This document shows positions 1 through 64,000 of a stretch of DNA of 64,000 bases, piece after piece. This stretch comes from an uncultured delta proteobacterium. Its GTDB lineage: Bacteria > Desulfobacterota > Binatia > UTPRO1. A program made the translations under genes and the position numbers. The notes below the pieces were generated by a model. That model saw nothing but the letters and a program-made list of their open reading frames with translations, did no database searches and was not told where the DNA came from. The stretch lies in the NCBI GenBank assembly GCA_963774015.1, contig CAVZDH010000001.1, forward strand, positions 451,064-515,063. The letters run 5' to 3'. Positions within the stretch are counted from its first letter, which is position 1. Each line of letters opens with the position of its first letter.

Positions 1-16
1 GGCTAGTCGGTCGGAC

Positions 17-1030
17 ATGACCGTGCTCGCCAGCGATCTCCCCGACGTCTTCGATGCGCTCACCAGCTACCAACGCACCGCCGCCTTGAAGGCGGCGATC
101 GAGCTCGACGTGTTCACCGCGATCGGCGAAGGCGCGGCGACGCTTCCGGCGCTCGCGGAGCGCGTCGGCGCGGCGGCGCGGGGTGTACGGGCGCTCTGCA
201 GCCGTCTCGTCGTCGACGGCTTTCTCGGCTTCGAAGCCGGCCGTTACTCGCTGTCACCGGCGGCCGAGATGTTTCTCGACCGCCGCTCGCCGGCGTTCGC
301 GGGCTCGGCCGTCACGTTTCTCACCTCGCCGCACATCGTGCACGGGTTCGATCTCCTGACGGAGGCGGTGCGTCGCGGCGGGACGGCGCTCGGCGCGGAG
401 AATACGCTCGCGCCCGAGCATCCGGTGTGGGTCGAGTTCGCGCGCGCCATGGCCCCCTTCGCGCGCTTCACTGGCAAGCTCCTCGCCAACGTGTTGGACG
501 CGCGCGCGGGGGCGCCGTGGAAGGTCCTCGACGTCGCCGCGGGCCACGGCATGTACGGCATCACGCTCCTCGAGGAAAACCCGCACGCCGAGGTAGTCGC
601 GCTCGACTGGGCGAACGTGCTCGTGGTGGCGCGCGAGCACGCCGAGCAGGCGGGCATCGCGGCTCGCCTGCGGACGCTCGCGGGCAGCGCCTTCGAGGTC
701 GACTGGGGCGCGGGATACGACCTCGTGCTCCTGCCGAACTTTCTCCATCACTTCGACGAGCCCGGGTGCGTCGAGCTGCTCGGGAGAGCGCGCCGCGCGC
801 TCGCGCCCGGTGGGCGGGTCGTGATCGTCGAGTTCGTGCCGAACGACGATCGCGTCGCGCCGCCCGAGGCGGCGAGCTTCGCGCTCACGATGCTGGCGTC
901 GACGCCGGCCGGCGACGCCTACACGTTCGCCGAGTACGCGGCGATGCTGCGTAGCGCCGGGTTCGGGCCGCCGACGCTTCACGACCTCACGCCCGCGCCG
1001 AATCGCGCCATCGTCGCGTCGAACCCGTAA
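17..1030 (+). CDS. Class I SAM-dependent O-methyltransferase (dimerisation domain plus methyltransferase fold)
   Basis: 337-aa ORF; SAM-binding motif region LDVAAGHGMYGI and overall plant/bacterial O-methyltransferase-like layout (CrtF/hydroxyneurosporene-OMT-like). Confidence 0.8.
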   Translation: MTVLASDLPDVFDALTSYQRTAALKAAIELDVFTAIGEGAATLPALAERVGAAARGVRALCSRLVVDGFLGFEAGRYSLSPAAEMFLDRRSPAFAGSAVTFLTSPHIVHGFDLLTEAVRRGGTALGAENTLAPEHPVWVEFARAMAPFARFTGKLLANVLDARAGAPWKVLDVAAGHGMYGITLLEENPHAEVVALDWANVLVVAREHAEQAGIAARLRTLAGSAFEVDWGAGYDLVLLPNFLHHFDEPGCVELLGRARRALAPGGRVVIVEFVPNDDRVAPPEAASFALTMLASTPAGDAYTFAEYAAMLRSAGFGPPTLHDLTPAPNRAIVASNP

Positions 1031-1124
1031 CGACGCGGGTCTCGTCCGAGCTCGGCACGTCGGACGGCATCGGCACCCGCCATCGCTCGACAGCCCGGGC
1101 GGCGCGGTGTAGTCGCCGCGCGCC

Positions 1125-1447
1125 ATGCGTTGGTTGCGCCGGCTCGTGCCCGTCGCGCTCCTGCTCGCGTCGACGCTCCTCGCCTGGGGCGTGCTCGAGG
1201 CGGGTCTCCGCCTCGGCGGGTGGCGCATCGATCTCCAAAGCGAATGGATGCTCGGGGGACGTTTCGGACGCCACATCCCGACGCCTTCTTCGACGCGGGA
1301 CGCGATCCCGCCGAACGCGGCTTTCGCCACCTGAACGAGCGCGGCTACGCGCGGCTCGCCGTGCTGGTTGCGCGGCGACTGACGCACGACGGGACGCTCG
1401 TCGCCGCGGCGCGCATGCCCTGGACCATCACCCGACGGGACCGATAA
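1125..1447 (+). pseudogene. Possible SGNH/GDSL-hydrolase remnant (signal peptide in one frame, C-terminal block in another)
   Basis: Frame A gives signal-peptide-like MRWLRRLVPVALLLASTLLAWG; overlapping frame B gives GFRHLNERGYARLAVLVARRL, resembling the C-terminal His block of SGNH hydrolases; no intact ORF of normal length. Confidence 0.3.
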
Positions 1448-1458
1448 GAGACCGCGCG

Positions 1459-2679
1459 ATGCCGACGGATGCCGAGACCGTTCCCGCGGACGCCGGCGCG
1501 CAATCCGACTACGTGAGCGCGCTCGTCGCCACGTTTCTCGGCTGGACGCTCGATGCGTTCGACTTCTTCATCCTGGTCTTCGTCCTGCCGAGCGTCGCGC
1601 AGGACTTCGGCGTCGACGTGCCGGCGATCGCGCTCTCCATCACGGTCACGCTCGCGTTCCGTCCGATCGGCGCCTTCATCTTCGGGCTCATGGCCGATCG
1701 CTACGGTCGCCGCCTGCCGTTGATGATCGACCTCGTCTTCTATTCGGTCGTGGAGGTGCTGTCGGGGCTCGCCCCGAGCTACGCCTGGTTTCTCGTGCTG
1801 CGCGCGCTCTTCGGCATCGGCATGGGCGGCGAGTGGGGAGTGGGGGCCTCGCTCGCGATGGAGAAGGTGCCGCCGCGTTGGCGGGGCCTGCTCTCGGGTG
1901 TGCTCCAGGAGGGCTATGCCGTCGGCTACCTGCTCGCGGCGTGCTGCTACTTCCTCGTGTTTCCACGCTGGGGGTGGCGCCCCATGTTCTTCATCGGCGG
2001 CCTGCCGGCGCTCCTCGCGCTCTTCGTGCGCATGCGCGTGAAGGAGTCGACGGTCTGGGAGCAGACGCGGCATGCGAGCTGGTCGGCGCTCGGCCGCGCG
2101 ATCGTCGCCGAGTGGCGGCTCTTTCTCTACCTCACGGCGCTCATGACGATGATGGACTTCATCTCGCACGGCACGCAGGACATGTACCCGACCTTCCTCA
2201 AGATCGAGCGCGGCTTCGGCCCGCGGGACGTGGCGCTGATCGCGATCGTCTACAACGTCGGCGCGCTCATCGGCGGCATCGCCTTCGGGCATTTCTCGGA
2301 CCGCATCGGCCGCCGCCGCAGCATCGTGCTCGCCCTCGCGCTCGCGATGCTGGTGATCCCGCTCTGGGCCTACGCGCCGACCACCGCCGGCCTGGTCGCC
2401 GGTGCGTTCGTGATGCAGTTCATGGTGCAGGGCGCGTGGGGCGTGATTCCGGCGCACATCACCGAGCTCTCCCCCGATTCGGTGCGCGGCTTCCTTCCCG
2501 GATTCGCCTACCAATGCGGCGTGCTGCTCGCGAGCAGCGTCGCCTACGTCGAAGCGGTGTTCGCGACCCACACTTCGTACGCGAACGCGATGGCGCTCAC
2601 GGCCTTCACCGTCTTCACGCTCGGCGCGGCGGTCGTCGCGCTCGGGCGAGAGCGGCGGGGCGCGCGCTTCGGCGGGTGA
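1459..2679 (+). CDS. MFS transporter
   Basis: 406 aa, multiple hydrophobic helices, MFS signature GLMADRYGRRLPLM (loop 2-3 motif) and a second FGHFSDRIGRRRS repeat. Confidence 0.85.
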   Translation: MPTDAETVPADAGAQSDYVSALVATFLGWTLDAFDFFILVFVLPSVAQDFGVDVPAIALSITVTLAFRPIGAFIFGLMADRYGRRLPLMIDLVFYSVVEVLSGLAPSYAWFLVLRALFGIGMGGEWGVGASLAMEKVPPRWRGLLSGVLQEGYAVGYLLAACCYFLVFPRWGWRPMFFIGGLPALLALFVRMRVKESTVWEQTRHASWSALGRAIVAEWRLFLYLTALMTMMDFISHGTQDMYPTFLKIERGFGPRDVALIAIVYNVGALIGGIAFGHFSDRIGRRRSIVLALALAMLVIPLWAYAPTTAGLVAGAFVMQFMVQGAWGVIPAHITELSPDSVRGFLPGFAYQCGVLLASSVAYVEAVFATHTSYANAMALTAFTVFTLGAAVVALGRERRGARFGG

Positions 2680-2722
2680 GGTGCAGGATGGTCGAATGCT
2701 CGGGAATCGTCGCAATGAGCCT

Positions 2723-3697
2723 TCATTCCCCCTCGGGAGGCGGCGCCAGCGGATCGAGGACGACGGCGCTTCGCGACGTCGGCGGCAGCACCTCGGCGAG
2801 TCCGGCGCGGATCGCGGTGACGAGGGCGTCGGTCACCCGGCGGCGGAGATGGCTGCGAGCGGTGACGAGCCCGATCTCCCGCACGGGAGCGGGGGCTACC
2901 AGCGGTCGGACCTGGCGCTTGCGCCGGGCGGCGGGCAGGGCGCGCACCACGAGCTCGGGCAGGACGGTCGCGCCGAGCCCCTCGTCCACGAGTCGCACCA
3001 GGGTCTCGAAGCTGCCGCTCTCGAACTGGATGCGTGCCGGGCGTGGACGGGGCTCGGCGCCGCAGTACGAGAGGACTTGGCTTCGAAAGCAGTGTCCCTC
3101 GGGCATGATCCAGAGCTCGCGCTCGCTGAGCGCGGTCTGGCTCACGGTCTTCCTGCGCAGCAGCGGGTCGCCGAGCGGGAGATAGGCGAGCAAGCGCTCG
3201 AGCCCCAACACCTCCTCGCGGAGGCCGGCGACCCGGAGCGGTGTCGCGACGAGCCCGGCGTCGAGCGTGTCGGAACGAAGCCGTGCGATCGCCTCTTCGG
3301 TCTTGAGCTCCTCGATCGCGAGCTCGACGCGCGGATGGGCGGCGGCGAATCCGCCGACGAAGAGCGGCAGGACCGTCGGCGCGAGCGTCGGGATGACCCC
3401 GAGCCGAAAACGGCCCGCGGGCTCGTCGCCCTCGGCCACGACCTGTCCGAGGCGCTCGGTCTCGCGCAGCACCGTCCGCATCTGCGCGAGCGCCGGGACG
3501 CCTTCCGGCGTGACGAGGAGGGGCTTCTTGCTGCGGTCGAAGAGCACCAAGCCGAGCAGACCCTCGAGCTTGCCGATCTGCATGCTGAGGCCGGGCTGGG
3601 AGACGTGGCAGCGCTCGGCGGCCTGACGAAAGCTGTGGGCGTCGTCGACGGCGATCGCATACCGCATCTGGGCGAGGGTGACCTGGCTCAGATCCAT
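2723..3697 (-). CDS. oxyR: LysR-family transcriptional regulator, OxyR-like
   Basis: N-terminal LysR HTH (LAQMRYAIAVDDAHSFRQAAERCHVSQPGLSMQIGKLE); divergently adjacent to ahpC, the canonical oxyR context. Confidence 0.75.
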   Translation of the reverse strand: MDLSQVTLAQMRYAIAVDDAHSFRQAAERCHVSQPGLSMQIGKLEGLLGLVLFDRSKKPLLVTPEGVPALAQMRTVLRETERLGQVVAEGDEPAGRFRLGVIPTLAPTVLPLFVGGFAAAHPRVELAIEELKTEEAIARLRSDTLDAGLVATPLRVAGLREEVLGLERLLAYLPLGDPLLRRKTVSQTALSERELWIMPEGHCFRSQVLSYCGAEPRPRPARIQFESGSFETLVRLVDEGLGATVLPELVVRALPAARRKRQVRPLVAPAPVREIGLVTARSHLRRRVTDALVTAIRAGLAEVLPPTSRSAVVLDPLAPPPEGE

Positions 3698-3828
3698 GCC
3701 GTGAGCCTGACATAAGTTATACTTAAGTCAAATTAGAAACGTTCGATTCGACTTCTGGCGGTTCGGGTCGCATACAGCAGGGGCGGGCGCGGTGCCCGAC
3801 ATCGTCAACGACAGCCAAGGAGGAGCGC
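3698..3828. promoter_or_regulatory. Divergent oxyR/ahpC promoter region with AT-rich near-palindromic element and ahpC RBS
   Basis: AT-rich island ATAAGTTATACTTAAGTCAAATTAGAAA in an otherwise 70% GC context; AAGGAGGA 6 nt upstream of the ahpC ATG. Confidence 0.4.
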
Positions 3829-4392
3829 ATGTCTCTCATCAACACGACCATCAAACCGTTCAACGCCACGGCCTTCCACGACGGCAAGTTCGTCGAGGTC
3901 TCCGACGAGTCCATTCGCGGTCGCTGGAGCGTCTTCGTGTTCTACCCGGCCGATTTCACGTTCGTATGTCCCACCGAGCTCGAGGACCTGGCCGACCACT
4001 ACGCCGAGTTCACGAAGCTCGGCGTCGAGGTCTACGGCGTCTCGACCGACACGCACTTCGCGCACAAGGCCTGGCACGACACGTCGGAGGCCATCAAGAA
4101 GGTGCGCTATCCGCTGGTCGGCGACCCGACCGCCACCCTCGCCCGCAACTTCGACGTGCTGATCGAGGAGGAGGGGCTCGCGCTTCGCGGCAGCTTCGTC
4201 GTCGATCCCGACGGCAAGATCAAGCTTTGCGAGATCCACGACAACGGCATCGGCCGCGACGCGAAAGAGCTGCTCCGCAAGGTCAAGGCCGCCCAGTACG
4301 TGGCCTCGCATCCCGGCGAGGTCTGCCCCGCGAAGTGGCAAGAGGGCGCGAAGACGCTGAAACCGTCGCTCGACCTCGTCGGCAAGATCTAA
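3829..4392 (+). CDS. ahpC: Alkyl hydroperoxide reductase subunit C (2-Cys peroxiredoxin)
   Basis: 187 aa; peroxidatic Cys motif FTFVCPTEL and resolving Cys near C-terminus (EVCPAKW); near full-length similarity to AhpC. Confidence 0.95.
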
Positions 4393-4410
4393 GGGGAGGA
4401 CGCGACCGCC

Positions 4411-5043
4411 ATGCTCGACGACGCGATGAAGGCGCAGTTGACGCAGTACCTCACGCACCTGCGACGACCGATCCGGATCACGGCCGCGCTCGACGACGGC
4501 CCCGACTCCACGGCGCTGCGCGAGCTCCTCCGGGACGTCGCCGCGGCGTCGAGCATGGTGGAGGTCGTCGACGACGACGGCACGCCGGACGACGGGGCCG
4601 GCATCCGCCGTCCCTCGTTCGCGATCCATCTGCCGGGCGAGGCGGCGCGCGTGCGCTTCGCCGGCGTGCCGCTCGGGCACGAGCTCACGTCGCTCGTGCT
4701 CGCGCTGCTGCACGTCGGCGGACACCCGCCGAAGGTCGGCGCCGAGGTGCTGGCGCAAGTGGACGGCCTCGGCGGGACCTATCATTTCGAGACGTACTTC
4801 TCGCAGTCCTGTCAGAACTGTCCCGACGTGGTGCAGGCCTTGAACCTGATGGCCGTCCGCAATCCGAACGTCACGCACGTCGCGATCGACGGCGCGACCT
4901 TCCAGGCCGAGGTCGACGACGCGTCAGGTGATGGCGCCGGCGAGATCATCGTCGACGACCACGGGCGCACGAACGTCCCGGGCGTCTTTGCGGCCGGCGA
5001 CGTGACCACCGTGCACGACGAGTCCGCCGTAGCCTCGCAACCG
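4411..5043 (+). pseudogene. ahpF: ahpF remnant: AhpF N-terminal thioredoxin-like domain joined to the last ~30 residues, FAD/NAD domain deleted
   Basis: N-terminus matches AhpF (MLDDAMKAQLTQYL...RFAGVPLGHELTSLVLALL...SQSCQNCPDVVQALNLMAV...HVAIDGATFQAEVDD) then jumps to the AhpF C-terminal block GEIIVDDHGRTNVPGVFAAGDVTTV; ~300 aa of reductase core absent and downstream frame is nonsense. Confidence 0.7.
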
Positions 5044-5128
5044 GTCTGCGACGTCGCATGTGCTCCCCGGATTGACTGCGTGTGGGCCCTCGGCGAGAAC
5101 TCTCGGCGACGCAACGCCGAGAGGAATC

Positions 5129-6851
5129 ATGGGACGCGACATACTGCTTCGGGTGCTTGCCGTGGCGATGGCCTTCGGCGTGATGGTCGCTGGCGAATCC
5201 AAGGCGATCGCCTCGCCGATCTCGCTGTTGATCCCGCAGTCGACGGCGTTCACGGTGCTCGGTCACTCGTGCGGGGGGATCCAGGAGCAGGCCTTCGCGA
5301 CCGGCTTCGATGTGATGAGCGGCGATCCGACCGGTGACGTCTATCTGCAGACGCGTTGCGGTGGCAGCGGCAGGGGCGGCGGGTACCACACCACGACGTA
5401 CTCCGCCTGGGTCGCGGTGACCTGGGACTTCACGGGGGCGCCGGTGTCGCATGCGGTCCTCCCGTCCCCCCCGGCGGACGTCGACCCGAGCTTTTCGGCG
5501 TTCGATGGGTCCGGGAACGAGCTGTACGACGTGCTCAACGCGGTGAACGTGGCGCCGGCGAGCTGCGCGGTCGGCAACACGACCTATTGCACCTATCGAG
5601 CGTATCTCGTCCTGGCCTCCGGGTTCGTCGCCGCGCCGCGAGTGACGAGCGTGTCGGTGACCTCCGGGCCGGCCGCCGGTGGCACGAGCGTCGCCATCGC
5701 CGGAACCGGATTCACCGGCGCGACGGCGGTGACCTTCGGCGACGTCCCCGCGGCGGGCTTCACCGTGAACGCCGACACCTCCATCACGGCGGTCTCGCCG
5801 GCCGCGAGCGCAGGTACCGTCGACGTCGCGGTCATGACGGACGGTGGCACGAGCGCGGCGAGCGCGAGCGATCGGTTCACCTTCGTTGCCGCGCCCACCG
5901 TGTCGGGGATCGATCCCGACGGCGGTCCGGTCGACGGCGGGACTCTGGTGGCGATCAGCGGCGCGAGCTTCATCGACGTGATCGCGGTCTACTTCGGGGA
6001 GACGCCGGCGGGGTTCACCGTGAACGACGACGGGTCGATCACCGCGGTCTCACCGCCGGCCGAGGCTCCCGACACGGTCGAGGTCAGGGTCGTGACGGTC
6101 GGCGGAACGAGCGCCGATTCGGCGGCCTTCGCGTACACGACCTCCGCCCCGGGCTCGGTCTGCGGCGACGCGATCGTCGATCCCGGGGAGCAATGCGACG
6201 ACGGCGCCGCCGACGGTACGCCCGGCGATTGCTGCACCGCTACATGCACGTTCCGGACGGCGGGCACGGCCTGCGTCGACGACGGCAGCCTCTGTACCTC
6301 GGACGTCTGCGAGGGCGGTGCGTGCACGCACGTCGGCCGCGCCGGCGCTCGCGTGCACGCCGCCGGACGTCGCGGGGGGCGCATCCTTGCTCGTGCGTCG
6401 GCTGCGGTCGGGTCGGAACCAGGTGCAGCTCCTGTGGGGCAAGGGACCGACCGTTCCGCTCACGGCTTTCGGCGATCCCAGCGCCGGTGCGACGTTCCAG
6501 CTCTGCGTCTACGACGAGACGGGCTCCGGCACGCCGGCGCTCGCCGTGACGGGCTCGCCCTCGGAGAGCGGCGGCGGGCACTGGACGCGGACACGCACGC
6601 AATGGAGGTTCCGCAGTGCAACCGGGGCGCCCGACGGCATCACCGCGGTGACGCTCACGGGTGCGACGGTCCCGCTGAAGGCGAAGGTCCAGGTGAAAGC
6701 GACGACCGGACCACTGCCGGTGCCGCTTCCCTGGCGGCACGATCCGAGCGTCGTCGCGCAGCTGAGGACGTCGTCCGGTGCATGCTGGGGCGCCACCTTC
6801 TCGGCTCCGACGGTCGACTCGGCGACCGAGCTCAAGACGAAGTCGGATTGA
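5129..6851 (+). CDS. Secreted IPT/TIG-repeat protein with myxo-type cysteine-rich repeat and conserved C-terminal domain (frameshift near 6320-6350)
   Basis: Signal peptide MGRDILLRVLAVAMAFGVMVAG; three IPT/TIG-like repeats (VTSVSVTSGPAAGGTSVAIAGTGFTGA...); Cys-rich CGDAIVDPGEQCDDGAADGTPGDCCTATC; C-terminal block continues in a second frame (ORF 6318-6851) and is homologous to the C-terminus of the 53759-59008 protein. Confidence 0.6.
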
Positions 6852-7074
6852 GTGAAGCCCCTCGACGACTCGGATCGACGGTGTCCGATCCCGTCCTCCG
6901 CTCCCGCAAGTTCTTGCACGTCGCCCTTCCGGCGGGCGCAAACTCTGGCACGGTCGACCCACGATCGCGCCCGAGCGGCGACGCGCGGCACGGCCGTTTT
7001 CTGGCACTTCGCGTGCAACGGCCGCTTCGCATGAGCGCAACTCCCGTCTCCTGCTCGTTCCTCCGTACGCTCGC

Positions 7075-8178
7075 TTGACGACGCTCATGCTCACGGTGCT
7101 GGCGTTGTGGTTGCTGGCGGCCCTCGTCTATCGCTGGCTCGCCCTCGATGCCGTCGGCCGTCTTTGCACGCCGTCCGCTCCCGCCGTCGCCACGGCGGCG
7201 GCGCCGGCTCCATTCCAGGTGGTGGCGATTCGTCCGTTGCATGGGGCGGCGTCTTGGCTCGAGCCCTGTCTCGAGAGCCTCTGGCGCGAGGCCGCCGCGA
7301 CGCGTACGCCGCTCGTGATCGGTTGGACCGACAGCAACGATCCCGCGGGAGCGGTGGTCGCGTCGCTACAGGCGCGCGCCTCCTGGCCGGCCCTCGTGCG
7401 GGTCGGACCGGGCCCGTCCGGCGCCAATCCAAAGGTCGCGAACATGATCCAGATGACCTCGGGTGTCGCGGCCGACGTGTTGTTGCAGTCGGATGCCGAC
7501 GTGCGCGTCCCTTCGGGATACGTCGCGGCCATGACCGCGCCGTTCGCCGACCCGTCGGTCGGTCTCGCGACCTGCCCCTATCGCAGCGTTCCCGGGTCGG
7601 GAATCGCAAGCCGTCTCGACGCCTTGATGACCAACACGCACTTCCTGCCGAGTGCCTGCCTGGCGGTGCGCCTGGAAGGCCTCCATTTCGGCCTCGGCGC
7701 GACCATCGCCGTCCGTGCCTCGGCGCTGGAGCGCGCGGGGGGCCTCGCGGCCTTGCTCGGGACGCCCGCTGACGACTACATGCTTGCCCGCAACGTCGAG
7801 GCGGCGGGATCGCGGCTCGCGTGGGTGCCGATGGTGGTCGAGCATGCGGTCGACGAGCGGTCCTGGCGCGCCGTGCTGCGCCGTCACCTGCGATGGGCGC
7901 GGGTCACCCGAACCGTCCGGTTCTGGGGCTATCTCGGGCAGATGTTCACGCACGGCAGCGTGCCGATGCTGCTGGTGTCCGTGTACGTCGCGGCGACCGC
8001 GCGGCTCGCCGCCGTGTTCCTGCCGGTCGGCTGGTGGACGTTGCAGATGACGGCGCTCTGGCGTCAACGGTCGGCGCTCGGCTTGCGTGCCCGCGATCTC
8101 CCGCTCGTGCCACTCGCCGATCTCGGCGCGTTCCTCGTCTTCCTGGGGGGCATCGTCGGTCGCGCCGAGCCGAGCTGA
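7075..8178 (+). CDS. hpnI: Glycosyltransferase family 2, hopanoid-associated HpnI-like
   Basis: 367 aa membrane-anchored GT2-like protein (DADVRVPSGYV, ceramide-glucosyltransferase-like) immediately upstream of hpnJ/hpnK homologues. Confidence 0.65.
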   Translation: MTTLMLTVLALWLLAALVYRWLALDAVGRLCTPSAPAVATAAAPAPFQVVAIRPLHGAASWLEPCLESLWREAAATRTPLVIGWTDSNDPAGAVVASLQARASWPALVRVGPGPSGANPKVANMIQMTSGVAADVLLQSDADVRVPSGYVAAMTAPFADPSVGLATCPYRSVPGSGIASRLDALMTNTHFLPSACLAVRLEGLHFGLGATIAVRASALERAGGLAALLGTPADDYMLARNVEAAGSRLAWVPMVVEHAVDERSWRAVLRRHLRWARVTRTVRFWGYLGQMFTHGSVPMLLVSVYVAATARLAAVFLPVGWWTLQMTALWRQRSALGLRARDLPLVPLADLGAFLVFLGGIVGRAEPS

Positions 8179-8189
8179 CCGCGGTGACG

Positions 8190-9284
8190 ATGCCGGCCTT
8201 CGCCGTGGTGCTCTCGGCGCCGTACGGCACGCAACCGTCGGTGGCGGGCCTGACGCCGGCGGAGCGTACGCGCCGCGCGCTCGCGATGCAGCGGCACGAG
8301 GACATGCCGTCGGGCGACGATGCCCCGACGCTCTTCATCGCTGCCGATGCGCTCGTCGAACCCGATGCCATCGCGGCCCTGCTCGCAGCGGCGGCGCGAA
8401 AGGGGGCGGCGATCGCGGCGGGCGACGATCCCGAGCGTCCCGCGGTGATCGCGATGTCGGTGCGCGAGGCGCGGGCGCGTCGGTTGACGGCGACCGATCA
8501 GCTGGCCGGCTGCGCCGCGGCGCTTCGACGCGACGGCGGCGTCCAGATCGTCGACGTCGGCGAGGCGCTGTGTCTGCGGGTCGACCAACCCGCGACCGCG
8601 GCACGGGTGACCCGAATCCTCCTCGCGCGCCTCATCCGTCCCACCGACGGATTCCTCGCCCGCCACTTCGATCGCTACGTGTCGCGCCGTCTCTCCGTGC
8701 ATCTGGTCGCCCGCGGCGTTTCCCCCAACGTGGTGACCGTCGGGGCGACCTTGGTCGGGCTCGCGGGCGCCGGACTGCTTGCCGATGCCCATCGGCTGGG
8801 GCGCGTTCTCGGTGCGGCGCTCTTCGTGATCTCGACCATCTTGGACGGTTGCGACGGCGAGGTCGCCCGTCTCGCGCTCCGCTGTTCCGACTTCGGGCGA
8901 CGATTGGATCTCGTCGGCGACAACGTGGTCAACGCCGCGGTGTTCGCGGCGCTCGCCTACGCGCTCGCGCACGGCGCCGACGGCGGCATCTCGTCGGCGG
9001 TGGTGTGGGTCACGGCGGCGGGATTCGTGGTCGCGACCCTTACGGGATTCGTGTTCTCGAGCTGGCTCGCGCGCACTCGACGCGTCATCGAGCGCGATTG
9101 GTACGAGCGTCTCACGGGCCGCGACTTCGCGTACGTCATCCTCGTGCTCGCGATCGTCGGCCGCCTCGACTGGTTCGTGGGGCTGGCCGGCATCGGCTGT
9201 TTCGTCTTCGCCGCGGCCGTCCTGGCGTATTGGGCATGGCTGTCTCGGCAGCCGATGCCTCCCAGCGACCGCGGCGGTCAGTGA
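8190..9284 (+). CDS. CDP-alcohol phosphatidyltransferase family protein with N-terminal extension
   Basis: C-terminal half carries the CDP-OH transferase motif DGCDGEVARLALRCSDFGRRLDLVGD; N-terminal ~150 aa of unclear fold; ATG at 8190 just after the hpnI stop. Confidence 0.7.
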   Translation: MPAFAVVLSAPYGTQPSVAGLTPAERTRRALAMQRHEDMPSGDDAPTLFIAADALVEPDAIAALLAAAARKGAAIAAGDDPERPAVIAMSVREARARRLTATDQLAGCAAALRRDGGVQIVDVGEALCLRVDQPATAARVTRILLARLIRPTDGFLARHFDRYVSRRLSVHLVARGVSPNVVTVGATLVGLAGAGLLADAHRLGRVLGAALFVISTILDGCDGEVARLALRCSDFGRRLDLVGDNVVNAAVFAALAYALAHGADGGISSAVVWVTAAGFVVATLTGFVFSSWLARTRRVIERDWYERLTGRDFAYVILVLAIVGRLDWFVGLAGIGCFVFAAAVLAYWAWLSRQPMPPSDRGGQ

Positions 9285-10749
9285 AGGGAGGCGGCGGCGT
9301 CGGGGAGGGGCGTGTGCTCGGCGGTGCGCGGTTGGCGCCGTTGCGCCATGAAGGCGAAGAACTCCCGCGCCTCGCGCAACCGTCGGCGCATCACCTCGCG
9401 GTCGCGCAGCATGTCGCGCATGATGCGAAGGATCGGGCGCGGACGCAGATAGTAGGCGCGGTAGAAGCGCTCCAGCGCCTCGTGAATCTCGCCGCTCGGC
9501 AGGTCGCCGTAGGAGAGCACGGCCTCCTGAATGCCGCCGCCCTGGACGAGATCGGCCGACGCCGACCCCGCAGCCAACCCCGCTCGCGGGCCTGACGGTA
9601 GAGCTCCGTTCCCGGGTAGGGTGCGGCGAGCGAGACCTGCAGGCTGTAGGGATCGATCGTTTTCGCGAAGTCGATCGTCTGCTCGATCGTCTGTCGCGTC
9701 TCTCCCGGCAGGCCGAGAATGAAGGTCCCGTGGATCAGGATGCCGAGCTTCCGGCAGTCCCGCGCGAATTGATGCGCGCGATCGATCCGGGTCCCCTTCT
9801 TGATGTTGTTCAGGATCTCCTGACTCCCGGTCTCGAAGCCCACGAGCAGCAGGCGGAGTCCGTTCTCACGCATCACGCGCAGCGTCTCGAACGGCACGTT
9901 CGCCTTGGCGTTGCACGACCACGTCATGCCGAGCTTGCCGAGACCTCGGGCGATCGCCTCGGCGCGCGGGCGATCGTCGGTGAACGTGTCGTCGTCGAAG
10001 AAGAACTCACGTACCTGCGGGAAGAGACGTCGTGCGTGCGCCATCTCGGCGACGACGTGCTCGACGCTCCGGGTCCGGTAGGTGTGCCCGGCGATGGTCT
10101 GCGGCCAGAGGCAGAAGCTGCACCGGCTGCGGCATCCCCGGCCGGTATAGAGCGACACGTAGGGATGCAGGAGGTAGCCGATGTCGTAGTGGTCGACGGT
10201 GAGATGGCGTGCGTAGACGTCGGTAACGAAGGGAAAGGCGTCGAGGTCGTGAATGGGCGGCGCCGCCGGCGTCCGCCGCACGCGGCCGTCGGGCGTCCGG
10301 TGGGCGACCCCCGCGACCTCGGACGCCGGCCGCCCCGCTGCCACGTCGCGAATCGCGTAGTCGAACTCGCCGGTGGTCACGAAATCCACGGCGGGCGCCA
10401 GGGCCAACGTCTCCTCCGGAAGCACCATCGTGTGCGCGCCGACGAACGCGATCTGCACGTCGGGATAGGTCTCCTTCAAGCGCGCCGCGAAGCGACTGTC
10501 GGGTACGACCGAGGGTGTGGAGGTGTGGATCACGACCAGGTCGTGGCCGGCGGCGCGCGCGATCACCTGCTCGACGGTGAGGTCGTCGGGAGGCGCGTCG
10601 ATCAGCGTGGAGTCGGGTACCAATGCGGCGGCTTGCGCGAGCCACGTCGGGTACCAGAAGGAGCGCACCTCGCGCCGCGCCTGGTAGCGCGCGCCGGCGC
10701 CGCCGTCGAAGCCTTCGAACGAAGGAGGATTCAGGTAGAGCGTCCGCAC
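9278..10749 (-). CDS. hpnJ: Hopanoid biosynthesis-associated radical SAM protein HpnJ (frameshift near C-terminus, about 9560-9600)
   Basis: N-terminus MRTLYLNPPSFEGFDGGAGARYQARREV and radical-SAM region GRGCRSRCSFCLWPQ typical of HpnJ; conserved C-terminal block (GGIQEAVLSYGDLPSGEIHEALERFYRAYYLRPR) lies in a different frame (ORF 9278-9577). Confidence 0.8.
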
Positions 10750-10773
10750 CGCGACATCCCGTCCGGGACGGGA

Positions 10774-11814
10774 CTAGTGAACGCCCCCCAGGCTGTCAAT
10801 CGGGGGTACGACATCCGTGAGCGCGCGCTCCGGCGCCGTGCCGGCGAGCGGGCGGGTGGGGGCGAGGGCGAGATACGCCACGAGTCCGACCAGCGCCCAC
10901 GTGAGTTGCTCGACCCGCAGCACGAGCGAGAGCAGCAAGCCGAGTCGAGCGGGCAGGCCCACCAGCGCGACGGCCACCATGCGCGCGCCCTCTTGGGCCC
11001 CGAGCCGTGCCGGGACGAAAAAGGAGAAGAGGTCGAGACCGATGCTCACCAGGAAAATTTCGACGACCGTACGAGCCACGACCGGCACGCCGGCGCCGGC
11101 GAGAAACGCACCCACTTGCACGGCGGCGATGGTCGTCGCGGCGAGGTGGAGGCCGAACGCGCGCCAGAGAGCGCCCGGGTATTCGGCGTGGAAGGCGTGG
11201 AGCCGTCGGTCGAGCGCGCGCGCGCCATTCGCAAGCCGTGCGCCGTACCCGACGCGGGTGAATCGCCGCGTGAGCGAGTGGCCGGTGACGAAGGCTCCGA
11301 GGCGTCCGCGCCGCTGCAGCACGAAGAAGGCACCGACGCCGATCGCCAGCAGGGCAGCCGCCGCCACGAGGGCGAGCCGCGCCGTGGTAGGAAAGCCGGC
11401 GTGGGCGAGGATCACGACCAGTCCGCAGACGCCGAACGCGCAATCCGACAGCGTGTCGGCGAGGCGATCGACGGAGATGGCCGTCACGTTTTCGAGCGCG
11501 GAGACGTGCCCGGCGAAGCTCGCGCGCACCACCTCGCCGCCGATCGTACCCGAGGGGGTCACGGTGTTGACCGCGTAGCTCGCCAGGCGGGCCCAGAACA
11601 TGCGTGCGAACGGCGGGCGCACGCCGGGGCGATAGCACCATCGCCAGGCGACGGTACGGACCGCATGCTCGACGCCGAACAGCGCCACGATCACCGGAAC
11701 GGTCCAGCCGAGCGCGAGCGCTTCGCGCCAGAGCTCCGAGACTCCGCTACGGGCGACCAGCAGCCCGAGCCCGAGACCGGAGAGCGCGAGCAGCATGCCG
11801 TGGATCCAGCGCAT
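10774..11814 (-). CDS. UPF0104/flippase-like integral membrane protein (HpnL-like)
   Basis: 346 aa, 8+ hydrophobic segments, lysylphosphatidylglycerol-synthase-like TM architecture; sits between hpnJ and hpnK. Confidence 0.5.
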   Translation of the reverse strand: MRWIHGMLLALSGLGLGLLVARSGVSELWREALALGWTVPVIVALFGVEHAVRTVAWRWCYRPGVRPPFARMFWARLASYAVNTVTPSGTIGGEVVRASFAGHVSALENVTAISVDRLADTLSDCAFGVCGLVVILAHAGFPTTARLALVAAAALLAIGVGAFFVLQRRGRLGAFVTGHSLTRRFTRVGYGARLANGARALDRRLHAFHAEYPGALWRAFGLHLAATTIAAVQVGAFLAGAGVPVVARTVVEIFLVSIGLDLFSFFVPARLGAQEGARMVAVALVGLPARLGLLLSLVLRVEQLTWALVGLVAYLALAPTRPLAGTAPERALTDVVPPIDSLGGVH

Positions 11815-11895
11815 TCCAGGCAGAGTTCACGGCGTGCGGGTCGGCGTCAACCCGGCATGGGGGCAGGTGCCGATCGCCCGTCTCTCGTGGCCCGC

Positions 11896-12753
11896 TCAGG
11901 ACGGCGGGCGGGTGGACGCCAGTTTTCCGTAGCTCGTGAGCACGACGCCGCGCGCCGCCACGATCGCGCGGGCGTCCGCATCCACCAACGCCTCAAGCTC
12001 GGCCCGTGGCGCCCGCCGCGGATCGTCGTCGGCGGCCGTGGAGGGGTGCAGGTAGATCTCGGTCACGCCGGCAGGAAGGGCGGCGAGCAGCGCCCGCAAG
12101 TGATCTCGCGTCATTCGTCCATCCTGGTAGAGACCCCACACCCGGTCGGCCGTCGCGAGCCCGGCCGCCCGCACCTTTCGGGCCGCATGCCGCCCGAGCC
12201 AGCGAAACATCAGCCAATGACTGAGCTTGTACCCGAGCCGCCCGTGATCCAGCCGCAGATTCAGACGCAGGTCGTCACGGACGACGCGCAACGCCGGGAT
12301 CCGATACTCCGCCGCGCACTCCAGCAGGATCGTCAAGACCTGCGGGTGCATGTGGATGTGCTGATGACCGGTGACGTGATCGAGCCGGAGGCCCGTCGCG
12401 TGGAAGCGCGCGAGCTGCGCCCGGATCTCGTCGACGAGCTCCCGACGAGCACTGCGCGAGAACTGGTAGCGAAATCCCGCCCAGGGCGAGCTCGCCGGCA
12501 GGCGTCCGTCGGCGTCCACGAGGTGGGGGATCCGCGCGGCAGGCAATGCCGAACGTGCGAGCGAGAGCGCGAGGTGGAGCCCCACGGCGAGGCTCGGGGT
12601 GGCATGCGCCGCCGCCACCGCCGGCTCCCACGCGGCGCCGGTCACCATCATGCTCGCCGTCGTGAGGATGCCGCGGCGATGAGCGTCGACGACCGCCGCG
12701 TTGACCGCGTCCGACGCGCCGAAGTCGTCGGCGGTCACGATGAGCTGGCGCAT
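11896..12753 (-). CDS. hpnK: Hopanoid biosynthesis-associated YdjC-like deacetylase HpnK
   Basis: MRQLIVTADDFGASDAVNAAV N-terminus and HxH motif GHQHIHMHP typical of YdjC/HpnK carbohydrate deacetylases. Confidence 0.75.
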   Translation of the reverse strand: MRQLIVTADDFGASDAVNAAVVDAHRRGILTTASMMVTGAAWEPAVAAAHATPSLAVGLHLALSLARSALPAARIPHLVDADGRLPASSPWAGFRYQFSRSARRELVDEIRAQLARFHATGLRLDHVTGHQHIHMHPQVLTILLECAAEYRIPALRVVRDDLRLNLRLDHGRLGYKLSHWLMFRWLGRHAARKVRAAGLATADRVWGLYQDGRMTRDHLRALLAALPAGVTEIYLHPSTAADDDPRRAPRAELEALVDADARAIVAARGVVLTSYGKLASTRPPS

Positions 12754-12935
12754 GAGGCGCGAGGTTATCGACCGCCGACGTGGGCGCCGCAAGCACGTGG
12801 CTCCGTATTGTCACTCGGCTGGCGCGCGGGATAAACGGGGACGCTTCATCCATGGGTCGTCGGCGAAGGTCACTCATACGCGCACGCGGGCGCGGTTTGC
12901 GCGTCGGTCGAGGCGACGGCCGGGGTCCGACGTGG

Positions 12936-14282
12936 ATGGCTGTGCTCGCGGCGGCATGGGTGGCCTGTGTGCCGACGGCCGCGCGCGGCTCGGGACCGCC
13001 GTTGACGTTGTCCGCTGCGATCGCCATGGCGCTGCACCAGAGCGGCGGTGCGCGGATCGCCGCCCTCGAGTCCGGGCAGGCGCAGGACGCGCTCGGCGTG
13101 GCACGCAGCTCCTATCTCCCCCATCTCGTCGTCTCGAGCGGCATCGGCTATTCCAATCGTCAGAACGAAAAGCTCCGCGCCGTCGACGCCGAGGGACACG
13201 AGAGGGTGTACGGCCTGCAGTCGATCGGCGCGCGCGACGGGTGGTTCAACGTGGAGGTGGAGCAGCTGATCGTCGACCTCGAGCGCTGGCGGCGCATCGA
13301 TCAACGCGCGCTCGGCGCGGCGGCGGCCGCCGCCGCGGCGGACGAGCAGCGCGGCGCCGCCGTACGCGACGTGACCGTGGCGTTTGCGAACGTGCTGCGC
13401 TCCGACGAGCTGCGTGCGCTCGCGCTCGAGCGCGCCCGCCAGGCGTCGTGGCTCGACGAGCAGGCCGCGTTCTTGCTGCGTGCCGGTCGCGTCCTTTCCG
13501 CCGAACGCGAGCACGCCGCGATTGCAGCGGAGGAGGCCACGCTCGAGACCCGGACGCGCGACGACCAGCTCGTGCAGGCGCGCACGACGCTTCAGCGCGC
13601 GATCGGTGATCCGGCCCTCGACGTGTCGCGGCTCGATCCCTCGAGCCTTCCAGATCCCGAGCTGCCTTCCGACGATCTCGCGTCCGATCGGATCCTGGCG
13701 GCGACGCCCGCGCTGCGCGTCCTGGATCTCCGCAGGCGCGTCGAGGAGAGCGGCGTCGGTGCGGCGCGTGCGGAGCGCTACCCGACGGTGGGTCTCCGCG
13801 CGGGGTATTCCGACTACGGCCCGAACCGCTACGACAACTATCCGGACCAGGTGGGCGTGCACGTGGCCGTGCAGGTGCCGATCTTCGACGGCAACCGAGC
13901 GACCTACGACATCGCGAGCGCGAGCAAAGCCGCCGAGATCGCGCGTCTCCGCTATCGCAACGAGCTCGAGGACACCCGCGCGCGGGTGCGGGATCTCGCC
14001 AATCGTCTCGTCGCGGCGCGCGAGCGCGCGACGCTCGCGGAGCGGCGTGCGGCGCTCAGCCGCGAGCAAGTGCGGCTGGTGGATCTCCGACTGCGGGAGC
14101 AGCGCGGGACATTGGCGGAGGCGGAGGCCGCGCGCGACGCCTTCGGTCGCGATGCGAGCGCCGCCGTCGACGCCCGCTACGACCGGATCGAGATCTGGGC
14201 GACCGTGATGGCGGAGAGCGGACGGCTGCTGTCGGCGCTCGGAGGCGGGTCCGTGCGCTCCGACGGGAGCGTGACGCCATGA
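12936..14282 (+). CDS. TolC-family outer membrane efflux protein
   Basis: Signal peptide MAVLAAAWVACVPTAARG; duplicated OEP repeats with SYLPHLVVSSGIGYS and RYPTVGLRAGYSDYG motifs; first gene of efflux operon. Confidence 0.75.
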   Translation: MAVLAAAWVACVPTAARGSGPPLTLSAAIAMALHQSGGARIAALESGQAQDALGVARSSYLPHLVVSSGIGYSNRQNEKLRAVDAEGHERVYGLQSIGARDGWFNVEVEQLIVDLERWRRIDQRALGAAAAAAAADEQRGAAVRDVTVAFANVLRSDELRALALERARQASWLDEQAAFLLRAGRVLSAEREHAAIAAEEATLETRTRDDQLVQARTTLQRAIGDPALDVSRLDPSSLPDPELPSDDLASDRILAATPALRVLDLRRRVEESGVGAARAERYPTVGLRAGYSDYGPNRYDNYPDQVGVHVAVQVPIFDGNRATYDIASASKAAEIARLRYRNELEDTRARVRDLANRLVAARERATLAERRAALSREQVRLVDLRLREQRGTLAEAEAARDAFGRDASAAVDARYDRIEIWATVMAESGRLLSALGGGSVRSDGSVTP

Positions 14283-14292
14283 GGAGCGCCGC

Positions 14293-15426
14293 GTGATCGC
14301 GGGGGCCTGGCTGCTTCGCCACCGTCGGCTGGTCACCGCCGCGCTGCTGATCGCGGCGCTCGTCGTGATCTGGTCGAGCCGGCGGCCCGTGCTGGCGGTC
14401 CAGAGTGACGAGGTCAGGCGCGGTCGACTCTTGGTGACGGTCACCACCAACGGGAAGGTCGAGCCGATCGACGACGTCGAGGTGCGGGCGCGACTCGAGG
14501 GGCGCGTGCTCGAGATCGTCGACCCGGGCGTCCGGGTCGCGGCCGGGGAGGTGTTGGCGCGGCTCGACGGTGGGCTCGCCGCCGCCGCGCTCGCGGCCGC
14601 GCAGTCCGAGGAGCGCGGGGCCGAGGAGGAGCTTCGGGCGGCACGCGCCGCGACGGCGCTCGCCAAGGATCGCCTGGCGGTCGACCGGCGCCTCCAGTCG
14701 GAAGGAGCACTCACGCGCGAGCGCGTGACGGAGAGCCTCGGGGAGATGCGCGCCGCCGAAGCCCGGCTCGCCTTTTTGGAGCACGACGTGCCCCTGCGGG
14801 TGGCGGCGCTCGACCTCCGCATCCGGGAGCTCGCGGCCGAGCGCGACGCCGCCACCGTGAGCGCGCCCATTGCCGGCACGGTGTATCGAACCCAGGCCAA
14901 GATGGGAGAGCTGGTCCGCCTCGGGGATCCGCTGGTGTGGATCGCGGACCTCGAGCGCTTGCGGGTGCGGGCCAACGTCGATCAGGTCGACCTCGGCCGC
15001 GTCCAAGCCGGACAGTCGGTGCGCATCGCCTCGAACGCGTTCCCGACGCGGGGCTGGACCGGTCGCATCACCGAGGTCACCCCGCACGTCGTCACGCGGG
15101 AGAATCGCTCCATCGCGGAAGGCCTCGCGGACATCGACCCGCCGCCGGACGGGCTCGTGCCGGGCATGACGGTCGACGTGGAGATCGCCGTGGCGGACGA
15201 TCACGACGTCCTGCAGGCATCCGCGGACGCGATCGTCGGCGATCAGCGACAACCGTTCGTGTATCGGATCGACGGCGGCCGCATTCGACGCACGCCGGTC
15301 AAGATCGGGCGCACGACCGTGGCGGCCGTGGAGGTCCTGGAGGGACTCGCGGCCGGCGATCGCGTCGTCGTGAGCCCGCGGCCGGACCTGGTCGACGGCG
15401 CGCGCGTCGAAGTGGCGAGCGAGTGA
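14293..15426 (+). CDS. Efflux periplasmic adaptor subunit (HlyD/MacA family)
   Basis: N-terminal TM anchor, long coiled-coil region, lipoyl/beta-barrel motifs (APIAGTVYRTQAKMGELV). Confidence 0.8.
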   Translation: MIAGAWLLRHRRLVTAALLIAALVVIWSSRRPVLAVQSDEVRRGRLLVTVTTNGKVEPIDDVEVRARLEGRVLEIVDPGVRVAAGEVLARLDGGLAAAALAAAQSEERGAEEELRAARAATALAKDRLAVDRRLQSEGALTRERVTESLGEMRAAEARLAFLEHDVPLRVAALDLRIRELAAERDAATVSAPIAGTVYRTQAKMGELVRLGDPLVWIADLERLRVRANVDQVDLGRVQAGQSVRIASNAFPTRGWTGRITEVTPHVVTRENRSIAEGLADIDPPPDGLVPGMTVDVEIAVADDHDVLQASADAIVGDQRQPFVYRIDGGRIRRTPVKIGRTTVAAVEVLEGLAAGDRVVVSPRPDLVDGARVEVASE

Positions 15427-16133
15427 CCGTGCCGGCCGCGCATACCGCGCCGGCGACGGTCATCCGCCTGTCGAACGTGGTGAAGAGCTACGGTCGCAAC
15501 GGCGCCAACGTCGCCGCCCTGCGCGGCGTGGACCTCGCCATCCGCGACGGCGAGCTCACGGCCATCATGGGTCGTTCCGGATCGGGAAAGTCGACGTTGC
15601 TGCACATCATCGGACTGATCGACGCGGAGTACGACGGACAATATTGGCTCGACGGCACGCTGGTCTCCGGGCACACGCCCGAGGAGCTGGCCGCGCTCCG
15701 CAATCGCACCATCGGGTTCGTCTTTCAGTCGTTCTTCTTGCTCCCGCAGTTGTCGATCCTGGAGAACGTCGCGTTGCCTGCGCTCTATGCCCGCGATCGT
15801 CCCGCCGACGAGTGCCGGGAGATGGCGCGCGCTCGGCTCGAGGAGATGGGACTCGCGCCCCGTCTCGACCACAAGCCGGGCGAGCTCTCGATCGGGCAGC
15901 GCCAGCGCGCGGCGATCGCCCGCGCCCTGGTGAACCGCCCGCGGGTGCTCCTCGCCGACGAGCCGACCGGCGCGCTCGACAGCCGAACCGCCGACGAGAT
16001 CCTCGACATCTTTCATCGACTCCATGCAGACGGTGCGACGATCGTCATGGTCACCCACGATCCCGACGTCGCCGCGGCGGCGGAGCGCGTCATCCACGTA
16101 CGCGATGGCCAAACGAGCGACGGGCTGGCTTAG
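15423..16133 (+). CDS. ABC transporter ATP-binding protein (MacB/LolD-type ATPase)
   Basis: Walker A GRSGSGKST, ABC signature LSIGQRQR, Walker B LLADEPTGALD, H-loop; GTG start overlaps upstream stop (GTGA). Confidence 0.9.
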   Translation: MTVPAAHTAPATVIRLSNVVKSYGRNGANVAALRGVDLAIRDGELTAIMGRSGSGKSTLLHIIGLIDAEYDGQYWLDGTLVSGHTPEELAALRNRTIGFVFQSFFLLPQLSILENVALPALYARDRPADECREMARARLEEMGLAPRLDHKPGELSIGQRQRAAIARALVNRPRVLLADEPTGALDSRTADEILDIFHRLHADGATIVMVTHDPDVAAAAERVIHVRDGQTSDGLA

Positions 16134-17307
16134 GCTGCTGCTGCGGTTCGCGCTCGACGGTCTCGCCGGACAGCGGGGTCGTTCGGGGCTCACGATCCTC
16201 GGCATGGCGATCGGGACGGCGAGCGTCGTCGGCGTCGTCTCGATCGGGCTCCTCGGTCGCGAGTACGTCGTCGGCTTGATCGAAGGGGTCGGGTCGAACT
16301 TGGTGTTCACCTACAGCCACAATCAAGGCGTCGATCCCGAAGAGATCGGCTTCGAGGACGTCGACGCCTTCCGGCAGATGCCGCGCGTGCGCGACGTCGC
16401 ACCGGTGCTCATCGACAGCCAGGTCCTCTCCGTCCGCGGGCAACCGCAAAACGTCGACGTGCTGGGCACCACTCCGTCGTACGCTCGCGTCCGCAACATG
16501 CTCGTGGTCGCCGGACGATTCCTCACCGACCAGGAGGAACGGAGCGGCGAGAAAGTCGCAGTCCTGTCGCAGGAGCTCGCCCAACGGACCGCGGGCACGT
16601 CGGGCCTGGGCGGCTGGATCCGGCTCTATGACCTCCGCTTCCGCGTCGTCGGCATCTACAAGGAGGGCGTCGAGAGCGCTGCGGCCGTGCAAAAGAGCGA
16701 GGCCGCCGGCATCACCGCGATCATTCCGTTTTCGACGCTGCGCAGTCTCTCGCAAAAGCGCGCGGTCGACGTCGTCTACATGCAGGCCAGTAGCGCCGAT
16801 ACGGTGGCGCGTGTGGTGCGGAGCGTGACCGACGTGCTCCGCGCGCGCCACCGCGACGTGGGAAACTTCGCGGTCCAGTCGCTCGACCAGTACCTCGCGC
16901 TCGCAAAAACCGTCTCCGATACCCTGACGCTGGTGCTCATCGCGATCGCGGCCATCTCGCTGCTGGTCGGCGGCATCGGGATCATGAACATCATGCTGGT
17001 GACGGTCACCGAGCGGACGCGCGACATCGGCATTCGCTTGGCCTTGGGCGCCCACCGCCGCGACATCCTGCTGCAGTTTCTCTTCGAGGCCGGCATCCTG
17101 AGCTTCGCAGGCGGCGTCATCGGCGTGGCGCTCGGCGCCGGCGTTCCGCTGTACCTCGGGGCGATCTACGAGGTCGACGTGCCGGTCTCGCTGGCGAGCG
17201 TCCTGATCGCCTTTCTGGTGTCGGTCGCGGTCGGCATCTTCTTCGGCCTCTATCCGGCTCGCCGGGCCGCGGCGATGAACATCGTCGACGCGCTCGGGTA
17301 CGAGTGA
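16105..17307 (+). CDS. ABC transporter permease (FtsX/MacB-like)
   Basis: N-terminal TM, large periplasmic domain, C-terminal FtsX-like 3-TM bundle (GIGIMNIMLVTVTERTRDIGIRLALGA). Confidence 0.85.
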   Translation: MAKRATGWLRLLLRFALDGLAGQRGRSGLTILGMAIGTASVVGVVSIGLLGREYVVGLIEGVGSNLVFTYSHNQGVDPEEIGFEDVDAFRQMPRVRDVAPVLIDSQVLSVRGQPQNVDVLGTTPSYARVRNMLVVAGRFLTDQEERSGEKVAVLSQELAQRTAGTSGLGGWIRLYDLRFRVVGIYKEGVESAAAVQKSEAAGITAIIPFSTLRSLSQKRAVDVVYMQASSADTVARVVRSVTDVLRARHRDVGNFAVQSLDQYLALAKTVSDTLTLVLIAIAAISLLVGGIGIMNIMLVTVTERTRDIGIRLALGAHRRDILLQFLFEAGILSFAGGVIGVALGAGVPLYLGAIYEVDVPVSLASVLIAFLVSVAVGIFFGLYPARRAAAMNIVDALGYE

Positions 17308-17334
17308 CGCGCGGGGGCCGTCCCGAGGACGCCC

Positions 17335-18102
17335 TCAACGCGCGGCGCGGCCGACGAGCAGGCCCAGGAAGAAGATCCCGGCGGCGACGGCGATCACGAG
17401 AGGGCCCGTCTCCACGTGGAGAAGCGGGGCGGCGAGCGCACCGACCACCGTCGCCGTCACCGCGATCCCGATCGAGAGCGCGCGCATCTGGTGGAAGTCG
17501 CGCGCGAGGTGCTTGGCGGTCGCCGCTGGGATGATGATGAGCGAGCCCATGAGCAACACGCCGAGATAGCGCAGGCCGAGCGCGACGGTCGTCGCGAAGG
17601 CGAGCAGGAAGCCGAGATGGAGCCGGGCGACGTCGATTCCCGCCGTACGGGCGAGATCGGCCGACACGAGCGCGATCACGAGGCGGTGCTGGGCACGCCA
17701 GACGAAGCCGATGACGGCGAGCGCGGCCACGACCCCGAGCACGGTCTCGCGCACCCCCGGCGATGCGGGGGCGCCGAAGAGCGCGTCGATCAGCTCCTCG
17801 CCGGAGGCGAGCATGCTGCCGAGCGCGAGCGCCGCCGAGAAGAGCACGCCGATGATCGTCTCGGTCGGGATGCGCGTCGTCGCCTCGAGCGCCCACACCA
17901 GCACCGCGCCGAGCAGGAGCGCGGCAAACCCGCCCAGGACGGGATCCGCGTGCAACAAGACCGCGATGCCGATGCCGGGGAGCGCCATGTGCGAGAGCGC
18001 GTCGGATGCGAGCGCCATGCGCCGCATGACCGCGATCGCGCCGACCAGCCCGGCCGCCGCCGCCATGGCGACCGGCAGGACGAGATCAGCGATCGCGGGC
18101 AT
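17335..18102 (-). CDS. Metal ABC transporter permease (ZnuB/MntB/TroCD family)
   Basis: 255 aa polytopic membrane protein with ABC-3 family signature layout (GSLIIIPAATA). Confidence 0.8.
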   Translation of the reverse strand: MPAIADLVLPVAMAAAAGLVGAIAVMRRMALASDALSHMALPGIGIAVLLHADPVLGGFAALLLGAVLVWALEATTRIPTETIIGVLFSAALALGSMLASGEELIDALFGAPASPGVRETVLGVVAALAVIGFVWRAQHRLVIALVSADLARTAGIDVARLHLGFLLAFATTVALGLRYLGVLLMGSLIIIPAATAKHLARDFHQMRALSIGIAVTATVVGALAAPLLHVETGPLVIAVAAGIFFLGLLVGRAAR

Positions 18103-18811
18103 CGTGGGGCTCGTGATGGTGGAACTTCATCGGCGTTCCGTAGATCTCCTGCAGCCGCTCGGGGGTCAGGATCTCGACCGGCGGACCGAGGAAGCTCTGG
18201 CGGCGCGAGAGACAGAGCACCGTGTCGGCATGACGGTAGACGACGCTCAGCTCGTGCGAGATCAGCAGAAGCGTGAGGCCCTGATCGTGCTGCAACCGTT
18301 CCAGCAGCGCGTAGATGCTCGCTTCGCCCGGCTCGTCGACACCCGCGGTCGGCTCGTCGAACAAGAGCACGGTCGGACGACCCATGAGCGCGAACGCGAG
18401 CAGGAGGCGCTGGAATTGCCCGCCCGAGAGCGTCCCGATCGTCTGGCGAGCGATGGCCTCGGGAAGCTCCACCCGGGCGAGCACGCGGGGAATCTCGCCG
18501 GGGTCGGTGCGGCCGACGGCGGCTTTGGCCGCGAGCAAGTCGAGCGTCGTGAGCGGCAGGTCGCGCTCGATGTCGAGCTTCTGCGGCACGTAGCCGATGC
18601 GCGTCCCGGGCGCCCACTGGATCGTCCCCCGGGACGGGATGGCGCCGATCAGGGCGCGAAAGAGCATCGTCTTGCCCGAGCCGTTCGGTCCGATCACGGC
18701 GAGCGTCGTGCCCGCCGGGACGCGGAAGTCGAGCCCGTCGAGGATGACGGTATCGGCGATCGCCACGGTGAGATGCTCGACCGCGAGCGCCGTGGCGCCT
18801 CGATCGGGCAT
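18086..18811 (-). CDS. Metal ABC transporter ATP-binding protein (ZnuC-like)
   Basis: Walker A GPNGSGKT, signature LSGGQFQR, Walker B LLLFDEPTAGVD; ATG overlaps stop of upstream rhomboid gene. Confidence 0.85.
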   Translation of the reverse strand: MPDRGATALAVEHLTVAIADTVILDGLDFRVPAGTTLAVIGPNGSGKTMLFRALIGAIPSRGTIQWAPGTRIGYVPQKLDIERDLPLTTLDLLAAKAAVGRTDPGEIPRVLARVELPEAIARQTIGTLSGGQFQRLLLAFALMGRPTVLLFDEPTAGVDEPGEASIYALLERLQHDQGLTLLLISHELSVVYRHADTVLCLSRRQSFLGPPVEILTPERLQEIYGTPMKFHHHEPHDARDR

Positions 18812-19506
18812 CACCGCTGCGTGTCCACGACGCGGCGCCGCCAGCGCTGCAGGAGGATCCACGCGCCGATCATCCCCCCGACGTGCGCGAAGTGCGCGAC
18901 GCCGGCCTGCGTCCCGACCACGCCCTGTACCAGCTCGAGCGCGCCGTACAGGATCACGAACAGCCACGCCGGCATGGGGATCGGCGGGAAGATCAACGTC
19001 ACGATGCGACGCGGATAGAGCATGCCGAACGCCAGCAGGATGCCGAACACGCCGCCCGAGGCGCCGATCGTCGGATGGGGGGTGCCGCCGACGGCTGCGA
19101 GCACCGCGAGCTGCGTCAACGCGGCGGAGACCACAGCGGCGAGGTAGAGCCCCAGGTACCGTGCCGCGCCGAGCGCGGCCTCGACGTCGCGACCGAAGAT
19201 GCGGAGCGCGAACATGTTGAGGAAGATGTGCATGAGCCCGGCATGCAGGAAGGCGTAGGTCACGAGCTGCCACGGGTGAAAGCCGACGACCGCGTCGAGC
19301 CCGGGCACGAAGAAGCGCCCGGGCGGCCAGAGCGCGAAGCGGGCGAGCATCGCGTCGCCGTTGGCGGACTCCACCACGAACACGATGACGTTCAGCGTGA
19401 TGAGCCGCGACGTCACCGTTCCCCGCGGCCGCGCGGGCAGGCGCCAGGCCGCGTCGGGGCGGTCGTCGTCGCGTGAGAGGATGAGAGGGTCCTCAGAGAA
19501 CGTCAT
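18811..19506 (-). CDS. Rhomboid-family intramembrane serine protease
   Basis: HxxxN motif (FLHAGLMHIFLNMFAL), catalytic GASGG (TIGASGGVFGIL) and downstream AHFAHVGG His. Confidence 0.8.
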   Translation of the reverse strand: MTFSEDPLILSRDDDRPDAAWRLPARPRGTVTSRLITLNVIVFVVESANGDAMLARFALWPPGRFFVPGLDAVVGFHPWQLVTYAFLHAGLMHIFLNMFALRIFGRDVEAALGAARYLGLYLAAVVSAALTQLAVLAAVGGTPHPTIGASGGVFGILLAFGMLYPRRIVTLIFPPIPMPAWLFVILYGALELVQGVVGTQAGVAHFAHVGGMIGAWILLQRWRRRVVDTQR

Positions 19507-19751
19507 GCGTGCTCCCGGCAGATACGGCATCGCGCGCGCGAGCACCATCGGCGGCGATGGCGGGGAGCTTTCGCGGGCCGCAAGGCGCGCAGCGTGATCG
19601 GGGTTTCTCGACGTTCGGATGAATCGAGGGCGAGCTTCCCGATCCCGCGAGAGCGGAGCGCCGCCGTCATCGGCCGGGGCCGGCAAACCGATACCGAACC
19701 TCCGTGCCGGCTGGCATGCGCGTTGCTGCCTTCGCTCCTGAAGAGGAGGAG

Positions 19752-21797
19752 ATGATCATGTCTCTTGGAGTGCAGACGAGGCGGCGAGCCTCCGTGCGTC
19801 TTGCGCTGCTGCTCGCCATCGCGCTCGAAGCCATGAGTGTGGGCGCTGCGTCGGCCGGCAATCTCTACGTGTCGCCCGCCGGCGTCGGGGTCGGATCGAT
19901 CGCCGATCCGAGCAGCCTGCCGGCCGCCTTGAGCGCCGCCGCGACCCGGAGCGACGACACCATGATCTTTCTCCAGCAAGGCGTCTACGATGCCCAGGGC
20001 GTGATGGGCTTCGAGCTCGGCGTCGTCGGTAACGCCGTCGCCAGGTCGATCACGCTGTCGGGCGGCTGGAACGCGTCCTACGTCGAGCAGCTCGTCGATC
20101 CCGAGAGCACCATGCTCGACGGCAAGACGACGACGCAGATCCTGAACGTCCTGGTGGACGGGGGGACGGCGCCGCTCGACGTGCATCTCGAGCGCCTGGC
20201 CTTCGAGAACGGGTACGTGTCCGGTGACAGCGGGGCCGGCATCAAGGCGGCCATGTCGGCCGTCGACGGCGGGCTGCTTCGTCTGCACGTCCGGCATTGC
20301 GTCCTGAAGAACGACCATGCGCGCCGGCTGCCGACGCCGCCCAATACGGGCGGCCATGGCGGCGGGATCTATACCGTCGTGCCGACCGACATCGCCGACA
20401 CGCGCTTCGAGTCGAACAGCTCCGACTATCACGGCGGGGCGCTCATGGCCCACTATCTTCCGCCGTTCTCGTCGGCGGCGACCCCCGTGAGCGTCGATGC
20501 CTCGACGTTCGTCGGCAACTACAACGTCGGGTGTTGTCCCAACGGCTCGGCGATCGCGAGCTACGTGAACCTGACCGTCACCGGCAGCCATTTCGAGGGT
20601 CAGAGCGGTGCGGGGAGCCCGATCAACACCAATGGTCCGGATGCCCATCTCGACGTGGTCGGCAGCAGCTTCGTCGGCAACCTGATCACGTACTGGGGAA
20701 GCGCCATCCAATTCTGGAACACCGGCGGGACGATCGCGAGCTGCCTGTTTCTGAACAACCGCGCCGGCCACGGCTCGGACGGCTACGGTGCGATCACGTA
20801 TTACAACGCCGCCGGCGATCCGGAGGACGTCACCGTCACCAACTGCACGTTCGCCGGCAACCGTTCGCTCACCTCCGAGGACGGCATCGGTGGTGCGATT
20901 CACAGCCGCGGTGCCAATCTCACGCTGGCGAACGACATTGTCTGGGACAACGGACCGCTCGGACTCTACAGTCAGGGGGGCGACGCGACCATCAGCGACA
21001 GCGACGTGCAAAACGGCCTCGGCTCCACGGGCTTCGCCGACGGCGGCGGCAATCTCTCGTACGATCCGCAGTTCGTCGGCGGCGGCGACTACCGGCTGAG
21101 CGCGGGCTCCCTGTGCGTCGACGGCGGCGACAACGAGGCACCCGGGCTGCCGTCGACGGATCTCGACGGCAACGCGCGCATCCTGAATGGTCACGGCGGC
21201 GGCGATCTCGTGGTCGACATGGGCGCGTACGAGCTGGCGACGTACGCCATGACGCCGAGCGCGGGGACGATCGGTACGCGCCTGGCCATCGTCGGCGAGG
21301 GCTACGGGCAGAAGAAACCGGCGGTCTATCTGCGCTACGAGTCGAAACCCGGCGTCTTCAAGAAGGTCGCCGTGAAGATCGATCGAGCCGCGAGCTACGA
21401 CACCGCCATTCCCGGACTGTGGACGAAGAAGATGCCCGGGGGCACCTACGAGCTCTGGGTGCAGCCGAAGGTCAAGGGTGCCGCGCCGATCATTCTCGGC
21501 CATTTCACCGTCATGCCGCCGGTCGTCGGTGACGCGCCGGGCACGGGCGCGATCGGTGACGCGATCGCGGTCACGGGTGCCTACTTCACGTCCAAGAAAC
21601 CGAAGGTGGTCCTGGTCCATTCCGTCACGATGAAGAAGAAGAGCTGCAAGGTCACGACGTGGACGATGGACCCGACGTCGGGCGAGAGCTCGCTGCACTT
21701 CGTCGTACCGAAGGTCGCCGCGGGGACGTACATCCTCACCGTGTCGACCCGCATCGGGACGTCGACGCCGGAGTCGTTCGAGGTGGTTCAGAACTGA
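19752..21797 (+). CDS. Secreted right-handed parallel beta-helix repeat protein with C-terminal beta-sandwich-like domain
   Basis: Signal peptide MIMSLGVQTRRRASVRLALLLAIALEAMSVGAASA; AGGAGG RBS 5 nt upstream; repeated NxxG/beta-helix strands (GGAIHSRGANLTLANDIVWDN); lysine-rich C-terminal domain. Confidence 0.65.
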   Translation: MIMSLGVQTRRRASVRLALLLAIALEAMSVGAASAGNLYVSPAGVGVGSIADPSSLPAALSAAATRSDDTMIFLQQGVYDAQGVMGFELGVVGNAVARSITLSGGWNASYVEQLVDPESTMLDGKTTTQILNVLVDGGTAPLDVHLERLAFENGYVSGDSGAGIKAAMSAVDGGLLRLHVRHCVLKNDHARRLPTPPNTGGHGGGIYTVVPTDIADTRFESNSSDYHGGALMAHYLPPFSSAATPVSVDASTFVGNYNVGCCPNGSAIASYVNLTVTGSHFEGQSGAGSPINTNGPDAHLDVVGSSFVGNLITYWGSAIQFWNTGGTIASCLFLNNRAGHGSDGYGAITYYNAAGDPEDVTVTNCTFAGNRSLTSEDGIGGAIHSRGANLTLANDIVWDNGPLGLYSQGGDATISDSDVQNGLGSTGFADGGGNLSYDPQFVGGGDYRLSAGSLCVDGGDNEAPGLPSTDLDGNARILNGHGGGDLVVDMGAYELATYAMTPSAGTIGTRLAIVGEGYGQKKPAVYLRYESKPGVFKKVAVKIDRAASYDTAIPGLWTKKMPGGTYELWVQPKVKGAAPIILGHFTVMPPVVGDAPGTGAIGDAIAVTGAYFTSKKPKVVLVHSVTMKKKSCKVTTWTMDPTSGESSLHFVVPKVAAGTYILTVSTRIGTSTPESFEVVQN

Positions 21798-21815
21798 CGG
21801 GGGCGGCCGCGCGGC

Positions 21816-23060
21816 TCATTCCCGCTTCTCGACGCGCGGCATCGACCCGCTGAGCCGCATGGGTCGCGTCTCGGCGACGCTCCACCCGCTCGCCATCGTC
21901 ATGTAGGCGGTGTCGATGGCGTCGTGCGGCAGGCAGCCGGCGCGGGCGCGGACGATCGGCTCCATCGCGCCGACCGTCTGGGTGCGGACGGGCGGGACCG
22001 CGATCGGCGCCGAGGCCGTGCCCGTGAGGGGCGGCAACGCGAGGCCGCGGGAGGTGTTGCCCGCGGTGTAGACGTCGCCGGCGTCTTTGAAACGGAGCGC
22101 GGCGTGCGGCTTGCCGCCGATGCTTTCCGCGTACGGCGACAGGGCGAAGAGGGAGCTCACCACGTTGCCGGATGCGCCGTCCTCGAAGCGGCTGCCCCAC
22201 TCGCCCCAGTCCTCGACGATCACGTTGCGCATGTCGGCGACGAGGTGCCCGGAGAAGAGCGGGCTTCGGATCGCGCCCTTCGCGATCCACGTATGGTGCA
22301 GCGAGATGTGGTCCGTGCCCGGATACTTGCAGTAGACCGAGCGCGTATCGCCGGCGAAGAAGCCGTACTGCACGGTCACGTCGTGCGCGCCGTACCCGAT
22401 CGAGATGCCGTCGTCGTTCGAGCCGGTCGAGGAGACGTGCGTGACGGCGATGTGGTGAGCGTCCGGGCCCTGGAGACGCAGGTTGTCGTCGCCGTTCCGC
22501 AGGCGGAGATCGCGTACGATCACGTCGTGGGTGCGGATGTCGACGATCGCCGAGCCTTCCTTCATGTCGGAGCCGTCGAGCGTGGCACCGTTGCCCTCGA
22601 GCGTGAGGTTCGGCGCGGTGAGGATCGGCAGCTTCTTCGCGATCGGGATCGTGTCGCGCACCGCGAAGCGGATGATGGCGTTGCCGGTGCCGTTGGCGTC
22701 GAGAAACGCGGCGCGCACGGCGTCTTCGGTCGGCCCGTCGACGACGATCACGCGGCCGCCGGCGCCGCCGCTCGTCGTCGCTCCGAAACCCTCGATCGGC
22801 TCTTCGGCGGCGGCCGGTCGTCCCCGGCCGGCCGCGGGTGCGGTCCCGCGGCCGCTCGGCGTCGCGGCCTTTCGCGCCGTCGTCGGCATCGGCGTCGGCG
22901 ACGGCTCGCTCGGTCGGGCCGCCGCACGCGCGGACGGCGGAGTCACCGGCTGCACGGCCGGCCGGGCACCCGAGGGTGGACCGGCGGGTGTCCGGCTCGC
23001 CGCGCAGCCTGCGAGGCCGGTGACGATCACGATCACGAGGACGGCATCGGAGGTCTTCAT
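21816..23060 (-). CDS. Pectate lyase-like (polysaccharide lyase family 1-like) lipoprotein
   Basis: Lipoprotein signal MKTSDAVLVIVIVTGLAGC; Pro/Ala-rich linker; beta-helix core with pectate-lyase-like motifs (DGISIGYGAHDVTVQY, WIAKGAIRSP). Confidence 0.7.
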   Translation of the reverse strand: MKTSDAVLVIVIVTGLAGCAASRTPAGPPSGARPAVQPVTPPSARAAARPSEPSPTPMPTTARKAATPSGRGTAPAAGRGRPAAAEEPIEGFGATTSGGAGGRVIVVDGPTEDAVRAAFLDANGTGNAIIRFAVRDTIPIAKKLPILTAPNLTLEGNGATLDGSDMKEGSAIVDIRTHDVIVRDLRLRNGDDNLRLQGPDAHHIAVTHVSSTGSNDDGISIGYGAHDVTVQYGFFAGDTRSVYCKYPGTDHISLHHTWIAKGAIRSPLFSGHLVADMRNVIVEDWGEWGSRFEDGASGNVVSSLFALSPYAESIGGKPHAALRFKDAGDVYTAGNTSRGLALPPLTGTASAPIAVPPVRTQTVGAMEPIVRARAGCLPHDAIDTAYMTMASGWSVAETRPMRLSGSMPRVEKRE

Positions 23061-23198
23061 GGCGGGCCCCAGGGTAGCCGCATCGTCCGCGGCCGCACAC
23101 TCCCCCACCCGGTCGTGCCCGCGCTCGCGCGTCCGCCGCCCGGCTGCTACGTGGAGCTCCGAGCCGCGATCCCCCATCCCGCGAGGAGCCTACACGCC

Positions 23199-24380
23199 AT
23201 GCCGTCCCACGCCGTCATCGACTTCGATTCGTCCAAACCGACCTCGCCTTTCTACACCGACAGTCACCGCGAATGGCGCGACACGCTGCGCCGCTGGCTC
23301 GCAAAGGAAGTGGCGCCGCACGTCGACGTCTGGGAGGAGGCGGGGGAGTTTCCCGTGTCGCTTTACGCCAAAGCGGCGGAGCTCGGGCTGCTCGGGCTCG
23401 GGTACCCCGAGCAATACGGCGGCATCTCGGCCGGCATCGATCACTTCCACCACATCATCACGTCGGAAGAGACGGCGCAGATCGGCGCGGGGGGGATCTT
23501 CGCGTCGTTGATGGTGCACTCGATCGGGCTGCCGCCGGTGCTGGCGCTCGGCTCCGCGGAGCTCAAGGCGCGCGTCGCGCCGGCCGTGCTGTCGGGTGAG
23601 AAGCACATCTGTCTCGGCATCACCGAGCCCGACGCGGGCAGCGACGTCGCGAACATCCAGACCCGCGCCGAGCGCGCCGGCGACGACTACGTGGTGCGCG
23701 GCAGCAAGATGTTCATCACCGGCGGGCTCCGTGCCGACTACGTGACGGCCGCGGTGCGCACCGGCGGTTCCGGTCTCGGCGGCATCTCCCTCCTGTTGAT
23801 CGAGCTCGATCGTCCCGGCGTGTCGCGGACGTCGCTCAAGAAGATGGGCTGGTGGTCGTCCGACACCGCGGCGCTCTATTTCGACGACGTGCGCGTCCCC
23901 GCGTCGAACCTGATCGGTGCGGAGAATCAAGGCTTCCTCGGCATCGTGCTCAACTTCAACGGCGAGCGTCTCGGCATGGCGTCGAGCGCGAACGCCTATG
24001 CGCGTACCTGCCTCGTCGAGGCCGCCCGGTACGCGCAGGAGCGCCGGACGTTCGGGAAGCGCCTCGCCGACCACCAGGTGATCCGCCACAAGATCGCCGA
24101 GATGCTCCGCCAGGTGAACGCCACGCAGGCCTATCTCGAGAACTGCGCCTGGCGCGTCCAGCAGGGCGAGACGCCGGTCGCCGATCTCGCGCTCTTGAAG
24201 GTGCAGGCCACGCTCACGATGGAGTTCTGCGCGCGCGAGGCGATGCAGGTGCTCGGCGGCGCCGGGTATCTCCGCGGCAACAAGGTGGAGCGCATCTACC
24301 GCGAGGTCCGCGTCAACGCGATCGGCGGCGGCAGCGAGGAGATCATGCGCGACCTCGCGGCGCGACAGATCGGGCTCTGA
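23199..24380 (+). CDS. Acyl-CoA dehydrogenase
   Basis: 393 aa; ACAD N-terminal, middle (CLGITEPDAGSDVANIQTRAE) and C-terminal (QVLGGAGYLRGNKVERIYREVRVNAIGGGSEEI) domains. Confidence 0.9.
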   Translation: MPSHAVIDFDSSKPTSPFYTDSHREWRDTLRRWLAKEVAPHVDVWEEAGEFPVSLYAKAAELGLLGLGYPEQYGGISAGIDHFHHIITSEETAQIGAGGIFASLMVHSIGLPPVLALGSAELKARVAPAVLSGEKHICLGITEPDAGSDVANIQTRAERAGDDYVVRGSKMFITGGLRADYVTAAVRTGGSGLGGISLLLIELDRPGVSRTSLKKMGWWSSDTAALYFDDVRVPASNLIGAENQGFLGIVLNFNGERLGMASSANAYARTCLVEAARYAQERRTFGKRLADHQVIRHKIAEMLRQVNATQAYLENCAWRVQQGETPVADLALLKVQATLTMEFCAREAMQVLGGAGYLRGNKVERIYREVRVNAIGGGSEEIMRDLAARQIGL

Positions 24381-24438
24381 TCGGCGGATGCCTCGGCCGG
24401 CTTGAGCCGACGCGGGGAAACCGCGAGGATGGTGCGTC

Positions 24439-25068
24439 ATGGCATCCATCCGGGCGATCCTCTTCGATTTCGGCGGCGTCTTCATGGAGTCGCCGTTCGC
24501 GGCGGTGCGCGCCTTCGGTGCGCGCCAAGGGATCGCACCCGAGCGTGTCCTCGAGCTGGTCTTCGGCGCGTACGACAGCGATACCGACCACCCGTGGCAC
24601 CGCCTCGAGCGCGGGGAGCTGTCGTTGCTCGACGCCCGCCAAGCCATCCTCGACCTCGGCGCGCCCGAGCACCGCATCGACCTGTTCGAGGCGCTCGGTT
24701 CGCTCCGCGACACGAGCGTCCGCCCCGACGTGGTCCAGATCGCGCGCGACGCGCGCGCCCGCGGCGTCAAGACGGCGATCGTCACCAACAACGTGCGCGA
24801 GTTCGGCGACGGGTGGCGCGCCATGCTGCCCGTCGACGAGCTCTTCGACGCGGTGGTGGATTCCGCGCACGTCGGTGTGCGCAAGCCGGATCCGCGCATC
24901 TTCCGCCTGGCGCTCGCGCGGCTCGGCGACACGCTGCCAGAGCAGGCCGTGTTCCTCGACGATTTCCACGGGAACGTCGCCGCGGCCGAGCGTCTCGGCA
25001 TGCGCGGCATCCTGGTCGGGGAGGACCATCGCTCCGCGTTGCAGATGCTGCGTACGCTGCTGGAATAG
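24439..25068 (+). CDS. HAD-superfamily hydrolase
   Basis: Motif I ILFDFGGV, motif III K (GVRKPDPRIF), motif IV FLDDFHGNV. Confidence 0.8.
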   Translation: MASIRAILFDFGGVFMESPFAAVRAFGARQGIAPERVLELVFGAYDSDTDHPWHRLERGELSLLDARQAILDLGAPEHRIDLFEALGSLRDTSVRPDVVQIARDARARGVKTAIVTNNVREFGDGWRAMLPVDELFDAVVDSAHVGVRKPDPRIFRLALARLGDTLPEQAVFLDDFHGNVAAAERLGMRGILVGEDHRSALQMLRTLLE

Positions 25069-25100
25069 ATCGCCCGGCTCACGACCCGAGGAGGACACCC

Positions 25101-25460
25101 ATGTTCGTCGTCACCAATCGCATTCCCGTCACCAAGGCCTTCGAGGCCGAGTTCGAGGAGCGCTTCAAGAAGCGCGCTCACCTCATCGATCGCTCGCCGG
25201 GGTTCGTGAAGAACCTCGTGCTGCGGCCGGTCAACCGGCGCTTCAATCATCAGACCGGTCAGATCGAGGAGCGCGAAGAGCAGGGGTACTACCTGGTGCA
25301 GACCTACTGGGAGACCGAGCAGGCGTTCTGGGATTGGACGAACAGCGAGTCGTTCCGGATCGCGCACGGGAACCGCCCGCCGGCGGAGATGTTCGCCGGG
25401 CCGAGCGTGCTCGAGATCCACGAGGTCATCCAGACGACCGAGCCCGCCGGCGCGCGCTGA
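25101..25460 (+). CDS. ABM-domain (antibiotic biosynthesis monooxygenase-like) protein
   Basis: 119 aa; ferredoxin-like ABM pattern (YYLVQTYWETEQAFWDWTNSESFRIAH); GAGGAGG RBS upstream. Confidence 0.65.
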   Translation: MFVVTNRIPVTKAFEAEFEERFKKRAHLIDRSPGFVKNLVLRPVNRRFNHQTGQIEEREEQGYYLVQTYWETEQAFWDWTNSESFRIAHGNRPPAEMFAGPSVLEIHEVIQTTEPAGAR

Positions 25461-25545
25461 TCGGCCCGGCGACCCGGGCGACGGTCGGGTTGACTCCCGG
25501 CAGGCGCCGGGGCGATGCTCGGCCGCGTTCCTCGACCGATCGCGG

Positions 25546-26505
25546 ATGAGCCGACTCCCACGCACCCCGATCACGCTCGCGCCCGCCGTCGCCGACGCGG
25601 CGACGGTCGAGCGTCTGATCGAAGCCCACGCGCCCTACTGGCCGGTGCAGCGCTATTTCGCGAACAGCGCCGAGTACGCCGCCCTGGCGGGAGCGGACGG
25701 CGCGGCGCCGATGATCGTCGCGCCGGTGTTCCGCGGCAACTGGGCGACCGAGGGCCAGGCGGCGCCCGACGTCGAGCCGCTGCTGCATCACGAGCCGTTC
25801 ATCGCGGCGGCGAAGCGCATCTTCGACGCCGCGATCGTGCGGCCGCAGAACGTCTACGTGAACCTCACCTGGCAGCTGCCGTTCCCCCAAGGCGCGGGGC
25901 ACACGGACGTGCCGGCGTTCCGCGGCTTCGATCGCACGCGCTACCCGATCACCTTCCTCAGCATCATGGGCCTGTCGCAGCTCTTCGAGGACGTGCGCGT
26001 ACGCATCGCCACCGCCGTCGCCTGGTTCTATGCCGGCGGCGACGGCGGCTTCGAGTACTGGCCGGAGGGTCCCGAGCGGCCGTCGCGCCTGCACGAGGGC
26101 GCGATCGACAACACGGCGATCGTCGGCGACAACGACTTCATGTGGCACCGCGTGCGGCCGACCGGCCGCCTCGAGGACGGCATGGTGTCGCTCGGCCTCG
26201 ACAGCGAGCTGGTGTGCGCCGGGGGCGAGTGGGCCATCACCGATGGCGGCCGTACCCTGGCGGCGTTCCCGCGCGAGCGGCTGCGGGTCAGCGTCTCGTG
26301 GAAGGCGATCGTCTTCGACTCCGACGCCGATCAGCGTCGCTACGACGACCACGGCGACGACATCGATCTCGACGAGGTCCTGCGTCGCTTCACCGCGGAT
26401 CTGCGCGCGCGCGGCATCGACCACGACCCACCCGCGGATCCGCTGACCGATCCGAGCTTCATCCGCCTGCTGCAGCAGACCTACGTCCGCCCCCCGGCGA
26501 CCTGA
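25546..26505 (+). CDS. Hypothetical protein (no family recognised)
   Basis: 319-aa ORF with normal amino-acid composition (aromatic-rich, unlike the Arg-rich alternative frames); co-oriented with upstream ACAD/HAD/ABM genes. Confidence 0.5.
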   Translation: MSRLPRTPITLAPAVADAATVERLIEAHAPYWPVQRYFANSAEYAALAGADGAAPMIVAPVFRGNWATEGQAAPDVEPLLHHEPFIAAAKRIFDAAIVRPQNVYVNLTWQLPFPQGAGHTDVPAFRGFDRTRYPITFLSIMGLSQLFEDVRVRIATAVAWFYAGGDGGFEYWPEGPERPSRLHEGAIDNTAIVGDNDFMWHRVRPTGRLEDGMVSLGLDSELVCAGGEWAITDGGRTLAAFPRERLRVSVSWKAIVFDSDADQRRYDDHGDDIDLDEVLRRFTADLRARGIDHDPPADPLTDPSFIRLLQQTYVRPPAT

Positions 26506-26682
26506 ATCAGCCGACGACGACGTCCGCCCACGACGCGAGATCGCGCGCCGCTGCGAGCATCGCGCCCTCGATCGGATCCATGAGGTCGCGCAGGATGAGC
26601 TCGAACTGCTTGCGGGGGCCGCCGAGGCGGAAGCTGTCGCGGGTCTTCTCCGCGAGCTCCTCGCGGTGGGCGACGAAACGGC

Positions 26683-27129
26683 GTCCACATCGCCACGACC
26701 TACGGCTTCTTCTTTCCGTGCGAGGCGCCGAAGGCGGAGCGCGGCCGGCTCCGTGACGCGATGGCCGAGCGGATTCTCGATCGCCTGAGCGAGTTTCTCC
26801 CCGACCTCCGCGACTGCATCGTCGAGCGGGCCGTCTTCTCCTCGGAGCATTTCGCGGCGATGCAGGGCGCGACCAACGGCGACTTCACGCACGGGCTGAT
26901 CCATCCCGAGCAGATGATCGGAGGACGCCTCCTCGTGCCGGGGTCCGCGCACGCGACGCCGATCGCGGGGCTCTACCTGTGCGGCGCCTCCTGCCATCCG
27001 GGCCCGGGCGTGACGTTCCTGCCGGGATACGGTGCGGCCTACGAGGTGGCGGAAGCCCTGGAGCGCCGGGCGGACGCAGCGTGGGCTCCGGCGGGACGAA
27101 CGGTGGAGGCCCGCGTCGCGGAGGCGTGA
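26683..27129 (+). pseudogene. C-terminal fragment of a CrtI/phytoene-desaturase-family FAD-dependent oxidoreductase
   Basis: Only ~150 aa; ends with the family-typical C-terminal motif GLYLCGASCHPGPGVTFLPGYGAAYEVAEAL; no N-terminal FAD-binding domain upstream. Confidence 0.5.
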
Positions 27130-27148
27130 CGCGCGCCCGCGATCCGGA

Positions 27149-27553
27149 CTACTCGGTCTTGAGCGGGACTCCGAGCCCCGCGAGGGGCGAAGCGGCCGTG
27201 CGTCCCGCCGCTCTCGTCGAGTAGGCCACGTGGACGCACAGCCCGAGGAGGACGAGGGGCGGTAGCGCGTGGACGAGCGGGTCGTGCAGGACGTGCTCCG
27301 TGATCGCTCCGATCATGACCAGTGCGAGCCCGGCCGCGGCGAGCGGCGTGACGCGCGGCACGAGCATTCCCACCGCGCCCGCCACCTCCGCGACACCGAT
27401 CAGGCGCATGAACCCGACGCCGAGGTCGAAGTGCGCGAAGAGCTCCGCCATCGGTGCCGCCCCGAGGAGCTTGCCGCTACCCGCGAGGGCGAAGACGATC
27501 GCGAGGATCGTGCGATGGACGCTGACGGCACGTTCGTTCGTCGGAAAATCCAT
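27149..27553 (-). CDS. DoxX-family membrane protein
   Basis: 134 aa, four hydrophobic helices, DoxX-like layout. Confidence 0.7.
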   Translation of the reverse strand: MDFPTNERAVSVHRTILAIVFALAGSGKLLGAAPMAELFAHFDLGVGFMRLIGVAEVAGAVGMLVPRVTPLAAAGLALVMIGAITEHVLHDPLVHALPPLVLLGLCVHVAYSTRAAGRTAASPLAGLGVPLKTE

Positions 27554-27604
27554 TGGGTGGGCCTCCTTGTGATTTCTGGTCGTCGTCGCCGCAGCTATTC
27601 GCCG

Positions 27605-28405
27605 TCACCCGAGCCGCGCCGCGATCGCCGCGATGCGAGGCCAGAGGGTGGTCCCGCCCCAACGGAGCACCGCGAGCGCCGGCTCGGGAATCCAGGCGGC
27701 GACCGCGGTTTCGAAGGCCGGGCGCGCCCGCGCGCGCGCGTACCACGCGGCGACGGCGGGACGCGCCGGCGCGGCGACGAACGCCGTCATCTCGAGGTGA
27801 TCGAGGCGCAGCACGTAGGGGAGCGCTGCCGCGTCGGCGAGGCCGAACGACGCGCCGCCGAGCCAGTCCGCCGTGGACAGGGCCGTCTCCATGCGGTCGA
27901 GGAACGCGAGCATCTTCCGGATCGCCGCGGCGAACTCGGGAGCCTCGATGCCGTGCGCGATCACGCTTCGTCGCGCGGCGCGCTCGGCCGGGTCGGGAAT
28001 GGCCGCGATGTTGGCTTCGCGGAGCTCTTCCGGTTGCGACAGCACCAGGTTGCGTGGGCCGACCGCGAACGTGACGACGGCGGTGGCGGGATGGACCGTT
28101 TCGTCGAGCCGCTTGGTCCAGAGCCTCGCGTGGTGACGCTCGCGGGGATCGGCCGGCATCATCGGGGGGTGGGGGAAGACCTCGTCCAGGTACTGATTGA
28201 TCAAGGTCGACTCGATCAGCGGCACGCCGGCGTGCACGAGCGTCGGCACGACGTGATTCGGGTTCAGCCGGACGTAGGCGGGGTCGTGCTGGGCGCCCGC
28301 CATCAGGTCGACTTCGCGGGACACGAACTCGAGCCCTTTCTCGGCGAGGACGAGCCGCACCTTCTGCGAGCAGGTCGAGAACGGGTAGTGGTAGAGCTCG
28401 AGCAT
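27605..28405 (-). CDS. Glutathione S-transferase family protein
   Basis: N-terminal thioredoxin-like GST fold (MLELYHYPFSTCSQKVRLVLAEKG...VVPTLV...PLIESTLINQYL). Confidence 0.8.
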   Translation of the reverse strand: MLELYHYPFSTCSQKVRLVLAEKGLEFVSREVDLMAGAQHDPAYVRLNPNHVVPTLVHAGVPLIESTLINQYLDEVFPHPPMMPADPRERHHARLWTKRLDETVHPATAVVTFAVGPRNLVLSQPEELREANIAAIPDPAERAARRSVIAHGIEAPEFAAAIRKMLAFLDRMETALSTADWLGGASFGLADAAALPYVLRLDHLEMTAFVAAPARPAVAAWYARARARPAFETAVAAWIPEPALAVLRWGGTTLWPRIAAIAARLG

Positions 28406-28407
28406 CG

Positions 28408-30159
28408 TCAGGCCTCCATGTCTCGGGACTGCCGTGCGAGGATGCGGCGCATGACCGCGCCGAGCTCGCGCTGCGGTTCATCCACGCCTCCGGCGCGCCG
28501 CCACGCGACCACGCGGTCCGGACGGACGAGCAGGCAGCCGTCGTCGGCGACCGCGCGTAGACGCGTCCATCCGCCGAGGACGTCGTTGACGGGCTGCCCC
28601 ATGCCGATCCGGACGGTCTCGATCGCGACCCCGAGCTCGGCGCTCACGACGTCGGCCGCGCTGCTCCACGCGTCCCCGTCGACGTCGACGAGAAGCGTGA
28701 AGCGGTCGTAGCCGCAGACGTCGAGGGTCGAGACCTCGGCGCGTTCGCGCTCGAGCCATACGTGGGGCAGAGGCGCACCGGGATGCGTGCTCGGCTGGTA
28801 ATACAGGTCGGCGTCGCGCCCGCGCTCCGGCAACGGCTCGCCGTCGTCGACGACCGCGCCCGACACGCAGTGCTGTCCCATCTCGACCCCGTGGGCATTG
28901 AACTGCCCGTTCATGAGCTCGAGCGCCGACAGGAGCGACCGGCGGCGCCGGGATTCCCCGGGAGCGACGAGCCGATCGATCGCGAGGCGCGCCTCCTCCT
29001 TGGACTGCCCGGGGTGGAGCCCGAGGGCCATGAAGAACGCGCCCATCTCCGTGACGCTCTGGTTCGCGCGGTCGACGACGCGTTTGCCGACCGGCTGGCG
29101 TTCGGCGTCGTAGCTGTCGAGCAGCGCGTCCCCCGCCTTCCCCGACGTGACGAGGGCGAGCTTCCAGGCGAGATTGTAGGCGTCTTGGATCGACGTGTTG
29201 CTCCCGAGGCCGTTCGCCGGCGGATGGCGATGCGCCGCGTCTCCGGCGAGGAAGAGGCGGCCGCTGCGGTAGCTGCGGGCGACCACGTGGTGGATCTGCC
29301 AGGGACTGATCTTGCGGATCCGGACGGGGACCTCCGGATCGCCGATGGCGTCACGAACCCGTTGCAGCACCGCCGCTTCGGAGAGATCGTCCATGGTGAG
29401 GTCCCGGCGCGCGAAGATCGTGCTCCATTCGGTCCACGGCTCGACGCAGGTCCAGATGCTCAGCAGCTCCTCGTTGCCGGCTCCGATCACGAAGAAGAGC
29501 GCGCCGGAGCGGTGCTTGGCGTGGCGGGTCAGGTCGGCCTCGATCCACACCGTCACCGCGTCACCGAGGCCGGCGCGACCGTCGAAGGAGAAGCCGCCCT
29601 GCTCGCCGACGATCGTACGCGCGCCGTCGCAGCCGACGACGTAGCGCGCGCGGATCGTGTACTCGTCGGCGCCGCCGCGCGGCCGTACGCGTACGTCCGC
29701 GTGGCTCGAGCATTGCTGGACCGCCACGACCTCGCAGTCGAAGCGGATCTCCGCACCCAGGTGGCGCGCGGCGTCGAGCAGAATCGGCTCGAGGACGTGC
29801 TGAGGAGCGTTGCACATCGCGCACGGGCTCGCGGCGAGGTAGTCGGCGATGCGGTCCACGCCCGTCCCCCAGGTCATCATGCGGGCGAGCTCTTGGCCGG
29901 CGAAGGAGGTCGCGAACACTTGCTTGCCCATCAGGTGATGGGGCAGCGCGCGGCGCATGACGCGGTCTTCGATGCCGAGGTCGCGAAAGATCTCGACGGC
30001 GCGCTGATTGGTGATGTGGGCGCGGGGAGAGTCGGCCGTGGTGCCGTACTTGGTGACCGTCAGGGAGGCGACGCCGGCGCGAGCGAGCAAGGCGGCGGCG
30101 GTGAGGCCGGCGGGGCCTGCGCCGACGACCAAAACGTCCGTTTCCATGCGTGGTGTCAT
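28408..30159 (-). CDS. FAD-dependent aromatic-ring monooxygenase (PheA/TfdB-type hydroxylase)
   Basis: GxGxxG (DVLVVGAGPAGLTAAALL), DG motif (VVGCDGARTIV), GD motif (RLFLAGDAAHRHPPANGLGSNTSIQDAYNLAWKL) and C-terminal thioredoxin-like domain. Confidence 0.85.
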   Translation of the reverse strand: MTPRMETDVLVVGAGPAGLTAAALLARAGVASLTVTKYGTTADSPRAHITNQRAVEIFRDLGIEDRVMRRALPHHLMGKQVFATSFAGQELARMMTWGTGVDRIADYLAASPCAMCNAPQHVLEPILLDAARHLGAEIRFDCEVVAVQQCSSHADVRVRPRGGADEYTIRARYVVGCDGARTIVGEQGGFSFDGRAGLGDAVTVWIEADLTRHAKHRSGALFFVIGAGNEELLSIWTCVEPWTEWSTIFARRDLTMDDLSEAAVLQRVRDAIGDPEVPVRIRKISPWQIHHVVARSYRSGRLFLAGDAAHRHPPANGLGSNTSIQDAYNLAWKLALVTSGKAGDALLDSYDAERQPVGKRVVDRANQSVTEMGAFFMALGLHPGQSKEEARLAIDRLVAPGESRRRRSLLSALELMNGQFNAHGVEMGQHCVSGAVVDDGEPLPERGRDADLYYQPSTHPGAPLPHVWLERERAEVSTLDVCGYDRFTLLVDVDGDAWSSAADVVSAELGVAIETVRIGMGQPVNDVLGGWTRLRAVADDGCLLVRPDRVVAWRRAGGVDEPQRELGAVMRRILARQSRDMEA

Positions 30160-30256
30160 AGCGTCGAGCCGCGATGCCGGTGCGGCGCCGGCTTTGGCTG
30201 TTCAACCGAATAGTGACGTATTGATTTTCGCTTGTCAAGCGAGTAGTGAAAATTCC

Positions 30257-30856
30257 GTGCACGACCGGGACCGGCAACGCGAGAAGACCCGCCAGCGGAT
30301 CGTGACGATCGCCGTCGACGTGTTTGCCGCCAAGGGGTTTCGCGCCGCGAGCACCCGCGACATCGCGGCCCGGGCCAAGATCAGCCAGGGACTGATCACC
30401 TATCACTTCGGCAGCAAGAACGAGCTCTGGAAGGCGGCGATGGACCGCATCTTCGGCGAGCTTCGGAGCGGGTTCCGCGCCGCGCTCGCGGCCGACGCCG
30501 CGGCCGATCCCGCTACCCGCGTGCGGGGCGTGATCGCGCATTACGTGCGCTTCGTGGCGGCACATCCGGAGCTGTTTCGCGTAATGGTGGAGGAGGGGAA
30601 GCGGCCCGACGCCCGCATGCGGTGGCTGGTGGATACCCACCTGGCGCCGATCTACCGGGGCTTCGAGACGCTCGTGGCCGGGTTGGAGTCGGGGATTCGG
30701 GCGCGTCCCGCGCACGCGTACTACGCGCTTGCCGGTGCCGCGTCGCTGATGTTTGCCGTCGCGCCGGAGTGCAGCCGCTTGACGGGGCTCGACCCCATGG
30801 ATCCGCACGTCGTCGACACCCACGCGGAGATGTTGGCGCGACTGTTCGTCCGCTGA
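30257..30856 (+). CDS. TetR-family transcriptional regulator
   Basis: N-terminal TetR HTH ([44 protein letters not shown]); divergent from the monooxygenase gene; GTG start. Confidence 0.8.
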
Positions 30857-30859
30857 AAC

Positions 30860-31156
30860 GGACACGTCGAAGCGTTCGGATCTGCTCGAGGGTCATCTTC
30901 GCGACCACGCCATGCCCGTCGGTGCAGCGGTCGACCGTGGGATCGTGATTGAGCACGAGTGCACCGTCGGCCGTCGTGCGGACGTCCACCTCGACGTAGT
31001 CCGCACCGTGCCCCACGCATCGATCGCCGGAAGAGCATTCTCGGGGTGGTGCAGATGCTCGCCGCGATGCGCGATCACCATGACGTGCCGTCCCTGCGGC
31101 TCGGCAGCGACGAGGGCGAGCGAGACGAGCGCCGGAATCGCGGCACGGAAGCGCAC
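30860..31156 (-). pseudogene. Glycerophosphodiester phosphodiesterase (GDPD) N-terminal remnant, frameshifted and truncated
   Basis: [45 protein letters not shown] in one frame continues in another as [46 protein letters not shown]; remainder of the GDPD barrel is absent. Confidence 0.5.
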
Positions 31157-31310
31157 GTGGTCCTCTTACCAGCGGCGGACCCGTACCTGCGACGGCCGGA
31201 GGGCGGGCCGGTGGTGGCGCATCAGGCACCGGACGCGCTCGGCGTGGTGCGGAACTTCACGCTGCGGCCGAAGGCGCCGGAGCGGACCGCGAACTGAGCT
31301 CGGGGCGGGC

Positions 31311-32564
31311 CTATCGCGCCGTCGGGCCGATCGGAAGAGACACGGCCGGTCCGCGTGGCAGCCGCACGCGAATCCGCTGCTCGCGCAGCAGAAGGAACGG
31401 CTTCTCGACGACGTAGTGGAGCAGGGCGGCCGCGGCGAACGAGAGGCCGAGATAGAACGGCAGGAAGACGGCAAGCCGCGCGAGGGGCGGCGATGCCGCC
31501 GAGTCGGCGGCGGCTCCGGACAGGACCATGGCGGCGGGAATCAAGGCGTAGTGCAGTAGATAGAGCGTGTACGACAGCCGTGAGACGACGAACAGGCTCC
31601 GGCCCTCGAACCACCGTCGTGGGCCGCCGCCGAGCGCGAGGCCGAGCAGCATGCCGCTCATGCCGAGGGCGAGGACGGCACCGAGATGGACTTCGTCGAA
31701 CACGCCGATGTGGTCGTAGAGCGGTCTTGCGCCGAGGAGCCACGCGACGATCGCGGCGCCGATCCAGAACAGCGCGTGCGCGACCCGTGGATTGCGGGCC
31801 CATCGCAAATGCTCCCGGTCGCGATGCACGAGGGCGCACAGCATCCCCATCGCCAGGCCGTCGAAACTGAGATGGAACGCGCTTCGGAAGAGGGGAAAGT
31901 ACAGCTGGTAGTCGAGACCGGCCGGGGCGCTTCGCGCCACCTGCCAGCGAAAGAAGGTCGGGAGCAGCGCCACCACGCCGACGATCGCGTACTGGATCCA
32001 CCGGCGCCGGGCGCGCAACGCGCCGGCCAAGAGCAGCGGCGCGAGGAGGTAGAACTTTTCCTCCACCCCGAGCGACCAGAACACGACGAGGATGTCGGGG
32101 ACGAGATAATCCTGCATGAAGAGCATGTGGTACAACACGCGCCGCCCGAGATCGTCGGGCGCGACCGTGTAGTACGGCACGCCGCCGGCGGCGACGAGAA
32201 ACAGCACGGCGTAGTACGCCGGGACGATGCGCAGCGCGCGCCGCATCAGATAGTCGCCCGCGCTCCGTCGGTCGAGGATGCCTCCGTAGCGCCGACAGAC
32301 GTGGTGCGTGATGAGGAAGCCGCTCAGCACGAAGAAGAGGTCGACGCCCATCCAGCCGTTGACCAACGGCGTCACGGCGTCCCAGCCCGCGACGGGCAGC
32401 AACGGAACGTGCACCGTTCGGAATGGAACGACGGCGTGACGGAGGAGGACCAGGATGATGGCGAGCGCACGCAGGCCGTCGAGCGCGGCGACCGAGCCCG
32501 CGGGTCTGGTCATGTGCAGGTAGCGTCTCACGGCGCCCAGGCGCGTGGGGCGCGGCGCCGTCAT
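31311..32564 (-). CDS. Acyltransferase family 3 membrane protein
   Basis: 417 aa polytopic protein with family-3 acyltransferase N-terminal motif (LDGLRALAIILVLLRHAV...GVDLFFVLSGFLI); ATG overlaps upstream stop (ATGA). Confidence 0.8.
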   Translation of the reverse strand: MTAPRPTRLGAVRRYLHMTRPAGSVAALDGLRALAIILVLLRHAVVPFRTVHVPLLPVAGWDAVTPLVNGWMGVDLFFVLSGFLITHHVCRRYGGILDRRSAGDYLMRRALRIVPAYYAVLFLVAAGGVPYYTVAPDDLGRRVLYHMLFMQDYLVPDILVVFWSLGVEEKFYLLAPLLLAGALRARRRWIQYAIVGVVALLPTFFRWQVARSAPAGLDYQLYFPLFRSAFHLSFDGLAMGMLCALVHRDREHLRWARNPRVAHALFWIGAAIVAWLLGARPLYDHIGVFDEVHLGAVLALGMSGMLLGLALGGGPRRWFEGRSLFVVSRLSYTLYLLHYALIPAAMVLSGAAADSAASPPLARLAVFLPFYLGLSFAAAALLHYVVEKPFLLLREQRIRVRLPRGPAVSLPIGPTAR

Positions 32565-33697
32565 GCCACCTGGCTCGCGAGCCCGAGTGTTTCCTGCAGC
32601 GGACGCCGGCGCACCTTCCAGATCACCGCGTCGACGACGTAGTGGTGGAAGTTGATCGTCTGCGAGATCGCGAGCGCGGCCAGCGGTCCGACGAATTGGA
32701 TGCCGCCGTACGCCACGGTGGAAAGTGCCAGGCAGACGAGCGCGAAGCGTCCGACGTTCTCGGGCTGGCTGAGCATCGAGAGCAAGGGCGCGCTCGGCTG
32801 GACGCCGCCCGCGAAGCGCTTGTTGTCGTAGTGCCAGACGAAAAGCAGGTACTGCGCGTTGTGCCACACGTTGACGGCGAGCCAGCCGCCCGTGACGCCG
32901 GGAATGAGCAGGTAGCCGACGGTGAAGACGGCGACGTGCGAGGCGAGGTACAGAGTGTGCGCCAGCGGCAGCTCGCCGCGGAACCAAGCGGCGACGCGGG
33001 TCGCGGCGAACGCGACCAGGGTCACGATGGACGCCGCGGCGACGACCGTGACGACGGGCTCCGCGACCGGGATCACGTGGAACTCGACTCCGATGAACGA
33101 CGGCGGCGCTTGCTGGGAGCGGTGGAGAACGCCCCACAAGGGAAGCAAGAAGAACGCAGCCTGGTAGAGCCGCTCGGCGCCGATCGGGTCGGCGCCGGCC
33201 TTGCGGCGATAGACCTGGGCGATGCCCCAGCTCTGCCGCGTGTAGTGCCACCACTGCCAGTAGAAATAGATGCTGGTGAGGATCCACGGGCCGATCGCGG
33301 TCGCGAATCCCAGCGTGCCTGCCAGGAGCACCATCGGCAGCCAGGTGACGAGCCCGCGGTAGGTTTGGAAGCTCTCACGATCGAAGCACAGCCGCGTGTA
33401 GGTGGCGACGACGTGGGGATAGGCCATGAGCCACAGGTCGGCGAGGAAGATGGCCGCGATGAGCGAGCGGTTCACCATGCCGAGACAGCCCGCCACGATG
33501 CCGAGCGCCGCCGTACCGCCGATGAACCAGAGATCGAAGCGTCGGCTCCGCAGCCAGCGAGCGGGCGCGGCCGTCATCGCCATCGGGACCGATGCCGTGA
33601 TCGCTTGCATGGAGGGGCCGGTGCGCTCGACGCACCGCGAGCGCAGGGCAGCAAGAAGCGCACCGGCGTACGCTGCGCATGCGACTCGGCGTGGCAT
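32561..33697 (-). CDS. Integral membrane protein of unknown function (start uncertain)
   Basis: Multiple hydrophobic helices, Trp/Tyr-rich loops (YFYWQWWHYTRQSWG); translationally coupled to the downstream acyltransferase. Confidence 0.5.
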   Translation of the reverse strand: MPRRVACAAYAGALLAALRSRCVERTGPSMQAITASVPMAMTAAPARWLRSRRFDLWFIGGTAALGIVAGCLGMVNRSLIAAIFLADLWLMAYPHVVATYTRLCFDRESFQTYRGLVTWLPMVLLAGTLGFATAIGPWILTSIYFYWQWWHYTRQSWGIAQVYRRKAGADPIGAERLYQAAFFLLPLWGVLHRSQQAPPSFIGVEFHVIPVAEPVVTVVAAASIVTLVAFAATRVAAWFRGELPLAHTLYLASHVAVFTVGYLLIPGVTGGWLAVNVWHNAQYLLFVWHYDNKRFAGGVQPSAPLLSMLSQPENVGRFALVCLALSTVAYGGIQFVGPLAALAISQTINFHHYVVDAVIWKVRRRPLQETLGLASQVA

Positions 33698-33906
33698 CGT
33701 GGCGCCGCGCGCGCCGAAGAGCGCACGACGCTCCGCCGGCGCTGGTTGGTCGGTCGGAACGCGGTGGATGCCGCGGGGCGCGGACGGGCACGCGCACACG
33801 CCGGCGCCGTGACGGGCGTTACGGAATCGACGCTCCCGGACCCGTCGCCGGCGCGGGCAGCAACGGATCCCCCACACCGCAACGGCGCAATATCGGCGTC
33901 AACTGA

Positions 33907-34326
33907 TCACGGTTGCGTCGGATCGGACATGCCCATGTGCGGAGTCGACATCGGCGGCGCCATGAAGAACCCGCCCGGGAGCATGACGTTGTCGATGAAG
34001 CGCCAGTCTTGCGAGTTGCAGGGCTCGGCCGGACACGGGTCGGCGCCATAGCAGGCGAAAGCCATCTGCGCGTTCCGTGGATCGGGGTTTCCGTCGTCGC
34101 CGGTCTCCATGCACCAGACGAAGGCCGGTGGCGCGCCTGACGGGAAGAAGACGTTTCCCATCGCGGTGTGGTCATCCGTGTCGTAGATGATCGCCCAGCG
34201 CTCACCGCCGACATCCTTGTTGATCATCACCCGATGCCCGTCGCGCCCCATTTGCATTCCTGACATCGCCTGCGCGTACAGCGGGAACATCAGGATCAGG
34301 ACCAAACCAATCGCCAATCTCAGCAT
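33907..34326 (-). CDS. Small secreted hypothetical protein
   Basis: 139 aa with signal peptide MLRLAIGLVLILMFPLYAQA; Met/Pro/Cys-rich. Confidence 0.45.
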   Translation of the reverse strand: MLRLAIGLVLILMFPLYAQAMSGMQMGRDGHRVMINKDVGGERWAIIYDTDDHTAMGNVFFPSGAPPAFVWCMETGDDGNPDPRNAQMAFACYGADPCPAEPCNSQDWRFIDNVMLPGGFFMAPPMSTPHMGMSDPTQP

Positions 34327-34530
34327 GACTCACGCACCCCGCTTCACCGCCTCGATCCAAGAGCCGTGCCATGGCCGTCGATGAGGAGATGCCGTGAAAA
34401 ACTTCGGGCGATTTGCCGATCTTGCGAAACCGATGCCTTGCGATTCCCGTCGACGGCAAGGGCCGCGCGTGGGGCCTGGAGGGCCGCCCGATCGCCGACT
34501 GCATCACGTGCATCGCGAGCGAGCGGACGC

Positions 34531-35043
34531 TCAGGGGCAGGTCGTCGGCACCACCGGTGCGCTCGTGGATGTGCGCTTGAGCTTCCACTTGCAGGTGTAG
34601 GCTTGGGGCGGCGAGGTGCTCGAGTAATAGGACGCGCCGCTGATCGATCCGGAGCCCTTCGTCGGCTTGGTCGTGACCTTGAAGCGCCCGAGCTCGTCGT
34701 ACTGCCCCGAGCCGAGGTCGTCGTCGGTCCCGCAGATCGTGAGCATGAGGTCTCCCTTGTCGGGCTTCTTGGAGTCGGCAACGGCGAGGCCGTTGTACGA
34801 GTACGGCGTGCCGGAGAAGCTGATGTTGGCGCCCACCGCCGTACCGGCTTGCGTGATGTCGGCTTCCAGGGCGTCCGTGTAGGAATCCTTGTCGCCCCCG
34901 AAGCTTCCCTTGCATTTGTAGACGCCGGACCAGTGCCCGCCGAGGTCGTAGGCGTACGCAGGTGGCGCGGCAAGAGCGGCGACGAGCACGGCAGCTGGAA
35001 TACACGCGGCGAATCGGATCGATGGGATCATCGGAGCCTCCAT
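34531..35043 (-). CDS. Secreted hypothetical protein
   Basis: Signal peptide (MIPSIRFAACIPAAVLVAALAAPPAYA); Gly/Ser/Thr-rich mature region with 4 Cys. Confidence 0.45.
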   Translation of the reverse strand: MEAPMIPSIRFAACIPAAVLVAALAAPPAYAYDLGGHWSGVYKCKGSFGGDKDSYTDALEADITQAGTAVGANISFSGTPYSYNGLAVADSKKPDKGDLMLTICGTDDDLGSGQYDELGRFKVTTKPTKGSGSISGASYYSSTSPPQAYTCKWKLKRTSTSAPVVPTTCP

Positions 35044-35144
35044 TTCGGTATCGGGTTGGTGAGGTTCTCTACCGCGACGCTCGGGGGAATGAAAAGAACC
35101 GCAGCCGCATGGCGCCGCCGCGCCGACGCGGAGTCAGAGGTTCC

Positions 35145-37178
35145 CTAGAGGTAGGTCAGCGCGTCGGCCGCATCTTTCCGCCCGGCGACGATCATGGCGT
35201 CGCTGTGGCCGATGCGATCGTCGGGCGTCGGCACCCGCAAATGCGAGCCACCACCGTCCTCGGTGCGGAGGAGAAAGACGACCTGGACGCCGTAGCGCGC
35301 CCGGAGATCGATTTCCCGCAGCGTCTTGCCGACGAAGGCGCGGGGCGCCGCGATCTGCTGGACGACGTATCCGTCGCCCATGGCGACCTGCCTGACGCGA
35401 CCCACGATGCTGATGGCGCTCGTCATGCTGCCCGCGAGATCGCGCCGGATGAGCTCCTGCGTGCGGGCGTTCACGAGGTCTTGGAAGTGAAGCGTGCCGA
35501 TCAGCTTCGACGTGTCGGCGCCGTCGACGACGGGCAGCTCCTGGACGTCCGCCTCGCTGAACATCTGCATCGCGACGTCGAGGTCGTCGTCCTCGAGCAG
35601 GCGCCAGCGCGCGGGCACCACCAGATCCGCCGCCACCACGACGTTCTTGAGCGAGTCCTGATCGAAGAGCACGTGCCGCAACTCGAAGAGCCCGACGCTG
35701 CCGAGCAGCTCGCCGTCCTCCTTCTGGACGAAGAACTCGTCGTGGCGGCTCTGCACCACGTGCTCGAGCACGCGCATGAACGGGAGCGACGCCGGCACCA
35801 CCTCGGGCGCGCGGTCGATCAGGTCGCGCACGTAGAAGCTCTTCAAGACGTTCGGGTCCTCCTCCTTGAACGGATCGATGCCGCGCTGGCGGAGCTTCAA
35901 GGTGTAGATCGAGTCGCCTCGCAGCAGGGTCGCGACCAGCGTGCTGATGACGCACGAGGCCATCAGCGGCGCGATCAGGCGGTAGTCGCCCGTCAGCTCG
36001 AAGATGATGATGATCGCGGTGATCGGCGCATGCGTCGCCGCCGCCACCACCGCCCCCATCGTCACCAGCGCGTAGGCCCCCGACGAGCCGGTCAGATCGG
36101 GGAGCCACTGATGGATGAACGTTCCGAGGAAGCCCCCGGTCATGGCGCCGAGAAACAGCGAGGGCGCGAAGACGCCGCCCGAGCCTCCCGACGCGAGCGT
36201 GATCGAGGTCGCCGCCATCTTCGCCACCACCAGCAGACCGAGCAGCGCGGCGGGGAGGGTGCCCGCCAATGCCCCGTTGATGGTGTCGTACCCGACCCCG
36301 TAGACGTTCGGCAGCCAGATGCCCATCGCGCCGACCATGAGGCCGCCGACGGCCGGCTTCAGGTACTCCGGCATCGGCAAGCGCTCGAAGGCGTCCTCGG
36401 CCGCATAGAGCACGGCGATGAACGCGAGCGCCACCAGGCCCGCGATCAGTCCGACCAGCATGTACGGCAGGAGCTCGAAGGGGCCGGCCAGATGATAGGG
36501 CGGAACGTTGAATGCCGGGAAGTCGCCGAGGAAGTGCCGCGAGACCACCGTCGCCACGACGGACGAGATCACGATCGGACTGAACTGCGGCACTCCGAAA
36601 TCCCCGAGCAGGATCTCGACCGCGAACAGCGCTCCGGCGATGGGGGCGTTGAACGCGGCCGCGATGCCGGCGGCGGCACCGCACCCGACCAGTGTCCGAA
36701 TCTGGCGGGTCGAAACCCCGAGCAGCTGCCCGATCGTCGAGCCGAGCGCCGATCCGATCTGCACGATCGGCCCCTCGCGACCGACCGAGCCGCCCGAACC
36801 GATCGTGATCGCCGAGGCCAGCGCCTTCACGACCACGACGCGGGGGCGGATCACGCCGCCGCGCACCAACATCGCTTCCATCACCTCGGGAACGCCGTGC
36901 CCTTTGGCCTCTCGGGCGACGAAGTGCACCATGGGCCCGACGAACAGGCCTCCGATCGCCGGTACCACCAGCCGCCACGTCCACGGGAGGCCCTCGACCA
37001 GCTCGAGGAGATGCGGGCCCGGTCCGAAAAAGAGGCGCTGGAACGCTCCGATGAGCCAGCGGAGCGCGACCGCGCCGAAGCCCCCGCCGAGCCCGCACAC
37101 GATGGCGACGGTCACCATGAAGAGATGACTCCGTCCGATCGTGGTGCGCGCGGTGCTCTCTGCGGGATGTACGATCAT
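35145..37178 (-). CDS. ClC-family chloride channel / H+-Cl- antiporter with C-terminal CBS domains
   Basis: ClC selectivity motifs GSGIP-like (IGSGGSVGREGP), GREGP, GxFxP (GGVFAPSLFLG) and Y-containing helix; C-terminal CBS pair. Confidence 0.85.
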   Translation of the reverse strand: MIVHPAESTARTTIGRSHLFMVTVAIVCGLGGGFGAVALRWLIGAFQRLFFGPGPHLLELVEGLPWTWRLVVPAIGGLFVGPMVHFVAREAKGHGVPEVMEAMLVRGGVIRPRVVVVKALASAITIGSGGSVGREGPIVQIGSALGSTIGQLLGVSTRQIRTLVGCGAAAGIAAAFNAPIAGALFAVEILLGDFGVPQFSPIVISSVVATVVSRHFLGDFPAFNVPPYHLAGPFELLPYMLVGLIAGLVALAFIAVLYAAEDAFERLPMPEYLKPAVGGLMVGAMGIWLPNVYGVGYDTINGALAGTLPAALLGLLVVAKMAATSITLASGGSGGVFAPSLFLGAMTGGFLGTFIHQWLPDLTGSSGAYALVTMGAVVAAATHAPITAIIIIFELTGDYRLIAPLMASCVISTLVATLLRGDSIYTLKLRQRGIDPFKEEDPNVLKSFYVRDLIDRAPEVVPASLPFMRVLEHVVQSRHDEFFVQKEDGELLGSVGLFELRHVLFDQDSLKNVVVAADLVVPARWRLLEDDDLDVAMQMFSEADVQELPVVDGADTSKLIGTLHFQDLVNARTQELIRRDLAGSMTSAISIVGRVRQVAMGDGYVVQQIAAPRAFVGKTLREIDLRARYGVQVVFLLRTEDGGGSHLRVPTPDDRIGHSDAMIVAGRKDAADALTYL

Positions 37179-37406
37179 GGGCACCTCGACGTGCCGGTGT
37201 AACTCGGTCCGGCATAGCAAGCCAACCGACCACCGAGCACGGAGCTGGTGCTTTTCGCCACCCCCATTCGCCAAGCCCTGAGCTTCGGGAGCGATGCGGC
37301 TCGGGAATCATCCCCCGAGGCGGAAAGCTCCGTCCGCCCGGACGCGAGGGTCAGGCGGGATCGTACGAGCTCACGGACGCGTGATGCGCGCTCGCCCGCT
37401 TGCGTG

Positions 37407-38879
37407 CGTCAGGGGCAGCTCGGCGTGAGCGTGACGTCGGCGCTCGCGCGCGAGAGGTCGAGGGCGCCGGCGGCGGAGACGCCGACGCATCCCCCCGGGC
37501 CGGTGCGGAACTTGCCGCGCGCGGTCAGGCTCCCCGCCGGGGCGAGCGCCTCGATGGTGCCGTCGCTGCGCGCCTCGCAGGTGGCGTCGAGGCGTGAAGA
37601 GCCCGGCGCCGCTCTGCGCGAAGCGGATCTCGCCTGCGCCGACTCCGTGCGAGTCGACGTCGAAGCCCGACTTCGGCCCGACGGTGAGCCCGACGCCGTT
37701 CACCAAGATCACGCCCGCTGATCCCGTCTTGGTGGTCGCGACGGCCTTGACGCGGGCATTCACCGAACCGGCGGGTGCCGAGATGGTGACCGCGCCGCCC
37801 GCCGTCCGGCCGCCGGCCTTGAGGCCGACGCCGTCCAACGTGAGATCTCCGCTGGCCGCGTCGCCGAGCACCAGGATCTGTCCACCGTCGCCCTTGCCCG
37901 ACGACGCGTCGAGATCGTGATCGAGCGTCACGGCCGTCGACCCGAGCAACTGAATGAGGCCGCCGTTGCCGTGGTTGCCTTTGGCGGCGACGTTCGACTC
38001 GAACGCGACGGTGGCGGCGCTGACGTCGATGATGCCGCCGTCGATCTTGCCCCTGGCATCGACGCCGCGCGGTCCCACGGTGCCGAGCGGCGCTTGCACG
38101 ACGATCGTGCCGCCGCTCGTTCCCGCCGTGCTCACCTTGCCGTCGAGAACCACGTCGCCGCCGCTGCTCGCGAGCATCACGCTGCTGCCGGGCTCGCCCT
38201 TCTTCGCGTTGATCGATCCGTTCACGACGACGCCGGTCGCGCCGGCGATCGTGACGCTGCTTTGGCCCGGGCCGTCGACGCGGACGTCCTGATCGAGCGT
38301 CACCACGCCGCCGCTGCTGTCGATCTGCACCGAGCCGCTCTGCTCACCGCCGGCGAAGACGCGGCCTCCGATCGTCACGCCGAGGTCGCCGCTGAGCGCG
38401 ATGCTGCCGCCGTCCTCGACCTCGATGACCGCCGAGACTCCGGTCGTCAGCGTGCCGCCGGCGGCGACCGTCACGCTGCCGCCCGGCTTCGCTTTCAGGC
38501 GGTTCTTGACGTCGATGTCGCCGGTCGCGCTCACCGCGATGCTGCCCGTTCCGACGTCGATTTCGGTGTTCAGGTCGGCCGGCCCCGCGGCAGCCGTGAG
38601 CGTCACCGCCGCGCCCGGTCCTTCGATGCGACCGTGCACCTGGATCTCGCCGGCGGTGAGGTCGAGCGTACCCCCTGCCGGCACGGTGAGCGCGCCGCCG
38701 ATCACGAGCGTGCGGCCACCGAAGTCGACCACGCAGGGCGTCTGCACAGTGATGTTGCTGGTCTCGCAGGGGTCGCCCGTGCAGAGGTTGTTGGGGTCGG
38801 CGCACGAGACCTGCGCCGCCGCCCGCGTGGCGAGGGCCACGACGAAACACACCACGGCAATTGATCGAACCTGACGCAT
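37407..38879 (-). CDS. Secreted glycine-rich beta-solenoid repeat protein (frameshift near 37600)
   Basis: Signal peptide MRQVRSIAVVCFVVALATRAAAQ; Cys-rich N-terminal cap; long run of Gly/Thr/Val-rich solenoid repeats; a Cys-containing C-terminal block (ATCEARSDGTIEAL...GGCVGVSAAG...PSCP) continues in another frame to a stop at about 37407. Confidence 0.5.
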
Positions 38880-39035
38880 GCGACGCCTCCTGGGGCAGAG
38901 GGCCCGAAACGTGTCGGCAACCGGATGCCGTGGATGGATGATTCGGACCTACCGTCGACGGCGAGCGCGGGTCAAGAAAATTCCCGACCCGCGTCGAGGA
39001 AGCGCGCGCCATTTTGGCGCAGCCGTACGTGTCCC

Positions 39036-39302
39036 CTATGGCTGCTCATCGCCCCTTTCCCTCAAGGCCGCGACGATCCGCGCCACGGTCGGGGCATCGA
39101 AGTCGCGGCCGTAGGTGCGGTGGAAGAGCCGGATCCGCATTGCGGTCGATTGGTCCGTTCCGGCGGCATCGCCGAGCCCAGCGCGTATCAGGGCGCGCGC
39201 GGCATCGAACATGGCGCAGCCCATCCGCAAGCGTTCGGCCCCGCTTCGCTCCATGACGAGGCGCCGCTGCAGCTCGCGTATGGCCGGAGTGGTGTCGTTC
39301 AT
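39036..39302 (-). CDS. Small hypothetical protein (88 aa) translationally coupled to upstream nucleotidyltransferase-fold gene
   Basis: ATG overlaps stop of upstream gene (ATGA); contains an R-x4-H spacing (RIRLFH) that could be HEPN-like, unverified. Confidence 0.45.
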   Translation of the reverse strand: MNDTTPAIRELQRRLVMERSGAERLRMGCAMFDAARALIRAGLGDAAGTDQSTAMRIRLFHRTYGRDFDAPTVARIVAALRERGDEQP

Positions 39303-39848
39303 GGCCTGACCTCGGCAAGGAGGTCCCGGACGTCCAGCTCTGGGTCTACCGCCCACCGCGCGATGTAGCTCCAGTCGAGCGTCTCGACGCACGCGATGAG
39401 GTTGCGGACGTCCCGCAGCTGGATTTCCGAATGGCTGGGCTTCGCCCACGCGAGCTTCGAAAGGATGAGGTCCTCCGGCGCGACGAGGTCGACGGCCCGG
39501 CCCTCGACGGTGATGGTACGCCGGCGCGCGAACTCCGTTCGACGATACCTCGAGTCCTTGCGCACGATGCAATCGACCTTGATGACGGTCGGGGTGTGAA
39601 TCACGGTGAAGCTCCCGCGGTGCTCAACCCTGGCGGATCATGTCGCGGTCGCAATAGAAGTCGGGCGCGAAGGCGGCCGCGATCGTGTCGATGGTCGCCG
39701 GCCCGATCTCCACCACCAGGTCGATGTCACGCGTCATGCGCGGCTCGGCGTAGACGTTCATGGCCGTCGAGCCGCTCAGCATGTAGGCGATGCCCGCTCG
39801 GTTCAGTCGCTCGACGACGAGCAGCAGGAGATCCAACTCTTCGCTCAT
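39299..39848 (-). CDS. Nucleotidyltransferase-fold protein (pol-beta superfamily-like), apparently frameshifted near 39604-39626
   Basis: N-terminal ORF (39624-39848) has hG[GS]...DhDh-type motif LSGSTAMNVYAEPRMTRDIDLVV; C-terminal part (39299-39604) reads in a different frame. Confidence 0.45.
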
Positions 39849-39918
39849 GGCTCCGCCGGCTGAATAGCCCGTGGCCGGCTCGCACTTCTCGCTCGGAACC
39901 TACCTGTGCAGAGGTTCC

Positions 39919-42522
39919 CTAGGGCATCGTCACCGTCGACGGCACGCAGAAGTCGCGCGGGCCGAAGAAGTCGTAGGCGTCCGCCCCGAACTGGTTCAGC
40001 GTGAACAGCTCCGGACGGAAGGCCGCCGGCCGACCGTTCACCTTGTAACACATCAGGGCCGCGCCCGGATCGACGAGCGGGCCCTCGTCGTTCTTGATGG
40101 CCGGTAGGCAGAGGTGCAGCGGCTGCTTGACGTCGACCACGATCGTTCCGAACTGGTCGGTCACCACGAGCCCCGGCACCTTCGTCTTCGCGCCCGTGAC
40201 CTTGTAGCACTTGTAGTGATCGATCGGACGGGTGAGCGGTGACGCCGGGTCCGTCAGGCTCTTCGCCGTCGGCACCAGCATCCGATCCGGCTTCGCGAGC
40301 GACATCGTTCGCGAGCCGAACTGGTTGTCGACCGTCACGCCCTTCACCTTGGTGAAGCGCGAGGTCTGCTTGATCGTGTAGTAGGTGAAGTGCTCCGGAT
40401 CGAGCGGTGCAGTCGGGTCCTCCCCGTTCTTGTCCGCCGGCGCGCAGATCCGCTTGGGGCGTTTGATCGTGACGGTGCTCGGGCCGAGCGCGTCCGCGAG
40501 CGACACACCGGCGCGGTTCAAGGCCGGGCGGTGGATCTCGTAGCACTGGAAATGCCCGAGGCCGTCGAACCAGTTGCCGAAATCGTTGCCGGGATTCGCG
40601 CTGCCGCTCGCGAGCGTCTCCTCGTGGTAGCAACCGAAGGCGTCGGCGGTCAGCGGGAACGAGCACGTCCAGCCGGATTGCGGCACCTCGCGCACCTGCC
40701 ACGTCCCGGGGACGATACCAGTGATCACATAGGCGCCGGTCGCGTCGGTGACACCGAACGGCTCGTCGGGATCGAGCGCGCCGTTGCCGTCGTAGTCGAC
40801 ATAGATCGTCCAGCCGGCGAGACCGGGCTCGCCGGGATCCCGCCCGCCGTCGCGATCGACGTCGGAGAACTTGGTTCCCGACGTGGTCGCCTCGCGCCAG
40901 TTGCCGAAATCGTTGTCGCCGTACGCCGTCCCGGGGACGAACGTCTCCTCGTGATGGCAGCCGTATGCATCGGCGGTCGACGGGAACGAGCACGTCCATC
41001 CGGGCTGGCCGACCTCGCGCACCTTCCACGTTCCGGCCGCAATGTTCACGATCGCGTAGGCGCCGCTGGCGTCGGTCACGCCGAACGGCTCGCCGGGATC
41101 GAGCACGCCGTCGTCGTCGTAGTCGACGTAGATCGTCCACCCCGGAAGGCCCGGCTCGCCGGGCTCGCGAGGACTGCCGTCGGCGTCGAGGTCCTCGAAC
41201 TTGATGCCGGTCTTGCTGATACCGGTCCAGTTCGCGAAGTCGAAGCCCGTCTGGACCTCGCCGTCTCCGATGGTAAGCGCGTAGGAGCAGCTCGCGGGAA
41301 AGGAGCAGACGAAGCCCGGGTCGCCGAGCTCGCGGAGCGTCCACGTGCCCGGGGCGACGTCGTCGATCACGTACTGGCCGCTGGCGTCGCTCGTGCCGCT
41401 CGGCTCGCCGGGGTCGAGCACGCCGTCGTCGTCGTAGTCGACGTAGAAGGCCACGCCCGCGAGCCCGCTCTCGCCGGGATCGATCACGCCGTCGGCGTTC
41501 GCGTCGAGGTACTTCGTGCCGCGGAGCGAGGCCCCCGCCCGATAGGTGACGTTGATGTTCGTGTCGTTGCGGATGACGTCGGCCCAGACGCGGCCGAAGA
41601 TGTTGGTGCAGTCGCCGAGATTGATGCGGCCGTTCGGGATGAAGAACTGCCCGTGCACGGCGATCGTGTCGGAACAGCTCGGGTCGGTGTTGTACCCGAG
41701 CGTGAACGAGAACGTGGACGGACCGAGGCCGTCGGAGCGGATGTAGAAGCGTGCCAGATCGGATCCCTGGATGGTGAGGTCGTTGTTGCTGCGGAAGTCG
41801 ACGGCGATCCGGACGTCGGTGCCGGCCGTCGTGTTGATGGTCACGTTCCGGCCGATCTGGAGCGAGTGCAGGTCGTAGACGCCCGCACCGAGGTTCAGGA
41901 TGCCGCCGTCGTTGATGTCGACGTCGCCGTAGTCGCCCGGTGGCAGCGTCAACATGAACCCGGGAGGCAGGGTCACGTCGGCGAGCGCGTTCAGCGCGGC
42001 CTCCGAAGGGAAGCCCGGCAGGACCGGTTGGTACGGGCCGCCCGGATGCGTGAACGCGACGAAGCTCGGCAGCCCCGTATCGATGATGGGCGGCGTGAAA
42101 CAGATCGGCCCCGCGTTCCGCACGGAGGATGGCGTGAAGTCGTTGTTGTCGATGACGTTGGTGAAGAGGTCCCACACGCTCGTCGGCAACAGCGGATGCC
42201 CGGGTCCGAGCGTGATGCGGTCGGCGACGGCCGCGTAGCCGTCCGAGAGATGGACGCCGTAGTTCGTCCCGAGCGTGGCGTTCGGATCGCCGACCGTCGC
42301 GATGCCGTTCGATCCGAGATGGCCGCCGCTGAAGAGCCCGCGCCCGGGGATCGCGGCCGTCCCACCCTTCACGTAGAGATCCGTGTAGGCGAAGAGCATG
42401 TAGCCGTTGATGTCGCGCGGTGGCTCCGGCCCCGCGACGCACGGCGGTGGCGCGGCACTGGTACTCCCCGCTGCTCCGAGCAGCACGACTGCCGCAATCG
42501 TCACGGCACACCGGCGCCGCAT
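39919..42522 (-). CDS. Large secreted protein with three SdrD-B-like calcium-binding repeats and C-terminal Cys/Tyr/Lys-containing repeats
   Basis: Signal peptide MRRRCAVTIAAVVLLGAAGSTSA; three ~110-aa tandem repeats (GWTIYVDYDDDGVLDPGEPFGVTDASGAYAI...GTWKVREV...GWTCSFP); C-terminal HYKCYKV / LMCYKV modules. Confidence 0.7.
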   Translation of the reverse strand: MRRRCAVTIAAVVLLGAAGSTSAAPPPCVAGPEPPRDINGYMLFAYTDLYVKGGTAAIPGRGLFSGGHLGSNGIATVGDPNATLGTNYGVHLSDGYAAVADRITLGPGHPLLPTSVWDLFTNVIDNNDFTPSSVRNAGPICFTPPIIDTGLPSFVAFTHPGGPYQPVLPGFPSEAALNALADVTLPPGFMLTLPPGDYGDVDINDGGILNLGAGVYDLHSLQIGRNVTINTTAGTDVRIAVDFRSNNDLTIQGSDLARFYIRSDGLGPSTFSFTLGYNTDPSCSDTIAVHGQFFIPNGRINLGDCTNIFGRVWADVIRNDTNINVTYRAGASLRGTKYLDANADGVIDPGESGLAGVAFYVDYDDDGVLDPGEPSGTSDASGQYVIDDVAPGTWTLRELGDPGFVCSFPASCSYALTIGDGEVQTGFDFANWTGISKTGIKFEDLDADGSPREPGEPGLPGWTIYVDYDDDGVLDPGEPFGVTDASGAYAIVNIAAGTWKVREVGQPGWTCSFPSTADAYGCHHEETFVPGTAYGDNDFGNWREATTSGTKFSDVDRDGGRDPGEPGLAGWTIYVDYDGNGALDPDEPFGVTDATGAYVITGIVPGTWQVREVPQSGWTCSFPLTADAFGCYHEETLASGSANPGNDFGNWFDGLGHFQCYEIHRPALNRAGVSLADALGPSTVTIKRPKRICAPADKNGEDPTAPLDPEHFTYYTIKQTSRFTKVKGVTVDNQFGSRTMSLAKPDRMLVPTAKSLTDPASPLTRPIDHYKCYKVTGAKTKVPGLVVTDQFGTIVVDVKQPLHLCLPAIKNDEGPLVDPGAALMCYKVNGRPAAFRPELFTLNQFGADAYDFFGPRDFCVPSTVTMP

Positions 42523-43110
42523 CCCGATCGCCAGATGATGACGACTGGTGATTCGCATCGTCGACTCCAGTCGCGCGAGGTTTCGCGCCGCTACGAAGAC
42601 CGCATGCGGTCCGTTGAGGGGGCCCGGTGGATCGCTACACTCATTGCGCGATCAGCGGAGGTGTCAAAGGAATTCGTCCACCACACTCACGAAAACGTGA
42701 TCCATTTCGGCATACGGATACCCGAGGATCGTGTCGTCATGGCGACGATCCGTGACGAGCTCCAGCTGCATCGCGCATGCCAACGCGTGACGCTGCCATC
42801 GCCCAGGGATTGTGTCGCCGTGATGTCGCTGCCGTTCTCGAATCGGGAAATTCTCCGCCGCCTTTTCTCAGCGCATGGACGGCGCGCCGCGGCCGCGGCG
42901 GCGCGCGATCACGTGGCCTTGCTACGACGGGGCGAATTGGGGAGTGCGACGACCAGGGAGGTTCCGCGGCAGTGGCGGTGATTTCGGGAACCGCGACAGA
43001 GGCGAGCGGTAGGCAGCGACGCGTGGTTCTTGCAGGCCGCAGTGCTGGCAGGCGGACGCCGCCCGCCATTGCGGCGAGCGGCGTCCCGTCCGTCCGAACG
43101 ACTACTTCTT

Positions 43111-45533
<2,423 letters not shown>

Positions 45534-45757
45534 GCGGGTGCCTCCTCCAAAAACTCGAGGCGGGAAGGGAGGACAGCCCGACCAGCCTCTAAGGTTTCGA
45601 GTGGTTGGCCGCCCGGACGAGAAGGCAAGGACGCCGTGACGTCTGCTTCCCGCGAGCGCTTCTGCGCACTCCCGACGAACTTGCCGGCCGCCCGAGGACG
45701 GGCCGGCATGAAAACCGGCGTTGTCTAGCATCGGACGGGGGGAATTGCGAGAGCGCG

Positions 45758-45767
45758 GCCGCGTGGG
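45758..45767. repeat. Left copy of 10-bp flanking direct repeat GCCGCGTGGG (candidate target-site duplication)
   Basis: Identical 10-mer at 51086-51095; left copy abuts the outer end of the left inverted repeat. Confidence 0.55.
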
Positions 45768-45779
45768 TAGTGTCTCAGT

Positions 45780-46377
45780 GTCTCATTCTGGGAGGGTGGA
45801 ACCCCTCACCTTCAGGTGACGCCTTCAGGAGGCTTGCGGTACGGTGGGCGGCATGCGGACCTACCGGCGCGCGTCGCACAGTGTGTATGAGCTGCACTAC
45901 CATTTCGTGTTCACCACGAAGTACCGCAAGCCGGCGTTGACGGGCGATGTGGCCCTCGAAGTGCGCGGGATGGTGCGACAGATTTGTCGGGCGAACGACA
46001 TTGAGATTCTGGCGGGGCACGTACGTCCCGATCACGTGCACCTGTTGTTGAGCGTGCCGCCGCATCTGGCTCCGAGTCGGGTGATGCAAGCGATCAAAGG
46101 GAAGACCTCGCACCGGCTGCTCATGGACCACCGGAAGTTGAGGGCGGCGTTCTGGGGCCGGCATCTGTGGAGCCGGGGGTACTTCGTGTGCAGCAGCGGC
46201 AATGTGACTGATGAGATGATCGCGGAGTACATCCGGACGCAAGATGCCGAGCCCCAGGACGACGACCGGTTCAAGGTGAGTGAGTGACATGGTCATGAGC
46301 TTGCAGCGCACGGCGAGGGTCTTCAGGCGCCTTTAGGCGCCCGCGAACCCGCCGCCTTTAGGCGGCGGAGGGCTCAG
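45780..46377 (+). mobile_element. IS200/IS605-family insertion sequence (tnpA only), inserted within the left inverted repeat of the IS1-family element
   Basis: Encodes Y1 HUH transposase; subterminal hairpins (left: TCACC-TTCA-GGTGA about 45806-45820; right: GGCGCC-TTTA-GGCGCC 46326-46341 and GCCGCC-TTTA-GGCGGC 46351-46366); boundaries +/- 5 bp. Confidence 0.7.
45853..46287 (+). CDS. tnpA: IS200/IS605-family transposase TnpA (Y1 HUH)
   Basis: HUH motif in YELHYHFVFTTKYRKP, conserved DHVHLLLSVPP and catalytic Tyr region (RGYFVCSSGNVTDEMIAEYI). Confidence 0.9.
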   Translation: MRTYRRASHSVYELHYHFVFTTKYRKPALTGDVALEVRGMVRQICRANDIEILAGHVRPDHVHLLLSVPPHLAPSRVMQAIKGKTSHRLLMDHRKLRAAFWGRHLWSRGYFVCSSGNVTDEMIAEYIRTQDAEPQDDDRFKVSE

Positions 46378-46482
46378 TTTGATTCCGGGCGCCCGATTCC
46401 GACCCGCGCAACCGCCGACGACGTGTGCTAGCTTCCGCGACGATGCCGAAGGGCCCCCCGAGGCGAGAAGCGCCCCGCTGAC

Positions 46483-46671
46483 GTGATCGGCAACGCCGTG
46501 CATGTCATGCGCATCGCGACCGGCGAGGTGGAGGATCAGGTGCGCGACCCGGCGAAGGAGCACATGCGCCAGGGCGGGCTCAAGGGCGGCGTGGCGCGGA
46601 AGAAGGCGTTTTCACCTGAGAAGCGGAAGGCGATCGCGAAGAAGGCTGCGCGTGCGCGCTGGGGGAGTTAG
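46483..46671 (+). CDS. Small hypothetical protein with basic Lys/Ala-rich C-terminus
   Basis: 62-aa ORF; C-terminus GGLKGGVARKKAFSPEKRKAIAKKAARARWG; converges on the PIN-like gene; coding status uncertain. Confidence 0.3.
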   Translation: MIGNAVHVMRIATGEVEDQVRDPAKEHMRQGGLKGGVARKKAFSPEKRKAIAKKAARARWGS

Positions 46672-47108
46672 TCCCCTCTTCGACGGCTTCGACGATGCAG
46701 GGTCAGTAGGTCTGTTTCCGTGTAAACCTTCACTATTTCCCCATCAGCCGAAATCTTGGTGAAGAACGGGGCCGGGTAGCGGTTGATCACGCGGGCCATG
46801 CCTCGCAACCCGTCGTCAAACGCTTGCGCCATTCGGTCGGCAGTCATGTCCGCCCTGGTGAACCCAAACAGGCGAGCCCGTGATTGTAGGATCTCGAGCC
46901 GTTCACTGACGTCGCTGACTATGCCGTCGTTCTTGGTGAGGCCGATCCAACCGCTTCGACCCACAAGACGAATCCAGGGTTCGTCGCCGCCCTCTGGCTG
47001 CTGATCCAGGTTGTTGCCCGCGAACAGAAGGGCGTGTTCGCGAATAGGCCAACCGCGTTCGCGTAACAGAGTCGGGAGTCTCCGACCGAGGGATCGATCG
47101 GTGAACAC
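46668..47108 (-). CDS. DUF5615-like PIN-type protein (putative toxin)
   Basis: 146 aa; N-terminus FTDRSLGRRLPTLLRERGW resembles the DUF5615 (Mut7-C/PIN-like) start; immediately downstream of and co-oriented with a DUF433 gene, the usual partner. Confidence 0.5.
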   Translation of the reverse strand: MFTDRSLGRRLPTLLRERGWPIREHALLFAGNNLDQQPEGGDEPWIRLVGRSGWIGLTKNDGIVSDVSERLEILQSRARLFGFTRADMTADRMAQAFDDGLRGMARVINRYPAPFFTKISADGEIVKVYTETDLLTLHRRSRRRGD

Positions 47109-47128
47109 TCCGGTCTGTGCAACGATCG

Positions 47129-47896
47129 CTAGGCTGCGTTCTCGTAGAGCAACGCGTCCGTGATGTCCGCCAGCGGCCGGCAGTAGTCCTCGGCGAGCGC
47201 CTCGATCGATTCACCGGCGCGTTTTCGTTCAGCCACGATTCGGGTACGGATATCGGTTCCGGCGATCACGGGTCGCCCATAGGCGTAGCGTGGGTGAATC
47301 AGGATGCGTCGGGCACTCGGAGCGGGGCCATCGATCTGGGCTTCTGTAGCGAAGGGAAACACGCCGATAGCGCCTGCCGGGTCGAATTGAATGCGTTCCA
47401 AGTAGCGGATTAGGACGTCACGCATGCCAACCTGGGCAACCGATGGGCTATCGGAGATATTCAACACAACCGCATCTTCGAGCGAATCCAGAAACAGACT
47501 GTACCCGTCCGTCAGCATCCGCGACGTTGCTAACGGATGTTCGGATTTGAATTCCCTGCGCAGATGCACTATTGCGTTGCGTACTTTCGGTAGCTTGATC
47601 CCGTAACGACGCCGTACCGAATCGAGTACAAAAACTTCCACGAGATTCGTAAACGACAGCAAACCGCGTTCGCGGTCAGCTATCTTGATCAGCGGATGCC
47701 ACGTCCGGTGACCGTCAGATACCGGATAGTCTCGACCGTACACCCAGGTGCGAACGGTGCTCGCCGGAACCTTCAAGTAGCTCGCGGCGCTAGCGACTGG
47801 GTAGTTCGGGACATGTCGCGGATCGACATCGCGGTAGCTCAGTATCGTGTCCGCTTTTGGCATCTTGACGTACCTGCACCAAGCATACACGGGCAC
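47129..47896 (-). CDS. HTH plus DUF433 domain protein (putative antitoxin/regulator)
   Basis: C-terminal DUF433 signature RILIHPRYAYGRPVIAGTDIRTRIVAERKRAGESIEALAEDYCRPLADITDALLYE; N-terminal HTH-like segment (AASYLKVPASTVRTWVYGRDYP); central region unassigned. Confidence 0.65.
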   Translation of the reverse strand: MPVYAWCRYVKMPKADTILSYRDVDPRHVPNYPVASAASYLKVPASTVRTWVYGRDYPVSDGHRTWHPLIKIADRERGLLSFTNLVEVFVLDSVRRRYGIKLPKVRNAIVHLRREFKSEHPLATSRMLTDGYSLFLDSLEDAVVLNISDSPSVAQVGMRDVLIRYLERIQFDPAGAIGVFPFATEAQIDGPAPSARRILIHPRYAYGRPVIAGTDIRTRIVAERKRAGESIEALAEDYCRPLADITDALLYENAA

Positions 47897-48060
47897 GGCA
47901 GTTCAAGGGAGAGCCGTTTGCATTCGCTAAGTTAGCGGACTGCCGAGAACATCAAGGGGCTGGTCGTTCTCCGGTCGTGCGTCGAGACGGTAGATTACCG
48001 GGCGACAATCAGGTGAAACTTTTGCTTGACACTCAAGTATTATTGTCATATCATTGCGGC

Positions 48061-48969
48061 ATGAACAAGTTGCCGGTTGCCACGCGGGTCCAGATCCTCT
48101 CGATGCTCTGCGAAGGCTCCTCGATGCGCTCGATCAGCCGGGTCGCTGACGTCTCGATCAACACCGTCGCCCGCTACCTCGTGATCGCCGGCAAAGCGTG
48201 CAGCGCGTTCCACGACGTCACCGTTCGCAACGTCGCTGCGAAGCGCGTGCAGTGCGACGAAATCTGGTCGTTCGTCGGGATGAAGGAGAAGGCCGCGAAG
48301 GCGAAGGCGTCGAAGGACGAGCGACCCGCGAACGTCGGCGACGTGTGGACGTGGACAGCGATCGACGCCGACTCGAAGCTGATCGTGTCGTGGCTCCTCG
48401 GCGGTCGCGATGCAGGGTGCGCGTGGGAGTTCATGACCGACGTCGCGTCGCGGCTTGCGAACCGCGTGCAGCTCACGACCGACGCGCACAAGGCGTATCT
48501 CACGGTCGTGCCCGAGGCATTCGGCTTCAACGTCGACTACGCGCAGATCGTCAAGGTCTACGGCGCCGATCCGAAGGAGGATCAGCGCCGCTACTCCCCG
48601 GCGCAGTGCCTCGGCGCCGAGAAGCTGCACATTCACGGCTACCCGAAAGACGAACACATCTCGACGTCGTATATCGAGCGCAGCAACTTAACGCTCAGAA
48701 TGGCGAACCGCCGCTTCACGCGGTTGACCAATGCGTTCTCGAAGAAGCTGGAGAACCACGCGCACATGGTCGCGCTCTACACGTGCTGGTACAACTTCGT
48801 GAAGATGCACAAGACGATTGGCTGCACCCCCGCGATGGCGGCCGGCGTGATCGACACGCTCTGGTCGATGACCGATCTCGTGGCGCTCGTCGACAAGTAC
48901 GACGACGCGCAGCCGCGCAAGAAGGCGGGGCGTAAGCCGAAGGCGACCGATCCGGGTTCTCAGTCATGA
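48061..48969 (+). CDS. IS1-family transposase (fused InsA-like HTH and InsB-like DDE domain)
   Basis: InsB-like blocks VQCDEIWSFVGMKEK, WTWTAIDADSKLIVSW, LTTDAHKAYL, IERSNLTLRMANRRFTRLTNAFSKKLENHAHMVALYTCWYNFVKMH match E. coli IS1 InsB pattern (VQSDELWTFVG...IERHNLNLRQ...); N-terminal HTH VATRVQILSMLCEGSSMRSISRVADVSINTVARYL. Confidence 0.85.
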   Translation: MNKLPVATRVQILSMLCEGSSMRSISRVADVSINTVARYLVIAGKACSAFHDVTVRNVAAKRVQCDEIWSFVGMKEKAAKAKASKDERPANVGDVWTWTAIDADSKLIVSWLLGGRDAGCAWEFMTDVASRLANRVQLTTDAHKAYLTVVPEAFGFNVDYAQIVKVYGADPKEDQRRYSPAQCLGAEKLHIHGYPKDEHISTSYIERSNLTLRMANRRFTRLTNAFSKKLENHAHMVALYTCWYNFVKMHKTIGCTPAMAAGVIDTLWSMTDLVALVDKYDDAQPRKKAGRKPKATDPGSQS

Positions 48970-49154
48970 GCCCGAAGGTCCGACGAGTGCTCGTCGGCTT
49001 CATTATCAGCTTCCTGATTCTTACTGGCTGCGAGGTCGCTGCGCGACTCTATCTCGACTGGGTTAAGACGAGCGGGGCATCCCGAGCCTGCACTGCACTC
49101 GGCGGCACGTGGGATGCGCCGGCCCGGCATTGCGCGAGCCCGGAATCAAACTGA
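48966..49154 (+). CDS. Small hydrophobic peptide ORF translationally coupled to the IS1-type transposase
   Basis: ATG overlaps transposase stop (ATGA); predicted TM or lipoprotein-like segment VLVGFIISFLILTGC; 3' end overlaps right inverted repeat; coding status uncertain. Confidence 0.3.
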   Translation: MSPKVRRVLVGFIISFLILTGCEVAARLYLDWVKTSGASRACTALGGTWDAPARHCASPESN

Positions 49155-49162
49155 GACACTAG
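49139..49162. repeat. Right terminal inverted repeat of IS1-family element
   Basis: GCCCGGAATCAAACTGAGACACTA is the exact reverse complement of the reconstructed left repeat. Confidence 0.6.
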
Positions 49163-51085
49163 TGCGCCGGTCAAAACCGGCAAGGTGTTGTGGATGAAAG
49201 AGCCACACGATGAAGGAGTAGCGACCCACATCGGCCCCGAGTCATGCGTCGCTGTCCGTGAGGGCAGAGGCGAAGCGTTGACAGGGGTACGTGCAGGCCA
49301 GCCATGGAGCCGCGAAAATCAATTATAGCCTCGGGTGCCGACGCTCTTAGTGTAAGCGGAAGGCAACATCGCAGTGCGTCGATATCGCGAGAGGCGGCGG
49401 ACCCGGCGCGGTCGAAGACCCTGCGCATGCACGGAAACACTTTGCACGGGAACCGGGAGATCCCGCCACCGTCTGGGAGCCGGAGTGGCCCAGACCGCAT
49501 CGGGAAGTCGAGAGACGCAATCCGATGACGCACGGTGACGGGAAGTCGGACACCGCCGTAGTACCGAGAGAAGCTGCCGAACAAAGCTGCGGAACCAGCG
49601 GCGGAGGCGGTGGAGGGAAGGGCGGTGGCCAAGGGGAAGACGCTCGAGCGTAACACGCTCCGGACGCAGAGCCGGGAAGGTGTGCCCAGCGCGCTCGAGC
49701 GGATACGAGAGGCCGCAAGGCAACAGAAGCAGCTGCGTTTCACCGCGCTCCTGCACCACGTCTACGACGTCGAACGGCTGCGGCGGGCCTACTACGCACT
49801 GAAGCGAGAGGCGGCGGCGGGAATCGACGGGGAGACGTGGAAGCACTACGGCGAGCAGTTGGGAGAAAATCTGCAAGACCTGTCCCAGCGGCTCAAACGG
49901 GGAGCGTACCGAGCCAAGCCTGTACGGCGGGCGTACATCGAGAAGGCGGACGGGCGGCAGAGGCCGCTCGGCGTTCCCGTGCTGGAGGACAAGATCGTCC
50001 AGCGCGCCGTCGTCGAGGTGCTCAACGCCATTTACGAACAGGACTTTGCGAGGTTCTCGTATGGATTCCGCCCGGGGCGCGGACCGCATGATGCCCTGAA
50101 CGCGCTGACGGTGGCGATCCAGACCAGAAAGGTGAGCTGGGTGCTCGACGCGGACATCAGAAGCTTCTTCGACACGCTGGAACACAGCTGGTTGGTGAAG
50201 TTCGTCGAGCATCGGGTGGCAGACCGGCGCATCGTGCGCCTCATCCAGAAGTGGTTGAGGGCCGGGGTGCTGGAAGAAGGTCGGCGGACACGTAGCGAGG
50301 TAGGGACGGTACAGGGCGGAAGCATCAGCCCGCTGCTGGCCAATATCTACCTGCACTACGTGTTCGATCTGTGGACCCAGCGATGGAGAAAGAAGCAGGC
50401 GCGCGGACAGGTCATCGTCGTGCGCTACGCCGACGACTTCGTCCTTGGGTTCGAGCATCGCCACGAGGCCGAGCAGTTCCTCGTGGATCTCAAGCAGCGG
50501 TTTTCCCAGTTTGGCTTGGAGCTGCACCCGGAGAAGACCAGACTGATCGAGTTCGGGCGGTTCGCCGCCAGCAATCGCGATCGGCGAGGACAGGGAAAGC
50601 CCGAGACCTTCGACTTCCTTGGCTTCACGCACAGCTGCGGGAAGACGCGGAAGACGGGGAGCTTTGTGGTGCTGCGGCGAACGATGCGCAAGCGGATGGC
50701 GGCGAAGCTGCAGGAAGTGAAAGCCGAACTGCGACGACGTCGGCACACGACCCTTGGCGAGCAGGCGGAGTATCTGCGAGCGGTGGTGCAAGGGCACATG
50801 CGGTACTATGGCGTGCCCCGCAACTTTCCAGCGCTCAACGCGTTCCGCTGGGCGCTCGGCCGACTGTGGTGGCGGTCGTTAGGCCGCCGCAGTCAACGCG
50901 GCCGCATCCCCTGGCAGCGCATGACGCGTATCCTACGTCTGGCACTGCCGCGTGTTCGCATCTGTCATCCCTATCCGTCCTTGGACGCATCTCGTCAGAA
51001 CCTGAGGCAGGAGCCGGATGCGGTAATGCCGCACGTCCGGATCTGTGCGGGGGGCGCCGAGCGATCGGCGTCCCTACCGCGACCC
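49163..51085 (+). mobile_element. Bacterial group II intron (ribozyme plus intron-encoded protein)
   Basis: 5' end GTGCGCC at 49163 (consensus GUGYG); RT/maturase ORF; domain V-like hairpin at 51011-51043; GNRA-capped hairpin at 51050-51073; 3' end near 51083-51085 (CGAC/CC), boundary +/- 3 nt. Confidence 0.8.
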
Positions 51086-51130
51086 GCCGCGTGGGAGGCC
51101 CTCATGGCCGCTGCCGGGGCGGAGAGATAA
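49610..51130 (+). CDS. Group II intron-encoded reverse transcriptase/maturase
   Basis: RT domains 0-7 (RPLGVPVLEDKIVQRAVVEVLNAIYEQDFARFSYGFRPGRGPHDAL; DADIRSFFDTLEH; YADDFVLGF) and maturase X domain; no HNH endonuclease domain seen; computed ORF runs through domain V, so true C-terminus is uncertain. Confidence 0.9.
   Translation: MEGRAVAKGKTLERNTLRTQSREGVPSALERIREAARQQKQLRFTALLHHVYDVERLRRAYYALKREAAAGIDGETWKHYGEQLGENLQDLSQRLKRGAYRAKPVRRAYIEKADGRQRPLGVPVLEDKIVQRAVVEVLNAIYEQDFARFSYGFRPGRGPHDALNALTVAIQTRKVSWVLDADIRSFFDTLEHSWLVKFVEHRVADRRIVRLIQKWLRAGVLEEGRRTRSEVGTVQGGSISPLLANIYLHYVFDLWTQRWRKKQARGQVIVVRYADDFVLGFEHRHEAEQFLVDLKQRFSQFGLELHPEKTRLIEFGRFAASNRDRRGQGKPETFDFLGFTHSCGKTRKTGSFVVLRRTMRKRMAAKLQEVKAELRRRRHTTLGEQAEYLRAVVQGHMRYYGVPRNFPALNAFRWALGRLWWRSLGRRSQRGRIPWQRMTRILRLALPRVRICHPYPSLDASRQNLRQEPDAVMPHVRICAGGAERSASLPRPAAWEALMAAAGAER
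51011..51043 (+). ncRNA. Group II intron catalytic domain V
   Basis: GAGCCGGAUGCGG-UAAU-GCCGCACGUCCGGAUC closely matches the domain V consensus GAGCCGUAUGCGAU-GAAA-GUCGCACGUACGGUUC, including the AGC triad. Confidence 0.6.
51086..51095. repeat. Right copy of 10-bp flanking direct repeat GCCGCGTGGG
   Basis: Identical to 45758-45767; lies just 3' of the group II intron. Confidence 0.55.
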
Positions 51131-51143
51131 GAAGGCGCCACCC

Positions 51144-51644
51144 GTGGACTTCGAGCTCCGCATCATCGGACGCGCCCGCACCCCGTGGACGCGCCGCGAG
51201 GACGCCCCGCACCAGCCCCCGGCGTCGCCGGAGACGCGGGGCATCGTGGAGATCGACCCGCCGTATCGCGAGGCGCTCGCCGATCTCGGGGGCTTCGGCC
51301 GTATTTGGTTAATTTTTCATTTCAACCGCAGCGGCGGCTGGGGTCCGAAGGTCCGACCCCCGCGCGGCGGACCGAAACGCGGCCTCTTCGCGACCCGCGC
51401 TCCGGACCGGCCGTCGCCGCTCGGCCTCACCAACGTGGCGCTCGAGTCGGTCGACCTCGAGCGCGGCACGGTCCACGTCCTCGGCCTCGACCTTCTCGAC
51501 GAGACGCCGATCCTCGACATCAAGCCGTATCTGCCGATGTTCGACGCCTGGCCCGATGCCGGGCACGGTTGGATCGAGCCGTATCTCGAGGCGGGCATCG
51601 AGCCGCGGCTCAAGCGGCCGAAGCGCGTGCTGCCGCGGGGGTGA
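51144..51644 (+). CDS. trmO: tRNA (N6-threonylcarbamoyladenosine) methyltransferase TrmO/TsaA family protein
   Basis: YaeB/TsaA-like motifs (RIWLIFHFNRSGGWGPKVRPPRGGPKRGLFATRAPDRPSPLGLTNV; DETPILDIKPYLPMFDA); GTG start. Confidence 0.8.
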   Translation: MDFELRIIGRARTPWTRREDAPHQPPASPETRGIVEIDPPYREALADLGGFGRIWLIFHFNRSGGWGPKVRPPRGGPKRGLFATRAPDRPSPLGLTNVALESVDLERGTVHVLGLDLLDETPILDIKPYLPMFDAWPDAGHGWIEPYLEAGIEPRLKRPKRVLPRG

Positions 51645-51678
51645 GCGCGTGGCGCCACGGCGATGCCCGTGCGAACGG

Positions 51679-52320
51679 TCAGCGCCACGCCGGGAGGAGG
51701 GCCGGGGTCCGCGCTCGATAGCGAGCGTACTCCTCGCCGAGACCGGCGAGCATCGTCCGCTCCTCGACCCGGATCCGGTAGAGGTAGGCGGGCACGACCG
51801 CGGCGCCGACGAGGCCGAGGCCGAGGACGCTCCCGAGCGCGATCGCCGTCCCGGTCACGGTGAGGATGCTTCCCGTGTAGGAAGGATGGCGCATCCATCG
51901 GTACGGGCCGTGCGAGAGGACGCGCTGATCGTCCTGCACCACGACCGCCGACGTGAAGAACCGCCCGAGCGTGCGGATCGCCACGAGCCTGAGCCCCATC
52001 CCGAGGGCCGCGATTGCGATGCCGCCGGCGACGGTCGCCGAGGCCGGCGCCGGCGTCACGACGTCGCGCGCCGCGAACTGCAGGACGGACGCGAGGTTCG
52101 CGATCACCACCGCCAGGAAGATCAGCAAGGCCGAGCGGCGGTCGTTCGGGTCCGTGACGAGGTCCGCGGGCGACAGCGGCGGTTGCGACGACAGCGTGAG
52201 GAAGGCGCAGACGAAGCCCGCCCACGGCCCCGGATGCCGAAGGTAGGAAGCACCCGCCAGCGCCGGAGCGAGCAGGAACACGGCGGCGGGTATCGCGAGA
52301 TACGTGAGCAGGCGCTTCAC
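51679..52320 (-). CDS. Isoprenylcysteine carboxyl methyltransferase (ICMT/PEMT) family membrane methyltransferase
   Basis: 213 aa, 4-5 TM helices and C-terminal ICMT-type block (LSHGPYRWMRHPSYTGSIL...VEERTMLAGLGEEYARYRARTP); GTG start overlaps upstream stop. Confidence 0.7.
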   Translation of the reverse strand: MKRLLTYLAIPAAVFLLAPALAGASYLRHPGPWAGFVCAFLTLSSQPPLSPADLVTDPNDRRSALLIFLAVVIANLASVLQFAARDVVTPAPASATVAGGIAIAALGMGLRLVAIRTLGRFFTSAVVVQDDQRVLSHGPYRWMRHPSYTGSILTVTGTAIALGSVLGLGLVGAAVVPAYLYRIRVEERTMLAGLGEEYARYRARTPALLPAWR

Positions 52321-53756
52321 GGCTCGCTTCGCTTGTGCGCGCGCAGCGTGTCCTGCATCCGGGCGAGCGCGGTCTTGGTGAGGTCGTGCTCCACCTCGAC
52401 GAGGCTCGCGAGGTAGCGCTCGTAGCCGTCGCGCGACAACTTGAGCACGGTGAGCGGCGTCGACGCAATCACATCGGCGGTGCGCTCTCCACCCGCGATG
52501 AGCGCGATCTCGCCGAAGTAGTCGCGCGGCCCGAGCTCGCGCACCTTCACGTGACGACCGTCCGGCGTCGTGAGCTTCACCTCCGCGGTGCCTTCCTCGA
52601 TCAGGAACAGGTCCTCGCCGGCGTCGCCCTGGCGGACCACGTGCGTTCCCGCGTCGTACGACCAGCGTTCGAGGCACGTCGCCAGCACGGCGGCCTCGGC
52701 GACCGAGAGCTCGCGAAACAGCGTCGTCGTGCGCAGCCATTCCCCGACGTCGAGCAACTGCCGGCGCACCGCCATGTGACCGCCTTGCTCGGGCACTGGC
52801 GTATCGGAGAGCGCGGGCAGACCCTCGGGAGGGCAAAGACTGCTCGGCAGCGGCTTGGCGCCGCCCTTCAACTCGAGGAGCGCGATAAGTCCTTCCTCCC
52901 TCGGTGCCGCGAGCGCAGCCTCGATCGCCGCAAAACGCGTGCTGGAAAGCTCCGACGAGAGGAACGCGTACGGGTAGCGCGTCCGGTTTTGATAGTTGAA
53001 GAACCCGAAGGAGCCTTCCGTGGCGTACGGGATGACGCCGTGAAGTACGACGGTCGGCATGTGAAAGAAGTCCTGACTCTTCTTGGCGACGGCGAGCTCG
53101 AGGTCTCCGACGCACGCCTCGATCTCGTGGTGGAGCGATTCGCTCAGGATACGACACGCCGCCAACAGCAACTCCACCGGGCCTCGCGCCGAGAGCTCGT
53201 CCAGAGGAGGCCGGAAGTGGGTTTTCATCAGGCGACCCGCCTCGCGAACGCGTTGCGCCGGAAGGTCGGGCAAGATGCGCAGACGATCGAAGATTCCGCG
53301 GCCGAAGACCTCCTCGACGGGAAACAGCGGCCGACGCGCATCACGCATGATCGCGGCCGGCGGGACGTCGGCCAGCGCCTTGAACGTCCCATACGCGAGG
53401 ATCTCACCCGTTTCGGCGGCCCCGGAGAGGACATGCACGTCGGCCGGCGTCACACCCGAGAGCGGCTCGTGCCGCAGGCGCTCCGCGTGGATCAACCGCG
53501 GGTCCAGCTGGTGCGCCATCAGGTACTGCGCGAGCCGGAACGTCATGATCGCGACCAGCTGCTCCTCGGTGAGGCTCGGCGTGCGGAGCGCGACCGTGCT
53601 GACGCCGTGGCGGTCCTCGACCCAATACAACGCCTCGGGGTGGCGCCTCTGGAAGAGCTCCGGCAGGCGGATCGCGGCGGCGCGGTCGAGGAGCTCGCGG
53701 ATGAACGCGTCGACCTCCGGCTCGAGACCGACCAGGATGTCGTCGACGGCGGCCAT
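52317..53756 (-). CDS. Cyclic nucleotide-binding domain protein with uncharacterised ~320-aa N-terminal domain
   Basis: C-terminal cNMP-binding fold (ERWSYDAGTHVVRQGDAGEDLFLIEEGTAEVK...YFGEIALIAGGERTADVIA); N-terminal two-thirds matched nothing I recognise; start is 2 nt after the giant upstream gene's stop. Confidence 0.7.
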   Translation of the reverse strand: MAAVDDILVGLEPEVDAFIRELLDRAAAIRLPELFQRRHPEALYWVEDRHGVSTVALRTPSLTEEQLVAIMTFRLAQYLMAHQLDPRLIHAERLRHEPLSGVTPADVHVLSGAAETGEILAYGTFKALADVPPAAIMRDARRPLFPVEEVFGRGIFDRLRILPDLPAQRVREAGRLMKTHFRPPLDELSARGPVELLLAACRILSESLHHEIEACVGDLELAVAKKSQDFFHMPTVVLHGVIPYATEGSFGFFNYQNRTRYPYAFLSSELSSTRFAAIEAALAAPREEGLIALLELKGGAKPLPSSLCPPEGLPALSDTPVPEQGGHMAVRRQLLDVGEWLRTTTLFRELSVAEAAVLATCLERWSYDAGTHVVRQGDAGEDLFLIEEGTAEVKLTTPDGRHVKVRELGPRDYFGEIALIAGGERTADVIASTPLTVLKLSRDGYERYLASLVEVEHDLTKTALARMQDTLRAHKRSEP

Positions 53757-53758
53757 CG

Positions 53759-56700
53759 TCAGTCGGCCTTGGCGGCGAACGTCGTCGCGTCCTGCTTCTT
53801 GAAAGGCGCGCTGAAGACGGACTCCCAGCACGTGCCGGTCGCGTGGTTCACGAGCTGCACGCGCACGGGCGAGAGCAAGGCGGCGAGGCTCGGCGGCATG
53901 TCGAGCCGGTCCCCCTTGCCCTTCACCTGGATCTTGGCCTTGCCGGCGACGAGACCTTCGCGGAGCTGGAGCTGCGCGACGCCGTCCGGCGTGAGGTCGC
54001 CGTCCTTGTAGTCGAAACCCGTCTTCTTCTCGCGCCAGCACGCCTTGCCCTTGGCGCAGAAGCCGCCGGGCGGCACGATCGCCGTCGTGACGAGCCCGGT
54101 CGCGTCGTAGAGGCAGAGCTCGTAGCGGTCGGTGGTGAGCGGCTGCCCGAAATCGGCCTTCGTCGTGACGGCGCCCCTCGCCCACTTCCAGGCGAGCTGG
54201 TCCTTGGCGTCGGGGCTCTTGTCCTTGAGGAGCAGGCTCGCCTTGCCGGCGACGGCCGGCAAGCGGCAGCCGGCGAGCGGCGCCGGCGCGCACTCGCGGA
54301 GACAATCGGAGGAGCAGCCGTCGCCGCTCGCGGTGTTACCGTCGTCGCATTCCTCGGCGAGCTCGAGCACGCCGTCGCCGCAGGTCTGCACGTCGCAGGC
54401 GTCGCCCGTGCCGTCGCCGTCGGTGTCGCTTTGCGAGGGGTCGAAGGCCTCGGGACAATCGTCCTGCGCGTCCGGGACGCCGTCGTCGTCGGCATCGGCG
54501 GGCGTCGTCACGGCGGTCACGAGGGTCGGGAGGCAGCTCGCCCCGCTCGGGCAGTCGGGCGGCGTCGTCACCTCGGGACGACACGTCGCCGGCTGCCGCA
54601 GGATGCAGCGCCGGCAGTCGACGTCGGTCGCGCAGGCGAGCCCGGTGTAGCGCGTGCAGGTTCCGGTCGCGGTCGCGCAGGTGTCGAGGTCGCAGAAGGA
54701 GCCCGCGCCGCAGTCGGCGTCGACACCGCAGGGGATCGCGAGGTCGCAACGCCCGGCGGGGGCGAGGAAGACGCGCGTGTCCTCGGGCACGCGGAGCGGA
54801 TCCTGCCCGCCCGGGTCGACACGGCCGATCACCGTCACCGTCTCGGTGCAGAAGTCGTAGACCTGAATCACGAGGTCGCCGGGAAAGCCCTCGACGCTCA
54901 GGTCCTGGCCGCCCTGCTCGGCCTCGAGCGTCAGGAACGTCACCTTACTGCCGTCGATCTTGTAGGGTTCGCGCGGATCGCAGGCAGCGAGCCGGCACGG
55001 CGTCACCGCCTGGCGCACGTTCTTGAGCTCGCCGCTCACGGCGTCGTAGACCTGCAGCACGTCGTCGAGCGTATCGACGTCGGCCGGCACGCCGACGCCG
55101 CCGTTCAGGTTGGTGGCGTTCTCGGCCGCTTCGTTGGCGCTGAACGCCACGAGCTGCCGCGCGCCGCAGGTGGTCACCGCGGGCGCACCCAGCACGAAGT
55201 CGTCGGCCGCGACCCGGACGCCGGCCGTGCAGCTCGGCGCTCCGGGGCCGGTCGGCGTGCAGGCGAGCGGCGTGCCGGCGAGCGAGTACACCTGCAGCAC
55301 GCGGTCGGTCGCGTCGACGTCGGCGTTCAGCAGCGCGCCGCCCTGCACCGCCTCCGACGTGAGGAAGCCGACGACGTCACCGTTGATCGCGAGCGCCTCG
55401 CCGGCTTGCCCGGTGCTGATCCACGACCCCGCCGTCGCACCCGGGAGGGCATTCACCGCGACGACGTCGTCGCCGGCGTCGCCGTCGCCGTTCAGATCCG
55501 TTCCGCCGTCCGGGCATCCCGTGGTCACGGCGCCCGCCGTTCCGCACTCCGAGACGAGCGCCGCGAGCCCGCTCGTCGACGCCGCGACCGCCGTCGCCGC
55601 GCGCGCGAGGTTCACGACTGATCCGCCCTCCCAGAGCTGCACCACGTCGTCCGTCGTGTCGGCGTCCGGCGGGTTCAACGACCCGCCCGGACACGCGCCG
55701 GTCCCGACCGCCGACTCGGGCCGCAGGAACACCGCCGTCCCGTCGCTCGCCACCGCGACGTCGTCGGCGGGACAGAGCGTCGTCGTCGTCGCGCTCGCGG
55801 AATCGAGCACCTCGAGGACGGTGTCGTCGAGCGCGCCGTCGGCGAAGAGCGCATCGGCGCCGAGGGGGTCGGCGGGGTCAGTGCCGTGGACGAAGACGTC
55901 CCGGAAGCCGTTGGTGTCGTTGCCGACCCCGACGAGATTCGTCGCGTCGCTCAGGAACGCCACCTCGCGGGCGTCGCGCGACAGCCCGAGGAAGCCGTTC
56001 ACCGTACCACCTCCGCCGGTGGCCTCCTCGCCGGCGAGGCCGACGTTCACGCGCGTGGTCACGCCGCTCTCGCGGTCGGAGAGGAAGATGTCGCCGGCCC
56101 CGTTCGTGTCGAGCCCGGCGCCGAGGAGATTCGTCGCGCTGCTGTAGAACGCGACGTACCGCCCGTCCGGCGAGATCGTGACGTCGGTCGGCGGAGCGTC
56201 CGGGCTCGTCCCGCCGGGACCGCGTCCGACGAGCGTCGTCACCCCCGTCAAACGATCGTGGACGAAAGCATCGGTCGCGCCGTTGACGTCTGCTTCTGCT
56301 GTGAGATTGCTCGCGCCGCTCTCGAACGCGACGAAGCGACCGTCGGCGGACATCGTGACGCGAGAGAAGCCGGATGCGCCATTGCTCTCGATGCCGCCGG
56401 GTCCGATGCTGACCCGCTCGTTCGCACCGGTCTGCCGGTCACGCACGAAGACGTCCGAGACGCCGTTGGTGTCGAGACCCGGGTCGAGGAGGTTCGAAGC
56501 GGTGCTCGTGAAGGCGACGTAGCGCCCGTCGGCGGAGATGGCGGGCCACTCACCGGATCCGCTCGGCGGCTCCGCGCCGCCTGGACCGACGTCGACCCGC
56601 TCCGTCGTGCCGAGCAAGCGGTCGCGCACGAAGACGTCGCGGTTGCCGTTGGTGTCGCCACCCGGCCCGAGCAGATTGGTCGCATCGGACGCGAAGACCA

Positions 56701-59008
56701 CGAAGCGACCGTCGGCAGAGAGCGCCGGAATTACCGAGTGGCCGTCGCCTTCGAGGCCGCCGGGCCCGACGCTCACGCGCTCGGTCACGCCCGTCCCGAG
56801 ATCGTGCACGAAGACGTCGATGAAGCCGTTGGTGTCGCCCCCCGGCCCGAGCAGGTTGGTCGCATCGCTTGCGAAGGCGACGTGCTGCCCGTCGGCCGAG
56901 ATGGCGACGAACCCCGAACCTACGAACGGTGTGCCGTTGGCCTCGAGGCCGCCCGGGCCCACGCTCACGCGTGTCGTCGTGCCCGCCACGCGATCCCGGA
57001 CGAAGACGTCCTCGGCTCCGTTCGTATCGCCGCCCGGTCCGAGGAGATTCGCCGACGTGCTGGAGAAGGCGACGTACCGACCGTCTGCCGAAATGCCGAG
57101 GCCTGCGTTCGTCGAGCCGCCGCCCGCGCTCGCCTCGACGCCGCCCGGACCGAGGTTCGCGCGCCCGGTCGTCTGCTGCGCCGCTCCCGTCTCCGGCCGC
57201 CGGTAGAATACCTCGCCGCTCGCCACCATCAGGCCCTGCCCGTTGATCCGCGGCGCCGGGTCGACGACGCGCGGCGGGCTCAGGCTCGCGGTCACCTCGC
57301 CGGCGCCGAGCTTGAAGACGCGCAGGATCGCGTCCGCGCGGTCGTAGTCGCCGTTCTCGTCGCAGTAGTTCTGCGCTGCCTCCGACTCGAGGAAGGCGAG
57401 GACGTCGTTCTCGACCGCGACGGCGGGGAACGAGAACACGCCGTCCTGCACGCGCACGGCGGCGCGGCCCTCGGGCGTACCGGCGAGGCCGCACGCGGGG
57501 AGCGGCGCACCGCCGACCGCGAAGCCGTCGGGTGCGCCGAGCGGCTGCACGACGCCGGTCGCGCGGTCGCGGAGGATCGCGACTGCATCCAGCAGATCCG
57601 TGTCGCCGTTCCGCTGCACGCCGTCGATCGCCTCCTCGACGACGAACGAGCGAAGGTCCGGGCTCGCGGCGAGGCCGTCGAGCGGGACCGGCGTGTTGGC
57701 CTGGATGCTGTAGCCGACGCAGGCGTTGAAAGCCCCCGGGCAGTCGCCCGGGCCGCTGCACGCTTGATAGGGCGTGAGCTGGCAACGACGCGGGGCCGCG
57801 CGGTCGAGGTAGAGGCCGCCGGCCGTGCTCGCGCCGGCAAGGTCGTAGAGCGCGCCGCAGGGCGCGGCACCGCCGCAGTCGCCGTCGGTCGCGCAGGGGA
57901 GCGCCGGGTTGCCGACGCAGCTCGTCGCGCACGTTCCGCCCGGACAATCGAGGATGGTCGCGCAGCGCGCGCCCGCGTTCGCGCCGGCGCTGCACGTACC
58001 GTGGTGGCGCGCGACGCGGAGGATCGTGTAGGGCGCGTCGGTCGAGCCGAAGAAGCGCACGAAGTCGGAGGTGCTCGCCGATTGATCGAGCTGGGGCTCG
58101 AAGATCGGTCCGAGACGCTTCCCTTCGGGCGTGAAGCTCGTGAGGAACACTTGCGCCGGGATCTGCACCGGGAAGCCCACCGGCGCGCTGATCGCGGTGC
58201 TGAGGAGGCGCGGCACCGGTACGCGCGCTTGCGGCACGAGGATGCCTTGCCAGGCGATCGGCATCAGCACGTTGCCGCTCGCGTCGAGCGCGGCGCGGAG
58301 TTCCGGCGCCGTCGGGTTGCAGGGCGGGTCGAGGAAGCAGTCGCGCTGGTAGTCGTTCGGCGGCGGCAGCGCGGTGAAGCTCGCGAACTCGGGGTTCGGG
58401 ATCCCCGTGCCGCAGCTGCCGTCGTTCACGAAGAAGTCGTCGATGCAGGCGACCAGCCCGCTCTGCGCGGCGCACGGCACCGCCGCCAGGTTGCAGGGGA
58501 GCGGATCGGTGCGGCGCGTGACGGCGATCCGCGCCGGACCCGCGAGTGTGCGGTCGTCGCTCGGGGTGCCGACCGCGTCGTCGGTGTCGGGGAAGCGGAA
58601 GCCGAGCTCCACGTGCCCTTCGCGCTCGACCGTCGCGAGCCCCGCGGTCGCGTCGGCGACGCACGCGAGCATCGCGGGCGGGAGGTCGCAGGCCGCGAGC
58701 TGGTGTGCGAGCGCGTCGCAGTCCGCGTCGGGCGAGAGCACGCGGAGCGCGTTCGTGCCCGATCCCGGGAACGCCACCGTCACGACGTAGTCGCCGGTCG
58801 TGAGCGAGAGGCCGGGCGACCCGGCGGCGTCACAGGAGCGGAGCGCCACCGCGACGCGCTCGCCGGGCGCCGCGTAGGGCCGGTCGGTCGTCCCGAGGAC
58901 GCCGTTGAAGGAGGCAGTGGTGCCAGGGATCAAGTTGCACCCGGCCTGCACGATGCGCGGCAGGGCGAGCAGCAGCAGGATCGTCAAGAGCGAACGGGCG
59001 GCCCGCAT
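53759..59008 (-). CDS. Giant secreted protein (1749 aa): TolB-like beta-propeller repeats, thrombospondin type-3 calcium-binding repeats, myxo-type cysteine-rich repeat and conserved C-terminal domain
   Basis: Signal peptide MRAARSLLTILLLLALPRIVQAG; 9 or more tandem ~53-aa repeats (ISADGRYVAFSSTSANLLGPGGDTNGAEDVFVRDRVAGTTTRVSVGPGG); TSP3-like DADDDGVPDAQDDCPEAFDPSQSDTDGDGTGDACD; Cys-rich CGDGVLELAEECDDGNTASGDGCSSDC; C-terminal domain shared with the 5129-6851 protein. Confidence 0.85.
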   Translation of the reverse strand: MRAARSLLTILLLLALPRIVQAGCNLIPGTTASFNGVLGTTDRPYAAPGERVAVALRSCDAAGSPGLSLTTGDYVVTVAFPGSGTNALRVLSPDADCDALAHQLAACDLPPAMLACVADATAGLATVEREGHVELGFRFPDTDDAVGTPSDDRTLAGPARIAVTRRTDPLPCNLAAVPCAAQSGLVACIDDFFVNDGSCGTGIPNPEFASFTALPPPNDYQRDCFLDPPCNPTAPELRAALDASGNVLMPIAWQGILVPQARVPVPRLLSTAISAPVGFPVQIPAQVFLTSFTPEGKRLGPIFEPQLDQSASTSDFVRFFGSTDAPYTILRVARHHGTCSAGANAGARCATILDCPGGTCATSCVGNPALPCATDGDCGGAAPCGALYDLAGASTAGGLYLDRAAPRRCQLTPYQACSGPGDCPGAFNACVGYSIQANTPVPLDGLAASPDLRSFVVEEAIDGVQRNGDTDLLDAVAILRDRATGVVQPLGAPDGFAVGGAPLPACGLAGTPEGRAAVRVQDGVFSFPAVAVENDVLAFLESEAAQNYCDENGDYDRADAILRVFKLGAGEVTASLSPPRVVDPAPRINGQGLMVASGEVFYRRPETGAAQQTTGRANLGPGGVEASAGGGSTNAGLGISADGRYVAFSSTSANLLGPGGDTNGAEDVFVRDRVAGTTTRVSVGPGGLEANGTPFVGSGFVAISADGQHVAFASDATNLLGPGGDTNGFIDVFVHDLGTGVTERVSVGPGGLEGDGHSVIPALSADGRFVVFASDATNLLGPGGDTNGNRDVFVRDRLLGTTERVDVGPGGAEPPSGSGEWPAISADGRYVAFTSTASNLLDPGLDTNGVSDVFVRDRQTGANERVSIGPGGIESNGASGFSRVTMSADGRFVAFESGASNLTAEADVNGATDAFVHDRLTGVTTLVGRGPGGTSPDAPPTDVTISPDGRYVAFYSSATNLLGAGLDTNGAGDIFLSDRESGVTTRVNVGLAGEEATGGGGTVNGFLGLSRDAREVAFLSDATNLVGVGNDTNGFRDVFVHGTDPADPLGADALFADGALDDTVLEVLDSASATTTTLCPADDVAVASDGTAVFLRPESAVGTGACPGGSLNPPDADTTDDVVQLWEGGSVVNLARAATAVAASTSGLAALVSECGTAGAVTTGCPDGGTDLNGDGDAGDDVVAVNALPGATAGSWISTGQAGEALAINGDVVGFLTSEAVQGGALLNADVDATDRVLQVYSLAGTPLACTPTGPGAPSCTAGVRVAADDFVLGAPAVTTCGARQLVAFSANEAAENATNLNGGVGVPADVDTLDDVLQVYDAVSGELKNVRQAVTPCRLAACDPREPYKIDGSKVTFLTLEAEQGGQDLSVEGFPGDLVIQVYDFCTETVTVIGRVDPGGQDPLRVPEDTRVFLAPAGRCDLAIPCGVDADCGAGSFCDLDTCATATGTCTRYTGLACATDVDCRRCILRQPATCRPEVTTPPDCPSGASCLPTLVTAVTTPADADDDGVPDAQDDCPEAFDPSQSDTDGDGTGDACDVQTCGDGVLELAEECDDGNTASGDGCSSDCLRECAPAPLAGCRLPAVAGKASLLLKDKSPDAKDQLAWKWARGAVTTKADFGQPLTTDRYELCLYDATGLVTTAIVPPGGFCAKGKACWREKKTGFDYKDGDLTPDGVAQLQLREGLVAGKAKIQVKGKGDRLDMPPSLAALLSPVRVQLVNHATGTCWESVFSAPFKKQDATTFAAKAD

Positions 59009-59058
59009 CGGGATGTCCTCCAGAGTGCACGAGCGACGAAGCGGAGCCCGAGCACGAA

Positions 59059-59108
59059 GCAGATCGAACCTATCGAGGTGAAAACGTCGGTTCACGCACA
59101 AAGACTGC
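59059..59108. repeat. Left copy of ~50-bp imperfect direct repeat flanking a lower-GC cassette
   Basis: AGCAGATCGAACCTATCGAGGTGAAAACGTCGGTTCACGCACAAAGACTG vs 60071-60120 AGCAGATCGAATGACATCGAAGATTCGAACGTCAGTTCACGCAGAGATTG (~80% identity with small indels); on the minus strand the stop TGA of the right copy corresponds to CGA in this copy. Confidence 0.6.
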
Positions 59109-59383
59109 TCGAACCTTTGCACAGCCTTGGCTCCCTGCCAAAGAAAACGGCGACCAAGAACCTGCGCCAATTTAGTGCAACGAGAATCGCGGTCAGAGTT
59201 CTCGCGAAAAGCTTCGACGGACGTCTCCCCGCCGCTGCCGTCATCATCGTGTCCCGCGGCGTCGGCACCGGTTTGGCGAGGCGAAAGTGTCATCAGTCGG
59301 CCAGCGGTCTCACGGCGAGGTGCAGTGAGTTCTCCGAGCAGGTCGCGGAAGCCCCCGAGCGGTGGTCACGCCACTACCAAAGC

Positions 59384-59767
59384 TTACTTGACGACTTCAT
59401 TTATCTGATAGGACAAGGTCGTATAGCCGGCCCCAGAACCGGTAATCGCGGTAGCTGTGCAAAGGTTCGGGACACACCAAATTTCGCTTTCCTCGTAACC
59501 CACAGTACTGGAAGATAGTTCTTGAAGATTGCAGTCATAAAGCTTCACCGTGACTTGGCAACTCGTTCCCCCCGCGATGGTGACGCACGTGACGGGCTTC
59601 ATCGGCTTCACGGTACGGAACAAATATTTGCTTGTCCCACCGCATGCTATGGTTGCGTCGGCGCCTCCAATGGTTAGCCCTCCAGGAGAAAGGGCCCAAG
59701 CCGCGCGGAAGCTCGTCGCGATGGTCAGCGTGATTGCTACGCACAACATGATCGATCCATGCCTCAT
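59384..59767 (-). CDS. Small secreted hypothetical protein encoded in lower-GC cassette
   Basis: Signal peptide MRHGSIMLCVAITLTIATSFRAAWA; GAGGGAG RBS 7 nt upstream; 6 Cys in mature part; local GC ~55-58% vs ~70% surroundings. Confidence 0.5.
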   Translation of the reverse strand: MRHGSIMLCVAITLTIATSFRAAWALSPGGLTIGGADATIACGGTSKYLFRTVKPMKPVTCVTIAGGTSCQVTVKLYDCNLQELSSSTVGYEESEIWCVPNLCTATAITGSGAGYTTLSYQINEVVK

Positions 59768-60070
59768 TGTGATCTCCCTCTCGGCAAAACGTGTCCGGGC
59801 CAAATACAATAAGCGAGTCGCGACGAACCTCTTCGAACGCCAGGGCATTACGACCTCCTTTTGATTGGGCTGGTGTGTCGCGCTGAGGCGCGTGGTCGGT
59901 GGTTCCATGCTCGATCAAGGGGTGTAGAGTCGACATGAGAATTCTCCGCGGGAACCCGCTGGAAGCGGCTTTGGGCCCCTTGTCCGTCGACGAGGTAGTG
60001 AGGGATCGAGCGCGCATGCGGATGTCTTCCCCAGCGGCGTTCCGCGCAACGCACCAATGCGCAGACGCCG

Positions 60071-60120
60071 AGCAGATCGAATGACATCGAAGATTCGAAC
60101 GTCAGTTCACGCAGAGATTG
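60071..60120. repeat. Right copy of ~50-bp imperfect direct repeat (overlaps the 3' end of the 60102-62771 gene)
   Basis: See 59059-59108; this copy includes the terminal codons (NLCVN-stop) of the adjacent secreted protein gene. Confidence 0.6.
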
Positions 60121-62771
60121 GATTTCTGGATCGTCAACTTTCCGTAGCCGCGGTCCGCGAAGAAGCCGTCGACCACGAAGAAGTACTTGTGTCCGGAGAG
60201 CAACGAGATCTCGGTCTCCTCTCCTTTGCCGCCGTCGGGACAGTCGAAGTTGTCGTTGAAACAGCGCAGCTCCGAGCCCGTGCAGGTGTGGAATTGGGGA
60301 TCCTCGTCGCGGGCATACAGCTCGGTGTCGAAGTCGCTACGGCACGTCGTGAACTCGTAGCACCCGTCGCTTGACGGCGTGAAGCTGAAGACCTTTTCCG
60401 GGCCGGTGGTGCCGGTGACGTCGCACGAGCCGTTCTGCGTCGAGGCTCCCGAAGTTTGGGCTCCGACGATGACGACCGGGTATGGGTCGGCTTGCGACCC
60501 GGGGACCGCGCTCGGGATCGCGTAGGCGTTGCCGCACGTGCCGCCGCCTCCGCAGCCGCCACCGCAGTCGACGCAAAAATAGTCGTACTCGTCGACGACG
60601 TCGCCGCCGCGGGTGTCGCCGTTGTTGCAGCCCGCGTTCGGGAAGGTGCCGCAGTGCGCCTTCACACGTGTCGTTCCATCGACGCGGAGCTCCGCGCCGT
60701 AGATGTAGCCGTTGGCGCCGTTTTGGACCTTGACGTTGAGCACGTTCTCGCCGCAGAGGAGGGCGCTCGAAACATCGGCGAATCCGGTATCCTGTCCGTA
60801 GCTCGTTGCGGACAGGACCGGCTGCCCGTTGAGAAATGCGTCGATGCGATCGTCGGTGTCGTAGAGCCGAAGCGTCGCGACGTGGGGGGTGGCCGTGACG
60901 GTGGGTGTCGGCGTGCGGGTGGCGGTGGCGCTCGGCGTGAGTGTCGGCGTCGGCGTGCGCGTCGCCGTTCGAGTCGGAGTCGACGTCGAGACCGCAGTGG
61001 CGGTTGCGGTCGTGCTCGGAGTCGCAGTGCGCGTAGCGGTGACAACCGGCGTGGCCGTGATCGTCGGTGTTGCCGTCGGAGTCGAGACGGTGGTCGTCGT
61101 GGCCGTCGGCGGCGCGGTCGGCGTGGCGACGGGTGTCGTGCTAGGCGTCGGCGTGCTCGTCGGCGTCGTCGGCGGAGCGTCCGGATCCATCACGACCAGG
61201 AGCGGCGTGTACGCGCTCACCTCGCCGTCGACGCGGGTCGCGAGGCCGAGGGTGAAGGCGCAGGTCGGGAGCGGATCGAAGAACTCGACGTCGAGCTCGT
61301 CCTCCACTTCGGCATCGGGCGTCGGCGGCGGCTCGAGCTCCACCTCGAAGTGATCGGGATCACCTTGACCGTCGAGCAAGGTCACGATCAGCTGCGGCGG
61401 TTCGGTGAGCACGCCGGCAGCGGCTCGCGTCTTCGAGCCTCCGAGCGTGTAGCGGAAGGGGATCTTTGTGAGTGGACCGAAGGCTGGTCGGGAGACGAAG
61501 CTCACGGATCTCGGTGCACCGGGCCTCGCGAGCGGCGCGCCCGAAAGTCGGAGGCCGATCGTGGTCGAGCGCCGGATCGAGCGGATGATCTTCAACAAGC
61601 TGCCGAAGACCGAGTGCGGCGCCGCAATCGCCGGCGCCGCTTCGGTCAGTGCGGGACAAGTGGCAACGAGGTCCGGGGCGATCGCGCCGAGGCCGACCGT
61701 GTCGTCGAGGTCGGCGACGCGCGGTAACGCCTGCTGCGCGCCTTCGGCAGCCGAGCAGCGGGCCCGACGCGCGAGGCAGTCGGCGAGCGTTCCCGGACCC
61801 GTGACCGCCGGGACGCCGAGCGCGGTGCATGCCGGTTCGAGCGCTGTGAGGTTGAGGCCGTTGTCGGCCAGGAGCCGCGTGAAATCGACCACATCGGCCG
61901 CGCACTTGCCGTTTGTGAAGGTTTTCGTGAACCGCGTCAGGAGGCCGGCGATCTTCGCCGGCTGCTGGTTGCACGTCGTCGTGGTTTTCCGCTGGCAGAT
62001 CGTCGCGTCCTTGCTCGTCTGGGCGCACTCGAATGCCTTGGTCGCGCAACGAAGCAGGCTCTTCTGTACGCCGACGAGCAGCGTCTCGAGCGCATGGCTC
62101 GCCGCCTTGGCGCACGCGTTCACGGGCGTATCGTCGGGAGGCACGACGAAACAATCGCCGCAGCCCGGATATCGCGGCAGGCCATCGACCGTCGGCAGCG
62201 GCAAAGGCGCGTCGGGGAGAAGGTCGAGCAACTCGGCGCTGCGGGGCGCGCCGCGACCGTAGAGATCCGCGGCGGCGCGATCGGGGAGGCGTACCAAACA
62301 GGCTGCGAGCGGTGCGATGCCCTGGCAGACGTCGAGGCCGAGATCGCTCCGGCATCGGCTGGCGAGACGCCCGAGGCCGAGGCCTTCCTCTTTCAAAAGG
62401 TCCACGAGGTGCAGCTTCTCGTGACAGCTGGCGTTCGTGACGATCTTCGCCGCGAGCGCCGTCAGCGTCTTGTCGGTGCTCGCGAGCTTCTTCGCACAAC
62501 GCGCCGCCACCTTTCCGAGACACGTCGCATCGTCCCCTTTGGTCTGTATGCATGCCAGCGCGCCTCCGATGCACGTGTCGAGCACGTGCCCACGCTGCTG
62601 CTCTATTTTGGTGCTGGTTTTTGCGATCAACTTTTGACACGCGATCGCGGCTTTGCGTGCGAGCACGGTGGAGAGACCAGCGCTCGCGGTCACTCCGGCG
62701 GCTGGCGTCGTGAGGACGACGACTGCTGCCGCGAGGACGAGGCCGACGACCCAGTTCCTGCTCATTCTCAT
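60102..62771 (-). CDS. Secreted protein with Cys-rich helical N-terminal region, Thr/Pro-rich linker and C-terminal pre-peptidase-C-terminal-like domain
   Basis: Signal peptide MRMSRNWVVGLVLAAAVVVLTTPAAG; ~95-aa TP-rich low-complexity linker (TPTSTPTPSTTPVATPTAPPTATTTTV...); C-terminal Cys-containing beta-sandwich-like region. Confidence 0.7.
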   Translation of the reverse strand: MRMSRNWVVGLVLAAAVVVLTTPAAGVTASAGLSTVLARKAAIACQKLIAKTSTKIEQQRGHVLDTCIGGALACIQTKGDDATCLGKVAARCAKKLASTDKTLTALAAKIVTNASCHEKLHLVDLLKEEGLGLGRLASRCRSDLGLDVCQGIAPLAACLVRLPDRAAADLYGRGAPRSAELLDLLPDAPLPLPTVDGLPRYPGCGDCFVVPPDDTPVNACAKAASHALETLLVGVQKSLLRCATKAFECAQTSKDATICQRKTTTTCNQQPAKIAGLLTRFTKTFTNGKCAADVVDFTRLLADNGLNLTALEPACTALGVPAVTGPGTLADCLARRARCSAAEGAQQALPRVADLDDTVGLGAIAPDLVATCPALTEAAPAIAAPHSVFGSLLKIIRSIRRSTTIGLRLSGAPLARPGAPRSVSFVSRPAFGPLTKIPFRYTLGGSKTRAAAGVLTEPPQLIVTLLDGQGDPDHFEVELEPPPTPDAEVEDELDVEFFDPLPTCAFTLGLATRVDGEVSAYTPLLVVMDPDAPPTTPTSTPTPSTTPVATPTAPPTATTTTVSTPTATPTITATPVVTATRTATPSTTATATAVSTSTPTRTATRTPTPTLTPSATATRTPTPTVTATPHVATLRLYDTDDRIDAFLNGQPVLSATSYGQDTGFADVSSALLCGENVLNVKVQNGANGYIYGAELRVDGTTRVKAHCGTFPNAGCNNGDTRGGDVVDEYDYFCVDCGGGCGGGGTCGNAYAIPSAVPGSQADPYPVVIVGAQTSGASTQNGSCDVTGTTGPEKVFSFTPSSDGCYEFTTCRSDFDTELYARDEDPQFHTCTGSELRCFNDNFDCPDGGKGEETEISLLSGHKYFFVVDGFFADRGYGKLTIQKSNLCVN

Positions 62772-62925
62772 TCGCGATCCGGATGACGGCGCGTCGCTGT
62801 CGCGACGCAGAAGAAACTCTCCTCCTCTCACGAGGTGTGAAAATCGTGGGAACAGATGTTCCACGAGCTTTCACACCACTCTCGTCAGAACGCTCTCGCG
62901 CGGATGCGGGAAGGAGCCGAGACGT

Positions 62926-64000
62926 ATGACGACAACGAAGGTGGCTTCCGGAGCCGTGGGCCTCGCGATGCTGCCGGCGCCAATCGTGAGCGCGGCCATC
63001 GAACGCGGGATGCGAGGTGCGCGCGCTCGGAGCCGGGGCAGCGCCGGATCCGGACGGTTCCTGGCGGTCGCCTGCCTCGCGGTGGCGCTGCTCGTGGGTC
63101 GTCCGGCGGCAGGCGACGCAGCCACCTTCGTGGTGGACAGCACGCTCGACGTCGCCGACCTGACGCCGGCGGACGCGCTCTGCAAAACCCCGGCCGGCGC
63201 CTGCACGCTGCGGGCGGCGATCCAGCAGGCGAATACGCTGGCCGGCGTCGACACGATCGAAGTGCCCGCCGGCTACTATCAGCTGACGATCGCCGGTACG
63301 GGTGAGGATCTCGCCGCGACCGGGGACCTGGACGTCACCCAGAGCGTCGTCATCCGCGGCACCGGAGCCCCCGGAACCGTCACCATCGACGGAGGCTTCA
63401 TCGACCGCATCTTCCACGTTACGAGCGCCGGCGCGACGGTCACGATCGATGGGCTCTGGATGTACTACGGCGACGCGGGCGTGGACGTGGGCGGCGGCGT
63501 CTACAATGCAGGCACTCTCACGCTCACGAACTGCGTGGTCGTGGCGAGCCGGGCAGGCGCGGGTGGAGGCATCGAGAATGCCGGCGTGCTCATCGTCGTC
63601 GACAGCCTCGTAGGCGGGAACACGGTCACGGCGGGTTCGGGCGGCGGTCTCGAGAACGAGTCGGGCGCAACCATGACGCTGCGCCGATCCACCGTGGTGG
63701 ACAACGAAGCTTCCCCTTACGGCGGCGGCGGCATCGCCAATTTCGGATCCATCGAGGTGGCCGAGAGTCTTCTGACGGACAATCGGGTGCCGAGCGGCGC
63801 CGGTGGCGGTGGCTTCGCTACCGCGACGACCAATCCGTCCGTCCTCACGAACACCACCATCAGCGGCAACACGATCGACGGATCGGGGAGCGCCGGCGCG
63901 GGAATTCTCCTGGTGGGCAATGCACCGGCGACGCTCAACAACGTAACGATCGCCGACAACCATGGTGCTTTTGGATCGACGGGCGGTGGCATCGGGGCGA
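62926..64000 (+). CDS. Secreted CSLREA-type N-terminus / parallel beta-helix repeat protein (3' end beyond window)
   Basis: Read directly from sequence (not in ORF track because no stop in window): MTTTKVASGAVGLAML..., signal-like AVACLAVALLVGRPAAG, then ALCKTPAGACTLRAAIQQAN followed by repeated beta-helix strands (GGGIENAGVLIVVDSLVGGNTVTAGSGGG). Confidence 0.7.
   Translation, partial: MTTTKVASGAVGLAMLPAPIVSAAIERGMRGARARSRGSAGSGRFLAVACLAVALLVGRPAAGDAATFVVDSTLDVADLTPADALCKTPAGACTLRAAIQQANTLAGVDTIEVPAGYYQLTIAGTGEDLAATGDLDVTQSVVIRGTGAPGTVTIDGGFIDRIFHVTSAGATVTIDGLWMYYGDAGVDVGGGVYNAGTLTLTNCVVVASRAGAGGGIENAGVLIVVDSLVGGNTVTAGSGGGLENESGATMTLRRSTVVDNEASPYGGGGIANFGSIEVAESLLTDNRVPSGAGGGGFATATTNPSVLTNTTISGNTIDGSGSAGAGILLVGNAPATLNNVTIADNHGAFGSTGGGIGA

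What the first reader, a model, noticed from the sequence alone, without database searches (positions are those of the whole stretch)
45768..46390. IS200/IS605-type element (tnpA only) inserted inside the terminal inverted repeat of another IS
The left repeat of the IS1-family element is interrupted after TAGTGTCTCAG; the inserted segment starts TGTCTCATTCTGGG and ends ...GGAGGGCTCAG, so the flanking pentamer CTCAG is also the last five bases of the insert. IS200/IS605 elements insert 3' of a short specific sequence without inverted repeats, and the insert carries typical subterminal hairpins (two GC-stem/TTTA-loop hairpins at 46326-46366). The interruption probably inactivates the left end of the host IS and immobilises it. 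No tnpB/OMEGA nuclease gene accompanies tnpA.
Basis: partly seen in the sequence, partly recalled or inferred. Interest (0 to 1): 0.55.

Follow-up and report, generated by a model that had tools for sequence, protein, structure and literature searches.

The report
IS200 transposon nested in another transposon's end
A 599-base IS200-type jumping gene has landed inside the left terminal repeat of a larger IS1-type jumping gene; the call is correct, and this kind of nesting is ordinary in bacterial genomes.

Summary
The observation and the interpretation both hold. A 599-bp IS200-group element (45779-46377, + strand, tnpA only) sits 3' of the pentamer CTCAG, 13 nt inside the left inverted repeat of an IS1-family element.

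- **Ends:** Eleven other copies from unrelated contexts fix the ends at TGTCYC... and ...CTCAG.
- **Target rule:** In 142 of 148 related loci, a 4-nt "guide" 5' of the left hairpin is complementary at its last base to the base before the insertion point. This is the target-recognition rule known from IS608. Here the guide GAAC pairs with TCAG at both ends.
- **Right-end hairpins:** Both are supported by compensatory changes.
- **TnpA:** It passes the IS200 model and fails the REP-transposase model. It keeps the HUH motif and the catalytic tyrosine, and shows purifying selection.
- **Host element:** A related IS1-type element (L006) has the same repeat uninterrupted.
- **New finding:** The host's right repeat is also split, 2 nt from its tip, by a group II intron (49162-51083). 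Removing both inserts in silico gives a 2799-bp element with perfect 26-bp repeats and an 8-bp target duplication, GCCGCGTG.

Immobilisation of the host is inferred, not tested. At the left end it would be reversible by precise IS200 excision. This is a new member of a known kind, of low interest.

The parts
45758..45765 (.). Left copy of the 8-bp target-site duplication (GCCGCGTG) of the host IS1-family element
   Evidence: Identical 8-mer at 51086-51093, directly outside the reconstituted repeats
45766..45778 (+). Outer 13 bp of the host left inverted repeat (GGTAGTGTCTCAG). Its last five bases (45774-45778, CTCAG) are the IS200 target and left cleavage site.
   Evidence: Matches the host right end and the intact repeat in L006
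45779..46377 (+). IS200-group insertion sequence, 599 bp, tnpA only
   Evidence: Ends fixed by alignment with copies in other contexts. 92% nt identity over all 599 bp to L093.
45779..45843 (+). Left end (LE). Contains guide GAAC (45799-45802), the TnpA-type hairpin (arm 45803-45810, loop TTCA 45811-45814, arm 45815-45822; 5 canonical pairs), and a second small hairpin (45821-45833) that overlaps the AGGAGG ribosome-binding site.
   Evidence: Sequence; hairpins appear in the DNA fold; guide/flank covariation across 148 loci
45844..46287 (+). tnpA, a Y1 HUH transposase. 147 aa from GTG 45844, or 144 aa from ATG 45853. HUH = H61-V62-H63 and Tyr126 in the 144-aa numbering.
   Evidence: Pfam and NCBIfam; PDB relatives 2EC2, 2XM3 and 2A6M with motifs aligned; pN/pS 0.03-0.28
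46288..46377 (+). Right end (RE). Contains hairpin 1 (46326-46341), guide GAAC (46345-46348), hairpin 2 / IP_R (46349-46368, 8-bp stem, TTTA loop), a 5-nt spacer, and the right cleavage site TCAG (46374-46377).
   Evidence: compensatory changes in both stems with none broken in 24 sequences; RE end from multi-copy clusters
46378..46390 (+). Inner 13 bp of the host left inverted repeat (TTTGATTCCGGGC)
   Evidence: (I7)
46391..49137 (+). Interior of the host IS1-family element. Contains a conserved 62-aa ORF (46483-46671, +), a PIN_10 protein (46668-47108, -), a DUF433/HTH_66 protein (47129-47896, -), the IS1-family transposase (48061-48969, +, 302 aa), and a 62-aa ORF (48966-49154, +) whose last 17 nt run into the right inverted repeat (49138-49161).
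49138..49161 (-). First 24 bp (inner part) of the host right inverted repeat
49162..51083 (+). Group II intron splitting the host right repeat 2 nt from its tip. 5' GTGCG; reverse transcriptase/maturase ORF from 49610; domain V/VI at 51009-51083.
   Evidence: Rfam RF02005 180 bits and RF00029 41 bits; TIGR04416 362 bits; RVT_1
51084..51093 (.). Last 2 bp (CC) of the host right repeat, then the right copy of the 8-bp target duplication GCCGCGTG (51086-51093)

Best explanation
The segment 45779-46377 is an autonomous IS200-group insertion sequence of the IS200/IS605 family, carrying tnpA only.

Its Y1 HUH transposase binds the subterminal hairpins on the + (top) strand. It finds its cleavage sites by base interactions between a 4-nt guide (GAAC), just 5' of each hairpin arm, and the tetranucleotide TCAG. 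It moves as a single-stranded circle ('peel and paste').

The element integrated 3' of CTCAG. That pentamer happens to lie at positions 9-13 of the 26-bp left terminal repeat of a 2.8-kb IS1-family element that carries passenger genes. The repeat is now split 13 + 13 bp with no target duplication.

Shown here: element identity, exact ends, the target pentamer, conserved hairpins, guide/target covariation, and the insertion status relative to an intact host repeat.

Inferred: the single-strand mechanism and current activity; that the split left repeat can no longer be used by the host transposase, so the host is immobilised; and that precise IS200 excision would restore the repeat. The host is also disabled at its right repeat by a group II intron.
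For: **Transposase**
- Pfam Y1_Tnp E=1e-40.
- NCBIfam transpos_IS200 152.7 bits, above the cut-off of 55.
- PDB relatives are Sulfolobus 2EC2 (1e-28), ISDra2 2XM3 (9e-24) and IS608 2A6M (1.5e-14), with HUH and the catalytic Tyr aligned.
- pN/pS against seven relatives is 0.03-0.28.

**Ends and target**
- In eleven other copies that carry the same GAAC guide, similarity begins immediately 3' of CTCAG (nine), CGCAG (one) or CTTAG (one), at TGTCYC (GGTCCC in one).
- In the seven members of the window's right-end cluster, similarity ends at ..CTCAG or CTTAG.

**Guide rule**
- In 148 related loci, guide position 4 is Watson-Crick complementary to the last flank base in 142: C:G 119, T:A 15, G:C 8.
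- Right-end clusters follow the same rule: GAAT with TCAA, TAAG with TCAC, GAAC or CAAC with TCAG or TGAG.
- This is the IS608 arrangement described in PMC3201880.

**Hairpins**
- Five stem pairs show compensatory changes and none is broken in 24 sequences.

**Mobility of the lineage**
- One Acidobacteriota genome bin contributes 24 of the 80 loci listed, all in different flanks.

**Host context**
- L006 has an intact repeat and an 8-bp duplication.
- Removing the IS200 and the intron in silico gives perfect 26-bp repeats and the 8-bp duplication GCCGCGTG.
- CTCAG occurs 41 times in the window, so no special targeting of the repeat is needed.
Against: - Only one copy is present in the 64-kb window, so mobility in this genome is not shown.
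- The closest copy found elsewhere is 92% identical at nucleotide level, so a recent arrival cannot be claimed.
- The left-end region does not fold better than shuffled sequence (z = +0.3), and the right end only modestly so (z = -2.1). The hairpin evidence is therefore comparative rather than thermodynamic.
- The base after the right end is T in all close copies and the element also begins with T, so the boundary could be shifted by 1 nt.
- Loss of host IS mobility is not tested.
Confidence: 0.93

Rival explanations
1. The gene is a domesticated REP-associated tyrosine transposase (RAYT) with its REP hairpins, not a mobile IS.
For: JGI labels two relatives 'REP-associated tyrosine transposase'. 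The element's hairpins resemble REPs. There is a weak hit to NCBIfam REP_Tyr_transpos, E=1e-10.
Against: - The REP_Tyr_transpos score is 41.8 bits, below the cut-off of 80, while transpos_IS200 passes clearly.
- The hairpin core GCCTTYAGGC occurs only twice in the 64-kb window, both times inside the element. There are no dispersed REP arrays.
- Relatives occur as many full-length copies per genome, with fixed ends next to a fixed pentamer.
- The unit sits inside another element's repeat, and the empty-site equivalent exists.
Confidence: 0.02
2. The 599-bp segment is a native part of the IS1-type element's left end, i.e. the repeat is naturally bipartite.
For: None beyond its position.
Against: - L006 carries a related element with a continuous left repeat.
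- The window's right repeat is continuous across the same position.
- The 599-bp unit is found alone in many unrelated flanks.
Confidence: 0.01
3. The junctions are an assembly chimera: repeated elements were joined wrongly by the assembler.
For: The neighbouring H+-pyrophosphatase gene is broken into several reading frames. The assembly may therefore contain indel errors.
Against: - Both junctions fall at the nucleotides the family's biology predicts: 3' of CTCAG with no duplication.
- In-silico removal restores a perfect 26-bp repeat and an 8-bp duplication. A random misjoin would not do this.
- tnpA, the host transposase and the intron reverse transcriptase are all intact ORFs.
Confidence: 0.02
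4. It is a real IS200-group insertion but a dead relic. The element no longer transposes, so the host repeat is permanently split.
For: There is a single copy in the window. It is 8% diverged from the nearest copy found. IS200 elements are known for very low transposition rates (my own knowledge).
Against: - The tnpA ORF is intact, with HUH and Tyr.
- The guide/cleavage-site match is intact at both ends.
- The stems are intact.
- The lineage is under strong purifying selection.
Confidence: 0.2

Closest known systems
IS608 (Helicobacter pylori) and ISDra2 (Deinococcus radiodurans), the mechanistic models of the IS200/IS605 family
   Same: - Y1 HUH transposase with the Tyr in the C-terminal helix.
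- No terminal inverted repeats and no target duplication.
- Subterminal hairpins at both ends.
- The left cleavage site lies outside the element and equals the target. The right cleavage site is the last bases of the element.
- A 4-nt guide sits 5' of each hairpin foot and covaries with the cleavage site (PMC3201880).
- Relatives even reuse the IS608 pairs AAAG/TTAC and GAAT/TCAA.
   Different: - There is no tnpB.
- The target is (C)TCAG, not TTAC (IS608) or TTGAT (ISDra2).
- The left and right cleavage sites and both guides are identical (TCAG, GAAC). The right end is therefore itself a target.
- The left cleavage site is 24 nt from the hairpin foot (19 in IS608), and the right one 9 nt (10 in IS608).
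- TnpA is only distantly similar to IS608 TnpA (E=1.5e-14).
IS200 of Salmonella and the IS200 group generally (tnpA-only elements of about 600-750 bp)
   Same: Size (599 bp), a single tnpA of about 145 aa, and a left-end hairpin overlapping the ribosome-binding site. The last point is read from the sequence; the comparison with IS200 is from my own knowledge.
   Different: The host lineage differs: the relatives found are mostly in Acidobacteriota genome bins. The end sequences and target differ. The element has no name that I could check, because ISfinder is not available here.
REP-associated tyrosine transposases (RAYT / TnpA-REP)
   Same: Same Y1 HUH fold family. They also recognise hairpins with guide-like tetranucleotides (PMC8266576 and PMC3333891, listed).
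   Different: This element fails the NCBIfam REP_Tyr_transpos cut-off. There are no dispersed REPs in the window. It is multi-copy, with fixed ends, in its relatives.
IS1-family elements that carry passenger genes ('transporter IS', tIS) - this is the host element
   Same: - Transposase hits Pfam DDE_Tnp_IS1 above its cut-off, and homologues are named IS1 family by NCBI and JGI.
- The repeats start GGnnnTG and the duplication is 8 bp, as is typical for IS1 (my own knowledge of ISfinder tables).
- Passenger genes lie inside the repeats. The tIS concept is described in PMC9330008 and PMC7986276.
   Different: - The transposase is a single 302-aa ORF with no frameshift.
- The NCBIfam transpos_IS1 score is 69 bits, below its cut-off of 100.
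- The cargo differs between relatives: PIN_10 plus DUF433 here, an M78-peptidase/HTH protein in L006, and HEPN_AbiU2 in L011.

Membership tests
IS200/IS605 family, IS200 group | Encodes a Y1 (HUH) transposase of the IS200 type | tested here: met
   Pfam Y1_Tnp 138.9 bits against a cut-off of 23. NCBIfam transpos_IS200 152.7 bits against a cut-off of 55.
IS200/IS605 family, IS200 group | HUH motif and catalytic tyrosine present | tested here: met
   PDHVHLLL and AEYIRTQ align with the same motifs of ISDra2 TnpA (2XM3) and Sulfolobus 2EC2.
IS200/IS605 family, IS200 group | No terminal inverted repeats; subterminal hairpins at both ends | tested here: met
   The ends TGTCTCATT... and ...GGGCTCAG are not inverted repeats. 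The right-end stems show 5 compensatory pairs and none broken in 24 sequences. The left-end hairpin carries the same CCTTYAGG loop motif.
IS200/IS605 family, IS200 group | Inserts 3' of a specific tetra- or pentanucleotide without target duplication | tested here: met
   The left flank is CTCAG in 10 of the 12 copies that carry the same GAAC guide, counting the window; the other two have CGCAG and CTTAG. Removing the insert restores the host repeat with nothing gained or lost.
IS200/IS605 family, IS200 group | Cleavage sites are recognised by guide tetranucleotides 5' of the hairpins | tested here: met
   Natural covariation. Guide position 4 is complementary to the last cleavage-site base in 142 of 148 left ends and in all informative multi-copy right-end clusters. 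Biochemical pairing itself was not tested.
IS200/IS605 family, IS200 group | tnpA only, no tnpB | tested here: met
   The element is 599 bp, of which tnpA occupies 435-444 bp. No IS605-orfB or omega-RNA-type Rfam family is found.
IS200/IS605 family, IS200 group | Transposes via a single-stranded circular intermediate; active in this genome | not testable with these tools
   There is only one copy in the window. RE-LE abutted junctions are seen in relatives (L004, L017, L080), but they may be tandem copies.
REP-associated tyrosine transposase (RAYT) | Protein passes the RAYT model; single copy flanked by REPs, with many REPs dispersed in the genome | tested here: not met
   REP_Tyr_transpos 41.8 bits, below the cut-off of 80. 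The hairpin core occurs only inside the element within the 64-kb window. Relatives are multi-copy.
IS1 family (host element) | DDE transposase of IS1 type | tested here: inconclusive
   Pfam DDE_Tnp_IS1 28.8 bits, above the cut-off of 24.1. NCBIfam transpos_IS1 69 bits, below the cut-off of 100. Close homologues are named IS1 family by NCBI and JGI.
IS1 family (host element) | Terminal inverted repeats and an 8-9 bp target duplication | tested here: met
   26-bp perfect repeats starting GGTAGTG and an 8-bp duplication GCCGCGTG, after in-silico removal of the two inserts. The L006 relative has 29-bp repeats and an 8-bp duplication TGACCGTG.
Group II intron (second insert, in the host right repeat) | Ribozyme domains plus an intron-encoded reverse transcriptase/maturase; 5' GUGYG | tested here: met
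   RF02005 180 bits and RF00029 41.3 bits. TIGR04416 362.5 bits against a cut-off of 300. GTGCG at 49162. Excision in silico restores the repeat.

The most novel reading that the evidence does not exclude
This IS200 subfamily has identical left and right cleavage sites (TCAG) and excises precisely. It could therefore act as a reversible on/off switch for the mobility of the cargo-carrying IS1-type element. Alternatively, the IS1 repeat, which contains CTCAG followed by T, could be a preferred landing site, making this a case of one IS specifically parasitising another. Nothing here excludes either idea. But the pentamer is common (41 sites in 64 kb), and only one such nested case was seen.
Probability: 0.04. 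Interest if true: 0.4.

Novelty: new member of a known kind. Interest (0 to 1): 0.15.

Why it matters
It matters mainly for annotation. The region 45758-51093 is one IS1-family cargo element, broken at both ends by two other mobile elements. It should not be read as three unrelated features, nor as a composite transposon.

The relatives collected here also give a clean natural-variation demonstration that the IS608 guide/cleavage-site rule holds across an environmental, largely Acidobacteriota clade of tnpA-only elements. The three guide/target base pairings seen (C:G, T:A and G:C) each occur in many copies. That supports predicting targets from sequence for unnamed IS200-group elements. None of this changes current understanding of the family.

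Tried and rejected
- **Exact-sequence look-ups failed.** The window's TnpA (both possible starts), the host transposase and P0121 were not on record. I used close homologues instead.
- A pattern joining LE and RE across a ~530-nt gap returned 'bad gap'. I replaced it with a protein-seeded scan.
- **L011 and L012 were uninformative for the repeat test.** The host repeat was not found there. Only about 150 nt lie upstream of the transposase gene on those contigs, which leaves no room for the left repeat.
- **Thermodynamic folding was weak evidence.** The left end is no better than shuffles and the right end gives z = -2.1. Hairpin support comes from covariation instead.
- **Literature search for 'ISMhu11' found nothing** in the held library. 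IS1-family end and duplication conventions are therefore cited from my own knowledge.
- **An apparent missing duplication was resolved.** At first the host IS seemed to lack a target duplication, because the right flank reads GTGCGCC. That sequence is the 5' end of a group II intron.
- **Strand bias is only weakly informative.** GC skew of the + strand is +0.03. This is weakly consistent with the element's top strand lying on the lagging-strand template, but it is too confounded in a 64-kb window to count as evidence.
- **RAYT, native-segment and chimera readings were rejected.** See the rival explanations.

Full report
**1. Observation**

The sequence at 45766-46390 reads GGTAGTGTCTCAG | TGTCTCATTCTGGG ... 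GGAGGGCTCAG | TTTGATTCCGGGC. The two outer pieces joined together match the reverse complement of 49138-49161. The joined 24-mer has one match in the window, against none in 100 shuffles. CTCAG is both the left flank and the last five bases of the insert.

The ORF inside (45844 or 45853 to 46287) is a Y1 transposase. It scores Pfam Y1_Tnp E=1e-40 and NCBIfam transpos_IS200 152.7 bits against a cut-off of 55. The two GC-stem/TTTA-loop hairpins are at 46326-46341 and 46349-46368. The description is confirmed, with small coordinate corrections.

**2. Exact ends**

Copies of the same unit were fetched from metagenomes and genome bins. The closest, L093, is 92% identical over all 599 bp.

Eleven other copies carry the same GAAC guide. 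In them, similarity starts immediately after CTCAG (nine), CGCAG (one) or CTTAG (one), at TGTCYC (GGTCCC in one). In the seven members of the window's right-end cluster, similarity stops at ..CTCAG or CTTAG. The element is therefore 45779-46377.

The next base is T in every close copy, and the element itself begins with T. A 1-nt shift of both boundaries therefore cannot be excluded. In a 72%-identical multi-copy family, the equivalent base is G in only about three quarters of copies. It thus looks like a +1 target preference rather than part of the element.

**3. Anatomy and mechanism**

The left end carries GAAC (45799-45802), followed by an 8-nt arm, a TTCA loop and the return arm (45803-45822, five canonical pairs). 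A second small hairpin (45821-45833) overlaps the AGGAGG ribosome-binding site. The right end carries hairpin 1, then GAAC (46345-46348), an 8-bp hairpin (46349-46368), a 5-nt spacer and TCAG (46374-46377).

In IS608, the cleavage sites are read by 4-nt guides located 5' of the hairpin feet, and the left guide sets the target (PMC3201880). I tested this rule on natural variation, with the left end anchored only on conserved motifs.

- In 142 of 148 loci, the fourth guide base is complementary to the last flank base: C:G 119, T:A 15, G:C 8.
- The first guide base (G or A) also tracks the second cleavage-site base (C or T).
- Right-end boundaries were defined objectively from multi-copy clusters, and they obey the same rule: GAAT with TCAA, TAAG with TCAC, GAAC or CAAC with TCAG or TGAG.
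- Both right-end stems carry compensatory changes (5 pairs), and no pair is broken in 24 sequences.

TnpA aligns with ISDra2, IS608 and Sulfolobus transposase structures, with HUH (H61-V62-H63) and Tyr126 in place. Its pN/pS against relatives is 0.03-0.28. These results show an IS608-type architecture. The single-strand 'peel and paste' chemistry itself is inferred from the family.

**4. The host element**

The 330-aa ORF at 47977-48969 is best read as a 302-aa protein starting at 48061. Its homologues (up to 92% identical) are 296-302 aa long and are named IS1-family transposases. It passes Pfam DDE_Tnp_IS1 but falls below the NCBIfam IS1 cut-off.

A relative in L006 (transposase 90% identical) has the repeat GGTAGTGCCTCAGTTTGATTCCTGACGGC continuous at both ends, with an 8-bp duplication TGACCGTG.

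In the window, the right repeat seemed to lack its last two bases and a duplication. The reason is a group II intron that begins at 49162 (GTGCG) and ends at 51083 (Rfam RF02005 and RF00029; TIGR04416 reverse transcriptase/maturase). Directly after it come CC and GCCGCGTG.

Removing the IS200 and the intron in silico yields a 2799-bp element with perfect 26-bp repeats. It is flanked by GCCGCGTG on both sides.

The host carries a PIN_10 protein and a DUF433/HTH_66 protein. Relatives carry different cargo. Only the transposase gene and a small ORF near the left end are shared with L006. The element sits between a fragmented H+-pyrophosphatase gene and trmO.

**5. Consequences**

The left repeat is split 13 + 13 bp by 599 bp, and the right repeat is split 24 + 2 bp by 1922 bp. 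That the host transposase can no longer use these ends is a reasonable inference, but it is not tested.

IS200/IS605 excision reseals the donor without gain or loss (PMC3201880). The left-end damage is therefore reversible in principle. The intron is removed only at RNA level, so the right end stays broken in DNA.

CTCAG occurs 41 times in the window. Landing in the repeat therefore needs no special explanation.

**6. Rivals**

- **RAYT/REP:** rejected. The REP model is below its cut-off, there are no dispersed hairpins, and relatives are multi-copy with fixed ends.
- **Native segment of the host:** rejected.
- **Assembly chimera:** unlikely, because the junctions restore a perfect repeat and duplication. 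The frameshifted neighbouring gene does warn of possible indel errors.
- **Dead relic:** this remains open, at about 0.2. Only one copy is visible, and the nearest relative is 8% diverged.

**7. Comparison and verdict**

This is an unnamed but typical member of the IS200 group. It works like IS608 or ISDra2 without tnpB, and it uses TCAG at both ends. Nested insertions of one IS in another are commonplace. The finding is correct and well read. It is a new member of a known kind and of low interest.

Noticed in passing
window 49162-51083: A group II intron (5' GTGCG, Rfam D1-D4 and domain V/VI hits, intact reverse transcriptase/maturase) is inserted 2 nt from the outer tip of the host element's right inverted repeat. 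The host IS is therefore interrupted at both ends by two different mobile elements.
   Followed up: yes
window 49610-51130: The intron's reverse-transcriptase ORF has no stop before domain V/VI. It runs 47 nt past the intron's 3' end into the flank. The family match covers only residues 56-426 of 506.
   Followed up: no
window 46668-47896 (- strand); L006 2928-4943; L011 1043-1879: The IS1-type host carries a PIN_10 protein and a DUF433/HTH_66 protein, a toxin-antitoxin-like pair, inside its repeats. Close relatives of the same transposase carry other cargo: an M78-peptidase/HTH_3 protein in L006 and HEPN_AbiU2 in L011. This looks like a family of cargo-swapping 'transporter' IS elements.
   Followed up: partly
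window 46483-46671 (+); L006 2704-2931: A small ORF just inside the left repeat (62 aa here, 75 aa in L006) is conserved at 80% nt identity between the two otherwise different elements. Apart from the transposase gene and the terminal repeats, it is the only shared interior. It matches no family and may be an accessory gene of this IS subgroup.
   Followed up: no
window 43838-45530 (- strand): The H+-translocating pyrophosphatase gene next to the host IS is split over at least three reading frames (Pfam H_PPase positions 3-98, 115-231 and 371-420 fall in separate ORFs). It is either a pseudogene or the assembly has indel errors.
   Followed up: partly
L004 645-700; L017, L076 and L080 upstream of 1501; L066 downstream of 1920: Several related loci show a right end abutting a left end directly (e.g. 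...GGAGCCTCAG|TGTCCCATTC in L004, where the second left end differs in sequence from the first). These look like tandem insertions that re-use the target kept next to a resident copy, or the right end's own TCAG.
   Followed up: no
L013-L172: The base just after the right end tends to equal the first base of the element. It is T in the window's subfamily, and G in about three quarters of copies in a 72%-identical family whose left end starts with G. This suggests a +1 nucleotide preference at both cleavage and integration.
   Followed up: partly
L040, L042, L044, L054, L117: Some copies in Acidobacteriota genome bins have ends truncated or replaced by another repeat that contains ...GCATAATCCGGG.... 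This suggests further nesting of mobile elements within this IS200 lineage.
   Followed up: no

What the first reader, a model, noticed from the sequence alone, without database searches (positions are those of the whole stretch)
49139..51095. Group II intron sits exactly at the junction between an IS terminal repeat and its target duplication
The intron 5' end (GTGCGCC, 49163) follows the last base of the right inverted repeat (49162), and its 3' end (about 51083-51085) is 1-3 nt before the second copy of the 10-bp flanking repeat. The IS terminus may itself have provided the exon-binding target, or this intron lineage homes to IS ends. Domain V (GAGCCGGAUGCGG-UAAU-GCCGCACGUCCGGAUC) and a GCGA-capped hairpin (51050-51073, possibly domain VI with a candidate bulged A near 51076) are readable. 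The RT ORF as computed reads through domain V into the 3' exon, so the true stop or a late frameshift needs checking.
Basis: partly seen in the sequence, partly recalled or inferred. Interest (0 to 1): 0.6.

Follow-up and report, generated by a model that had tools for sequence, protein, structure and literature searches.

The report
Group II intron inside IS1-family end
A self-splicing mobile intron has inserted two bases inside the terminal repeat of an IS1-family insertion sequence, and its close relatives always sit at that same site, so this is a real but already-known kind of parasite living on another parasite.

Summary
The intron is real. It runs from 49162 to 51083 (1922 nt, + strand), with Rfam hits to domain I and to domains V-VI, a structure supported by covariation, and an RT/maturase gene.

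It does not sit exactly at the junction between the IS repeat and the duplication. It lies 2 bp inside the right inverted repeat of an IS1-family element. The target duplication is 8 bp (GCCGCGTG), not 10.

EBS1 (49348-53), EBS2 (49319-25) and EBS3 (G49414) pair with exon positions -1 to -6, -8 to -14 and +1. All of these lie within the repeat. EBS1 and EBS3 are supported by covariation across 44-70 related introns.

Eleven distinct close copies in 15 metagenome loci sit at the same ...CTGA(G/C)NC(A/G)C(T/C)A^C(C/G) site of related ISs or ~190-bp MITEs. In a capped sample of genome contigs, 106 of 133 such ends are empty and read ...CTA-CC.

The RT read-through comes from a private 1-nt insertion at about 50985. 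The family stop codon is TGA at 51003-05.

The left repeat is split by an IS200-type insertion.

There is a precedent: RmInt2 homes to the ISRm17 inverted repeats. I rate this a new member of a known kind.

The parts
45758..45765 (.). Left copy of the 8-bp target-site duplication, GCCGCGTG
   Evidence: It is identical to 51086-51093. Related IS copies have 8-bp duplications directly outside the GG/CC tips.
45766..45778 (+). Outer 13 nt of the left inverted repeat (GGTAGTGTCTCAG), cut off from the rest of the repeat by an IS200-type insertion
   Evidence: Joined to 46378-46389 it forms a 25-nt perfect reverse complement of 49139-49161 plus 51084-85.
45779..46377 (+). IS200/IS605-family element of about 599 bp inserted in the left repeat after CTCAG. 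Its boundaries are ambiguous by 5 nt because CTCAG occurs at both ends. The tnpA gene is at 45853-46287.
   Evidence: NCBIfam transpos_IS200 scores 152.7 bits against a cutoff of 55. Hairpins are visible near both ends of the sequence.
46378..46389 (+). Inner 12 nt of the left inverted repeat (TTTGATTCCGGG)
   Evidence: The 17-nt sequence CTCAGTTTGATTCCGGG matches exactly at 46373-89 (+) and 49139-55 (-). Chance expectation in the window is 0.09.
46390..48060 (.). Passenger region of the IS. It holds ORFs 46668-47108(-) and 47129-47896(-), the latter with DUF433 and HTH_66 domains, and a sigma-70-like promoter at 48026-48054(+).
   Evidence: Related ISs with the same ends are 1.08-4.8 kb long, so passenger DNA is usual in this group.
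48061..48969 (+). IS1-family DDE transposase, 302 aa in a single ORF
   Evidence: Pfam DDE_Tnp_IS1 scores 29.3 bits (cutoff 24.1). NCBIfam transpos_IS1 scores 69 bits, below its cutoff of 100. Plasmid homologs at 53-62% identity are annotated 'IS1 family transposase'. 24 genome loci carry homologs next to the same repeat.
49139..49161 (+). Right inverted repeat up to the intron (CCCGGAATCAAACTGAGACACTA). It contains IBS2 (AAACUGA, 49148-49154) and IBS1 (ACACUA, 49156-49161).
49162..51083 (+). Group II intron, 1922 nt. Its 5' end is GUGCG and its 3' end is ...CCGCGAC.
   Evidence: Rfam hits. Seven close copies are all 1920-1921 nt with the same ends. The consensus structure has 108 pairs, 54 of them with compensatory changes.
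49319..49325 (+). EBS2 (UCAAUUA). It pairs at 5 of 7 positions with exon AAACUGA. Sister copies carry UCAGUUU, which pairs at 7 of 7.
49348..49353 (+). EBS1 (UAGUGU), which pairs with exon positions -1 to -6 (ACACUA)
   Evidence: Pairing is 85-100% at each of the six positions, with 4-5 pair types per position, over 39 distinct exons.
49414..49414 (+). EBS3 (G), which pairs with the first 3'-exon base, C51084
   Evidence: Paired in 93% of 44 loci, with 4 pair types.
49525..51005 (+). RT/maturase gene in domain IV. It would encode 492 aa once two private 1-nt insertions (49567 and 50985/6) are removed. The normal stop codon is TGA at 51003-05. The YADD motif is present.
   Evidence: TIGR04416 scores 362 bits and RVT_1 137 bits. 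Homologs are 491-498 aa and end ...HPYPSLAHLVRT*. The corrected ORF is 94.5% identical to P0001.
51011..51083 (+). Domain V (51011-51044) and domain VI (51047-51080), with the bulged branch A at 51076
   Evidence: RF00029 alignment. The fold has a free energy of -48.8 kcal/mol and a z-score of -4.4.
51084..51085 (+). CC, the outermost 2 bp of the right inverted repeat, separated from the rest of it by the intron. C51084 is IBS3.
   Evidence: All left ends start with GG. 106 of 133 empty ends read ...CTA-CC.
51086..51093 (.). Right copy of the 8-bp target-site duplication, GCCGCGTG

Best explanation
An IS1-family insertion sequence inserted between a pyrophosphatase-like gene and trmO and made an 8-bp duplication. 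It has 25-bp inverted repeats, GGTAGTGTCTCAGTTTGATTCCGGG, and is about 2.8 kb without its guests.

Later, a IIB-type group II intron whose RT carries no recognisable endonuclease domain retrohomed into the right inverted repeat of this IS, between ...ACACTA and CC. The intron RNA selects the site by base pairing: EBS2 with AAACUGA, EBS1 with ACACUA, and EBS3 with the C at +1. The whole recognised site (-14 to +1) lies inside the repeat, so any copy of this IS family, or of its MITE derivatives, is a target whatever the flanking DNA.

The intron has the same orientation as the transposase gene. It can therefore be transcribed from the transposase promoter and could splice from that RNA.

Steps that are shown: the intron's anatomy, the pairings and their covariation, the recurrence of the same site in independent contexts, and the empty sites.

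Steps that are inferred: reverse splicing into DNA; priming of cDNA synthesis by a nascent strand at a replication fork, as in other introns lacking the endonuclease; and loss of IS mobility because the repeat tip is now 1.9 kb away from the rest of the repeat.
For: - The intron is real. Rfam hits score 180 and 41 bits. The TIGR04416 RT/maturase model scores 362 bits. RNAalifold on 20 diverse copies gives 108 pairs, 54 of them compensatory.
- EBS1 pairs with exon positions -1 to -6 in 85-100% of 39 distinct exons, with 4-5 pair types per position.
- EBS2 in sister copies (UCAGUUU) is a perfect complement of AAACUGA.
- EBS3 at 49414 pairs with +1 in 93% of 44 loci, with 4 pair types.
- Close copies (88-92% nt identity) are L003, L004 and L081-L093. 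All 15 loci, which give 11 distinct 5' exons, end in ...CTGA(G/C)NC(A/G)C(T/C)A before the intron. Their 3' exons start CC, except L004 which starts CG. The flanks are otherwise unrelated.
- In six of these loci a matching left repeat, GGT(G/A)G(T/C)G..., lies 180-194 nt upstream, so the host there is a MITE.
- The capped genome scan found 133 occurrences of the end in many phyla. 106 are followed by CC and none by an intron. Paired ends have 8-bp duplications, and 24 loci carry a homologous transposase.
- Pfam found only RVT_1 in the RT, with no HNH or endonuclease hit. The RT is 492 aa.
- A promoter-like site matching 11 of 12 positions lies at 48026-54 on the intron's strand.
- Precedent: RmInt2 uses both inverted repeats of ISRm17 (PMC4615759).
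Against: - EBS2 in this copy has two mismatches to its site (5 of 7 paired).
- This copy carries 4 private 1-nt indels, two of them in the RT gene. As written, it may be a decaying copy rather than an active one.
- Nothing here demonstrates splicing, mobility or the priming pathway.
- The order of events cannot be read from the sequence. The IS may have arrived first and the intron later, or an IS already carrying the intron may have transposed.
- Short-read metagenome contigs can be chimeric across a 1.9-kb repeat. Some pairings of 5' and 3' flanks in L083-L089 are unreliable.
Confidence: 0.85

Rival explanations
1. The intron did not home here. An IS copy that already carried the intron inside its right repeat transposed as a unit to this site and made the 8-bp duplication.
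For: The CC tip lies outside the intron, so the duplication flanks the IS and intron together. Identical MITE interiors occur with different outer flanks in L083-L089. That could reflect movement of a MITE carrying the intron.
Against: The repeat tip would be 1.9 kb from the rest of the repeat, which should prevent normal end recognition. At least six different IS or MITE backgrounds carry the intron (window, L003, L081, L082, L091, L093), which requires repeated homing anyway. The left repeat is also split by an IS200-type element.
Confidence: 0.1
2. This is an ectopic, one-off retrotransposition that landed next to an IS end by chance.
For: Group II introns do occasionally insert at ectopic sites. 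L004 shows a related site with one EBS1 mismatch.
Against: EBS1 pairing here is a perfect 6 of 6. The same site is occupied in all 15 loci that hold close copies (11 distinct 5' exons), and EBS1 changes together with variant repeats (TGGTGG with CCACCA in L003; TAGTGG with CCACTA in L093).
Confidence: 0.03
3. Literal reading of the finding: the target is created by the junction of the IS end with its target duplication, so the intron recognises the IS end plus flanking DNA.
For: The 10-nt match GCCGCGTGGG begins only 2 nt after the intron.
Against: 3' exons beyond +2 are unrelated among copies. CC belongs to the repeat, since left ends start GG and 106 of 133 empty ends read CTA-CC. The duplication is 8 bp in all paired elements.
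Confidence: 0.02

Closest known systems
RmInt2 of Sinorhizobium meliloti GR4, a class D group II intron that homes to the inverted repeats of ISRm17 (Martinez-Rodriguez et al. 2014, PMC4615759; review PMC5894124)
   Same: It is an intron without an endonuclease domain whose natural target lies in the terminal inverted repeats of an IS. That gives two targets per element on opposite strands. It tolerates a weakened EBS2-IBS2 pairing, as this copy does. Head-to-tail tandem copies were seen for RmInt2, and I saw a tandem pair in relative L013.
   Different: The IS family differs (IS1 family here). The intron lineage is probably different too. I did not compare the RT with RmInt2 directly, and its best plasmid relatives are ltrA genes in Ralstonia, Burkholderia and Pseudomonas at 58-61% identity. 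Here the site is 2 bp from the repeat tip, and the repeat is conserved across many phyla and in MITEs. Mobility was shown experimentally for RmInt2 and has not been shown here.
RmInt1, which homes into ISRm2011-2 of the IS630 family (PMC5894124)
   Same: It is a group II intron that lives in a multicopy IS, and its insertion is thought to block IS spread.
   Different: PMC5894124 places the RmInt1 target within ISRm2011-2 but does not describe it as lying in the inverted repeats, as it does for RmInt2.
Class C (IIC) introns, which insert after terminators or into attC sites (PMC4424553)
   Same: They target a short structural or sequence motif that recurs many times, rather than a unique gene site.
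   Different: The review PMC4424553 describes IIC targeting as recognition of DNA motifs (terminators, attC). This intron has EBS1, EBS2 and EBS3 pairings, a 34-nt domain V, and no terminator hairpin just before the site.
IStrons, which are group I intron and IS200/IS605 chimeras (PMC4227781)
   Same: A self-splicing intron is physically joined to the end of a DNA transposon.
   Different: In an IStron the whole chimera is spliced out and moves by the IS transposase. Here the intron is an independent retroelement, and only the intron would splice.

Membership tests
Mobile group II intron (bacterial, ORF-containing) | Conserved 5' GUGYG and 3' AY ends | tested here: met
   GUGCG is at 49162-66 and ...GAC ends at 51083. 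Seven close copies have the same ends.
Mobile group II intron (bacterial, ORF-containing) | Domain V hairpin with the AGC triad and a 2-nt bulge, and domain VI with a bulged branch A 7-8 nt from the 3' end | tested here: met
   RF00029 scores 41.3 bits against a gathering score of 40. The fold matches, with z = -4.4. A51076 is 7 nt from the end.
Mobile group II intron (bacterial, ORF-containing) | Domain I-IV architecture supported by covariation | tested here: met
   RF02005 scores 180 bits over the full model. RNAalifold gives 108 pairs, 54 of them with compensatory changes.
Mobile group II intron (bacterial, ORF-containing) | EBS1/EBS2 (and EBS3 in IIB introns) complementary to the flanking exons | tested here: met
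   EBS1 pairs 6 of 6, EBS2 5 of 7 and EBS3 1 of 1. EBS1 and EBS3 covary across 39-44 contexts.
Mobile group II intron (bacterial, ORF-containing) | RT/maturase ORF in domain IV with a YADD active site | tested here: met
   TIGR04416 scores 362 bits against a cutoff of 300. YADD is present. The ORF needs two 1-nt corrections to be intact.
Mobile group II intron (bacterial, ORF-containing) | Self-splicing and retrohoming activity | not testable with these tools
   This needs RT-PCR and a mobility assay.
A named bacterial intron class (A-F, CL, ML) | Placement of the RT in a reference phylogeny, plus class-specific RNA features | tested here: inconclusive
   No HNH/endonuclease or GIIM Pfam hit. 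Solved IIC, CL and ML RTs all match about equally distantly, at E around 1e-36 to 1e-41. No reference set of classified RTs was available, and the literature I searched gave no mapping for RF02005. The class remains unassigned; the intron is IIB-type and has no recognisable endonuclease domain.
IS1 family insertion sequence (single-ORF or long-form group) | DDE transposase homologous to IS1 InsAB' | tested here: inconclusive
   Pfam DDE_Tnp_IS1 scores 29.3 against a cutoff of 24.1, but only over part of the profile. NCBIfam transpos_IS1 scores 69 bits, below its cutoff of 100. Homologs at 53-62% identity are named 'IS1 family transposase' in RefSeq plasmids.
IS1 family insertion sequence (single-ORF or long-form group) | Terminal inverted repeats starting GGnnnTG (family consensus recalled from ISfinder, not checked here) | tested here: met
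   GGTAGTG begins a 25-26 bp perfect repeat once both guest elements are removed.
IS1 family insertion sequence (single-ORF or long-form group) | Target duplication of 8-9 bp | tested here: met
   GCCGCGTG occurs on both sides. Duplications are 8 bp in L118, L143, L149, L171 and L204.
IS200/IS605 family (the element in the left repeat) | Y1 (HUH) TnpA, subterminal hairpins, insertion 3' of a short target without duplication | tested here: met
   transpos_IS200 scores 152.7 bits. Hairpins are visible near both ends. CTCAG lies both just before the element and at its right end. The exact ends were not verified against other copies.

The most novel reading that the evidence does not exclude
This intron belongs to an RT clade that has given up gene-specific homing sites in favour of short motifs that recur everywhere.

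One branch, which includes the window copy, lives only in the phylum-spanning inverted repeat of an IS1-family element and its MITEs. It sits 2 bp from the tip, where it should disarm that IS end.

About half of the wider clade has an EBS1 of GGAGG or AAGGAG. Those introns sit antisense, immediately next to the Shine-Dalgarno sequence of many unrelated genes, and show no conserved IBS2.

If this holds, targeting of the complement of the Shine-Dalgarno sequence would be a further kind of target specificity. The 2015 review (PMC4424553) lists three for bacterial introns: homing sites, terminators and attC sites.
Probability: 0.3. Interest if true: 0.65.

Novelty: new member of a known kind. Interest (0 to 1): 0.4.

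Why it matters
The locus shows in one place how mobile elements stack. An IS1-family element hosts an IS200-type element in one inverted repeat and a group II intron in the other.

The intron's whole recognition site lies inside a repeat that is conserved from Acidobacteriota to Bacteroidota and Proteobacteria. That gives it a portable, multicopy, probably harmless landing pad, and it should disable the IS end it occupies.

This extends the RmInt2/ISRm17 strategy to a different IS family and to MITEs. It also provides a natural series of EBS1, EBS2 and EBS3 retargeting events that could guide targetron design.

It does not change how group II introns are thought to work.

Tried and rejected
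- The repeat finder did not detect the inverted repeat because both arms are interrupted. Targeted pattern searches found it.
- Exact-sequence look-up of the window's transposase found nothing on record.
- I could not assign the intron class. PDB sequence matches were uninformative. Literature searches for RF02005 and for class descriptions gave no usable mapping. One paper was not held.
- A IIC-type, terminator-directed insertion is rejected. No terminator lies just before the site, EBS2 and EBS3 are present, and domain V is the standard 34 nt.
- An IStron-like chimera is rejected, because only the intron has ribozyme structure.
- I tried to decide whether the frameshifts are assembly errors. 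The neighbouring pyrophosphatase-like gene has at least 6 frame switches in 1.7 kb, but a 5.5-kb ORF nearby (53759-59293) is intact. The question stays open.
- Searches for prior reports of introns at IS1 or MITE ends, or antisense next to Shine-Dalgarno sequences, found none. The library does not cover subscription journals, for example Michel et al. 2007 in Biochimie on specialised lineages.
Full report
**What is in the sequence**

Rfam's curated thresholds give two hits on the + strand. One is group-II-D1D4-6 at 49197-49421, scoring 180 bits over the full model. The other is the domain V-VI model at 51009-51083, scoring 41.3 bits against a gathering score of 40.

The ORF between them matches RVT_1 and the group II RT/maturase equivalog TIGR04416 at 362 bits.

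It ends ...CCGCGAC at 51083, and the bulged A51076 lies seven bases before the end.

An RNAalifold consensus over 20 diverse relatives gives 108 pairs, 54 of them with compensatory changes. It covers domain I, a very small domain II, domain III and the base of domain IV, which holds the start codon.

**The IS and its true ends**

Upstream lies a 302-aa DDE transposase (48061-48969). It hits the IS1 models weakly. Plasmid homologs at 53-62% identity are annotated as IS1 family transposase.

The right end reads CCCGGAATCAAACTGAGACACTA and stops at 49161. Its reverse complement is found in two pieces on the left:
- TAGTGTCTCAG at 45768-78;
- CTCAGTTTGATTCCGGG at 46373-89, an exact 17-mer with a chance expectation of 0.09 in the window.

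Between the two pieces sits an IS200/IS605-type element whose TnpA scores 153 bits.

If that element and the intron are removed, and the GG before TAGTG and the CC after the intron are included, the two arms form a perfect 25-26 bp inverted repeat, GGTAGTGTCTCAGTTTGATTCCGGG. It is flanked by an 8-bp direct repeat, GCCGCGTG, at 45758-65 and 51086-93.

**Independent evidence that CC is the repeat tip**

The loci come from Acidobacteriota, Proteobacteria, Bacteroidota, Binatia and others.
- 106 of the 133 occurrences are followed by CC and then unrelated DNA. Chance would give about 6%.
- Where both ends are present, the elements are 1.08-4.8 kb, or are MITEs of 43-120 bp.
- Those paired elements have 8-bp duplications directly outside GG...CC: CCAAATCC, CTCCCGCC, CGTGGGGC, AAACTTTC and CGGCGCGG.
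- 24 loci carry a homolog of the window's transposase (43-77% identity) next to the repeat.

The intron lies inside the IS, and the 10-nt match is an 8-bp duplication plus GG.

**How the site is chosen**

I collected 80 metagenome loci with related RTs and 13 more from exact-protein look-ups.

*EBS1.* Aligning domain I shows that the hairpin loop at 49346-54 changes together with the last six exon bases. Positions 49348-49353 pair with exon positions -1 to -6 in 85-100% of 39 distinct exons, with 4-5 pair types per position. In the window, UAGUGU pairs perfectly with ACACUA.

*EBS2.* The internal loop after GAGCCGCGAAA carries EBS2. Sister copies have UCAGUUU, a perfect complement of AAACUGA at -14 to -8. 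The window has UCAAUUA, which pairs at 5 of 7 positions.

*EBS3.* G49414 pairs with the first 3'-exon base in 93% of 44 loci, with four pair types. This is the IIB-type EBS3.

The whole recognised stretch, from -14 to +1, lies inside the inverted repeat.

**The lineage homes to this repeat**

The close copies are 88-92% identical at the nucleotide level and come from 15 loci (L003, L004, L081-L093), which give 11 distinct 5' exons. All have a 5' exon ending ...CTGA(G/C)NC(A/G)C(T/C)A. Their 3' exons start with CC, except L004, which starts CG. The flanks are otherwise unrelated.

In six of these loci a matching left repeat lies only 180-194 nt upstream, so the host there is a MITE of about 190 bp.

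EBS1 tracks variant repeats. It is UGGUGG with CCACCA in L003 and UAGUGG with CCACUA in L093.

None of the 133 genome ends sampled is occupied, so occupancy is low.

**The RT reading frame**

Homologs are 491-498 aa. They begin MMHGDGKSD... and end ...HPYPSLAHLVRT*.

Against seven other copies, all 1920-1921 nt, the window copy has four private single-base indels: +1 at 49376, -1 at 49392/3, +1 at 49567 and +1 at 50985/6. The last two lie in the ORF.

Removing those two gives an open 492-aa frame that is 94.5% identical to P0001 and stops at TGA 51003-05, five bases before domain V. The read-through into domain V and the exon is therefore a frameshift effect and not a feature of the family.

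I cannot tell whether the indels are real. The neighbouring pyrophosphatase-like gene has at least six frame switches, but a 5.5-kb ORF nearby is intact.

**Likely mechanism**

A promoter-like site matching 11 of 12 positions lies before the transposase gene, on the intron's strand. Read-through transcripts could therefore supply precursor RNA.

Pfam finds no HNH or endonuclease domain in the RT. By analogy with RmInt1 and RmInt2, cDNA synthesis would be primed at replication forks (PMC4615759). That step is an inference.

The intron separates the repeat tip from the rest of the repeat, so it should disable that IS end. The left end is already split by the IS200-type element.

**Comparison with what is known**

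Group II introns in IS elements are well documented. RmInt1 homes into ISRm2011-2. [quoted passage not shown]

The present case uses the same strategy in a different IS family and, as far as I can tell, a different intron lineage. What is particular here is that the target repeat spans many phyla, includes MITEs, and lies 2 bp from the tip.

I could not assign the intron to a named class.

I rate it a new member of a known kind, with moderate interest.

**Side observation**

In the wider RT clade, 33 of 66 distinct 5' exons end in the complement of a Shine-Dalgarno sequence (CCUCC or CUCCUU), with a matching EBS1.
- 26-28 of these have CAT 4-10 nt upstream.
- 25 of 28 of the corresponding ATGs open an ORF on the other strand that is at least 60 aa long or runs off the contig. 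Many of these ORFs begin with what look like signal peptides.
- IBS2 is not conserved in this group.

I found no report of this in the searchable library.

Noticed in passing
L007, L010, L018, L022, L023, L026-L028, L030-L034, L037, L040, L041, L043, L046, L051, L068, L069 and others (5' exon just before the intron): About half of the wider RT clade (33 of 66 distinct sites) is inserted antisense directly beside a Shine-Dalgarno sequence. The exon ends CCUCC or CUCCUU and EBS1 is GGAGG or AAGGAG. CAT lies 4-10 nt upstream, and 25 of 28 of the corresponding ATGs open an ORF on the other strand that is at least 60 aa long or runs off the contig. No conserved IBS2 is seen. I found no published description.
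   Followed up: partly
window 45779-46377: An IS200/IS605-type element (TnpA only, about 599 bp) is inserted inside the left inverted repeat of the IS1-family element, right after CTCAG, and itself ends in CTCAG. The host IS therefore has a guest element in both of its ends.
   Followed up: partly
L170 4202-4420: Another IS1-family copy has its left repeat cut off after GGTGGTGTCTCAG and followed by unrelated sequence, while keeping an 8-bp duplication (GTCCAGGG). The break is at the same point as in the window. No IS200 TnpA was detected there.
   Followed up: no
window 43800-45560 (- strand): An H+-pyrophosphatase-like gene reads through at least six frame switches in 1.7 kb. It is either a decaying pseudogene or a product of local assembly indels. 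The IS lies about 235 bp upstream of its start, so the IS may have cut the gene off from its promoter.
   Followed up: partly
L013 23-1951 and 1953-3881: Two intron copies lie head to tail with one base between them, as reported for RmInt2 when EBS3 can pair with the intron's first G.
   Followed up: no
L005 1423-1460; L009 about 2160-2185: In L005 the intron is followed by CC, then 8 nt, then the left repeat of another IS1-like element (GGTGGCACCTCAGTTTGATG). In L009 the sequence TAGTGTAGTGTCTCAG lies 10 nt after the intron. IS ends appear to cluster around these introns.
   Followed up: no
L009, L014, L035, L039, L042, L050, L052-L055, L061, L063, L072: Some relatives do not start with GUGCG. 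The EBS1 pairing places their 5' splice site before GAAAGCG, GGAAGCG or GAGCG.
   Followed up: partly
window 48966-49154: A 62-aa ORF with a hydrophobic stretch overlaps the transposase stop codon (ATGA). Its own stop codon (TGA, 49152-54) lies inside the right inverted repeat, within IBS2.
   Followed up: no

Follow-up and report, generated by a model that had tools for sequence, protein, structure and literature searches.

The cAMP-regulated mycobacterial acetyltransferase Pat (Rv0998 / MSMEG_5458; PDB 4ava, 4avb) has a cNMP-binding domain and a GNAT domain in one polypeptide, and shows that a cyclic nucleotide can control a GNAT enzyme directly, by allostery. Enzymes of the ICMT/Ste14 family, which includes the bacterial proteins LmtA (lipid A 1-phosphate methyltransferase) and MddA, are small polytopic membrane proteins with characteristic SAM-site motifs, and LmtA illustrates that the methylation target of bacterial members can be an acidic group of a lipid. 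The olsH-olsG-olsI operon of Singulisphaera acidiphila unites an enzyme that N-acylates an amino acid with a methyltransferase for lipids, and the product is a methylated aminolipid (PMC12493201). Clusters of N-acyl amino acid synthases (NAS) can hold a methyltransferase, ThiF/TcdA-like genes and genes for sorted secreted proteins, according to a passage of PMC7293339 that cites Craig et al. (2011). N-acyl alanine methyl esters (NAMEs) are real bacterial products that resemble AHLs, with synthase genes not found so far (PMC11580390).

The locus described here lies in a 64-kb stretch of DNA (the window), and has genes for a giant, predicted secreted protein, for a middle protein in which a predicted LuxI/FeeM-like GNAT acyltransferase is fused to a C-terminal cyclic-nucleotide-binding (CNB) domain, and for a predicted ICMT-like methyltransferase. 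The initial annotation did not recognise it as a described system, and we too found no described system that matches. The middle protein resembles Pat in its two types of domain, but their order is opposite (CNB N-terminal and GNAT C-terminal in Pat), and the GNAT domain of Pat is of the protein-lysine acetyltransferase type rather than LuxI/FeeM-like. Compared with the LuxI-type AHL synthases LasI (1ro5), TofI (3p2h), RpaI (6wn0), BjaI (5w8a), MesI (6wns) and EsaI (1kzf), the GNAT domain has 8-16% identity, is ~100 residues larger and gives no Pfam or profile match; unlike these synthases, the middle protein carries a C-terminal cNMP-binding domain, and its gene has methyltransferases, exporters and oxidases as neighbours in place of a LuxR partner. 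We know of no LuxI-type synthase with such a domain, and a literature search for the two in combination gave no hit. NAS enzymes share an environmental, soil-type distribution with the middle-protein family, but the middle protein is not a member by sequence (no TIGR03694 or Pfam match), NAS enzymes lack a CNB domain, and no PEP-CTERM/exosortase genes were seen at the present locus. The third gene shares SAM-site motifs and a small polytopic architecture with the ICMT/Ste14 family, but the locus has no prenyltransferase and the neighbouring giant lacks a CaaX motif. Like olsH-olsG-olsI, the two smaller genes would place an N-acylating enzyme and a methyltransferase in one operon; however, OlsH is a GH3 adenylating enzyme rather than a GNAT, and the ornithine-lipid operon is without cNMP control. 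Lastly, NAMEs, from the marine alphaproteobacterium Roseovarius tolerans, are known only as compounds; we did not see the acyltransferase-CNB family in Rhodobacterales.

Organisation of the locus

The features of the locus, all on the minus strand except the last, are as follows.

53759-59008, minus: giant gene (ORF, 1749 aa)
58943-59008, minus: predicted Sec-type signal peptide MRAARSLLTILLLLALPRIVQA, then mature N-terminus GCNLIPGT (from the translation; homologues keep AxA|[GA]CNLIPGT)
55739-56941, minus: about 7-8 PD40/TolB-type beta-propeller blades, aa ~690-1090, limits approximate (PD40 match; repeats visible in the translation)
54293-54502, minus: TSP3-type acidic calcium-binding repeat, then cysteine-rich acidic repeat (DUF4215/myxo_disulf_rpt), aa 1503-1572 (TIGR02232, DUF4215)
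53762-54271, minus: lysine-rich C-terminal module, ~170 aa, common to other secreted proteins of the lineage
53757-53758, minus: 2-nt spacer between the giant TGA and the middle-gene ATG (...GCCGAC TGA cg ATG GCC...)
52317-53756, minus: middle gene, acyltransferase-CNB (ORF, 479 aa)
52857-53639, minus: predicted GNAT-fold acyltransferase domain, aa ~40-300, with family-invariant E172 and R175
52347-52745, minus: CNB domain, aa ~338-470, with intact phosphate-binding cassette FGEIALIAGGERTA
52317-52320, minus: GTGA start/stop overlap (4 nt) of the middle and ICMT-like genes (...GAGCC GTGA AGCGC...)
51679-52320, minus: ICMT-like gene (ORF, 213 aa)
51027-51644, plus: convergent TrmO-like gene, bounding the three-gene unit

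The initial annotation had described a tightly coupled three-gene unit, and its junctions, a 2-nt gap and a GTGA overlap, are exact in the sequence. Third-position GC values of 0.92, 0.87 and 0.91 for the giant, middle and ICMT-like genes, in a window of 70% GC, indicate that all three are real coding frames. Two features support 59008 as the start of the giant: a GGAGG located 8 nt upstream, and the signal peptide that homologues have in common ahead of the conserved mature N-terminus. The 2-nt spacing implies co-transcription of the giant and middle genes in this genome, and the GTGA overlap implies translational coupling of the middle and ICMT-like genes; we found no promoter-like or terminator-like site on the minus strand inside the unit. 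The CNB domain is the only one in the 64-kb window, in which we found no cyclase gene. Transposase genes of IS200 and IS1 type, with a dip in GC, lie 3-8 kb downstream.

Domain content of the three proteins

The domains named in the initial annotation (a secreted beta-propeller/TSP3 giant, a cNMP-binding domain and an ICMT/PEMT methyltransferase) agree with the Pfam and NCBIfam results. The giant matches PD40 (54 bits), DUF4215 (25.6 bits, slightly under the cut-off) and the myxo cysteine-rich repeat TIGR02232 (40.9 bits), its propeller repeat unit reads GPGG..E..G...ISADGR.VAF.S.A.NLL..G.DTNG..DVFV.DR, and its TSP3-containing stretch aligns locally, in NCBIfam, with the corresponding stretches of MtsC and Omp28. 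Signal peptidase cleavage is presumed to occur after AxA, ahead of the conserved [GA]CNLIPGT. The translation and the Pfam search show a signal peptide for Sec and an absence of RTX repeats, and a PEP-CTERM or MYXO-CTERM tail is lacking. The family of the giant is large, with more than 500 homologues of ~1650-1900 aa, and is typical of Candidatus Binatia-like bacteria; several homologues are labelled Candidatus Binatia, one database entry (P0121) is identical, and homologues also carry PF26549 Tricorn_N. The lysine-rich C-terminal module extends beyond this family: a profile of giant-family C-termini also matched the window ORF at 6096-6848 on the plus strand (E 5e-18).

The middle protein matches Pfam cNMP_binding (72 bits, aa 366-450) and has no hydrophobic segments; its phosphate-binding cassette is kept across its family. 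The N-terminal domain has no match in Pfam or NCBIfam or, as a profile, among PDB sequences, and hhalign against a LuxI mini-alignment gave a probability of 0.1%. Structure prediction (pLDDT 91.1 and pTM 0.86 for the full-length AlphaFold model; pLDDT 88.9 for the N-terminal domain alone) points to a GNAT fold, with acyl-ACP/CoA-dependent small-molecule acyltransferases as the best structural matches, rather than Pat or toxin-activating acyltransferases. The model puts the two invariant residues on a beta-strand that immediately precedes a long helix. In the topology of the fold, this position is equivalent to that of E101 and R104 in the "WELSRF" motif of LuxI, a motif that we verified in the PDB sequences of LasI, TofI, BjaI and RpaI. 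The LuxI/FeeM-like assignment thus comes from fold and topology only, and GNAT folds also acylate proteins, sugars and polyamines; the acceptor is not readable from the model. On the model, the middle protein is a two-domain cytoplasmic enzyme. Its CNB domain bears out part of the earlier description as a second-messenger receptor, but with a predicted acyltransferase fused to that domain it would not be merely a receptor. We rejected a Crp/Fnr-type regulator, the alternative raised in the initial annotation, since there is no HTH domain and the protein ends 9 residues after the C-helix of the CNB domain.

The third gene product scores above the gathering cut-offs for Pfam ICMT (64 bits) and PEMT (60 bits), has 4-5 hydrophobic segments, and aligns to ICMT of Tribolium (5v7p, 5vg9) and Methanosarcina (4a2n). 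Motifs conserved with solved ICMTs are "HGPYRWMRHPSYTG" and "RVEERTML..LGEEYARY" (the RHPxY and EE motifs); as judged from sequence, it is an integral-membrane SAM-dependent methyltransferase of the ICMT/PEMT family with the SAM-site motifs intact. Scores lie below the NCBIfam equivalog cut-offs for ICMT (60.8; cut-off 160), MddA (26.7; 270) and LmtA (20; 325). Enzymes of this family also methylate phosphates (LmtA), thiols (MddA) and amines (PEMT), so carboxyl methylation is our preference rather than a result.

The acyltransferase-CNB gene and its partners

Full-length homologues of the middle protein form a rare, environmental family, with 394 clusters among 1.84 billion representatives. 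An ICMT/PEMT gene directly follows the acyltransferase-CNB gene in 6/6 loci of the ICMT group (window, L007, L090, P0003 locus, L091, L099), and the junctions are mostly overlaps (4-8 nt in L007, L090 and the P0003 locus). Because the tight junction recurs in five loci besides the window, the coupling goes beyond chance, and the two-gene pair is the conserved functional unit.

In the family as a whole, the type of downstream gene follows the sequence clusters of the acyltransferase. Other subfamilies have at this position an LCM (leucine carboxyl methyltransferase family) gene (L159, L161, L168), a class-I methyltransferase (L140), an MMPL exporter or a flavin oxidase; the non-homologous methyltransferases at the same position suggest a methylation step on the product. 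Methylation is nonetheless not obligatory, since FAD_binding_4 replaces ICMT in some loci of the subgroup closest to the window. Neighbours in other subfamilies include MMPL exporters, amine-oxidase-type and FAD_binding_4 flavoproteins, patatin and cNMP-patatin lipases, GH3 acyl-amido synthetase (directly upstream in L010), ThiF-like enzymes and P450. All 17 loci of the largest sister subfamily with enough sequence have a secreted NHL-propeller/cupredoxin gene directly upstream and an MMPL gene downstream, such that "secreted propeller, acyltransferase-CNB, membrane protein" is a recurring layout.

Gene order, proposed earlier as a test of the three-gene unit, is thus conserved for the pair but not for the giant, which is its occasional neighbour. 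A giant-family gene lies directly upstream in only two of the five informative ICMT-group loci (window and L091, from window, L091, L007, L099 and P0003 locus). In L091, an independent locus, the gene 78 nt upstream ends in a giant-family C-terminus (51-56% identity over the full 144 aa to P0132, P0128, P0237 and P0217; E 3e-41); elsewhere the upstream neighbours are an ABC substrate-binding protein (L007), a divergent ECF sigma factor (L099) and small ORFs (P0003 locus). Profiles of the giant N-terminus and C-terminus had no match in ~80 loci of other acyltransferase-CNB subfamilies, and the pair does not come after either of the two closest giant homologues examined.

Discussion

In response to a second messenger, the acyltransferase-CNB protein and its partner probably produce a methylated lipid or signalling molecule. 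We lean, modestly, towards a cNMP-gated acyltransferase that makes an N-acyl amino-acid-like lipid, which the ICMT-like enzyme then methylates; we infer the substrates and the product, in which direction cNMP acts, and what part, if any, the giant plays. The soluble enzyme (52317-53756), with a putative catalytic domain of the LuxI AHL synthase/FeeM N-acyl amino acid synthase type, would take a fatty acyl group from acyl-ACP or acyl-CoA as donor and attach it to the amine of an acceptor, either an amino acid or a molecule resembling one; the resulting amphiphile would keep its carboxylate free. By analogy with Pat, which cAMP regulates in this way, cAMP or cGMP binding to the CNB domain may switch it on or off. 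The translationally coupled second enzyme (51679-52320) would methylate this product at the membrane, most likely on the carboxylate because ICMT naturally acts on a lipid-bearing, N-acylated amino acid whose alpha-carboxylate is free. The outcome may be a lipid or signal that resembles an N-acyl amino acid methyl ester. This is compatible with a module acting on the envelope, as suggested in the initial annotation.

Two other activities could be ascribed to the middle protein. It might be a true AHL-type quorum-sensing synthase, using SAM and acyl-ACP under cyclic-nucleotide control, with an ICMT-like gene unrelated to the product. We consider this improbable: Pfam Autoind_synth gives no match even at E 10, profile similarity is lacking, no annotated neighbourhood of the family has a LuxR-type receptor gene, and methyltransferases of three unrelated families, two of them named for carboxyl methylation, recur directly downstream although an AHL offers no free carboxylate. 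Slimmer still is the chance that the GNAT domain acylates or acetylates proteins, either as a Pat-type cAMP-regulated lysine acetyltransferase or, in the manner of RTX-toxin activation, on the giant before export. A calcium-binding giant beside an acyltransferase does recall the hlyC-hlyA arrangement, but the giant carries a signal peptide for Sec and lacks RTX repeats, the domain order is opposite to that of Pat, the NCBIfam model of Pat is matched via the CNB region only, at 48.9 bits where 460 is the cut-off, and the top structural matches act on small molecules. The usual partners (MMPL exporters, flavin oxidases and lipases) likewise suggest a small-molecule or lipid pathway.

In this reading, the giant would be a facultative partner of the two-enzyme module, outside its core: a Sec-exported, probably calcium-binding, beta-propeller-containing surface or extracellular protein, co-transcribed here. 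A link to the pair is possible. The three genes could form one system, in which the giant either uses the pair's lipid (as anchor, ligand or cofactor) or is itself modified by the pair, an action on the secreted protein that the initial annotation also suggested, such that cNMP controls a surface property. The 2-nt junction with no internal promoter or terminator detected, the second occurrence in L091 and the recurring layout of the sister subfamily speak for this, as do the single CNB domain of the window and the cNMP-domain genes (for a CNB-Rce1-like fusion and a CNB protein of 201 aa) that lie at most 3 genes away from the giant homologues L092 and L095. We nevertheless regard it as rather unlikely, given the three of five informative loci with no upstream giant, the lack of profile matches in the ~80 other loci and the two closest homologues that lack the pair. 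Direct modification of the mature giant would also be topologically awkward, because the giant leaves via Sec and the acyltransferase is predicted to be cytoplasmic. A plausible reading, though short of probable, is that the adjacency is incidental, the two-gene module having landed beside the giant in a region with mobile-element remnants; the transposase genes with their GC dip and the variable upstream neighbours among close relatives favour it, but L091 shows the same order again, and co-transcription is implied by the 2-nt spacing. Genomes of this kind carry giant genes in several copies, so some adjacencies are expected by chance or descent.

A predicted LuxI/FeeM-like acyltransferase with a cyclic-nucleotide sensor in a tightly coupled operon

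The initial annotation described three minus-strand genes with tight junctions, encoding a giant secreted beta-propeller/TSP3 protein, a cyclic-nucleotide (cNMP)-binding protein and an ICMT/PEMT-family membrane methyltransferase. The ORFs, their sizes and their junctions all agree with that description:

51027-51644, plus strand: TrmO-like gene, convergent, closing the three-gene unit
51679-52320, minus strand: ICMT-like ORF, 213 aa
52317-53756, minus strand: middle ORF, 479 aa
53759-59008, minus strand: giant ORF, 1749 aa

Direct reading of the sequence gives TGA-cg-ATG at the junction of the giant and middle genes, and GTGA at the junction of the middle and ICMT-like genes. Third-position GC is 0.92 for the giant gene, 0.87 for the middle gene and 0.91 for the ICMT-like gene in a window of ~70% GC, indicating that all three frames are coding. 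A GGAGG sequence lies 8 nt 5' of the giant start, and we found no promoter-like or terminator-like sites on the minus strand within the three-gene unit.

The middle protein does have a cyclic-nucleotide-binding (CNB) domain, at aa ~338-470, with PF00027 (aa 366-450) as its sole Pfam match. The beta-barrel of this domain keeps the phosphate-binding cassette FGEIAL....RTA, in which, across the family alignment, G415 and E416 never vary and conservation of R425 and A427 reaches 90% or more. The view of the protein as a mere receptor did not hold, since structure prediction of the N-terminal domain reveals an acyltransferase fold. Residues 1-340 match nothing in Pfam even at E = 10, NCBIfam matches fall only in the CNB region, PDB sequence searches with the protein return only CNB domains, and no Pfam or NCBIfam model spans the catalytic domain. 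We generated an AlphaFold model from an alignment of 70 full-length homologues (pLDDT 91.1, pTM 0.86); it has the LuxI-like GNAT fold and the FeeM-like fold, and Foldseek independently ranks TofI, LasI and BjaI as the top matches. E172 and R175, which are invariant in the family, are located on the strand directly before a long helix. Judged from the order of secondary-structure elements rather than from superposition, this strand is probably equivalent to that carrying the Glu and Arg of the LuxI "WELSRF" motif, which we confirmed in the PDB sequences of LasI, TofI, BjaI and RpaI. Together, the fold matches and the intact CNB cassette indicate that the middle protein is, as modelled, a LuxI/FeeM-like acyltransferase with a C-terminal cyclic-nucleotide sensor, and not a Crp/Fnr protein. 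The similarity is one of fold: no sequence-level link to LuxI or to N-acyl amino acid synthases (NASs) emerged from the Pfam search at E = 10, from a profile run against PDB sequences, which had no match, or from hhalign against a LasI/TofI/BjaI/RpaI mini-alignment (probability 0.1%).

The case named at the outset as fatal to the proposal was a standard Crp/Fnr regulator with a DNA-binding domain, and the proposal survives it. The middle protein shares with Crp/Fnr proteins the cNMP-binding beta-barrel and its phosphate-binding cassette, but the C-terminal helix-turn-helix is missing: neither Pfam nor the model places one after the CNB domain, and the chain ends 9 residues past the CNB C-helix. 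Consistent with this, NCBIfam CRP and FNR models score 18-33 bits against cut-offs of 245-300. We also rejected an anti-phage cNMP effector (Pycsar/CBASS-type), since PADLOC matches come from the CNB domain only and score at most 36 bits, and the window has no detected cyclase gene. The middle protein has no hydrophobic segments. Full-length homologues are plentiful in metagenomes, and the annotation of all of them stops at "cyclic nucleotide-binding".

The assignment of the third protein to the ICMT/PEMT family was likewise confirmed. It scores 64.0 bits against PF04140 (cut-off 24) and 60.2 bits against PF04191 (cut-off 25), and keeps HG.Y.W.RHPSY.G and R..EE..L...G..Y..Y when aligned to ICMT from Tribolium (5vg9, 5v7p) and Methanosarcina (4a2n). 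It has the SAM-binding motif and, with four to five hydrophobic segments, is a polytopic membrane protein. The equivalog model for isoprenylcysteine O-methyltransferase, NF040696, scores 60.8 bits, below its cut-off of 160, and we found no prenyltransferase among the subset of window ORFs scanned with Pfam. In nature, ICMT acts on an amino acid that is N-acylated and lipidated and has its carboxylate free, and LmtA is a bacterial ICMT-family enzyme that methylates acidic groups on lipids.

Conserved partners of the acyltransferase-CNB family

Of 1.84 billion cluster representatives, only 394 match a profile of the N-terminal domain at E <= 1e-3; at E <= 1e-10 the number is 324. PF00027 nearly always accompanies the domain. 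Most of the few sequences that lack it are partial, although stand-alone domains are possible among representatives of about 300-340 aa. Labelled members are from Chloroflexota, Acidobacteriota (Vicinamibacterales) and Actinomycetota (Gaiellaceae). A scan of genome contigs returned mostly CNB-only matches, with true members at loci L010, L011 and L013, and partial ones at L012 and L014. For neighbourhood analysis we used ~15 loci from exact protein look-up and the genome scan, together with 80 metagenome loci found with the N-terminal-domain profile and sorted by local profile searches and Pfam. The type of gene immediately downstream tracks the sequence clusters of the acyltransferase.

Genes immediately downstream of acyltransferase-CNB genes
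ICMT/PEMT methyltransferase: window, L007, L090, P0003 locus, L091, L099; the two genes mostly overlap by 4-8 nt
FAD_binding_4: six loci, sharing a broad cluster with the ICMT/PEMT loci
MMPL exporter: ~20 loci
Amine-oxidase-type flavoprotein: ~7 loci
Nitroreductase-like: 4 loci, which have ThiF upstream
LCM (leucine carboxyl methyltransferase family): L159, L161, L168 (spacing -37, +2 and -4 nt, respectively)
Class-I methyltransferase: L140

The downstream position is thus filled by three unrelated methyltransferase folds, two of which take their names from carboxyl methylation. This argues that the acyltransferase product is methylated, plausibly on a carboxylate. Other recurrent neighbours are patatin lipases (several fused to CNB domains), ThiF-like enzymes (some also CNB-fused), SnoaL-like proteins, P450, GH3 acyl-amido synthetase, and MacB-type ABC transporters with GAF domains. 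Such a set of neighbours is characteristic of a pathway for lipids or small molecules. Fusions of CNB domains to a ThiF-like enzyme or to patatin lipases are encoded near acyltransferase-CNB genes at the following locus positions:

L005 11857-13209
L007 2966-4855, minus strand
L013 3982-5970

Direct sensing of the nucleotide may therefore be a property of several enzymes in the same pathway. In the Gaiellaceae locus L010 (7959-10004), an extra CNB-domain ORF of 161 aa directly precedes the family gene, and the GH3 gene upstream is split into two ORFs. Both features could stem from frameshifts in a long-read MAG; otherwise the locus has a CNB-acyltransferase-CNB variant.

The giant protein and its association with the downstream pair

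The giant, whose sequence is database entry P0121, begins with a Sec signal peptide at its N-terminus; Pfam and NCBIfam identify PD40 blades, an acidic stretch of the TSP3 type and a cysteine-rich DUF4215/myxo repeat. The signal peptides of the giant and its homologues end in AxA, followed by the mature N-terminus [GA]CNLIPGT. Several of these homologues are labelled Binatia, which makes a Binatia-like bacterium the probable source of the window. Among giant-family proteins P0121-P0150, the longer N-terminal sequence [GA]CNLIPGT.KTFN..LGATNRPFAAPGE is near-invariant, and a subset end in a CaaX-like tail (C-P-x-P, C-P-I-L or C-L-G-P); the window giant and the giant of L091 do not.

Two routes of giant modification were considered and rejected. 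The presence of an ICMT here, and of a CNB-Rce1-like fusion beside a giant homologue, prompted the idea of eukaryote-like CaaX processing. However, the window giant ends in ...FAAKAD, no CaaX-like box ends it or the L091 giant, and C-P-x-P occurs only in other members. In L090, the last 43 aa of an ORF that precedes the pair resemble an M48/Ste24 C-terminus but have no Pfam match, and this lead was dropped. As for an RTX toxin with HlyC-type activation, the giant has a Sec signal and no RTX repeats (there is no HemolysinCabind match), and the OEP and MacB genes lie about 40 kb away rather than next to it.

Whether the three-gene order is conserved in other genomes had been posed as a check on chance adjacency, and the answer is divided. 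At L091, whose acyltransferase is 60-63% identical to that of the window, the gene ending 78 nt upstream of the acyltransferase matches the giant-family C-terminal profile (E 4e-11), and all 144 available residues are 51-56% identical to the extreme C-termini of giant-family proteins P0132, P0128, P0237 and P0217 (E 3e-41). Giant, acyltransferase-CNB and ICMT genes thus follow one another at a second, independent locus. The link emerged only with the family profile and other family members; BLASTP of the L091 fragment against the window giant's own C-terminus gave no significant match. By contrast, the pair is preceded by an ABC substrate-binding gene and no giant at L007, by a divergent ECF sigma factor at L099, and by small ORFs at the P0003 locus. 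Neither a profile of the giant's first 700 residues nor one of its last 230 has a match in the loci of the other subfamilies, and the two closest giant homologues (55% and 54% identity) lack the pair downstream.

The MMPL subfamily has a comparable arrangement, in that a secreted NHL beta-propeller/type-1-copper (cupredoxin) gene lies directly upstream in 17 of the 17 loci with enough sequence:

L003 2886-4481
L005 6282-7919
L013 6121-7905
14 metagenome loci (L103-L146)

Secreted propeller, acyltransferase and membrane protein thus form a recurrent layout. The L013 NHL/cupredoxin protein has a C-terminal membrane anchor. Genes found beside giant homologues elsewhere suggest that a link between cNMPs and the envelope extends more widely around the giant family:

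L092 4126-5316 and 14369-17622 (L092-94): CNB-Rce1-like (CPBP) intramembrane protease fusion; large guanylate-cyclase/AAA_16 protein
L095 8322-10843: LolA-like, ABC-2 and a 201-aa CNB protein

Proposed function and alternatives

The genes are coupled, the folds are clear, the ligand sites are intact, and the acyltransferase-CNB gene is conserved in its pairing with a partner. We propose that a cNMP bound at the C-terminal domain would gate the acyltransferase, whose putative activity is N-acylation of an amino acid or related acceptor from acyl-ACP or acyl-CoA, and that the ICMT-like enzyme would next methylate the amphiphilic product at the membrane. There is only one CNB domain in the 64-kb window, and we found no cyclase gene there. 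NAS clusters can carry methyltransferase and ThiF/TcdA-like genes alongside others that encode sorted secreted proteins (PMC7293339); the aminolipid operon olsH-olsG-olsI is a related precedent (PMC12493201).

The fold is that of both LuxI-type acyl-homoserine lactone (AHL) synthases and NASs such as FeeM, but the middle protein belongs neither to the Autoind_synth family nor to the NCBIfam/Pfam families of NAS (FeeM/TIGR03694), and neighbourhoods of acyltransferase-CNB loci have no exosortase genes of the TIGR03694-type PEP-CTERM/exosortase context. A genuine AHL synthase seems to us improbable, given this lack of family membership, the absence of a LuxR-type receptor gene among the annotated neighbours of 12 acyltransferase-CNB loci, and the methyltransferase partners, which argue for a free carboxylate. 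We give still less credence to a protein acyltransferase of the Pat or HlyC type. The mycobacterial cAMP-regulated acetyltransferase Pat also joins a CNB domain to a GNAT domain, but its CNB domain is N-terminal and its acetyl-CoA GNAT domain C-terminal, the reverse of the order here; moreover, the best structural matches of the middle protein lie elsewhere, its partners are of the small-molecule kind, and the Pat equivalog NF058543, whose cut-off is 460 bits, gives 48.9 bits and covers only aa 346-467.

As for the giant, incidental adjacency and a full three-gene system are both plausible. Giant genes are multi-copy and the locus sample is small: 3 distinct giant-homologue loci outside the window (L092-94 counted as one, L095 and L091), against about 95 acyltransferase loci. 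With recurrence at L091 on one side and the giant-free loci on the other, we put a functional link between giant and pair at somewhat less than an even chance.

The component types, i.e. a GNAT/LuxI-like acyltransferase, a CNB domain and an ICMT-family methyltransferase, are of known kinds; the acyltransferase-CNB fusion, and its conserved pairing with methyltransferases and exporters, appear to be undescribed. Indeed, full-text searches that paired cyclic-nucleotide terms with either N-acyl amino acid synthase or autoinducer synthase found nothing. A bolder reading, which we consider unlikely, is an unrecognised class of second-messenger-gated signal/lipid synthases whose product works with a co-encoded extracytoplasmic beta-propeller protein. 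This partner, the giant here and the NHL-cupredoxin proteins in the MMPL subfamily, could be a receptor, a processing enzyme or product-anchored, and the product would belong to a compound class without known biosynthetic genes. In peptidylglycine alpha-amidating monooxygenase, the PAL domain is a propeller of the NHL type and has N-acylglycines among the molecules it processes; by analogy, and as pure speculation, MMPL-subfamily loci might convert an exported N-acyl amino acid outside the cell.

If our proposal is correct, cyclic nucleotides would allosterically control an acyl-amino-acid or AHL-like synthase with no need for a transcription factor. To our knowledge, such direct second-messenger control in bacteria is so far known mainly for mycobacterial Pat. 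The proposal would also provide annotation at the level of function for a family that, in Chloroflexota, Acidobacteriota, Actinomycetota and Binatia-like soil bacteria, at present has no label beyond "cyclic nucleotide-binding protein" or "CRP-like". More widely, these organisms would have a set of lipid enzymes gated by cNMPs: acyltransferase, patatin lipase, ThiF-like enzyme and Rce1-like protease are all found as CNB fusions in the neighbourhoods examined.

Other genes in the window

6096-6848, plus strand: small ORF, ~250 aa, matching the giant family's lysine-rich C-terminal module (E 5e-18)
9391-10773, minus strand, and 12756-17307, plus strand: B12-binding radical SAM gene, and TolC-like OEP with MacB-type ABC transporter, about 35-45 kb from the operon
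39919-42651, minus strand: large gene, 910 aa, with SdrD_B/SpaA-like and DUF7450 repeats
45820-46287 and 47869-48969, both plus strand: IS200/IS605-type Y1 transposase gene and IS1-like transposase remnant, 3-8 kb downstream of the operon
59384-59770, minus strand: small ORF, ~128 aa, of lower GC, between the giant and the next large gene
60102-62864, minus strand: large gene, 920 aa, no Pfam match

The ORF at 6096-6848 has no Pfam match, and the lysine-rich module is evidently common to several secreted proteins of this organism. No Pfam match was found for the ORF at 59384-59770 either; it has a signal-peptide-like start and several cysteines. The 910-aa product is probably another surface protein, given its repeats. 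GC dips from about 0.70 to 0.61-0.65 around 44000-50000, the stretch with the transposase genes, which is likely a mobile-element scar downstream of the operon.
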